A stretch of 64,000 bases of DNA, taken from the NCBI GenBank assembly GCA_002269645.1, contig NIVC01001664.1, positions 105,473 through 169,472 of the forward strand, read 5' to 3'. Under the pieces are notes generated by a model, which had not been told where the DNA came from, did not search any database, and saw only the letters and a program-made list of their open reading frames with translations. This DNA is from Macrostomum lignano (lineage: Eukaryota). Numbering within the stretch: the stretch's first letter is position 1; each line of letters begins with the position of its first letter. Shown here piece after piece: positions 1 to 64,000 of this stretch. Made by a program: the position numbers and the translations under genes.

Positions 1-71
1 CAAGGCGACTGAGTGATGGGCGGAGTCCGATCCGTGTCCGAAGTCGGTCGGTGCAGCGGAGCACTGGTGGC

Positions 72-338
72 CTACTTGCCAAGCGGCATGTGGCGGTAGA
101 TCCTGTAGACGAGACGAAGCACCTTCCTCCACCTGATGCGGACGCGGCGACGCCTCCCGAGCCACTTCTTCTGCAGCTCAGCGGTCTTCTCGTCTGTCAC
201 TTCCGGCTCGTCCATGTCGGCCAGAGCCTCCAGAGCCGCCATCGACTCCGCGTCCTCCTCCGACATCTCCTTGCTGCTGGGTCTGGCGACGGCCAGAGCT
301 GCGCACAGCAGGAGTCCGAGAACGAACTGCCACCTCAT
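72..338 (-). CDS. Secreted cationic antimicrobial-peptide-like prepropeptide (88 aa)
   Basis: Single-exon ORF: hydrophobic signal peptide (MRWQFVLGLLLCAALAVA), strongly acidic propiece, KK dibasic site, then WLGRRRRVRIRWRKVLRLVYRIYRHMPL (10 Arg + 1 Lys) followed by G-K-stop, a typical amidation signal. Confidence 0.75.
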   Translation of the reverse strand: MRWQFVLGLLLCAALAVARPSSKEMSEEDAESMAALEALADMDEPEVTDEKTAELQKKWLGRRRRVRIRWRKVLRLVYRIYRHMPLGK

Positions 339-593
339 GCTTTCTTGGTTGAGTTGTGTAGCCTGATGAAGCTGAGAAGCTGAGAGATATCTCGTTTGCT
401 GTTGGTTGAGTTCTGCTCTCTCAGGCGTCTCGATTTATGCAGATAAACTCGGCACGTTTTTCCGCACTGAGCGCATAAACGATGCAATGAATAACACATT
501 ACGTGTTATTGGCAACCGGATTCTGAAGCAAAAATACAACTATTTCCATCAATGGCATTTGTTTCTATTTTCTGCTGTTTACTGCCTGTTTAC

Positions 594-812
594 TGGGTCT
601 GTCAGTGTCAATGGCAAACATAAACTTAAGAATTTTTTTATGGGTAAACAAGTTGTTAATGACTGTGGCCTGCAAAGCTCTCCCTGCAGAAACAATATTC
701 TCAAGCGGAAAACTTGAGGCGTAGAGAGATGGATAGACAGACACTGCAGCAGCAGCTGGTGTACCCTTGAAAATTGCTAAATTTATGTTGGCCATTGACA
801 CTGACAGACCCA
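594..812. mobile_element. MITE-like element with ~31-bp terminal inverted repeats
   Basis: tgggtctgtcagtgtcaatggcaaacataaa at 594 is matched, with one mismatch, by its reverse complement ending at 812. Confidence 0.55.
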
Positions 813-1544
813 CCGAAGGCGCCCGAGGGATTTCTCATTATCGCCCGCAAAGCCTGCTCTGGTTAATACGGTGATTATTGTAGCATAGACCATGGGGCTG
901 AGTTATACGAGCGCATGAGCTGCATTGATGAATATGGACATATGGGCATTGAATATGTGTCAACCATAAACATAATGATTAAATGAGTAACTGTACAGCT
1001 CAATTATGAGAGGGAATAAAGAAGCGGAGCAAAGCTAAAAACGAGAGAAAGAAGAGAGACTACCGTCATATTTAATTAGATTCACAATGCTGGACTACAA
1101 AGGAGTCGCAGAGTAAGATCATTTCCGGTCTTTCTTCCGACAAACTTCAATTCGTGACAATGCTTAGCATTGGACGGTGCGAGGAAGAAGCTGTTTCTCA
1201 GTTCACGGGACAAGCAAGCATTGTCTTCATGCCTCTACGTCAAGCGTGGTCAGTCATCAAGCACACGAGTCACACGAACAACCATCTAGCGTTCCAAATG
1301 CCGTCTCAACTATTCATGGCCAGCCTGATAAATCCGGTCCGACGATCGTCTTGGAGAAAAACGGGGCTAAATTTAACGTTTATATGAGTGCATGCTATAC
1401 TGTCCGTCAAAAGTTCCGGAACCCTTGCTACGATGTCTTCTAGCGGACATAATTTCAGTCCGTTTCAATTGTAACTTGATTCAAATGAAAGCTGCGGATC
1501 TCAGCTCCATGATGTGGTCAAGAAAAAGTTTATTCGAAGGAGCG

Positions 1545-1856
1545 CGTGTGAACAGGCCAGTGTTATGTACATAAAGGTTAGAAAAAAAAGTGAGGAAAAG
1601 ACAAACAAGCAATTGTCTATGGTTGCTGAGTCTATGGAGCAAACACACATGGGAAGGAATCGGTTTGCGCGAAGTGTTCAGCCTGGCTAACATTAGTCTA
1701 TGGCCAAAACTTGTGTTGAAATCAACAGGCTCTTATGGATTCTTGTGCAGTCAGCTTTCATGGGAGAGTAAAAAAGAGTAAAAAACAATTGCTTGTTTGT
1801 CTTTTCCTCACTTTTTTCTCTAACCTTTATGTACATAACGCTGGCCTGTTCACACG
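1545..1856. mobile_element. MITE-like element with ~70-bp terminal inverted repeats
   Basis: cgtgtgaacaggccagtgttatgtacataaaggttaga...gacaaacaagcaattg is mirrored by caattgcttgtttgtc...ctggcctgttcacacg. Confidence 0.65.
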
Positions 1857-2489
1857 GCCAGGCCAGTCTATGGCCTGGGCCATAGACTAAAATTTATTTA
1901 AATTTCATTGTAGAAAGTGGGGGCTTCACCCCCACACCCCCATTCTCACTCTCCCCCCTCCTCGACTCCTTCCGGCGCCAACTAATGATATAACGAAAGC
2001 GCAGAGCAATGTTTCTACTGCACTATTTTTGAGTGTTAATGTCATTACCACGCTCGCGCGAAAAATAGTGAGTGTGGCATGGCGAATGCTATCGCGCTCG
2101 CGCGCTAATAACATTAACACTCAAAAATAGTGCAGAAGAATATATCATTAGCCCGCCCGTTAGCCACGTAGTCATGGTACAATTCTCATTGGCGCAAATT
2201 CATTCATGCCACACGGACATGACTACATACATTCAAATGCATTAGCATTTACTTTATTGCCGAAACCCCTCGCGAGAATCAGTATGGCGTATTTTTGTGT
2301 AGCAATCGTGTAATAAAGTTCGATTTCAGCCTATTGCAAAAACACTCAGTGAACCAGCACAGGTGCTAGCTATTTCTGTAGTGGGGCGCCTTCCGAAATA
2401 GAGTTCATGGTCAGGTAGTGGGTGACTAAACCGGCTCTCCCACTTGGCTTTTCTTAGAGCCAACGGCCTTCACACCAATAGGAGAGGAG

Positions 2490-3150
2490 ATTGGCCCCAC
2501 TGATTTGTGTTCTAAACACCCATGAAATGACAACGACAACCAATCATATACCGAATCGATCTAGCACGAGTCAACAACGGCCGCGCGCTGCCAATTCTGA
2601 ACTCCCTGGAAATGGACTCCCTGGAGTGGAAAGTAAGGGAAGGAGACTGGTGAAGGTACATGTAATCACCACGATTGTTACTTGTTGGAATGTGCGATCG
2701 CTGCGTCAGAGTGGAAAGATGGAACCTCTGGCTGAGATGGCCTGACGGACTGTAAAAGCCTTGGAAGGCCTGAGATGCGTTGGAAAGAAATCGGAGAAGG
2801 AAAAACAGAGGCAGGACACAAAGTTAGGTTTGAAGGCATGAATGACAAAAGAGCATTCACTATTTTCTAGTTCATGGTTAACCAAACTCTATTCCGGAAG
2901 GCGTCCCACTAATTAGTGACAAAATATAATTGCAATAAGGGCTGCGGGAACAATGTGAAAATGCTACGACCTACTGATCGATGACTGCGGCGAGGATGTG
3001 ATTGTCAAACTCTACGAAGACCTGGTGAATTTGACAAGAGCAATTAAAAGGAAGGACGTTTTGGTGGAGCAAGGAGACTTCAATGCGAAAATTGGAAAGG
3101 ACGCTGTGACGTTGCCAGTTTGAGGTGGTCCCGCAAAAGGGCCGTTGGAC
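2490..3150 (+). pseudogene. Decayed RTE-type LINE 5' fragment (APE endonuclease)
   Basis: Broken frames contain the APE motifs TCWNVRSLRQSGK (~2680) and DVLVEQGDFNAKIGKDA (~3055-3105), with stops and frameshifts between them. Confidence 0.65.
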
Positions 3151-4442
3151 TGCAGTTTCTCTACAATTTTTCATTTTAATTTCTCCAATAGTTTATTTTA
3201 ACGTTTACTCGTAGTAGCGCCCAACGAATCTGTGTCAATTGCTAAATCACTGCGTGACTTTGCAATCCTCGCGCGCGACCGTAGAAAACTTGCACGATCG
3301 ATAATTTCAAGTTCTCCCGCCAGCCAATGAAAACTCTCCGCGTGTATTATGCTAACCCTTCTGCGCTCTTTATTAAACCCCGCCTGGCGGCGGGCTGTGG
3401 GGTTTTTTCCCCTTTATGCTCTCTCGTTCCTTCGCCTGCCTTTGCTTTCCTTCGTGGCCTCTCGTTTTCCTTCTCTCGCCACGGCTCCACTCGCCAGCCA
3501 GACTGTTTACGCCTCTCCCGCCAAGTTGTACTCTACCACGGCTAGCGCCAGCTCTCCGCCGTTTCTGCCTACTCACGACCTCTACTCACTGCCATTGTCT
3601 CATCGCCATCCTTCATCGTCTACTCATCTTATCATTAACTCTGTTGCAGCCGCCAGTGCCCATATCGTTATTGCATTTGTACTACTATTAATATTTTTAG
3701 GAGACAAATATAAAAGCCACGACTTCAACGTTAATTAATCATCGGTCTATTACTAAGTGCTACCGCTACACGAAACCGCTACACCGCCATTGTTCAATTC
3801 ACCTTCCTTTTGGACTACAACGACAATTCTCGTCAAAACGGCCCTTTTAAGGGTTATAGCCACTACGACTCAAAACGTGACAACGCTTATGGTGAATGGA
3901 AGCTATAGGGGACAGTTCAGCCTGGCACTGACTGGCACAGACTGCTGGACTAACTGGCACAGACTAAAACAGAATTTTGCATTTCCAGAGTCCCACTAGT
4001 CCGCCTTGACGCCATGCAGCGGCCGTTTTGCATAAATTTTCAGGCAAAAATCCTTTGTCTTATTATAGCAGCAGGTTTCAATGCAAAACTGCTCAAGGTG
4101 AGCCGTCACACCGTCAAGTATTAAGGGAAAAAGATCGAGAAACAGATGTAACTACTGTTATATTAGCATAAAGCTAAGCAACCCGTAAGGTCTATACGAT
4201 CGGGGTGCTGCAAAAAGTTGCCGCGGTCTGTGCTGTATGTTGAACGACAGGAATGTCAATTAATAAGATGAGCTGAAATATTTTAACCACAACTCCTTAA
4301 TTATACCTGTAGTTCCTTGCATAGCTGCTCTATTGAATGCTAAAACTGCAAAACGTTTCGACATGGTGAGAAAAACTTGCAACAATTAGTTTATATAATA
4401 GACGAATGTGGATGTGCATACACTGTACAATATTATAATTAA

Positions 4443-7400
4443 CGAGGCCAACTCCTCCTCTGGAGGAGAAAGGGGAAGAACTCCCATCACCGGAATTCCA
4501 TTCCCTGAACTCCATCAGCTGAATCCCAAGACCCGAATCCCATCATCCAACTTTTCTCCAAATCTAAAGTTTCTCCAGAAACTGGACTCAATCGAAATTT
4601 TCTCCGTGAAACTAAAATCCTCTCCGTGAAATTGAACACAATCGAAATCCTCTCCACGAAACAGAAATCCTCTCCGTATAAATGAATGGTCCGACCGGGC
4701 GTAGCTTGGTTGGGTGTTAAACCAGTGGGGCGTGGCTCTTGTGCGTTGGTGCGGGGGGTGGTGGGCCGGGCCTTGGTCACGTGCCCGCGGCTGGGTGGCG
4801 TTTATTTAATACGGTGCGGGCTGTCGCTGACCCGCCAAGCGCGTATTAATTTTTCTCCGTATATTTTTTCTCCGTATTCTCCGTATAATTCTCTCCGTAT
4901 AAATGAAAACATCGGAATCGTCTCCGTTTAAACTGGACTCAATCGAATTTTCTCCGTCCAACAACTCAACTCTCCAGATTCATTGGTTAGGGTTAGGGTT
5001 AGAACTACGCTCAGCTGCAAGTTAAAAGGCACCGATAAAAATATTGAATTGAATTGAATCAATTGATTGTGCAACCGATTTCACAGTCAGTCAGTATCAG
5101 TTGAAGTTGAAGTTAACAAAAAGATTGCGCAATCTAAATCAACCCTCCAATACACAGCGATAGTAAGAATTTGAACCCTCACCCTACTTTGTCTATTATG
5201 TTCCGCAAAACTAAGTACAATCTTTGCAGGACCTTAAAAGTATGGAAACCATTTTCTTAATTCTAAGCTTTCTGTTTCCATATTTAAAGCAAACAACTTA
5301 CATCCCTGAACTAAGCATTAAAAGATCTTTCCAGCAATATAAGTCTCTCCTCTCAAAGTTTAAAACTCGAGGTACAGTTAGCGTTTGAAATTTACTGATT
5401 TCCCGACTGCTTGCTAGAGAAGCTCGCAAGAATTTCACTGCCAAGCTAATACACAGGGCGCCAATAATAAAACCAATTGAATCTGGACATGTCCTATCAA
5501 TCTGTTGACACTGTACAACTGCTATGTACACTCAGCCCAAGCCCTACCCCCCGTTCTGGGGGAATCATTAAATTTAATTGAACCCCCCAACACGCGGGGG
5601 GGGGGTATTTGCATTGAACGCAGAACACGCGCACCCACCCCCCAAAACACAGCGACCCGCGGGCGGAGGTTGGGGTGGCTATTTTTACAAACAGACTGCA
5701 ACGAATCCACTGAAGAGGCAGAGTGGCCACAGAAGGGCCAAAGAAGGTTAAGAAATCAGTTTTCTGCTTTTTTAGGGATCTCAAAATGAAAAAATTAAAG
5801 ATTAAAATAGCTATAAACCCAGTCCGGAAAATTTGCAGTTTTCCCATATAAGTTTCAACGCTGACTTGCCAGTAGTCTAGGAGAAAAGTTGCAACATACG
5901 GACAAACAAACAAACATCGCATCACTTTTAGTATAAGGACGAGGCCAACTCCTCCTCTGGAGGAGAAAGGGGAAGAACTCCCATCACCGGAATTCCATTC
6001 CCTGAAATCCATCAGCTCAAATTCCATGACTTGAATCCCATCTTCCAAATCATCTCCAAATCCTCTGTAAAGCCATAAAACCATATCTTGTTTTCCCTGT
6101 TCGCAAAAACTGACTGCCATTGTCCAGACTCAGATTCTTCTGTCTCCTCTCTTCTCTTTTCTCTCCTCTCACGTCTCTCATCTCTACTACCTTATTTATC
6201 TCTTCTCCCTCGTCTTTCGTCTTTCTCTCCTGTCTCCTTTATCCCCTGTTTTCTCCTCTCTCCTCTCTTCTCTCCTCTCTCATCTCTCATCCCTCATGCC
6301 TCATCTCACTATTTCTTTCTCCTCTACTCTCAGCTCCTCTCTTCTCTCTCCTCTCATCTCTCCTGTCTCCCTCTGCTATCTCATATCTTCCCTCTCATCT
6401 CCTCTCTCCTCTTCTCTTCTCTCTCCTTCGTTCCCGCTTACTCCCCTCTTCTCTCCCATCTGTCATGTCTAATCTCTCGTCTCATTTCTACTCTGTTTTC
6501 TATCATCTCATCTCATCTCTCTTCTCTTTTCATTCTTCTCTTTACTCTCTTCTCTGACTGATTGAAGATGCCAAATCCATCCTCCTCTCCGCGAAGCAGA
6601 AAAATCCTGTCCATGCAACTGAAAACCATCGAAATCCTCTCCGTGAAACTGGACTCCTTCGAAATCATTTCCTTGAAACTTAAATCCATCAAAATGGTCT
6701 CCATAAAACAGAAATCAATCATAAATTATCTCCGCGAAACAGAAATCCTCTCCGTGAAGCTGAACATCATCGAAATCCTCTCCGTGAAACTGAACATCAT
6801 CGAAATCCTTTCCACGAAACTGAACACGATCGAAATCCTCTCCACAAAACTGAACACCATCGAAATCCTCTCCACGAAACTGAACACCATCGAAATCCTC
6901 TCCACGAAACTGAACACCATCGAAATCCTCTCCACGAAACAGAAATCCTCTTCGTCAAAATTAAAACATTGAAATCGTCTCCGCTAAACTGGACTCAATC
7001 GAATTTTTTCCATCAAACAACTCAACTCTCCGGATTCATTGGTTAGGGTTAGGGTTAGGGTTAGGGTTAGAACTACGCACAGGTTTGTGTTAAAAGGCAC
7101 TGATAAAAAAATATTGAACTAATTGAATCAATTCATTGCGCAACTGATTTCACAGTCAGTCAGTCAATCTAAATCAACCCTCCAATACACAGCAGCAGTG
7201 AGAAGTTGAACCCTCCCCCCAACTTTATCTATTACGTCTCGCAAAACTGATTACAATTTTGCAAAAAGTTAAAAGTATGGGAATAGTTTTCCCAATGAAA
7301 AGCTTTTAGTTTTCATATATAAAGCAAACAACTTATATCCTCGAACTCTGCGTTGCAAGATCTTTCCAGCAATATAAGTGTCTCCTCTCAAAGTTTAAAA

Positions 7401-10097
7401 CTCGAGGAACAGTTAGCGTTTGAAATTTACCGATTTCCCGACTGCTTGCTAGAGAAGCTCGCAAGTTTATTCATTGAATTTCACTGCCAAGCTAATACAC
7501 ACGGCTGCCTATGGAGAAAAAAGGCGCCAATAATAAAACCAATTGAATCTCGACACAGTCCTGACTCCTATCTATCTGTTTACACTGTACAACTGCTATG
7601 TACACTCAGCCCAAGACCAACCCCCCGTTCTGGGGGGAATCATTAAATTCAACCCAACCCCCCAACACGCGGGGGGGTTTTATTTGCATTGAACGCAGAA
7701 CACGCGCACCCACCACCACTCAATACACAGCGGCCCGCGGGCGGAGGTTGGGGTGGCTATTTTTACAAACAGACTGCAACCCCTCCACTGGAGAGGCAGA
7801 GTGACCACAGAAGGGCCAAAGAAGGTTAAGAAATTAGTTTTCTGCTTTTTTAGGGATCTTAAAATGTAAAAATGAAAGATTAAAATTGCTATAAACCCAA
7901 TCCGGAAAATTTGCAGTTTACCCATATAAGTTTCAACGCTGACTTGTCAGTAGTCTAGGAGAAAAATTGCAACACACATACAGACAAACAAACAACGCAC
8001 CAGTTTTAGTATTAAGAGACGAGGCCAACTCCTCCTCTGGAGGAGAAAGGGGAAGAACTCCCATCACCGGAATTCCATTCCCTGAAATCCATCAGCTCAA
8101 ATTCCATGACTTGAATCCCATCTTCCAAATCATCTCCAAATCCTCTGTAAAGCCATAAAACCATATCTTGTTTTCCCTGTTCGCAAAAACTGACTGCCAT
8201 TGTCCAGACTCAGATTCTTCTGTCTCCTCTCTTCTCTTTTCTCTCCTCTCACGTCTCTCATCTCTACTACCTTATTTATCTCTTCTCCCTCGTCTTTCGT
8301 CTTTCTCTCCTGTCTCCTTTATCCCCTGTTTTCTCCTCTCTCCTCTCTTCTCTCCTCTCTCATCTCTCATCCCTCATGCCTCATCTCACTATTTCTTTCT
8401 CCTCTACTCTCAGCTCCTCTCTTCTCTCTCCTCTCATCTCTCCTGTCTCCCTCTGCTATCTCATATCTTCCCTCTCATCTCCTCTCTCCTCTTCTCTTCT
8501 CTCTCCTTCGTTCCCGCTTACTCCCCTCTTCTCTCCCATCTGTCATGTCTAATCTCTCGTCTCATTTCTACTCTGTTTTCTATCATCTCATCTCATCTCT
8601 CTTCTCTTTTCATTCTTCTCTTTACTCTCTTCTCTGACTGATTGAAGATGCCAAATCCATCCTCCTCTCCGCGAAGCAGAAAAATCCTGTCCATGCAACT
8701 GAAAACCATCGAAATCCTCTCCGTGAAACTGGACTCCTTCGAAATCATTTCCTTGAAACTTAAATCCATCAAAATGGTCTCCATAAAACAGAAATCAATC
8801 ATAAATTATCTCCGCGAAACAGAAATCCTCTCCGTGAAGCTGAACATCATCGAAATCCTCTCCGTGAAACTGAACATCATCGAAATCCTTTCCACGAAAC
8901 TGAACACGATCGAAATCCTCTCCACAAAACTGAACACCATCGAAATCCTCTCCACGAAACTGAACACCATCGAAATCCTCTCCACGAAACTGAACACCAT
9001 CGAAATCCTCTCCACGAAACAGAAATCCTCTTCGTCAAAATTAAAACATTGAAATCGTCTCCGCTAAACTGGACTCAATCGAATTTTTTCCATCAAACAA
9101 CTCAACTCTCCGGATTCATTGGTTAGGGTTAGGGTTAGGGTTAGGGTTAGAACTACGCACAGGTTTGTGTTAAAAGGCACTGATAAAAAAATATTGAACT
9201 AATTGAATCAATTCATTGCGCAACTGATTTCACAGTCAGTCAGTCAATCTAAATCAACCCTCCAATACACAGCAGCAGTGAGAAGTTGAACCCTCCCCCC
9301 AACTTTATCTATTACGTCTCGCAAAACTGATTACAATTTTGCAAAAAGTTAAAAGTATGGGAATAGTTTTCCCAATGAAAAGCTTTTAGTTTTCATATAT
9401 AAAGCAAACAACTTATATCCTCGAACTCTGCGTTGCAAGATCTTTCCAGCAATATAAGTGTCTCCTCTCAAAGTTTAAAACTCGAGGAACAGTTAGCGTT
9501 TGAAATTTACCGATTTCCCGACTGCTTGCTAGAGAAGCTCGCAAGTTTATTCATTGAATTTCACTGCCAAGCTAATACACACGGCTGCCTATGGAGAAAA
9601 AAGGCGCCAATAATAAAACCAATTGAATCTCGACACAGTCCTGACTCCTATCTATCTGTTTACACTGTACAACTGCTATGTACACTCAGCCCAAGACCAA
9701 CCCCCCCGTTCTGGGGGAATCATTAAATTCAACCCAACCCCCCAACACGCGGGGGGGTTTTATTTGCATTGAACGCAGAACACGCGCACCCACCACCACT
9801 CAATACACAGCGGCCCGCGGGCGGAGGTTGGGGTGGCTATTTTTACAAACAGACTGCAACCCCTCCACTGGAGAGGCAGAGTGACCACAGAAGGGCCAAA
9901 GAAGGTTAAGAAATTAGTTTTCTGCTTTTTTAGGGATCTTAAAATGTAAAAATGAAAGATTAAAATTGCTATAAACCCAATCCGGAAAATTTGCAGTTTA
10001 CCCATATAAGTTTCAACGCTGACTTGTCAGTAGTCTAGGAGAAAAATTGCAACACACATACAGACAAACAAACAACGCACCACTTTTAGTATTAAGA
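4443..10097 (-). mobile_element. Head-to-tail array of three non-autonomous Helitron-like units (4443-5939, 5940-8019, 8020-10097)
   Basis: Units 2 and 3 are near-identical with a 2080-bp period, and unit 1 is a shorter 1497-bp variant. On the minus strand each unit starts TC(C/T)TTA(A)TACTAAAA and ends with the hairpin CTCCTC-CAGAG-GAGGAG followed by TTGGCCTCG. Junctions read CTCG|TC with no TSD. Inside are a CT-rich tract, ~27-bp repeats and a short (TTAGGG)n run. The CTCG end is a non-canonical version of CTRR. Confidence 0.55.
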
Positions 10098-12455
10098 CGA
10101 AGGAGGAAACCGTTGTGTCAGGACGTAGCACACTCCTATGGAAACTTACGGTACAACCATGCAACGGTAACACCATTGTCTTTGATTCAATGTTTATAAG
10201 CATTTCACGTGAATTTTGCTACTTAATTAATTTTTGAATGCTTTACAATACACACTATAGGGCCTACACTGAAAACAAGTTTGTAATTTCAATTATCCAT
10301 TCCTATATGATAAACATGTTATTCTTCGTACTAAAAATATTGTAAACTCAGCATAAAAACTTGTTGCATTTCTTAAAATAACTTTTAGCTTTCTATTTTC
10401 TGCTGTTTCAAGCGTAAAGCCTCAGCTGAAAAATAAAACCTATGAAAAATATTAGTTCCTAAAAAATTCTTAGAATGCTACGTAAAGCATAATTTAATTT
10501 AAACTCCTATTATTCCAAGAAAACAGCAATGCAAACAATTTATAAATGAATCGAATCGATGCTATCCGAATCCAAATAAAACTAATGATGTAATATATTA
10601 AATAATATACTAACAGTCTCTAGTCTCGTATAAGACGATGTGCGTTTAAAAACCTAATTAACTAAGTAAATATAAAGTTGCACACGATTTTTACTATATT
10701 TTGTAAGGGATGACTTGGTTGCTCGTGGCTTGTGGTACTGGTAGGTAGGTCTATTCTATAGGTCTATATAAGCCTATGGTATGGGCTATGGCCTACCAGG
10801 AAGTCTGATCTGAGGGGCACTTCCCACCTGGCTGGATCTAGGGGTAAGGAACAGTTGCACTGCCTAGGACATAGCCGATAAACATTAAAAGAAATGGTGC
10901 CTTTGACTGGTGACTTTCAGTCAAATTTTATTGGTCTTCCTCCAGGCTCCATGACCTGGATGGCCCCTTATGTTATGGGCATGGCTTACTGAATGCCAAT
11001 AAGGGTCTATCTCCCTCTTAGACAGTCTAGCTAACAAATGAAATTGAATTATTAAAATGCAATAATAGAAATTGAATTCATTTAATTTTGTCAATGGCTA
11101 TATATAATATAATGTCGGCCTAGTTGTAGACTTGTAGCATCAAATCCTATTTTAATAGCTAGGTCTATAACTATATAGAGATCTCAGATCTAGTAGGCTT
11201 AGCCATCTCACTTATTTTTGATATTTTTTATTTAATCAATTTATATGCTTAGTCCCCTTATGTATTGTTTAACTTTTATAGTTTTATCCTATACTTTAAT
11301 TGATAAAAATAAATCTAATATAGCTAAGGAAAGTAGCAAAAACTTTGCAATAATACCTAGTGGAATAAGCAACCCTTACTATCCCATTATATCTAGGCCT
11401 ATAGACCACCCTGTATCTAAGTTGCAATATGCCTAATACCTAAAAATTTAGTCTTAGGTTTAAAATGCATAAAAGGACTATAAAAGAACATTTTACCATT
11501 TTTGCTATAACTAATGCCTAATCAAGCTACTTGTTTTTCTTATAATAGACTGTGATAGGACCTATTCTGGACTAAAGCCAAGGTAGCAAATGTTTAATTT
11601 ATTTGTATTTTTTACATGGATTAATGCACATCATTGTCTTAACTCTTGACTCTCATACAAAGGCAATAGAGCAAGAAGCAATAGCTTTGAAACATGGTGC
11701 ACAGATGGCGCACAAATGGCACATAGATAGCACACAGATTGTCCCAAAAAATTATTCTGGTACACACTATGCCACTTTCTTGACTTTGGACCTAGGCCCC
11801 TATTAAAAAGAAAAACAATCAAAAATGAAAAAGCCATTTCTCTGAAAACAATAATAGTTTATTATCATCCAGTGAAAATCCTTATTGTCTCTAACTATCC
11901 CAGGTCCAATTTTTATAACATTTTTTACCAAACCCAGCTTCCTAGTATCACTGTGAGCAGAATGACCTATCATTTGAATACATAAGTTATTCAGGCTCCA
12001 CTTTATGAGCTTCAGTTGATAGGCCCTTACTTTGCTTGCTATCTTTCAATTCATGATTTTTAGGTATAATATACTATATATCTTGATTTTGATATATCAT
12101 GTAATAATATATACCCATGCTAAAATTTTATATTCAAAATTGTTATTCAGACTCTTTGATTAGGCTCTTAGTTGAGTTTCTTGTATGTTCTATGACCTTG
12201 CTATATCCTTTAGTAGATGCTATGTATGCTTCTTAATGTATAGTTCATTTGTAATTTTACTTATAATCTTTAGATTTTTATAATTGTAACTGTCAGTATG
12301 CTCATAGCAATTGACCTGATCCTTTTTATACACCAAATTCTTTTCAGGGATATATATGCTCAGATTTAACTTCAAGCATTAACAATTCATTAACTACAAA
12401 AGCTTTATTAGATACTCCAATAAGCTTAGCTATAAATTACTTAGAAAGAGGCAGG

Positions 12456-15386
12456 ATGGGTGGACAGAGGCGCAGCGCTGCTGAAGTGAATTTTACAAGA
12501 CTGGCCAGGCGCATGGAGGAGATGGTGCGAGACAGGGCTGCATCTGGTTGGCGATTTGGGCGCTACCTTCAGGTTAGTAGTGTCTATTAGTGTGTAGTGT
12601 CTATCTCGAATGAGGATAAAAATCTCATGATGGGGATATCTGGCCAATCTCAAATGAGGATAACAAGTCAGGATGGGGATATCTGGCCAATCTCAAATGA
12701 GGATAACAAGTCAGGATGGGGATATCTGGCCAATCTCAAATGAGGATAAAGATCCCAGCAAGTCAGGATGGGGATATCTGGCCAATCTCAAATGAGGATA
12801 AAGATCCCAGCAAGTCAGGATGGGGATATCTGGCCAATCTCAAATGAGGATAAAGATCCCAGCAAGTCAGGATGGGGATATCTGGCCAATCTCAAATGAG
12901 GATAACAAGTCAGGATGGGGATATCTGGCCAATCTCAAATGAGGATAAAGATCCCAGCAAGTCAGGATGGGGATATCTGGCCAATCTCAAATGAGGATAA
13001 AGATCCCAGCAAGTCAGGATGGGGATATCTGGCCAATCTCAAATGAGGATAAAGATCCCAGCAAGTCAGGATGGGGATATCTGGCCAATCTCAAATGAGG
13101 ATAACAAGTCAGGATGGGGATATCTGGCCAATCTCAAATGAGGATAAAGATCCCAGCAAGTCAGGATGGGGATATCTGGCCAATCTCAAATGAGGATAAA
13201 GATCCCAGCAAGTCAGGATGGGGATATCTGGCCAATCTCAAATGAGGATAAAGATCCCAGCAAGTCAGGATGGGGATATCTGGCCAATCTCAAATGAGGA
13301 TAACAAGTCAGGATGGGGATATCTGGCCAATCTCAAATGAGGATAAAGATCCCAGCAAGTCAGGATGGGGATATCTGGCCAATCTCAAATGAGGATAAAG
13401 ATCCCAGCAAGTCAGGATGGGGATATCTGGCCAATCTCAAATGAGGATAAAGATCCCAGCAAGTCAGGATGGGGATATCTGGCCAATCTCAAATGAGGAT
13501 AAAGATCCCAGCAAGTCAGGATGGGGATATCTGGCCAATCTCAAATGAGGATAAAGATCCCAGCAAGTCAGGATGGGGATATCTGGCCAATCTCAAATGA
13601 GGATAACAAGTCAGGATGGGGATATCTGGCCAATCTCAAATGAGGATAAAGATCCCAGAAAGTCAGGATGGGGATATCTGGCCAATCTTAAATGAGGATA
13701 AAGATCCCAGCAAGTCAGGATGGGGATATCTGGCCAATCTCAAATGAGGATAAAGATCCCAGCAAGTCATGATGGGGATATCTGGCCAATCTCAAATGAG
13801 GATAACAAGTCAGGATGGGGATATCTGGCCAATCTCAAATGAGGATAAAGATCCCAGCAAGTCAGGATGGGGATATCTGGCCAATCTCAAATGAGGATAG
13901 CAAGTCAGGATGGGTATATCTGGCCAATCTCAAATGAGGATAGCAAGTCAGGATGGGGATATCTGGCCAATCTCTCACCCTCACCCATGCTCTGCTCAGT
14001 CCTTACGCACTCGCCTGGGCGACCTAAAGCGGCTGGAAGGCCCTCTCCGGCCGGACGAGGCTCGGATTAAGTACTACGAAGAACGCCTGACAATGCTGCA
14101 GTCCGTTCTGGACGCTGAGCAGCGGTCGGCCAGTCTGCAGGAGAAGACCGACCTCCTCTCATCGGTGCCGGCGCCAGTAGCCGCTGCTGCAGCAGCCGCC
14201 GTTTCCGCGGCAAATTCCAACGGCTCAAGCGGCGGCGGCACTGAAGCGCAGACCGGGGCTGCTCTGTCTTCGTCTGGCGGCGGCGTCGACGAATCAATCG
14301 TGCGTGACGTTCTGTTCTCCAAGGACGTGCTGGCACTGAGCAAGGCGCATTTGGAGGTGAAGCTCGGGGGTCTTTACTGACACTCACCCTTAAACTAGAT
14401 GGAACCCTTTGACCCAGATGGTCACCCCTTGACCCAGATGGTCACCCCTTGACCCAGATGGTCACCCCTTGACCCAGATAGTCACCCCTTGACCCAGATG
14501 ATCACCCCTTGACCCAGATGGTCGCCCCTTGACCCAGATGATCACCCCTTGACCCAGATGGCCACCCTTTGACCCAGATGGTCGCCCCTTGACCCAGATG
14601 ATCACCCCTTGACCCAGATGGTCGCCCCTTGACCCAGATGATCACCCCTTGACCCAGATGGTCACCCTTTGACCCAGATGGTCACCCTTTGACCCAGATG
14701 GTCTTTCTTGACCGAGATAGTCACCCCTTGACCTAGATGTTCACCCCTTGACCCAGATGGTCACCCTTTGACCCAGATGGTCTTTCTTGACCGAGATAGT
14801 CACCCCTTGACCCAGATGGCCACCCCTTGACCCAGATGGTCTTTCTTGACCCAGATAGTCACCCCTTGACCCAGATGGTCACCCCTTGACCCAGATGGTC
14901 ACCCTTTGACTCAGATGGTCACCTGCTTTTATTCACCAATGTCTCATCTTTCAGACTCAAGCCCGCCGCGAGCTGCTCAGCTTCAGCCAGTCCGAGCACC
15001 GCTCCAAGTCTCGGCAGGACGCTCCGGTCGTTGCGCCAGCAAAGCCGGCAGCAGCCTCGGCAGGTGCGGCAGCAGACGAGGAGCGCGCCCTGCAGGACAG
15101 CGTCACCGAGAACATGCTCAGCTTGGCCAGGTCGCTTAAACAGTCCGCCCGCATGTCCGGGGACACTGTCCGAGCCGATCTGGACAAAATCCGTCAGCTG
15201 TCAGACCTATCGGACGTGAATTATGGCCGGCTGAAGTCGGAATCGGGCCGGCTGGACCAGCAGCTGGCCCGGCAGTGCAACTGGCTGCTGTGGTTCATGG
15301 TTGCGCTAGTTGCTGTCACCTTTGTCGGCATGGTGCTGTTTATGCGACTGTTTTCTAAGAAAATCAGACCCGCGTCTAGCGTGTGA
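12456..15386 (+). CDS. USE1: Vesicle transport protein USE1 (ER Qc-SNARE), 3 exons
   Basis: Exons 12456-12572, 14000-14356 and 14955-15386, all GT-AG and phase 0. N-terminus SAAEVNFTRLARRMEEM...GWRFGRYLQ and C-terminus LQDSVTENMLSLARSLK...LKSESGRLDQQ..CNWLLWFMVALVAVTFVGMVLFMRLFSKK match the USE1 SNARE motif and C-terminal TM anchor as I recall them. Confidence 0.9.
12625..13975. repeat. Intronic minisatellite, 52/43-bp units (USE1 intron 1)
   Basis: Tandem caagtcaggatggggatatctggccaatctcaaatgaggataa(agatcccag). Confidence 0.95.
14398..14915. repeat. Intronic minisatellite, 20-bp unit (USE1 intron 2)
   Basis: Tandem gacccagatggtcacccctt. Confidence 0.95.
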
Positions 15387-15657
15387 GCGCGTGCAATTCG
15401 ATTGGAATTACTTTGGTGATTTTTATTGACTTGTTGATAAATTTGTGAAAATATACTGTTTAAAATATTAAATTAACCAGATTTACGCGTATTTAAAGGT
15501 GCACTGGTGACTTGTTGACACAGAAACTATGCATTCTTCAAATTCTACACTGTATATTCTTAATCTTAAGTAGTTGACGGATTAAATTACTGTAGCTAAC
15601 ATGGATAAGTTAAGAGTGTCAACGTTTAATCACACATCAGGAGCACGTACACTCGCA

Positions 15658-16130
15658 TCGTGACCCGATGTGTGTCTGGTGCCACCTTAGTGAGGCCTTG
15701 GGTGATGACCCTATGTGTGTGTCTGGTGCCACTTTAGTGAGGCCTTGGGTGAATGTACAGTGACCCGATGTGTGTGTCTGGTGCCACTTTAGTGAGGCCT
15801 TGGGTGAATGACCCTATGTGTGTGTCTGGTGCCACTTTAGTGAGGCCTTGGGTGAATGACCCTATGTGTGTGTCTGGTGCCACTTTAGTGAGGCCTTGGG
15901 TGAATGACCCTATGTGTGTGTGTCTGGTGCCACTTTAGTGAGGCCTTGGGTGAATGTACAGTGACCCGATGTGTGTGTCTGGTGCCACTTTAGTGAGGCC
16001 TTTGGTTGAATGCACAGTGATCCGATGTGTGTGTCTGGTGCCACTTTAGTGAGGCCTTTGGTTGAATGCACAGTGACCCGATGTGTGTGTCTGATGCCAC
16101 ATTAGTGAGGCCTTGGTTGAATGTACAGTG
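15658..16130. repeat. Minisatellite, ~47-58-bp unit
   Basis: Tandem tgacccgatgtgtgtgtctggtgccactttagtgaggccttgggtgaa(tgtacag). Confidence 0.9.
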
Positions 16131-16962
16131 ATTCATGTGTCTTGTACTATACAGAGAACTGGGGTGTGTGTAAAATGATCCAGTTTATGTCTTAGTTGCG
16201 TGCATGATTGTACAGTGACGGATTTTTGCTAGACCTTTGTAATTTCCAGTGACTTGAAATTTCCGGTTTGAATACCACTCTGCAAGCCGTGTACGCGGAA
16301 GTAGATGTCCATTGAACATTTCCTCTGTGGGACTGTCTACTTTCAGAACAGCCTTCACCATCAGAGATGCGTAGAATGCAAACATCCTGCCGCTTGCATT
16401 TGCTGTTCAAAACCCTAATTGATCCAAAATAGGTTAGACAGGACTAATTTAGCAGGCAGATCTGCCAGGAGCAAACCAAATGATTCAGTCAGCCAGCCAG
16501 ACAATTGGCTACTTATCAGATGATATTCGATCTATTAACTACTAGGCACAACCTCTTAATGCTCGATTTCAAATGTGTTCGATGAAGCTTTGCGGGAATA
16601 CAAAATTTAGACTTTATTTTCATGCGCTTCTAAGTCGAGCTTAGTTCTAAACATTTGGCATGCAGTCGTAAAGATAGTAACTGTGGTTTGAAACTGTCGA
16701 TATGAATAATTATGTGTGCTTTAATGATATATTGCTTCAAAGCTTAACAGGTAACGGAAGCAGGTAGTGAAGTGGCGACTAAGATTAAATCAGTCGAATT
16801 TCGAGAGTAGAATGCGTCTGATGGCTCCCTAGTGAGGGTTCTATTCCGACACCTGGGGTCTGAAATAGTTAAGATTATCGGAGTCTTTGTAACCCCGTGC
16901 TCTGTTTGTTGACTCATATGAGCCTAATGAAAAAGAAGCAATATACTAGTAAAGTCTGCTGC

Positions 16963-19760
16963 TCAATCGTTGCCGTAGATGTCCATGAACATGGTCAGCA
17001 ATTGGAGGCTGTCATTGTAGGCTTCCTGCTCCTCCTTGGGCGCAAACTGGCCTTCTTCATCGATCTCGTCTCTCAGGATGTAGCCGTCTGAGTTGAAAGA
17101 TAGTTGAAAAAGATTGTTCCTCAGCAAACTCTAGTTTAATGGGGACAAATAACATTCAATCTTGGCTCCGCTAAGACCCAGCACGCAGCAAATTCAGTTG
17201 TCATGTTGTCAATACTGAGCACAGCTGTTCCATGAGCCATTGACCCTACACACAGCAGACTCGCACTTGTCAGTGTTGAGCACAGCTGCTCCATGACCCA
17301 CACACAACAGACTCACACTTGTCAGTGTTGAGCACAGCTGCTCCATGACCCACACACAGCAGACTCACACTTGTCAGTGTTGAGCACAGCTGCTCCATGA
17401 CCCACACACAGCAGACTCACACTTGTCAGTGTTGAGCACAGCTGCTCCATGACCCACACACAGCAGACTCACACTTGTCACTGTTGAGCACAGCTGCTCC
17501 ATGACCCACACACAATAGACTCACACTTGTCAGTGTTGAGCACAGATGTTCCATGACCCGTTGGCCCTACACACAGCAGACTCGCACTTGTCAGTGCTGA
17601 GCACAGCTGCTCCATGACCCACACACAATAGACTCACACTTGTCAGTGCTGAGCACAGCTGCTCCATGACCCACACACAGCAGACTCACACTTGTCAGTG
17701 CTGAGCACAGCTGCTCCATGACCCACACACAGCAGACTCACACTTGTCAGTGTTGAGCACAGCTGCTCCATGACCCACACACAGCAGACTCACACTTGTC
17801 AGTGTTGAGCACAGCTGCTCCATGACCCACACACAGCAGACTCACACTTGTCAGTGTTGAGCACAGCTGCTCCATGACCCACACACAGCAGACTCACACT
17901 TGTCAGTGTTGAGCACAGCTGCTCCATGACCCACACACAGCAGACTCACACTTGTCACTGTTGAGCACAGCTGCTCCATGACCCACACACAATAGACTCA
18001 CACTTGTCAGTGTTGAGCACAGATGTTCCATGACCCGTTGGCCCTACACACAGCAGACTCGCACTTGTCAGTGCTGAGCACAGCTGCTCCATGACCCACA
18101 CACAATAGACTCACACTTGTCAGTGCTGAGCACAGCTGCTCCATGACCCACACACAGCAGACTCACACTTGTCAGTGTTGAGCACAGCTGTTCCATGACC
18201 CACACACAGCAGACTCACACTTGTCAGTGCTGAGCACAGCTGCTCCATGACCCACACACAGCAGACTCACACTTGTCAGTGTTGAGCACAGCTGTTCCAT
18301 GACCCACACACAGCAGACTCACACTTGTCAGTGTTGAGCACAGCTGTTCCATGACCCACACACAGCAGACTCACACTTGTCAGTGCTGAGCACAGCTGCT
18401 CCATGACCCACACACAGCAGACTCACACTTGTCAGTGTTGAGCACAGCTGCTCCATGACCCATTGACCCTGCACACAGCAGACTCACACTTGTCAGTGCC
18501 GGGCAGCCTGCCCAGAGCTCTGTTGCACTCTCCATCGTCGCCAAAGTACTCCTTCCAAATCTCCACCTTCTCCCCGGCAGGCGGATCCAGCCAGACTGAC
18601 CGGGACTTGCCGTCGACCGTGAAGCGCTTCTCGGCGCTCTCTGTCAGCAGGGCTTTCTGTTTTTTCACGGCCGGAGTGCGACCGGCGTTAGAAGCGTAGA
18701 CTGTGGCGATGAGGCGGCTGTCAGACATGATCTAGAAGTGCAGAGGCGGGTTGGATTGCTGAGATTCTGCAGCTGCGCCATTGCATAGGTATTGCCACCG
18801 AAGCCTACCTGAAACAGCGTCTTGGCATTGTCTGGCAAATCTTGCGGGAAGTTGAACGTTCCTGAATCTGCATTGCCCTTGGGTTTGTCTTTTTTGCTTC
18901 TGCCAAAGAGTTGAAACTTTCTAAAAAGATGGGGAAATTTATTTTAATTGTTGCCTGTAGTTTTAATATGGCAATCATCGAAGTCTGAATATGTAAAGAT
19001 GTACTATGTGTGCTCGGGTTACAGAGATAGCCTAGAGCCCTCTGCGCACTAGCTAACTATTGTAATACTCGTAGATCGAAGACCAAATAGCTGCTTACTT
19101 GCTGCTGCCAGAGGCCCCCGCCTTGCCAGCGCCGCCTGAGCCGCAAGTGTTCTCCCCATTGTCGCCAATCTCGCTTTCCACCGTGTTCCTGCCGCCCAGA
19201 TCCGCCGCCGCCGCCGCCTTCGTCATGTCGATTTCGTCGTCCGAGCTGTCGTCGCCGTTTTCAGTTTTGTTTTCATCAGTTTTTCCGCCTTTGTTTGGCC
19301 TTTCATAGGGGTTTTTAGCAACTCAAAATATGTTTTGTTATACTAAGGTTAAAGCATTTCTGCTATTTTGTTTTACTAGCTGTACGAGCGTCTATTTATA
19401 TCTATTTACAGCGTCTTCTTTGTCAGGTTGGTGGGATGGACAGTAACAGCAGTTTTTTGGCACCTGTCTTGGCGCCCATGGGACTTATTTTGGCGCCGCA
19501 GAAGTCCAGAATTATGGCTCCATTTTTAGTCCATAACTAGCAATCAGCGCCCCCCGTTGGGGAGCCAAAAATGCAGTACAAGTTGTTTTAATAAACTACA
19601 TGTAGCGTCTCTTTGAATTTTACCCCAGCAGTCCCTTGTAAGCCTTGACATGTCAGTAATTCCCCCACAAGCCTTAACATTTCAACTCCCCCCTTGACAT
19701 CTCAGCGATGCCCCCATAAGCCTTGAAATCTTAAAAAATCTGTCTACTTTCTAACCCTAG

Positions 19761-19796
<36 letters not shown>

Positions 19797-20771
19797 CCCT
19801 AAAGCATTGACATTTCAGTAATTCTCCCCAAGAGTCATTATAGCACTACAGCATCATATGATTCTCAAAAGCAAGTACACTTTGTTTCATTGGTTACTGC
19901 TAGCGCTTCTTTATTTCTCCACAAGTCTAAGGTGAGGCAAGGAGGCAGGTCCCTCCTATCCCCGCCTTCGCCGACTCCCTTGCCATGGGTTTTTTATCTT
20001 CTGATTTAAAAAAGCAGACGGACTAGCAATGCTCGCATAGCCGTACTTTTTGCCTGCTCTAGCTGAACTGGCCGAGGGCAGAGGCAGCGACGACTGCGTA
20101 GGCAGTTCAAGGGTGCCGCTAGAAGTCGGTGGCAAAGGTTTGCCCTGCGGAGCGACGGGAAGAGCGCTGTTCACAGGCTCAGGGGGCATCTGAGCTTCAG
20201 AGGTCGCTGGTTCGCCTGGTCCTGCCAACTGCTGCTGCTGTTGAAGTATCTGCGAATTCTGGGTTTTCTTCTTCCGGGAAAAGCTGAAAAAAGACAAACG
20301 TTCATTTTACGTTTGACAGGTTATTTAAACAGGTCGGCAGCATCGCAGCTCCTTGAGCTTCAACAAATATCTTGCTTACAAATTCGACTTCTGAAATGGG
20401 AAAAAATTCGACAGAGTCACCAATATCAAGTCTTCTGTCACAGAAATCCTCTAGTCATGATAAAAATTTGATTGGTTACCTACCTTCTTTTCCTTGTTGA
20501 TAGAAGATGCTTCGTCCGTGCCGCATCGTGTTGCAGGCTGCTGTTGCATCGTGCTCGCCGGAACGGTGGACACATCCGGGATCACCGGACCGGCATGCTT
20601 CAAATCCACGCCGGCCAGCCCGATTGTGACGCCCGGAATCTCCGTCACCTGCACGCTGATTGCCAGGGTGATCGTGAGGTTCCTCGGACTGCTGCCGCCG
20701 CCTGGAACCGGCAGCTGAACGCTGACGTTCTTTGGGTCCACTGCCGGATCTCGCGATGGCCTTTCGTTCAT
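16963..20771 (-). CDS. Uncharacterised 7-exon gene, paralog A (~405 aa)
   Basis: Exons 20771-20484, 20390-20380 (11 nt), 20283-20047, 19299-19099, 18920-18809, 18731-18488 and 17087-16963. All are GT-AG, phases 0,2,2,2,0,1 close to one frame (1218 nt), and the structure matches paralog B. The exon-4 acceptor (aag) is weak. Low-complexity N-terminal half, conserved ~160-aa C-terminal domain. Confidence 0.7.
17215..18498. repeat. Intronic minisatellite, 52-bp unit (paralog A intron 6)
   Basis: Tandem ccatgacccacacacagcagactcacacttgtcagtgttgagcacagctgct, the reverse complement of the 33349-34516 array. Confidence 0.95.
19750..19801. repeat. Short interstitial telomere-like (CCCTAA)n run
   Basis: ctaaccctagcctaaccctaaccctaaaccctaaccctaaccctaaccct. 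Confidence 0.8.
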
Positions 20772-23394
20772 TGCTTGATAGCTGTAGCCACGTGGCTGGA
20801 AGCGCCTATACGAAATGGTTTTTGTCAGGAACAAGGAAAAAATGAATATAACTTAAATTTGCTTTGCAATGAAGTGAATAGTTTTTTCAATTATTGTCAA
20901 TAGTCAAGGTAGAAATTAATATTCGCGATCTATACATGCACTTTTGGTCATATAATTAGTATTGCAATGGGTTTAAACAACTGATATACAAGTTGAAACA
21001 CTTAAAACAATTAAGTACAAGTCTAAATAAAACTTTAAATTACGTGAAAAAGTATTAGCATTTGTTATAGCTTAGTATACCAGTAAAGATTGTATTTTAA
21101 ACTGAATGCGCTGGCTTTGAGATCGATGACGTGCTGTATTTTTTGCTGTCTTAATGTACGTTGTAAAATATGAGGTACTAAAGTAAGAACTAATGATAAA
21201 ATTCAGTGTAAAGTTTTATAAATGTTTTTACTCTCTATTCCAACACAGTAAAAACAAAAACAAAAATAAATTCTCCATATCCACGACCACTACTTTACAT
21301 TAGAAATTATAGGAAGTTTCTTTTTAACTAGAAGTGCTCTTTTGATAGCAGAAGTTTCATTGTGTTAAAGGACGAGAAACGAGAAAATATAGTTTTATTG
21401 ATATCAGTCTTACCAAGGTGTACTTTGTCAACAAGAATTTTCAGAAGGGTACGCTTTCGTTTCTATATCAGTTTTTTTTTAATTCCTCTAGCCATAAAAT
21501 TCTACAATTTGAAACACGATAACTGATACATATTTTAAATTTACAATTTTCCATTAAAATAACAAAGTTTTACTGCCATTCATAGAATGTTAATGAATTT
21601 AATTTGAATTTTTGTAACTTGTTTAGTTGCATGATTCATTATATAGCAACACCAGTCACTTTTATTTCCTGTCTTTAATTACATACTCGGATCGTTTTTT
21701 GTGAACACCACTCTACGATAAATCTTGTCTGCAACAAACAAATTTGCACAACAATACTCTACAAAGATGAAAATACATTTTAACGGCAAAAAAAACGCGA
21801 TTATTTGAATATAAATCGATCGAATGGTCATCTTCTTATAGTCAAGTTTTGTTTTCTTTGTTATAGACTGATCATCTACCATTAGTAAAGGAACCACTGT
21901 AAAAATTGCCGACAAGAAGGTGGCAAATTAACGGCAAAATGCTGCTGTATTTATCACCTTGGTCCCATTTTGCATTATTGGTGCTCGCCATTTCCGCGCG
22001 TATTTAGCGGCGCACCTTTCCGCCAATATGTGGCGCTTTACCGTTGCCTGCACTTAATTTTCTCAATTTGTGTTTACGAGTGCAAAACGGCATAATGTGT
22101 GTATATTTTAACTCTGAATTAATAATTCTTAATCTGAATTAATTATAACTTAAAAAACCTTCCGTACTGGTTTTATAATTATCTGGCCATTTGTATTTTA
22201 AATGTTCAATAATTAATTTCCGTCCGAGTGTTCGCAAAAAAAACAAAAACTGGGAATTTCGGTAAACAAAGACAGTAAGTATACACGCACGTTCGTAGCT
22301 ACACGCATTTATTGAGCAAAGTAATGACAAATCCTTGATTTGAGTGCTCAGCGCAGGAATTTAAAGCTACGACATGTACAATACACTTGTGTATGATTAG
22401 CGTGTAATTTGCCTTTTGAGCATTGAGGTATATATAGTGTACATATACGGACATTATTAATACATGTATTTTGTTATACACGCGCCCCTCTGCGAGCAGC
22501 AGCTGCCAGCTGTTGCCACAATCGTCAGTCGCCAGCTCTGTAAAATTTTGTCCTTCCGTAGCAGCAGGAGCTTTATATAATTTTTCGTCCCTATAGAATT
22601 TAACCCAAATCAATTCGCCTTCATATATGGGCCTTCTTGCAAAATGTTAGAGTCAATGGGGATCGAGAAGTTTGGTATACTTTTCTCTTTTCTTTTCCTA
22701 GTATTTCTCTCCCCCTCTCCCTTAAAATGGCACACCGAGGCGACAAACTCCAGTTGAATGGAGTGGAAGAACTGTACATCCGTGCTTCTAATCCGTTGTT
22801 GCTCAAGCCCCTATACAGAACTCGCTCAGTTGAGCTTTATAGTGCTCCAATTCCTGCTGCAATACCCGGCCAGCTCTACACCGAAACCGATCTTTCCTAC
22901 CCACTCGTCCGGTTCAGCGTTGAGACGTACGCCTACATAAAAAATTCAAGCGCAAATATTTCCAACGCAAGTCTAAGAGACCACTAACCCTGCAATTTCC
23001 TTCCCTATAACTTGATCTCTCACTGTCAGAATTGTAAGGAATTGCACACGCGGGTTGCTTGATTTTTCTTCCCACTGTCGGTCTCTTTCTATTTCCGTAC
23101 TAAATTCAGGCATATATTGGCCTCACTGGAAACTGTTGCACTGAATCTACAGATTCGTTAGAGCGCAGAAAATTCCAGACGGAAGAACTCCCGACCGCGT
23201 AGAGCAAGACGATCAGCCATCGTAGAGGCACTCCCGCAGCGGCGGCGGCGGCAGCGACAGCAGCGACTCACCAACCGGTGCCTTCAACCGGCTCTAGCGA
23301 CAATAGCGACGCAGACGACTCCGACGTCATCTGGGACAGCAGAGGAGGCAGCGGCATCGGCCTTGGACGGAGCGGAAGCGAAAAACGAAGACAA

Positions 23395-25979
23395 ATGTCG
23401 GGCAAATCGGCGGGCGTCGGCATAGCTGAAGGCCGCTGCACCGGCCCCGGCTGGAAGCGCTACGTAGTGGCGTGGCTCAGCTGCCTCGGCCTCATGGTGG
23501 TGCTGGCGATGCGCTCAGAGATGGGCATCGCCATTATCAAGATGACCAAAAAGCAACCGGAGAAGGTGGAGATGACCGCTCGGAATCACACCTACTACAA
23601 AATCGAGCTGGTTCAGGAGGTGGCCTGGGATCACCTGGACATTGGCATCATTGAGGCTTCATTTTTTATCGGCTACGCTTTGTTCAGCATACCGGCTGGC
23701 TTCATGTCGTCCTACCTGGAGCCAAACATGCTCTTGGGAAGCTCCGTGCTGATCACCTGCCTATTGAACATTGCCGTGCCGACGGCCGCTCATCTGGAGG
23801 TGCCGTCCGCCGCATTCGGCGTCACCCTCACTATCCGGCTGCTGCAGGGCATGGCCGAGGGCTGCCTCTATCCTTCCGTTCACGGCATCTGGCGATTCTG
23901 GGCGCCCGAGATGGAGCGATCCAAACTAGTGACGATTTCCTTCTTCGGCATGGCCCTCGGGCCCATTGTTGGCCTGCCGCTCTGCGGCGCCGTCACCACC
24001 AATCTGGGCTGGCCAGTGAATTTTTACATCTTTGGGGCGCTCGGCTGCGCCTGGGCGGTTGCCTGGTTCCTCATCGTGCACTCTAGGCCGGCAACCGATC
24101 CCTACATCAGCCCGGAGGAGCTGGCCTACATTGAGAGCAGCAGCGTGCCAGCCACAGCTACAGGCCAGGTGCCTTGCGCAGCGATGGTCAGGTCGCTGCC
24201 CGTTTGGGCCATCGTATTTGCCAACGTCGGGCGCAACTGGAGCTTCCAGTTCAGCATGATCGGCCTGCCGGCCTATTTCTCGCGAGTGTTCGATTTGAAT
24301 AGCGAGGAGGTTGGAATTTATTTAATGATTCCGTTCCTGCTCATGGCCGGGCTCACGCCAGTTGGTGCGTTCTTTTTAAAGCTTTTCAAGAAATGCCCAG
24401 TTCAAAGTCTGCTTTCAGTTCTGTCCATTTTATTCAAGCTTTTCAATTGCTTTTAGATATACTATTATAATAAGTTTTCAACCTTTCTAAAATTTGCTTC
24501 TTAACTCGCTCTCCAGCTCAGCCCTTGATTCTGCCTCTCCGTTACCTCATCCTTGAGTCAGCCTCTCCGTTCCCTCATCCTTGAGTCAGCCTCCCCGTTC
24601 CCTCATCCTTGAGTCAGCCTCTCCGTTCCCTCATCCATGAGTCAGCCTCTCCGTTCCCTCATCCTTGAGTCAGCCTCCCCGTTCCCTCATCCTTGAGTCA
24701 GCCTCTCCCCGTTCCCTCATCATTGAGTCAGCCTCTCCGTTCCCTCATCCATGAGTCAGCCTCTCCGTTCCCTCATCCTTGAGTCAGCCTCCCCGTTCCC
24801 TCATCCTTGAGTCAGCCTCCCCGTTCCCTCATCCTTGAGTCAGCCTCTCCCCGTTCCCTCATCCATGAGTCAGCCTCTCCGTTCCCTCATCCTTAAGTCT
24901 GCTTCTCCGTTCCTTTATCATCCTTGAGTCTTCCTTCATTGTAAAGTCTGAAGACTGCGGTTTAAGCTGAGCGAGAAAAAACGTGAGGCCCAAACTGGCC
25001 AAGTTAGCGATTATATATTTGAGGTTCTAAAAGTGAACAATACGATGTACATGAATTATGCAAACCAAGATGTACATTTATGTTAGAATATAACTCACTC
25101 ACTAAGAACAAATCGATAACAATATTGCGAGGCAATTAGATTAATCATCCTTGAGTCTGCCTCTCTGTTCCTTCATACTTGAGTCAGCCTCCCCGTTCTC
25201 TCATCTTTGAGTCAGCCTCTCTTTTCCTTCATACTTGAGTCAGCCTCCCCGTTCCCTCATCCTTGAGTCAGCCTCCCCGTTCCCTCATCCTTGAGTCAGT
25301 CTCTCCGTTCCCTCATCCTTGAGTCAGTCTCTCCGTTCCCTCATCCATGAGTCAGCCTCTCCGTTCCCTCATCCTTGAGTCAGCCTCTCCGTTCCCTCAT
25401 CCTTGAGTCAGCCTCTCCCCGTTCCCTCATCATTGAGTCAGCCTCTCCGTTCCCTCATCCTTGAGTCAGTCTCTCCGTTCCCTCATCCTTGAGTCAGTCT
25501 CTCCGTTCCCTCATCCTTGAGTCAGTCTCTCCGTTCCCTCATCCTTGAGTCAGTCTCTCCGTTCCCTCATCCTTGAGTCTGCCTTTCCGCTATTAAGCAA
25601 ACTAAACCCAACCTAAATTAGCGTCTTTCGTAACAATCCTAGAAAAATACTATAAAAATACTCCCGCAAGTATGCTAAATGGATCTTAAACTCTCCCTGA
25701 AAATTGCAGGTGGCACCCTTGCCGACTGCGTTCGTCGCAAGTTCCTGTCCACCACGGCGACGCGTCGTCTATTCAACACTGTCGGGTTCGGCGTAATGGC
25801 GGCCTGCCTAGTTGTTGTGGGCATCTCGCGCAATCTCTACCTGTCCACAGCCTTCCTGACCATAGGCTTGGGCTTCACGGGGATTGGCATGTCCGGCTAC
25901 GGCGTCAACCATTTGGACATTGCGCCCAGATTCGCTGGATTCCTGATGGGCATCTCCAATGGTGTTGGCACCGTGTCAG
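23395..25979 (+). CDS. SLC17-family (sialin/VGLUT-like) MFS anion transporter, exons 1-2; 3' end not found
   Basis: Exon 23395-24364 (first in-frame ATG, though the start could lie in an upstream exon) and exon 25710-25979, joined by a phase-1 GT-AG intron. Motifs: [81 protein letters not shown]. A donor gtgagc follows at 25980. Confidence 0.85.
24530..25590. repeat. Intronic minisatellite, 28-bp unit, interrupted by a ~210-bp unrelated segment (~24935-25143)
   Basis: Tandem ctctccgttccctcatccttgagtcagc. Confidence 0.9.
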
Positions 25980-27526
25980 GTGAGCGCCAGACTGTCGAAC
26001 TTTGCTGGTTGGCAAATGAAACAGAGGGAGGGCTACTGAATGCAATCGATAAATTGTCGGAAAAGTCGGCTGAAAACCCTACAAGAGAGGGACTTGGATA
26101 AAGTGTCTCGGGTTTGGTCCCGAGCTCTACTTGATCGCGCTTTACATGTAGCTCGTAGCTATACATGTTCCACTGATTGACAAATGTATCCTTCATCCTA
26201 CGATGACCAATCGAGTACTTCTGATTATTTTTTGTTATTCCTGCCGTCCTAAATACTTTTTACTAACGTCGGGTGAACGTCTGTGTAAGGTATAAAACGT
26301 ATTGGTCACGTATGGACGTCGCCGATTGAGAACGTCTGATCGCTCGTTAGAGTAGCGGGATTTAATGTTGATTTTTTTCAATTTGATTTTTGATGCAACA
26401 ATCTTAGCTCACTAAAAATTTGGTTGACATTGTGTGATACTCTAGGGTAAGAGATAGAAGCCAGAGGGGATGATGTGTTGATAATGATAACCAATCAGAA
26501 GGCAGCGAGAGGAAGGGAGAAGAACACGCATAAGTAAGACCTTAGGGTAAAGGATAGAAGCCAGAGGGCACGAGGTGATAACCAATCAGAAGGCATCGAG
26601 ATAACATGTGAGATAAGAGCGTTAAGTTATTGCAGAGAACTAAATTACATGACTAAAAGTTTACAGGTGAGCCAGAGAAGGCCTGCAGACGAATCTGAAA
26701 ATGATTATAGTTTTAAATATTTTTTTGCATCAAATATTATAAACCCTAAGACGCATCCCTATCAAGGCCATCAGTCACCAGCTCATACGAGAGACATGTT
26801 TCTCAAATTCGGTTCAGTTGGTGTTTGAGTGTGGTCCATGGGAAAAAATTTTTAGTTCCCTACTAAATTGTACCTATTTTTATAATTTAAGTGCGCTTGC
26901 AATTCGGGCCTGTTCTTAAACTGCATAGCCTTTTAATGCCATAAGTTTCATAAATAGCCTCAGTGATGCATTAGAGCCATAAATTAATCCTTTAATATGT
27001 CGCTTTCGCAGTTGTGCGTTAACTTTCATCACATAATCGTGTTTAATTTAATCGTTATAATAATCAGCTACATATTACTTAAATGCCTGCATGTATGCAT
27101 ATGCTAATATATATGTTACTGTTTATTTTAGCTTATACCTCGACAAAGCCCCAAAGCAAAAACCCTTATATTGATATCATTCTACAATACAATCGACTCC
27201 GACTATATACTGTATAGAAGTCTTTATTTATAGATGTTGCTTATATTTTTCTTTTTGAAAAAGGCTCGCTACTTTTTTTGTTTCAATGCCTCGCTTATAA
27301 ATAAGCTGACTCGCTTATTTATAAGCTTATAGATTTATGGTGAATGGGAATATCGCCTGAATATATTGATTATTTCTTGTTTAATAAACGTGATTTCATT
27401 GGTTATGAGAGATTCGGAAGCGAAACATGTGATTTCAATTAATTGAATTGTATTAATGCACTTGCCACAGTGCAAGGAAAGTAAAAAATATTTTTCATTA
27501 AACTAACTTAACAATAGGAATACCAA

Positions 27527-27820
27527 GCAGGCACACGAAATTAAAAAAACACGGGCCAACTTTTTGTTGCGCACCTTCTCAAACAAGACACATGTGTTCG
27601 ACGTGCTGATGAAATTCGGAGACTTGGCAAGGCTGCACTGAGGCGCAGTGCTGATTGGCGCACAGGGGTGTACTGAATACACTGGCACTTATGGGAAAAA
27701 TCCGACCTTCTGGCAGAATCGTCGAATATCTCGACGGTCCGGAGGGCTGGCGACTTGATTCTTGTTTGAGAAGGTGCGCAACAAAAAGTTAGCCCGCGTT
27801 CTTGAATTTCGTGTGCCTGC
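27527..27820. mobile_element. MITE-like element with ~60-bp imperfect TIRs
   Basis: gcaggcacacgaaatt...ttgttgcgcaccttctcaaacaag is mirrored by cttgtttgagaaggtgcgcaacaa...aatttcgtgtgcctgc. Confidence 0.65.
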
Positions 27821-28832
27821 GTTGCTCCGTTCCGGCGCAGCAAAAAAAATGTCAGGGGGGATCCCCTCTCTTGGTAGTTCTACTGTTAATACAGAAACTT
27901 ACATACAGTAAGAAAAATTAAAAAATAAATTTAACTGAATTACTCGGATTACGACTTCTAGCTCTTAGCTTAGAATTTTAAATAAATTTCACCGAAAATT
28001 CTCTTAAAGATTTACGTTGGCAGCATGCAAACTTCTGCATAGAATAAAGTTCATGAACGAAAAAAAGATATGCTTTGTTATAACTAGTTCTATGTAGAAT
28101 TATTTAAATATAACGGGGCAGATTGTTTAAATTTCAAATGAACTTCATCCACACAGTTGGAATCCATTTGAAATTGCTACACTTTTGCTTTAATAATACC
28201 GGCGCTTTACTGTTTGCTCTAAAGGTATGTGGATTTCTATATATTTATTAGCTCTAAGAGTCCAGGAAGATTTTTGTCAAGAAAATATACGGACAAAATT
28301 TTGTTCTCTTAGAAAAACAATTTGTTCTCTGAGTTCCTATAAGTTATAATATATTTAATAGAAGATTAGCTAGCTTTTGAACATGCTCAAAAGAACTGCT
28401 ATTCCCGTTTATAGTTTTCAATTAAAACACGCTCATATAGAAAAGATCTACTATAAATTTCTTTTTTTATAACCTATTAAGGGGAATTACTAACCGAGGT
28501 TGTATTCCATGGCCTACTGTTTTTACTTTGTCATGTTTTTTCTAAAAATTCCAATTGCTCGCTCATATTTTAGCTTTATTACTACAACTGTCTGTAGCTT
28601 TTATCTGTAAAAAAGCCAATATGATCGATTTCTATACTTTTTAATTCATTTCTTTAATCTAATGTTCTTGTTATAATCATGCAGGTAAATTTATATACAT
28701 TTAGTTACAAAAATAGTTACAAAAATAGCGCAACGAACAAAGGTTCGATTCCGTAGGCGACCATTAGCTAGCTAAGAGCGTATATTCATTTTTGGGCTGC
28801 GATTCACATTTAACAAACGTACAAAATAGGAA

Positions 28833-31800
28833 ATGTCAGCCACGCTCGGCCGCGACAAAGAAGTGGATCAGGAGGTCGAGTCGCGCTGTTCGCTGGACTC
28901 GAAACTCCAGACGCTGGAAGAATCGACTGACTCGCCAAAGCAAGCAGACGGCTGCGCCAATCTGCCCGGCTTGTGCCTCGTCATCAACAACGAAACGGTG
29001 CAAATCCGAACGATCAGCGTCAAGATCAGCGGCCTGGAGCTGAAACCGGTGGTCAAGCAGGCGGAGGTGGAGGTCAACGTCACGACAGCGGATGGGGACA
29101 GCCATAGTGCTGAGCAGCAGCCTGTCAGCGATAAGAAAATTAAGAAGAAGGTGAGCTGGAACCCAGAAGCAGCTCCACTGCACAGATACATGTATAGTGA
29201 TTTGAATGCTTATCAGAATGCACAGATGTACTTATGCAAAAGCTCATAATTGATTACGTTACGCATTAAATTATCTTTCACCCTTTCAGGAGTCAATGTA
29301 CGGAAGTTATTTTAAGTTAATTGCATGCTCATCGCGAGGGATCAATTAAATTAACTCCATTAATGTGCAATAAAACAGTAAAATATTGAAAACCAATACA
29401 ATAATTGAACGAATAATAATTCTGACATTGAGCTGCATGAATGCATAAAAAACTTTTGTCTTTCCTTTCAGGCTCCACAAAATCATTAAAAGAAAAAAGT
29501 CGCCCAAGCGCGATTCATCTGACAAGAAGGCGGCCGGCGCAACCCGCGGGGGGAGGACGGTCTCGGGTTGGAGCGCCGACGGATCAGCCGGAGGCGGGAA
29601 GCTGACAACCTCGAATCGGCAGCTGCATCCGCCGTGAGTGCCGGATTTCAGGATGGGAGAGAGTGGCAAGAGAATTGTACGGGATCAGGATGGTAGGGAG
29701 CGGCTAGGGGCGGATTCAGGATGGTAGGGAGCGGCTAGGGGCGGATTCAGGATGGTAGGGAGCGGCTAGGGGCGGATTCAGGATGGTAGGGAGCGGCTAG
29801 GGGAGGAATCATGATGGTAGGGAGTGGATATGGGAGGAATCAGGATGGTAGGGAGCGGCCAGGGGAGGAATCATGATGGTAGGGAGTGGATATGGGAGGA
29901 ATCAGGATGGTAGGGAGCGGCTAGGGGAGGAATCAGTAGGATGGTAGGGAGTGGATATGGGAGGAATCAGGATGGTAGGGAGCGGCTAGGGGAGGAATCA
30001 TGATGGTAGGGAGTGGATATGGGAGGAATCAGGATGGTAGGGAGCGGCTACGGGGAGGAATCAGGGTGGGAGAGAGTGGATAGGGGCGGATTCAGGATGG
30101 TAGGGAGCGGCTAGGGGAGGAATCAGCAGGATGGTAGGGAGCGGCTAGGGGAGGAATCAGGATGGTAGGGAGCGGCTAGGGGCGGATTCAGGATGGTAGG
30201 GAGCGGCTAAGGGCGGATTCAGGATGGTAGGGAGCGGCTACGGGGCGGAATCAGGGTTGGGAGAGAGTGGATAGGGGCGGAATCAGGATGCTAGGGAGCG
30301 GCTACGGGGAGGAATCAGGATAGTAGGGAGCGGCTAGGGGGCGGAATCAGGATAGTAGGGAGCGGCTAGAGGGCGGAATCAGGATAGTAGGGAGCGCCTG
30401 GGGGGCGGAATCAGGATAGTAGGGAGCGGCTGGGGGGGCGGAATCAGAATAGTAGGGAGCGGCTAGGGGCGGAAATGCCGCGGAATCAGTATGGGATTCC
30501 GCGGTCCAAGAAATAACGAAAATCAAAATAGTAAGGGAGCACTTCGACTATGGAATTCGAAGACAGACTGGTGTGAAAAGGATAGTTTAGCAGACTAAAA
30601 CAGGCTGGTTCAGAGGAGTGATGTAAGTTGGAAGTCTGCACAGATCTTTATGAAATCGTGCTATGAGATCTCTCACTACTCCCACTACTCGTGCTTTAGT
30701 TTTGTTTGATGGTGGAGAACGTCATCAAATTTAGGCTTTAAAATTGCACCCAACCCCTCCCCCAGCGATCAGCAGCAGCCGGTTGAAATTGGACTGGACC
30801 CTCCAGACGGAGGCGACGGCTCGCGCCGCAGCAGCAGCTCCGACAGCGAAGTCAGCGTGCCAACGCACGACGAGGGCAAGGCGAGGGCAGCTGCAGAAAT
30901 TGCAGCAGCAGCAGCATCCGCCGCCGCCGCAGCATCCGCTTCGAACACCGTTGACAGCGAAACTGGAGGCGAGGCGACTGTGGACGACGCGCCGCCACCA
31001 GTCAGCGAGAAGCCGAAGCCACCCATCAAGTGAGTGAAGTGCGGAAGAGATCCAGGCCTAATAAACAGCCAGAAATCTAAAAAATCCACGCAGAAACTAA
31101 TAAATCCCCTCAACAATCTACAGATATTCCTGATAGCAATCTACAGACATGATCCTAATTAACAACAATCTTACAGATATTCCTAACAACAATCTACAGA
31201 TATTCCTACAGCAATCTACAGATATTCCTAACAACAATCTACATATATTCCTACAGCAATCTACAGATATTCCTAACAACAATCTACAGATATTCCTACA
31301 GCAATCTACAGATATTCCTAACAACAATCTACAGATATTCCTACAGCAATCTACAGATATTCCTAACAACAATCTACAGATATTCCTACAGCAATCTACA
31401 GATATTCCTAACAACAATCTACAGATATTCCTACAGCAATCTACAGATATTCCTAACAACAATCTACAGATATTCCTACAGCAATCTACAGATATTCCTA
31501 ACAACAATCTACAGATATTCCTACAGCAATCTACAGATATTCCTAACAACAAGATATACAGCAGACTACAGATATTCCTAAACAATCTATACATACATGT
31601 ATTCCTACGGCAATCTGCAGATATTCCTTGAACAATCTACAAAATTCATATACATGTAGCAATTAATCTACAGATATTCATACAGCAATCTACAGGGTTC
31701 ACTTTGAAATCTAATTAAGATTATTCAAATTCATTTAATTTAGTCAGTCGCTTACGACTTACGAGCACAAGAGCTTTTTCGCAGGTCTTTCACGGAAGGC

Positions 31801-34737
31801 CATGCATGCAATCAACAGGAAAGATTAAATTACTATCAGAGTATGATCATATTTTTCGATTTATCTACATGTACACGTAGCTCGTATTAAGGTTTGTTAT
31901 AAGTCTAGAAGCGTGCGCGTTTTTTCAACTTGATGCAATCACTATATGAAGTGCACTTGTGGTCGCTGAATTCACCATGTGAAATTGCAGAAAACCGCTC
32001 TCATTTCTCAACCGGAAGAAGGACAAATCGAAGGGAAGCACTGATCAGTTGCTAAGCACATCGAATTTTCCGCACGACGTGCCAGAAAAAGTGAAATCTC
32101 TATTCGAAGTGAGTCAATTTTCATTGCCAAATCTTAGAGATGATGGTTTTTAAATGACCGCACCTCTTGTCAAGAACTTCATGTAAATTCTCTTATTTAG
32201 TTAATAAACAAAGCTTTTGCAACGGCCTCAATTCTATCGCATTCAAGCTTCTCCAAAAGAAGCAATATGCATTGAAAGGAAAAGCCAGTGACATGGCCTT
32301 TACATTACAGTATAGGATAGATAGTTTAAGATTCAGCATCTAAACAGGAAGTGGTACTGGGCCAGTTGGCTACCAACGGAGCCAGTGTAAGAAAATTTAC
32401 GGTCAATTTTTTTCAATCATAAGCCTCACTGGGTTGCACAAATTTACGCAAATTGGCAGCGGTTTACTGCTTTCCAAGCTCTCTAATCTGTTACGCTTTA
32501 CAGTTTAACGATGTTTGCAATGCGTAGCTTTGCTTACCAAATTGACGTGCATAGCAATTTTTCTTGCGATTACTGTGTTATCAGTCTGGTCTATATTAAA
32601 ATTAAATTATTCAAGCAACAGCTAAGGATTCTATGCGAGAGAACCAGTCAGTATGCAAAGAACTGTTAAAATGCAAGACGCTCTACTAATAAGTAGCTAT
32701 GGCGAATCAAAGAGAAGTATAGCGAAGTAAATACTAGTAGACAGATTTTGTTAGGAAGAATTGAGAAATGAGATGAGAAGAATGAGAAATGAGAAGAATT
32801 GCTATTGTGAAGTTATAACACTCGAAGGCCGGATAGAGAGGCTTTGCGAGCCGCCATGCGGTTCGCAGTCCAGAGTTTGCCGACCCCTTCAACAAAACGT
32901 CGACATCTGATAGGCCACATCATCCGCGCTGAGGCTTTCTACCCACAACCCGTACAGGATGTGCTGCTACTGCTGACGCTGCAGGCATCCTTTGGCTTAA
33001 GGATTCTATCTCTTAAGTTTTGAGGCGCTTTCAAGACCTTTTGTGACAGTGTGCCCTGTTATCTTTGTTGTTAGGAAAGGAATTAGACAAAATTGATTAT
33101 TGTCCATCGCAGATAATGCCGAGCACCCGTCTCATCGCCACAGTCTACACCTCAAATGCTGTTAATACACCGGCTGTTAAGAAGCAAAAAGCTTTGATAA
33201 TAGAAAACGGCAAGAATAAGCGCTACACGGTCGACGGCAAGTCCCGGTCAGTCTGGCTGGATCCGCCTGCCGGGGAGAAGGTGGAGATTTGGAAGGAGTA
33301 CTTTGGCGACGATGGAGAGTGCAACAGAGCTCTGGGCAGGCTGCCCGGCACTGACAAGTGTGAGTCTGCTGCGTGTAGGGCCAACGGTGACATAGGGTCA
33401 TGGAACATCTGTGCTCAACAGTGACAAGTGTGAGTCTGCTGTGTGTGGGTCATGGAGCAGCTGTGCTCAACAGTGACAAGTGTGAGTCTGCTGTGTGTGG
33501 GTCATGGAGCAGCTGTGCTCAACAGTGACAAGTGTGAGTCTGCTGTGTGTGGATCATGGAGCAGCTGTGCTCAACACTGACAAGTGTGAGTCTGCTGTGT
33601 GTGGGTCATGGAGCAGCTGTGCTCAACACTGACAAGTGTGAGTCTGCTGTGTGCAGGGTCAATGGCTCATGGAACAGCTGTGCTCAGCACTGACAAGTGC
33701 GAGTCTGCTGTGTGTGGGTCATGGAGCAGCTGTGCTCAACACTGACAAGTGTGAGTCTGCTGTGTGTAGGGTCAATGGCTCATGGAACATCTGTGCTCAA
33801 CAGTGACAAGTGTGAGTCTGCTGTGTGTGGGTCATGGAGCAGCTGTGCTCAGCACTGACAAGTGTGAGTCTGCTGTGTGTGGGTCATGGAGCAGCTGTGC
33901 TCAGCACTGACAAGTGTGAGTCTGCTGTGTGTAGGGTCAATGGCTCATGGAACAGCTGTGCTCAACAGTGACAAGTGTGAGTCTGCTGTGTGTGGGTCAT
34001 GGAGCAGCTGTGCTCAGCACTGACTAGTGTGAGTCTGTTGTGTGTGGGTCATGGAGCAGCTGTGCTCAGCACTGACAAGTGCGAGTCTGCTGTGTGTGGG
34101 TCATGGAGCAGCTGTGCACAGCACTGACAGGTGAGAGTCTGCTGTGTGTGGGTCATAGAACAGCAGTGCTCAGCACTAACCAGTGTGAGTCTGCTGTGTG
34201 TAGGGTCAATGGCTCATGGAACAGCTGTGCTCAACAGTGACAAGTGTGAGTCTGCTGTGTGTGGGTCATGGAGCAGCTGTGCTCAACACTGACAAGTGTG
34301 AGTCTGCTGTGTGTGGGTCATGGAGCAGCTGTGCTCAACACTGACAAGTGTGAGTCTGCTTTGTGTGGGTCATGGAGCAGCTGTGCTCAACAGTGACAAG
34401 TGTGAGTCTGCTGTGTGTGGGTCATGGAACATCTGTGCTCAACACTGACAAGTGTGAGTCTGCTGTGTGTAGGGCCAACGGGTCATGGAACATCTGTGGT
34501 CAACACTGACAAGTGAGAGATCCTGAAAGGTAGTCGAAAAGTTGGTATAGTATTTTAGCTTTATTGATTCAGATAAAATTGAAAAACATTTCAGACGGCT
34601 ATATCCTACGAGATGAGATCGACCCCGAAGGAGAATTCCTCAGCCGAGAGGAGAAAGAAGCATATAAAGAAGTGCTGGAAAAGCTGGTCATGTTTCAGTA
34701 CATCTACGGCAATGAAGATGACGAACAGTACATGTGA
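28833..34737 (+). CDS. Uncharacterised 7-exon gene, paralog B (~419 aa)
   Basis: Exons 28833-29150, 29290-29297 (8 nt), 29472-29633, 30766-31029, 31991-32108, 33113-33359 and 34595-34737. All are GT-AG with phases 0,2,2,2,0,1 (1260 nt). The C-terminal domain NFPHDVPEKVKSLFEIMPSTRLIATVY...TDKYGYILRDEID...MFQYIYGN aligns with paralog A. Confidence 0.72.
29670..30470. repeat. Intronic minisatellite, ~31-bp unit
   Basis: Tandem ggatggtagggagcggctaggggaggaatca. Confidence 0.9.
31115..31695. repeat. Intronic minisatellite, 45-bp (22+23) unit
   Basis: Tandem acagatattcctaacaacaatctacagatattcctacagcaatct. Confidence 0.9.
32830..33000 (+). pseudogene. Short LINE (RTE-like) 3' remnant inside paralog B intron 5
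   Basis: Translates to QSLPTPSTKRRHLIGHIIRAEAFYPQPVQDVLLL, resembling the 'RRL.L.GHI.R' post-RT thumb region of RTE elements. Confidence 0.4.
33349..34516. repeat. Intronic minisatellite, ~51-62-bp units (paralog B intron 6)
   Basis: Tandem cactgacaagtgtgagtctgctgtgtgtgggtcatggagcagctgtgctcaa. Confidence 0.95.
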
Positions 34738-35544
34738 TGGCATTCAAGTACTCCAAGCTCTACAACTGACTGCCTATTAGTTGTTTTAAACCTTAAGAAC
34801 AGTAAATAAGTGTCGATTATTTGTGAACATTTTAATCTGCTCAAGCTTCTAAATTGTCGCTAATCAATCCCATCAATCCTTCAAATACACACGCAATCCT
34901 ATAGTCTTCAATATGGAATTTTACGAGTACAAAACTCTACAGTTTTTAACAATAAAAGTTTGAAAACAACAATGACGAATTTAGCCATCTTTTTTAAATT
35001 TTCATTGGCATTTTATTTGAAGAATCTAGTCATGTATTATACGCTATTATAGTATCAGTATGAGCGCTTATTTTTTAAGTATTTGAGATGGACTAGTAGC
35101 TGCAGAAAATATCCAGTGGGGAAGCAAACACCATTACTTGTATAATGGTATAATCTATGACGATAAATAAACTTAGGATAGACAAAAACGCTGTATGGAA
35201 TTGCTAAGTTAATTTGCGATTGTGTGTAACAGTAATAAAATCCACCATATCAACCCATGTGTAAATAGAGTCAATATAGGCAGTGTGTATTAATTATCAC
35301 TTCAGATCATTCAGTCCGTTGCGCAATTTAAAGTCCGCCAGGTCTGAAATGATTGAATTTCAATATTGTCACTTATAGTTTTTGATAAAAAACTAATATT
35401 TAAAAAATTGGTGAGATACTAGAAAAAAAGAAAAAGGCACACGGGGTAAAGTGCTGAATTGCTGTGGCTCATGAGGTCAAGGTAGGGTTCAGCCAAAAAG
35501 AATTGTCCTGTCAATCATAGAAGACTCGTGGGGGAATCGCTAAG

Positions 35545-35895
35545 ATGTCAAGGCTCTTGGGGGGAATGGCTGAGTTGTCAAGGCTCTTGGGGGGGGAGCT
35601 GAGTTGTCAAGGCTCATGGGGGAATGGCTGAGTTGTCAAGGCTCATGGGGGGAAGCTGAGTTGTCAAGGCTCATGGGGGAATGGCTGAGTTGTCAAGGCT
35701 CATGGGGGGAATGGCTGAGTTGTCAAGGCTCATGGGGGGAATGGCTGAGTTGTCAAGGCTCATGGGGGGGAATGGCCGAGTTGTCAAGGCTCATGGGGGG
35801 AATGGCCGAGTTGTCAAGGCTCATGAGGGGATGGCTGAGTTGTCAAGGCTCATGGGGGATGGCTGAGTTGTCAATGCTCATGGGGGATATTGCTG
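35545..35895. repeat. Minisatellite, ~31-bp unit
   Basis: Tandem ggggggaatggctgagttgtcaaggctcatg. Confidence 0.9.
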
Positions 35896-36452
35896 AAATA
35901 CAGTGGCTTATGGAGGAGGGAATTGCTAAGATGTGACGCATCATGAGATAATTTCTGAAATGCTGTGGCTGTGAGGAGTTCCTCAGATAGTCTGAGCCAA
36001 AGCTCATGGGGGTTGCTGATATCTTAGGCTAGACAGCTGGCTGTCAGGGTGGATGCTTTTTTACTTTAAACACCATTTTCCTCAATAAATTAACAAAAGT
36101 GACTGTGCAAGTGGAAAATCTACATGCAGATTATTCAATTTTTTATTGGTTTCCTCCTCAACGGGGGGCGCAGATTGTCAGTTTAAGTCACAAAATTGAA
36201 TAAAGGAAAAAAGGATCCAAGAAACCTTTAAATTAAAATTAAATTAAATTTAATGTGCCTCCTGAAATACCTGAATTGGTATAGTGGCACTCCATGTAGG
36301 TCGGCTCTGTACATAGCGGAAACAATGCAAAACTCAATGGTTTCCATTGTTAAATGAAGAATCATATGAAAATAGCATGTAGCCTAAAGGCAAAGTATAT
36401 CGACATAAAAAACAGCACAAGCCACTGGATGTTTAACTCCATGGAAACGAGC

Positions 36453-39400
36453 TCACCTATGCACCGGGCCCTGCTGGCCGCTCATCTGACCCATCGAGTA
36501 GCCGTAGGTTGGCATAGTGGGATACATGGACGGCTGACCGATGCCCATGACAGGGTTCTGGCCTGGATAGAACAGACCCGGTTGTTGCACCGACATGAGC
36601 GGATGGGTCACCGGTTGCATCCGTGGCGCCGGCCTGCGACGTAGCGGCATCTCCTGCGGAGCTCCGGGCATGGAGATGAGCATCGAGTCGAGCTTGCAGC
36701 CGCACTGCCCGACAGTCAAGCTGGAGTCGCCGCGGCAAAACGCTTCCTCGAGCTTGTCGTTGAGGCCGGGCTCTGGAAGAATCTCAACGGAGCTCCAGGC
36801 GCCGTGGCTGCCAAGGAAGAACCAGCGCCAGTTGGTGGCCAGGGGCCGGTGGAGGCTGGCGCGGCTCTCCGTGCGGAGGCAGCGGAGGCCGCCGGGAGGC
36901 TTCAGGTGTCCCGAGACCGACCGAATCTCGAATCTATCGGCCGAACCGGCAACGAACGACAGCGTCAGCTGACCGGGGAACTCGGAGCCGAGCTCGCCGC
37001 TGCCGACCGTCACCAAGTCGGAGCGGTCGGGCTGGCAGAAGGCCGCCTCCAGCTGCTCGTTCAGCGCGGCGTCCACGTCCTGCCAGCGGCCCGGCGGCCA
37101 GTGGGCGGCCCGCCACTGCCACAGATAAGGGACCTTGTGAGGGCAGTGCCGCCGAGGACAATTCTGGGAGAAGCATTCGTGCCGGAGGAACTCCTCGCAC
37201 AGGGTTTCCTCGCTAGGAGCGGCACGAGACGCCTTTGGATTGGCGGCGGCTGAGGCAACGGGCAGCTTTTGCTGCGCTTTTGGGCTGCTGCCGAGTTTCA
37301 ACTTTGCAATGTTTGGCACACTGCCTGCGGACAGCTTGTTTTGGCGCTTGCTTTGCAAGTCAGCCTTCTGCTGCTGCTGTTGCTGTTGTTGTTTTTTTAG
37401 CCCAGCAGTGTCGGGTTCACTGGATAAATCGGAAGCAACAGAATGAGTCTTCTGCTTTTTCTTTTTCTGATGCTGCTGCTCCTGCGGTTGCGGCTTTAAG
37501 CCGACGCCTTGAGCGGCATTAATATTTAATAGGCTAGGCACTTCTGGCTTGGCCTTTTTGCCCTTGGCCTGCTCGGAAGAGGCCAAATCCTTTGGTTTCG
37601 ATAAATCTTGCTGAGAGGCCGCGGCTGGAGGCTCGGGTTTTTCGTTTGGGTTGGTGTTGGGCAGCGGGGCGGGAATCAGGAAAGACCTGAGCACGTGACC
37701 AGGCTCCATCTCGTCCATGTCGAAGGGGTTCAGCTTCATCTTTGTCTGCTCATCCATGCTCAGCACGTGCTGCCTGCGGCAGCGGCACTTGCCGCACTGC
37801 TTGAACTTGACGTTGTTGCACAGGTGAATGTCGGCACAGTCAGCTTGTTGACAGCCGGATTCTGAGTTGTAGGCTGAGCACACCTTCGGGTGGCTGGCCA
37901 GCAGCAGGTTGAGCACCTCCCGCTGTTTCAGGCCGTCTGCGATGCCCAAAGCGCTGCGAATTCGGTGGTTGCGGCCGCTGAGGTCGTGGCAGAGCCTGCA
38001 GTCCGCCTGAGGAATGCGGATGGGGCATTGGGGCATTATTTAATGAGGGACTTTGAGCTGTGGGATTCTGAGCAGTGGGGCTGTGAGCTGTGGGATTTTG
38101 AGCTGTGGGATTCTGAGCTGTGGGATTCTGAGCAGTGGGGCTGTGAGCTGTGGGATTTTGAGCTGTGGGATTCTGAGCTGTGGGATTCTGAGCAGTGGGG
38201 CTGTGAGCTGTGGGATTTTGAGCTGTGGGATTCTGAGCTGTGGGATTCTGAGCAGTGGGGCTGTGAGCTGTGGGATTTTGAGCTGTGGGATTCTGAGCTG
38301 TGGGATTCTGAGCAGTAGGGCTGTGAGCTGTGGGATTCTGAGCAGTGGGATTCTGAGCTGTGGGATTCTGAGCAGTGGGGCTGTGAGCTGTGGGATTCTG
38401 AGCAGTGGGGCTGTGAGCTGTGGGATTCTGAGCAGTGGGGCTGTGAGCTGTGGGATTCTGAGCAGTGGGGCTGTGAGCTGTGGGATTCTGAGCAGTGGGG
38501 CTGTGAGCTGTGGGATTCTGAGCAGTGGGGCTGTGAGCTGTGGGATTCTGAGCTATGGGATTCTGAGCTATGGGATTCTGAGCTGTGGGATTCTGAGCTG
38601 AGTAATTAACTTCATGTTGCAGACTCAGTTGCGGGATGAGACTGATTGCAGGAAGGGGATATTGATCAAATCAAATTGCACAATTCAAACGCATCTCCCC
38701 ACCTTATCATGCACTTTGCCGTCGGGGTCGGCCAGAAACCACAGGCACAGGTGCAGCTGGCAGCAGTCCGCATTCTGGCAGGACTTCGGTGCCCCGTTGT
38801 GCATCGGGCAGATGCGGAAGCGGCGAAACACATTCACGCTGACCGGCTGTCCGCTCACAGCATCCTTGTAGATGTCAATCATGCTCTGCAGCGGCTTCAT
38901 CAACTCGTCGATGCTGTCCCGCCACTGCTCCAGCGGGAAGCCGCTCGGCAGTTTCAGGTCGGCCAGCAGCTCCGACGGTGCGGCTCGGCCGCTGCGGCGA
39001 ATCAGCGCGGCGTAGGCGGAGCGAAGGCCGAGGCCGAGGGCCGACACGTCGGGCAGCGGGGGCGGCAGGCTCGGGGTGGCTTTTTTAGCAGTTGGTTTCT
39101 CCTCAGCTGTAGCAGCCTTCTGTTTGGATTTTGTGGCCTCTTTAGCCTTGGCCTTATCGAATTTAGCTGGCTTAGTATTGTCCGGCGGATCGACCTTAGC
39201 GCGTCTCGGTAGCGCAGCCGGCACCAGATAGGAGCGAAACACAAGACTGAGCTTCTCGTCAGCCAGCCCGTAGGCCTGCAGCTTTGCCACGCTGTCCTGC
39301 TCCAGTTTGTGCTGCCTAAGACAGGCGCAAGTGATCTGTGTCTGCTTTTTATTAGCCTTGTCAATGCTAGCCTGCAGGCCGGAGCGTAGAGCGTTGTTGC

Positions 39401-42400
39401 ACACGTGGATGTAGGGACAGTTGGGTCGGCTGCAGCCCGGCTCAGTGTTGTAGTCTAAGCAGACATTCGGATGACATGCACGTAGCAGACTAATAATATC
39501 GGCCTGTTTGTATTTCACACCAATGCCCAGCGCCTGTCGAATCCGATGGTTCCGACCGAATAGGTCGTGACACAGCTGGCATTTTGCCTAATAGGAGATG
39601 AATTATATTTTGCTAGTGGTTAAAAAGAAAATTTTCGCAGCCCATTTGGGCCTACACATATTATTGAATTTAATCCGAGATACGTTTGCCAAAGTGAGCT
39701 TTTGTCTATGGTAGCAAATGGGTGGCACAGCAGCATTTAATTTGGTCCAACAACAAGCATCAATTTGGTCCGTAGCAACTGTTTCGGAGGAGCAAGATCA
39801 GCCCCAGAATTGTGGACCATATGCTAGGCTGTCTCGAACTCGAACGAATGCCATTGGCTTCTGATTGAACACCCAAATGACATTACAAGGTTGCTTAATG
39901 TAAAAGAAAAGATGGTTTACAGCATTAATCAGCGCGTTAAAACCACTGCCGGCAGAGCTCGCCTGCAAAAGGATAGCAATCGCCAAGGCAAGTTGCTCAA
40001 GAGCCTCAAGTCCAACTGCTACTCGATGCAGTTGAGTCGAACCCTTGTTGACGTTGCCGAAATGCAACAGAAGTTGAAGGAACAGTTCCAGTTGGTTATC
40101 AGATCTCGACTATGAGCAGAGATCTGGAAGAGCGACTGAAAATTGTCGGTAGAGACGCTGACATTCCAGCGGTACGCAACAGCCCACAGATGGTTGCGAG
40201 AATTCAAGAGCTTGGCCGACTGGCTCACGAGCGTTTGGACAAAATTGATGCTTGTTAGACCAAATTGAATGCCACTGTACCAGCCTTGCTACCATAGACA
40301 AAAGCTCCATTATATTGGCAAACGTATTGGATTAAATTCAATGAGCGTAAGCCCAAATGGGCTGCAAAAAGCTATAGCCGTCGCTATTTTTATTATTCAA
40401 AACATTTCTTACAGTTTTGTCCTCAGTTCTGACTCAGCTGTTTTCCACCAACGGGTGCTTTGCTGACCCCTGAGCCAGCGTCTGTTTAATAATATGCGCT
40501 ACGGCCCCGGTGGGAAATAATTGTCCCAGCAAAGTCTGCAATTCTGCCAACTAAGCACTACTATTCCAATTGGCACAGTTATGCTAATCAGCATATTACT
40601 GTGCCAAACGGAACAAATTGCACAGTTGTGGAAAAGTTAAAACTGCGAATTTTTGTTACGAATCAAGAATTTTTTTTTATTTTTTCCCTTTTTCGTGTGC
40701 CATTTGACACCGTTAAGGGACAATTATTTCCCGACGGGATACGTTGATATTTTAAAAAAATGGGCTCCTAGATTTATGAAGGAACCCTCTTCTAGACTCG
40801 TTAGTTGTTGACTAGTCACGTCGCAAAACAGTCTTCATGCTGTTTCCACTTCATTATTTGGATGAGACTGATTGCAGGAAGGGGATATTGATCAAATCAA
40901 ATTGCACAATTCAAACGCATCTCCCCACCTTATCATGCACTTTTCCGTCGGGGTCGGCCAGAAACCACAGGCACAGGTGCAGCTGGCAGCAGTCCGCATT
41001 CTGGCAGGACTTCGGTGCCCCGTTGTGCATCGGGCAGATGCGGAAGCGGCGAAACACATTCACGCTGACCGGCTGTCTGCTCACAGCATCCTTGTAGATG
41101 TCAATCATGCTCTGCAGCGGCTTCATCAACTCGTCGATGCTGTCCCGCCACTGCTCCAGCGGGAAGTCGCTCGGCAGTTTCAGGTCGGCCAGCAGCTCCG
41201 ACGGTGCGGCTCGGCCGCTGCGGCGAATCAGCGCGGCGTAGGCGGTGCGAAGGCCGAGGCCGAGGGCCGACACGTCGGGCAGCGGGGGCGGCAGGCTCGG
41301 GGCGGGCTCAGGTGCGGGCGCAGGGGCGGGCGCAGGGGCGGGTCCGGGGACACCGGCCATGGTAGGCAGGGAGTTTCGCAGCGCAGCGGGTACCAGGAAG
41401 GATCTGGCGAGGAAGTTCAGGTTGCTGTCGTCCAGGCCGAACCTGGCCAGCTTGGCCGCCGTCTCCGGGTCCTTGGCGGCGGGCTCCAGGACGTGCCGCC
41501 TGTGACACGGGCACAGCTGCTTAGCCAGCTTGTTTTCCCTGTGCAGCGCGTTGTTGCAAATGTGAATGTCGGGGCAGCGGGCATCGGAACACCCGCTGTC
41601 TGTGTTGTACTTGGCGCACACTGCCGGGTGGCTCGCACGCAGCAGCTCGAGGACCTTCTGGCTGCCGACTGCGCCGAGGCCAATGCGGGCAAGCAGCTGC
41701 GGGCGGGTGAATGATTAGATGATGGCTGTGATGACGAGTACAACTGGAGCTGCAGGTGACTGATTGGATGATGGCTGTGATGACGAGTACAGCTGGAGCT
41801 GCAGGTGACTGATTGGATGATGGCTGTAATGACGAGTACAGCTGAAGCTGCAGGTGACTGATTGGATGATGGCTGTGATGACAAGTACAGCTGGAGCTGC
41901 AGGTGACTGATTGGATGATGGCTGTGATGACGAGTACAGCTGGAGCTGCAGGTGACTGATTGGATGATGGCTGTAATGACAAGCAGGTGAATGATTGGAT
42001 GGCTGTGATGACAAGCAGGTGAATGATTGGATGGCTGTGATGATGAGCACAGCTGGAGCTGCAGGTGATAGTGGGAAATCGCGATGACAGCACAAAACAG
42101 CAGTTTTTGACAGCATGAAACAGCACAAAACAGCTATTACTGACAGCACAAAACAGCAATTACTGACAGCACAAAACAGCATTATTTACAGCCTAAAACA
42201 GCAATCAGCAATCACTAAAAGCATAAGACAGCAATTGCTCATAGCACATAATAGAATATACTGAGTCACTGACAGCATAAAACAGCATAAAATAGCATTA
42301 CTGACAGCATAAAACAGCACAAAACAGCAATTACTGACAGCATGAAGCAGCACAAAACAGCAATTACTGACAGCATGAAGCAGCACAAAACATCAATTAC

Positions 42401-43767
42401 TGACAGCACAAAACAGCAATTACTGACAGCACAAAACAGCAATTACTGACATCTCAAAATGGCAATTACTGACAGCATGAAGCAGCACAAAACATCAGTT
42501 ACCGACAGCACAAAACATCAGTTACTGACAGCACAAAACATCAGTTACCGACAGCACAAAACATCAATTACTGACAGCACAAAACATCAATTACTGACAG
42601 CACAAAACATCAGTTACTGACAGCACAAAACATCAGTTACTGACAGCACAAAACAGCAATAACTGACAGCTCAAAACATCAGTTACTGACAGCACAAAAC
42701 ATCAGTTACCGACAGCACAAAACATCTATTACTGACAGCACAAAACATCAATTACTGACAGCACAAAACAGCAATAACTGACAGCACAAAACAGCAATTA
42801 CTGACAGCACAAAGCAGCAATAACTGACAGCACAAAACAGCAATAACTGACAGCACAAAACAGCAATTACTGACATCACAAAACGGCAATTACTGACAGC
42901 ACAAAACAGAAATTACTGACAGCACAAACAAAACAGCAATTACTGACAGCACAAAACAGCATCTACTGACAGCATGAAGCAGCACAAAACATCAGTTACC
43001 GACAGCACAAAACATCAATTACTGACAGCACCAAACAGCAATTACTGACAGCACAAAACAGCATCTACTGACAGCATGAAGCAGCACAAAACATCAGTTA
43101 CCGACAGCACAAAACATCAATTACTGACAGCACAAAACAGCAATTACTGACAGCATGAAGCAGCACAAAACAGCAATTACTGACAGCACAAAACCGCAAT
43201 TACTGACAGCACAAAACAGCAATTACTGACAGCACAAAACCGCAATTACTGACAGCACAAAACAGCAATTACTGACAGCACAAAACAGCAATTACTGACA
43301 GCATGAAGCAGCACAAAACATCAGTTACTGACAGCACAAAACAGCAGTTTACAGACCTCCTTATTGCGCGCATCTCCCAGTCCGTGAACCAGACCGCACT
43401 GTCCATTGTGCACCCTTCCATCTGGGTCGCCCAGCCACCACAGACAGAAGTGCAGCCGCTTGCACTTCGGATTCGTGCAGCTGTCCTTGGCGCCATTGTA
43501 GAACTGGCAAATTCGAACACAAGGATAAGCATTGAGCCGCCCCTCACACAGAATGAGCTTCCCGCCTGGCTGATCTGACAGCCACTGATCCAGTGGGAAA
43601 TTTGATGCCAATGCGAATCTCTTCAGGAATTCTGGCACCGTGGCGCTGCCGCCTGCAGTCAGCAGGAAGTTCAAAACATTGTCCAGCGTCAGCAATGGCG
43701 CTGACTGAATGTGCCGAAACACATGGTCAAAGTTCAGAGCGTCCTTGTATGGCTCCTGCTTCTCCAT
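36453..43767 (-). CDS. ZAP (ZC3HAV1)/PARP12-like CCCH zinc-finger + WWE protein with triplicated N-terminal module and no PARP domain (~1205 aa)
   Basis: Exons 43767-43357, 41696-40929, 39587-38703 and 38006-36453, all phase 0 GT-AG. Three copies of [helical domain + 4 fingers], e.g. [43 protein letters not shown]. These are followed by a Q/K-rich linker, a further finger [18 protein letters not shown] and two WWE-like units ([25 protein letters not shown]; [22 protein letters not shown]), then a stop. Confidence 0.8.
38045..38600. repeat. Intronic minisatellite (15/24-bp subunits)
   Basis: Tandem gagctgtgggattct / gagcagtggggctgt. Confidence 0.95.
40506..40739. mobile_element. MITE-like element with ~22-bp TIRs in a ZAP-like intron
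   Basis: cccggtgggaaataattgtccc versus gggacaattatttcccgacggg. Confidence 0.5.
41715..42065. repeat. Intronic minisatellite, ~54-bp unit
   Basis: Tandem gattggatgatggctgtgatgacgagtacagctggagctgcaggtgact. Confidence 0.9.
42085..43350. repeat. Intronic minisatellite, 23-bp unit
   Basis: Tandem actgacagcacaaaacagcaatt with variants. Confidence 0.95.
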
Positions 43768-44064
43768 CAGTTAAGAAATATGGTTAGAAATTATACAGAT
43801 ATTTGTGTACAAAAATATGGTATAGAAATGTAGAACTAAGGAGTCACCAAATTCTTTAGAAAATCCATTAGACAAATTATGGAATTATATTATAATTTAT
43901 AATAATGCTAAAAAAAGAAATAGGTTTATTAAGCCCTATTGTATAGAATATAGATATTCCAAACCTATGAACCATTTCCATAAAATCTGAAGATTTGCAA
44001 GAACATTTGAAATTTTTTTAGACTCTATGGATAGTGAGCACCTAACTTTTTATTGGCAATGACC

Positions 44065-44670
44065 TCATGCAAAGCCATTTGGCACAAAATGTTTCCAAAA
44101 AGTCCCATTAATGATTTTTAAGACATACTTTATGCCTAAAATAGGATTACAAGATAGAGATAGAGATGAGAAATGAGAGAAGAGATAAGAAAGTAGAGAA
44201 CAGAAAGTATAGGGGCCTAGACAAAGGAAAAAAGAATAGAGATAAGAGCACAAAGAGGAGAGAGGAGAGATAAGAGATAAGAGAAGAAGAAAGAGAGAAG
44301 CAAGAAAAGGGAAGAAAAAAGAGGAAAAAGAGAAGCAAGATGAAAAAGGAAAAAAGAAAGAAGAGAAAAGAAAGATAATAGATAAGAGAGTAAAGATGAG
44401 ATAAGAGATAAGAGCAAAGAGGAAAGGTAAGTTTAGAAATGAAAAAAGAGAGAGGAAAGAGGAGACAAGAAAGAGTCAATCTAGATGATAGCAAATGGTC
44501 AATTTTTTCAAATAGAAAAAACAAGATATGGTATTTGAGAGTTTTTAAGCTGGGTCTATAGACAAGTTGGAGAGGATTTGGAAAATGGGATTTAGGTCAT
44601 GGGATTTTAGGGAATAGACTTTTAGCAATGTGAGTTTTTTCTCCTTCAATTGAAGAGTTGGCTTCATGTA
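44065..44670 (+). mobile_element. Diverged partial copy of the 4.4-10.1 kb Helitron-like family, opposite orientation
   Basis: The reverse complement shares ccatatcttgtttt, ccatgac..aatcccat..ttccaaatc.tctccaa and the purine/pyrimidine tract. It ends in the hairpin cttcaattgaag followed by agttggcttc. Confidence 0.5.
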
Positions 44671-44989
44671 TATATATGTAATAAACCTGGCCAATCCACT
44701 CAGCTTTAGATCTCCTCTTGTTAGATTTTTAATATTAGGGTTTAGTTTACCAATTGTGCATAAAACATAAAGATAGGCCTAAATCTAGAAAATTTTTGAA
44801 AGGGGCAAGCTATATTAAACAATTACAACCCTATGTTGGAAAATAGACCTTGCAAAGTTATAGATCATAAAATTATGGCTCAATTTTTTTGGCGATGGCT
44901 AGACCTAAGGAGTGGGGGGAATGGCCCCTTTAGCCTCCCTAATATCTACCCTAGCCCTAGCTATATATATGATTATAATATGCAATATT

Positions 44990-45393
44990 GGCAATGTCCT
45001 AGTTTCCCGCGTTTAATTATTTTGACCCGAAATTTAAAATGAACAAACAAAAGCAAGTTTATTAAAAGTTTAAAATGAGTCTTAGGTCTTAAAATGAGTA
45101 TTACACAGTGTAGTAATGTGTCAGCCAGTACAGAAAGCTCCTGACGGTGGCTGCAGTTCCATGAGTATGCTATTAGATGATAGGCTGCCAGCCAATGCAT
45201 AGTCGACTCAGCATCAACTGTCAACAGTACCAAATTGCAGTGACTGATCTCAATGTCACAGAGGTCAGTTGATGGCTGCAAATTAGCAGGAGGTATGATA
45301 TTTGCAGCTCTCGAAGTCATCCAGCCATGATTTGTGCTGAAACTGACAAAAATTGGGTCAAAATAATTTAACGCAGGAAACTAGGACATTGCC
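44990..45393. mobile_element. MITE with 39-bp TIRs and 8-bp TSD (Merlin- or hAT-type)
   Basis: TIR ggcaatgtcctagtttcccgcgtttaattattttgaccc with 2 mismatches. Identical gcaatatt flanks at 44982-44989 and 45394-45401. GG-starting TIRs fit Merlin. Confidence 0.75.
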
Positions 45394-45936
45394 GCAATAT
45401 TTCCTTGTAGTAGGCCTATAACATATATTCTTTCCCTGGCCTATAAAATAAAATTATTGATTTACTAGGCACTATTATGATGCAATCATAAATCAAATTA
45501 AATTAGATCAAATCAATTGTGTCATTTTGTGAGACCTACAGTGACCTTGTACTAAACCTTTGCAAACTTTCTAAAGTTTCTGACCATGTGTAGGGCCCTA
45601 AACATTTCATTCTAGAGATTTCCCTGATAAATATATCCCAAGGGCTACGCAACATTTCGGCAAAGTAATTTTTCGGTGAAGTAATGGGTCACTGGTCAGA
45701 TCGTATTCCATTTCGTCATATCGGATGATGAAGTGACCAGAAGCAAAGTAGCTTGAAAAATAATATGACGAAGTGACCAAATATTTAGTTATGCAGGATA
45801 CCTCTTCATCAACCAATTAATCTGTGTGAGATTCGAGTTAGTAAACAATTTTTTGTTTTTATTAACTATTAAGCTGCGGCAAGCAGAACCGATCGATCCA
45901 CATGTTTTATCAATCCAGATGACAAAATGACTGGGA

Positions 45937-46192
45937 TGTGGCGGCCAGACTACGCGACCGGCAGCACCAGTGCAGCCGCACTGGAAACCCCCCCCGCCAA
46001 CCTCTGTCTAGCTGAGGTGGGGTGGTGGCGCACCGCGCTAGCTAGCCGGCTCGCTAAGCCAGGGGGGTTGGCGTAGCCAATCACACCACGCCACATGTGC
46101 GCACCTCCCTTGGCCCCTCAATAATCTCACGCTGTTTTCACTAATATAAATATACGCGCTGGTGCTGCCGGTCGCGTAGTCTGGCCGCCACA
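45937..46192. mobile_element. MITE with 34-bp TIRs, TGT...ACA ends and 4-bp TSD (Ginger-like)
   Basis: tgtggcggccagactacgcgaccggcagcaccag is perfectly mirrored, with ggga on both flanks (45933-45936, 46193-46196). Confidence 0.75.
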
Positions 46193-47908
46193 GGGATCAT
46201 TAGGATTTCCAAGTAAATATGTTTGATTCCCACGTTAATTCACTTGAAGTTGGAACTAATATGATTGGTGGAAGACAAAAATGACTTTTTTCAGGTAGTG
46301 CATGCTATTTAAGATGACGAAGTGACCAAAGTCGAGGTGAGCACCGGCCAGACACCCAGATGACGAAATGGCAGATGACAAAATGACTAGGAACCAAGTA
46401 ATGTTTCGGCAAAGTATTGCATTGTTTAGCAATTTGACGATCATTATTCGCAAATTTTTTGCAGAACAATCATTACTACAAACAATGCATTGCCTGTAGG
46501 ATCGTCAAACAGATCGAAAAACAATGCAAACAATGCAAACAATGCAAAGAAATTTATCCAATGTTTCGGCGAATTCATTTTTGAGGACTCTTAATTTTAA
46601 TGACACAATGCGGGGCGCCACATATTATAATTAATTTTTAAACTTGCAATACAATAAGAGAATTTTCTACTACCTGGTGGTAATTAAGACTACTTTGTTA
46701 GTTAATTTTACTGCTTTGTTACTTTTAATATTACCTTTTTTATTTGTAAGATAAAGCTGTTTCCTATTTGATATTTTAAATCTATTTGTTTCTTATTTGC
46801 TACTTTTGAGATGGGGCAGTTTTCAAAATAGATGGGCGATGGCCGATGGCTATGTGCCAACCAGATCTAGGTTGCCACCCGTGTGCTACGGTTATTAACC
46901 AGACCCTTTGTACCAATCTTCGGTCAGTGAGGGGTAAAAAATATTCCGCATCCTGTTGGAATGTATTTACTCCCCCTATTTACTTGCGATGCCTTAGCAA
47001 CTTTCCCAGCCAACAACGTTGTTAATGCATGTTGTACGACAGCAGAAATGCGCTGCGATCTGCACTCAAACTGCTTACAGTAAGCACATATCATCTAGTA
47101 TGCTTCTTGACTGTCATATTATAAAATAAGAAGCTACTTAATTGTAGCAGAGACATGTCCACAGTTAAGAACTTAGGGGCTGGTTAGGGTTTTCGGATCT
47201 TACTTTGGATCCACCAAGGATCCAGTCACTTAACTGACAATAGTCAGTACAGCTAAACTATTAGCGTCTTCTATAGTGCTGTTTTTTTATAATTATAATC
47301 TGATCTATTTTAAACATTATTTCATGATGAGCTCTTTCATGATTGATCACTATTACTATCACGTAGTTCAAGCTTGAATGGGCTCCCGAGCTTGCGCGCC
47401 AGAAAACAGCCCGACAACCGAAACTGGTGCAACCACCAATGGAGCTTCAGGCAATGCCTGTCCTGCAGTTGCATGAGATGCAGCCCTTGGCAGTGGGCCC
47501 ACCAAGCCCTTATCAGTCAGCTGCAGTGGCCCTGCCAAGTCTTTATCAGCCAGCTGCAGTGGCTCCGCCAAGAGTGCAGCAGTCAGCGTCTGTGGCCCCG
47601 CTGAAAATTCTGCAGCCAGAAATGCAGCCATGGCCACGAGCAATCCAGCAACCGATACTTCCGAAGAACACGGTTGTCTATAGTTGTCACCAGTTTGAGA
47701 GCTTCTGGCGAACTGGCACAAATGATTCACTGTTGTTGAAAAATGATTTGACTTAATTATTAGTGCTCTACTAAAATTATTGCACCACTTTCCAATATGG
47801 TATCATCAAATAAAAAGTGTTTTACACCTTTTCTTTCTCAGATTTAGATACTATTATTGTGATAATATTATTACTATTATTCAAGGAAAGCAGTCCTTTA
47901 ATGCACAG

Positions 47909-48098
47909 CCAGTGCACATGCTTGGGCGCAACCTAGGGATTCAACCTAGGGAGCCGTTTCTATTGGCAACACACACGTAAGTCGCTATTGGACGGAATAG
48001 TAGTCACGTGACTGCTCTCAACCAATAGCGACTTACATGTGTGTGTTGCCAAAAGAAACGGCCCGGGTGAATCCCAAGGTTGCGCATGTTGATACTGG
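47909..48098. repeat. Near-palindromic fold-back element centred on gtcacgtgac
   Basis: Arm ccgtttctattggcaacacacacgtaagtcgctattgg versus ccaatagcgacttacatgtgtgtgttgccaaaagaaacgg, with outer arms partly matching. Confidence 0.7.

Positions 48099-64000: not shown

Follow-up and report, generated by a model that had tools for sequence, protein, structure and literature searches.

A 64,000-nt stretch of Macrostomum lignano DNA (the window) was found to carry a PARP12/ZAP-family (ZC3HAV1) gene whose predicted product begins with three modules in tandem and has no ADP-ribosyltransferase domain. For this reading, together with the history and mechanism proposed below, we estimate a probability of roughly 0.6. 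The predicted protein consists of the three modules, disordered linkers, a ZnF5-WWE1-WWE2 domain and a low-complexity tail, with the extra module lying on a symmetric phase-0 exon (exon 3). A module is the N-terminal nucleic-acid-binding unit typical of the family, made up of a winged helix and four zinc fingers.

Gene model and domain content

Four open segments, all in phase 0 and with canonical AG|..|GT borders, join on the minus strand from 43767 to 36453 into a reading frame of 1205 aa. The window is colinear with a M. lignano contig in GCA_002269645.1 (locus L001) at 92-98% identity, and the first-pass annotation was right in assigning the gene to an invertebrate, here a flatworm. The features are listed below in the direction of transcription, followed by the central domain and the repeats.

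43357-43767, minus strand: exon 1, 411 nt; ORF with a GAG|GT donor
41697-43356, minus strand: intron 1, nearly all minisatellites with 23/33/46/69-nt and 49-nt units
40929-41696, minus strand: exon 2, 768 nt; AG acceptor, GT donor, phase 0
39588-40928, minus strand: intron 2, with a MITE-like foldback insertion inside (inverted arms at about 39632-39771 and 40237-40370)
38703-39587, minus strand: exon 3, 885 nt, extra cassette-type exon; AG/GT borders, phase 0
38007-38702, minus strand: intron 3, 30-nt minisatellite in 18.5 copies
36453-38006, minus strand: exon 4, 1554 nt, TGA at the end; 97% identity to L001
35328-35343, minus strand: possible terminal exon of 16 nt after a CAG acceptor; same junction in PAA55276.1 (L001)
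36624-37223, minus strand: ZnF5-WWE1-WWE2, aa 950-1149, inside exon 4; from Pfam WWE, the 7KZH profile and AF2/Foldseek
40860-41302, minus strand: copy A of a 443-bp repeat, the 3' part of exon 2 and 69 nt of intron 2; from self-BLAST
38634-39076, minus strand: copy B of the 443-bp repeat, the 3' part of exon 3 and 69 nt of intron 3; from self-BLAST

Exon 1 (aa 1-137) holds the ATG, with an in-frame TAA two codons 5' of it, the winged helix, finger 1 and the entire finger 2 of module 1; it is 97.8% identical to M. lignano proteins and 99.0% identical to L001 at the nucleotide level. Exon 2 (aa 138-393; 98.6% identity to L001) completes module 1 with fingers 3-4 and runs through a Pro/Ala linker into module 2, of which it encodes the winged helix, finger 1 and the first part of finger 2. 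Exon 3 (aa 394-688) finishes module 2 with the remainder of its finger 2 and with fingers 3-4 and, past a Lys/Ala linker, opens module 3 with the winged helix, finger 1 and the first part of finger 2. The rest of module 3 (the remainder of finger 2 and fingers 3-4) is found in exon 4 (aa 689-1205), followed by a 142-aa Lys/Gln-rich linker, ZnF5-WWE1-WWE2 and the tail, which is rich in Gln, Pro, Gly and Met (also given as Q/P/G/M/Y).

Exon borders and module borders thus do not coincide. An internal exon combines two half-modules across a linker: a back half, from within finger 2 to finger 4, and the front half of the following module, from the winged helix through finger 1 into finger 2. In module 1 the intron lies 14 codons more 3' than in modules 2 and 3. 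The symmetric phase-0 exons described in the first-pass annotation are borne out.

The stop codon of exon 4 overlaps a good splice donor, CATAG|GTGAGC. If the terminal mini-exon is used, exon 4 ends at 36457 and the end of the protein changes from ...VHR to ...VHRPGGL, by addition of PGGL. The exact predicted products of 914 and 1209 aa had no match in the protein collection searched.

The modules (aa 9-246, 278-522 and 573-806) can be aligned end to end with all Cys and His residues of the four fingers invariant, and hmmsearch found three full-length copies. Three modules of four fingers plus ZnF5 give 13 zinc fingers, the number counted in the first-pass annotation; its description of one gene-like ZAP/PARP12-family unit with three N-terminal modules is likewise supported. 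Pfam zf-CCCH_PARP12 was seen in each module below threshold (14-20 bits against a cut-off of 27). The ZAP RNA-binding domain (RBD) in the PDB was matched by phmmer with an E-value of 3.5e-4, and 6L1W and 6UEI with E-values of about 1e-3 to 1e-4.

An AF2 model of module 3 (pLDDT 85.6, pTM 0.80) was compared with the PDB using Foldseek. The sole significant matches were the ZAP RBD entries 6UEJ, 6L1W, 3U9G and 6UEI, with E-values of 2e-7 to 2e-6 and probability 1.0, but the global superposition was poor (TM 0.38-0.45, rmsd about 11 Å).

Finger 2 reads C-LW[WF]L[GA]DPDG[RK]V-H-x3/4-C-x3-H in all three modules, the C-H-C-H arrangement noticed earlier. It is C-x11-H-x3/4-C-x3-H, without the second cysteine; a canonical ligand is missing, and the finger might not bind zinc. 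Among 276 module copies of relatives, 254 have the canonical CCCH form. The variant is a genuine lineage-specific oddity.

The fifth CCCH finger and the two WWE units are supported by profile and fold matches. Pfam WWE scored 26.3 bits, over the gathering cut-off of 21.1, and a family profile matched the ZAP central domain 7KZH with an E-value of 1.4e-41. This profile was required, as phmmer with the C-terminal region of the window protein alone gave no match in the PDB. The AF2 model of the ZnF5-WWE region (pLDDT 86.4) matched 7KZH in Foldseek with an E-value of 5.7e-9, TM 0.63/0.73 and rmsd 3.6 Å.

A PARP domain was sought using tblastn with three PARP12-like C-termini; none was found in the window, as the first-pass annotation had stated, or in L001. 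The reading frame ends at 36453, or past the 4-codon terminal exon. A PARP domain is missing also from ZAP-S, ZC3HAV1L and 'a few species' (PMC8102003), so its absence here is compatible with membership of the PARP12/ZAP family.

Two or three modules

A competing explanation, which we consider less likely, is that the gene yields a protein of just two modules: exon 3 would be always skipped or be a silent relic, and exons 1, 2 and 4 would give a product of 910-914 aa. The annotation points in this direction. PAA55276.1, the GenBank model of the colinear L001, is the sole annotated transcript model for a locus of this kind; in it exon 2 is followed directly by exon 4, and it equals exactly exons 1, 2 and 4 plus the mini-exon. 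The paralogous locus L002 is entirely without exon 3. Neither all of exon 3 nor its unique half had a match in a large protein collection, in a weak word-index search that also missed the known relatives P0001-P0003. Exon 3 is also conserved no better than intron 2.

Against this, in two copies exon 3 stays open over 885 nt, has an AG acceptor behind a good polypyrimidine tract and ends at a donor identical to that of exon 2. It is intact in L001 (98.3% identity, in a copy diverged by 2-3%) with splice sites kept; 15 substitutions and an in-frame indel of 6 nt separate the two copies. In the unique half, 4 synonymous and 4 non-synonymous changes give a dN/dS of 0.30, a value based on only 8 changes. 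This half keeps all zinc ligands and the family motifs at only 44-48% identity to its sister halves, which requires long purifying selection. Short-read assemblies would merge the copies of the 374-nt exonic repeat, which are 99% identical, and thereby lose exon 3 artificially.

Higher conservation of exon than of intron was considered as proof that exon 3 codes, and was rejected: the contrast, 98.3% against 97.6% for intron 2, is too small.

We predict a three-module product; that exon 3 is spliced in is deduced from the sequence alone. Skipping of exon 3 keeps the frame, and both two- and three-module isoforms are accordingly possible. In the mechanism that we propose for the three-module protein, single-stranded RNA would be bound via as many as twelve CCCH-type fingers, grouped into three beads that flexible linkers connect. 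Three beads could allow multivalent, higher-avidity binding of long RNAs, or of several motifs. The WWE domain and the low-complexity tail may serve in partner binding or recruitment to granules, without catalysis. That the protein takes part in defence against viruses or transposons is plausible only by analogy with the family.

Contact residues for CpG and ADP-ribose

The first-pass annotation had suggested a ZAP-like antiviral sensor, binding CpG-rich viral RNA via each module and poly(ADP-ribose) via ZnF5-WWE. The antiviral activity of ZAP sensu stricto goes with the cofactors TRIM25 and KHNYN. Both domains are homologous to those of ZAP at the family level, and vertebrate members of the family are antiviral (PMC8102003). 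We consider this reading very unlikely.

The CpG contacts of ZAP are K89, Y98, K107 and Y108 in finger 2 (PMC8102003). We read the corresponding positions of module 3 from a HMMER alignment to 6UEI, anchored at C88, C106 and H110, and those of modules 1 and 2 via the module alignment. They are L/G/R/L in module 3, L/G/Q/L in module 2 and L/G/G/L in module 1. Three of the four contacts are replaced non-conservatively in every module, and only in module 3 is K107 conservatively replaced by Arg; a CpG pocket, checked module by module, is thus conserved in none. ZAP sensu stricto arose from PARP12 in tetrapods, and CpG specificity belongs to the tetrapod ZAP lineage (PMC8102003). Being from a flatworm, the window gene lies outside the tetrapod ZAP clade and is for this reason not a ZAP ortholog. 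Host coding sequence at the locus is not depleted in CpG (o/e 0.87-0.90), so CpG would not mark non-self. The RNA specificity of the predicted protein is probably not CpG.

For poly(ADP-ribose), the pocket is formed by a buried Gln (ZAP Q668/RNF146 Q153), a stacking aromatic residue (W611/Y107) and the phosphate contacts S673 and T675, and Q668A/R abolishes binding in ZAP (PMC8853533). Residue numbering in the window WWE2 was set by matching Q668, S673 and T675 to their places in the 7KZH chain. Q668 is replaced by Ile, S673 by Ala and T675 by Gln; W611 is Phe, which keeps the aromatic, and R682 is kept. These replacements speak against the proposed poly(ADP-ribose) binding, and the predicted WWE2 pocket is unlikely to bind ADP-ribose in the manner of ZAP.

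A Maverick/Polinton-type virus-like element lies 6.5 kb upstream of the gene. This adjacency is no evidence of an antiviral role.

Module history and comparison with relatives

Copies A and B of the 443-bp repeat are 99.1% identical, and modules 2 and 3 share 97.4% identity in their front halves. The three back halves show 44-48% pairwise identity, and from this equal divergence we infer that the triplication of the module is old. The 443-bp stretch of modules 2 and 3 would have been homogenised recently, most simply by gene conversion. Recombination between the two repeats would remove precisely the unique part of exon 3, and we propose this as the origin of the two-module paralog at L002. 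Neither the window nor L001 has the 283-aa N-terminal extension or the alternative C-tail of the UniRef proteins P0001 and P0002, models that are therefore assigned to L002.

An origin of the third module in an assembly error, such as the mis-joining of a haplotype or paralog or the collapse or expansion of a repeat in a polyploid genome, is hardly credible: the 99.1% repeat flanks the region, the introns are rich in minisatellites and the diverged copies L001 and L002 could favour mis-joins, but L001 (GCA_002269645.1) has exon 3, intron 2 with the MITE and intron 3 in the same order at 92-98% identity, and the unique half of exon 3 is at most 48% similar to any other part of the locus.

The first-pass annotation had named common multi-module forms in databases as a ground for rejecting its claim, and such forms are indeed frequent. 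Of a sample of 152 family proteins, 75 have at least two modules, 34 at least three and 7 have four or five. Among them are RefSeq and GenBank predictions for corals, for a nemertean and for M. lignano. Montipora XP_068694759 ('ZAP-like') has three modules, WWE and PARP; Tubulanus XP_074654097 (isoform X2) has three modules and WWE without a PARP domain, and M. lignano PAA76514.1 has three four-finger modules and WWE, also without PARP. Tandem modules being common in predicted invertebrate relatives, the window gene opens no new kind of system.

The one-module layout of vertebrate ZAP/PARP12 is thus not the rule, as about half of the closest family representatives are predicted to have 2-5 modules, a layout on which the main evolutionary paper on ZAP is silent. 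The Macrostomum locus neatly illustrates the ways in which the number of modules may change, by means of an exon in phase 0, gene conversion and repeat-to-repeat deletion, and exon 3 would be an unannotated exon added to the gene set of a model flatworm. A wider interpretation is speculative and on balance doubtful. Tandem ZAP/PARP12-module arrays would be unrecognised, widespread multivalent RNA sensors of invertebrates (corals, nemerteans, molluscs, amphioxus and flatworms). In the Macrostomum branch they would have been re-tooled, with a Cys/(Asp or His)/Cys/His finger 2, neither a CpG nor an ADP-ribose pocket and another RNA specificity, and with module number tuned by a skippable phase-0 exon and repeat-mediated deletion between paralogs. 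In the literature searched we found no experimental characterisation of PARP12-like/ZAP-like multi-module relatives, and nothing relevant on Macrostomum PARP12/ZC3HAV1 or on multi-copy ZAP RNA-binding domains.

Among the closest relatives are the M. lignano paralogs PAA76514.1/A0A267FTE2 (1158 aa), PAA55276.1 (906 aa, partial), A0A1I8GJV8 ('PARP12') and A0A1I8H8H3, with 95-98% identity across the exons that they share with the window gene. They have the finger-2 variant, the WWE region and the absence of PARP in common with the window protein, but none has the middle module of exon 3. PAA76514.1, A0A1I8GJV8 and A0A1I8H8H3 carry instead an N-terminal module that is missing from the window and L001; it has no winged helix, and its finger 2 is canonical. 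The linker and C-terminal tails of these three proteins are also unlike those of the window protein.

PARP12 and the invertebrate PARP12-like/ZAP-like proteins, for example Montipora XP_068694759, Acropora XP_029187541, Tubulanus XP_074654097, Pomacea XP_025082025 and Branchiostoma XP_019646028, have the same module and the same ZnF5-WWE1-WWE2 in the same order as the window protein. Many of the invertebrate ones carry 2-5 tandem modules. Most full-length ones retain the C-terminal PARP domain that the window protein is without, and the WWE2 Gln, which is Ile in the window protein, is kept in 11 of 14 relatives.

ZC3HAV1L (mammalian ZAP-like) has a four-finger RNA-binding domain and, like the window protein, no PARP domain (PMC8102003); unlike it, ZC3HAV1L has a single module and no ZnF5-WWE. 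ZAP has one N-terminal module where the window protein has three, and finger 2 of the latter is without the second Cys present in ZAP. The short isoform ZAP-S (ZC3HAV1/PARP13) shares with the window protein the winged helix and four fingers, a disordered linker and ZnF5-WWE1-WWE2. Both are, as predicted for the window gene, products without PARP domain, and a donor overlaps the stop of the last large exon. There is no PARP exon within the window and hence no counterpart of ZAP-L there.

Gene structure and repeated modules

The candidate gene was read directly from the minus strand as four long open segments between 43767 and 36453, the borders of which were checked:

43767-43357, minus strand, exon 1 (E1), 411 nt
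41696-40929, minus strand, exon 2 (E2), 768 nt
39587-38703, minus strand, exon 3 (E3), 885 nt
38006-36453, minus strand, exon 4 (E4), 1554 nt

A pyrimidine tract and AG precede every acceptor, and GT follows every donor. The four lengths are all multiples of three, which means that all junctions are in phase 0, and the joined segments form a reading frame of 1205 codons. The TGA stop of exon 4 (36455-36453) overlaps a consensus donor. In PAA55276.1, the GenBank model of a colinear Macrostomum lignano locus (L001), a 16-nt terminal exon encoding PGGL and a stop is reached from this stop-overlapping donor, and the same exon lies in the window at 35343-35328, minus strand. The introns are mostly minisatellites, with copy numbers that differ between the window and L001. 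A MITE-like foldback in intron 2 was found in L001 too. The following repeats were located in the introns and the 3' flank:

38047-38600, minisatellite array, 30-nt unit
41706-41980, minisatellite array, 49-nt unit
42087-43346, minisatellite array, units of 23-69 nt
34000-34519, minisatellite array, 52-nt unit
35530-35886, minisatellite array, 30-nt unit
39632-39771 and 40237-40370, imperfect inverted arms (~140 nt) of the foldback in intron 2, enclosing ~465 nt

The predicted protein gives three full-length matches to a profile built from the three modules, each consisting of a winged helix and four zinc fingers, at amino acids 9-246, 278-522 and 573-806. The copies align end to end, and the cysteines and histidines of all four fingers are invariant:

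Finger 1: C-x10-C-x4-C-x3-H
Finger 2: C-x11-H-x3/4-C-x3-H
Finger 3: C-x8-C-x4-C-x3-H
Finger 4: a longer C...C-x-C-x3-H

Together with ZnF5, the three four-finger modules give the 13 fingers counted in the first-pass annotation. The linkers between modules are Pro/Ala-rich and Lys/Ala-rich. C-terminal to the modules come a 142-aa Lys/Gln-rich linker, ZnF5 with tandem WWE domains, and a tail rich in Gln, Pro, Gly, Met and Tyr. The exons are offset from the modules, such that each internal exon starts with the back half of a module, continues through a linker and ends with the front half of the following module. In modules 2 and 3 finger 2 is interrupted by the intron, which in module 1 comes 14 codons later.

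Finger 2 had been described as C-H-C-H. Its second cysteine is indeed replaced and an invariant histidine is present, but the C-H-C-H ligand set is only one of two options. Where ZAP has C96 as second ligand of this finger, the window modules have a proline flanked by aspartate, and the replacement ligand may be either this aspartate or the invariant histidine twelve residues past the first cysteine. The family consensus at this position is cysteine (254 of 276 module copies), and the variant lacking it is essentially restricted to Macrostomum winged-helix modules.

Family assignment and ZAP-specific residues

The protein is a PARP-less member of the PARP12/ZAP family with two or three tandem nucleic-acid-binding modules, and the family and architecture originally assigned to it hold. 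Searching the PDB with the whole protein sequence, only the ZAP RNA-binding domain (RBD) was matched (6L1W, E 3.5e-4; 6UEI, E 8.7e-4), and each module contains the Pfam PARP12-type finger tandem with a score under the cut-off. An AlphaFold2 model of module 3, zinc-free and computed from 25 module sequences, reached a pLDDT of 85.6 and a pTM of 0.80. Its significant Foldseek matches in the PDB were four ZAP RBD entries only (~223 columns, probability 1.0), followed by MarR-type winged helices, consistent with the helical N-terminal part. Superposition on the ZAP RBD gave a global TM-score of 0.38-0.45 and an rmsd of ~11 Å, which means that the local fold agrees with ZAP, but the sub-domains of the zinc-free model are arranged differently relative to one another. 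In the C-terminal region Pfam WWE is above cut-off, and a 15-sequence family alignment matches the ZAP ZnF5-WWE1-WWE2 structures (E 1.4e-41). The ZnF5-WWE model (AlphaFold2, pLDDT 86.4) fits 7KZH, the ZAP central domain, with TM-scores of 0.63/0.73 and an rmsd of 3.6 Å. A tblastn search of the window with C-terminal queries from three relatives, each containing the PARP domain, found no such domain.

The two binding functions known from ZAP fare less well. ZAP contacts CpG through K89, Y98, K107 and Y108 (PMC8102003). In the PDB sequence-search alignment, where the invariant C88, C106 and H110 serve as anchors and the numbering fits all four contacts, the corresponding residues of module 3 are L, G, R and L. 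According to the alignment of the three window modules, they are L, G, G and L in module 1, and L, G, Q and L in module 2. The proposed CpG sensing is not upheld. The observed/expected CpG ratio of the gene is 0.87 for coding sequence and 0.37 for introns; the neighbouring MFS ORF gives 0.90 and the whole window 0.69. With a host coding ratio this high, based on two genes only, CpG content would not tell foreign from host mRNA.

In WWE2 of ZAP, Q668 hydrogen-bonds adenine and the second phosphate is held by S673 and T675; the mutants Q668A/R and W611A no longer bind poly(ADP-ribose) (PMC8853533). The window WWE2 has Ile for Q668, Phe for W611, Ala for S673 and Gln for T675, and keeps R682; of the 14 aligned relatives, 11 retain the glutamine. 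Judged by these pocket replacements, ADP-ribose binding in the manner of ZAP is unlikely, contrary to what had been suggested.

Sister loci, probable module history and possible use of exon 3

The closest proteins are all from M. lignano. L001 (NIVC01002777.1, GCA_002269645.1) is colinear with the minus strand of the window from ~47.4 to 26 kb, including the downstream MFS transporter gene, with an identity of 92-98%. Accordingly, the window represents a second copy of the L001 locus in M. lignano or a very close relative, which may be an allele, a homeolog or another assembly. The neighbourhood comprises:

23278-26101, plus strand, convergent downstream neighbour of the zinc-finger gene, an MFS_1 transporter gene (Pfam E 3.8e-30) common to window and L001
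50251-61592, Maverick/Polinton-like virus-like element, 6.5 kb upstream of the zinc-finger gene
51134-52420, minus strand, double-jelly-roll capsid-like ORF of this element (Pfam DJR-like 24.3 bits, under cut-off)
54099-55118, plus strand, A32-type packaging ATPase of the element (above cut-off)
57197-59407, minus strand, protein-primed type-B DNA polymerase of the element, its frame interrupted at least once (ORFs read unjoined and unrepaired)

Several further ORFs of the element gave no family match. Elsewhere in the window, identical sets of low-complexity ORFs at 6088-6972 and 8168-9052, 2080 bp apart, indicate a direct duplication of ~2.1 kb.

A more distant paralog, L002 (NIVC01000815.1, 10001-17731), encodes PAA76514.1 of 1158 aa and lacks both exon 3 and a PARP domain. 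This protein has an additional four-finger module at its N-terminus, in which the winged helix is missing and finger 2 is a canonical CCCH finger, and its linker and C-terminal tail differ from those of the window protein. Module number and type thus vary among the paralogs of one species.

The back halves of modules 1-3 share 44-48% mutual identity. Among the front halves, that of module 1 shares ~41% identity with the other two, which are 97.4% identical to each other and correspond in the DNA to a 443-bp repeat (99.1% identity) reaching 69 nt into the following introns. The simplest reading of these identities would be that the triplication is old and that gene conversion occurred recently. 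If the two repeats recombined, the segment lost would be exactly intron 2 and the unique half of exon 3, a 510-nt part outside the repeat (39587-39077), and the structure of L002 may be the product expected from such a deletion.

Several observations favour the use of exon 3. It has good splice signals of the same type as its neighbours and an 885-nt open frame, and retains all its zinc ligands while sharing 44-48% identity with the sister halves. In L001 it is present with the same splice sites, and it is intact in both copies, between which there are 15 substitutions and an in-frame indel of 6 nt; the unique half has a dN/dS of 0.30, from 8 changes only. On the other hand, exon 3 is skipped in the sole annotated model, PAA55276.1, where exon 2 is joined straight to exon 4. 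Its unique half was found in no protein of a large collection, a weak negative as the search tool behaved oddly with the whole exon, and exon 3 is barely more conserved between window and L001 than intron 2 (98.3% for exon 3 against 97.6%). Since the near-identical repeat would collapse in short-read transcript assembly, with loss of exon 3, the annotation is not decisive. We consider the chance that a three-module mRNA exists somewhat better than even, and exon 3, as a candidate unannotated cassette exon altering module number, is of modest interest.

Predicted function and multi-module relatives

The tandem modules would bind single-stranded RNA multivalently, probably with a target motif other than CpG, and the WWE domains and tail could serve in partner binding or granule recruitment. 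Only the analogy with vertebrate relatives makes a role in defence possible.

Invertebrates have ZAP/PARP12-related genes, a few of them without a PARP domain (PMC8102003); multi-module family proteins were not described in the literature searched. The profile built from the three modules matched 346 proteins among 1.84 billion cluster representatives (E <=1e-3). The best 150 of these and the Macrostomum proteins were re-scanned locally, counting only matches of at least 100 profile positions. At least two modules were found in 75 of the 152 proteins, at least three in 34, and four or five in 7. Multi-module forms are thus common in databases and the architecture is not unusual, as opposed to the rarity first supposed. 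The modest points of interest left are the cassette exon changing module number and the lineage-specific finger-2 variant.

Two modules occur in the 'PARP12-like' proteins of Pomacea and Branchiostoma. Three are found, as in the window protein, in Acropora millepora XP_029187541, and also in the 'zinc finger CCCH-type antiviral protein 1-like' of Montipora foliosa and M. capricornis, where they are combined with ZnF5-WWE-PARP. M. lignano PAA76514.1, which does not belong to the tabulated sample, combines three finger modules with the WWE region of the window protein and ends without a PARP domain. All five isoforms of Tubulanus polymorphus LOC141908132 carry three modules, and within the 152-protein sample its isoform X2 has the exact combination of the window protein, in which three or more modules and a complete ZnF5-WWE1-WWE2 occur without a PARP domain.
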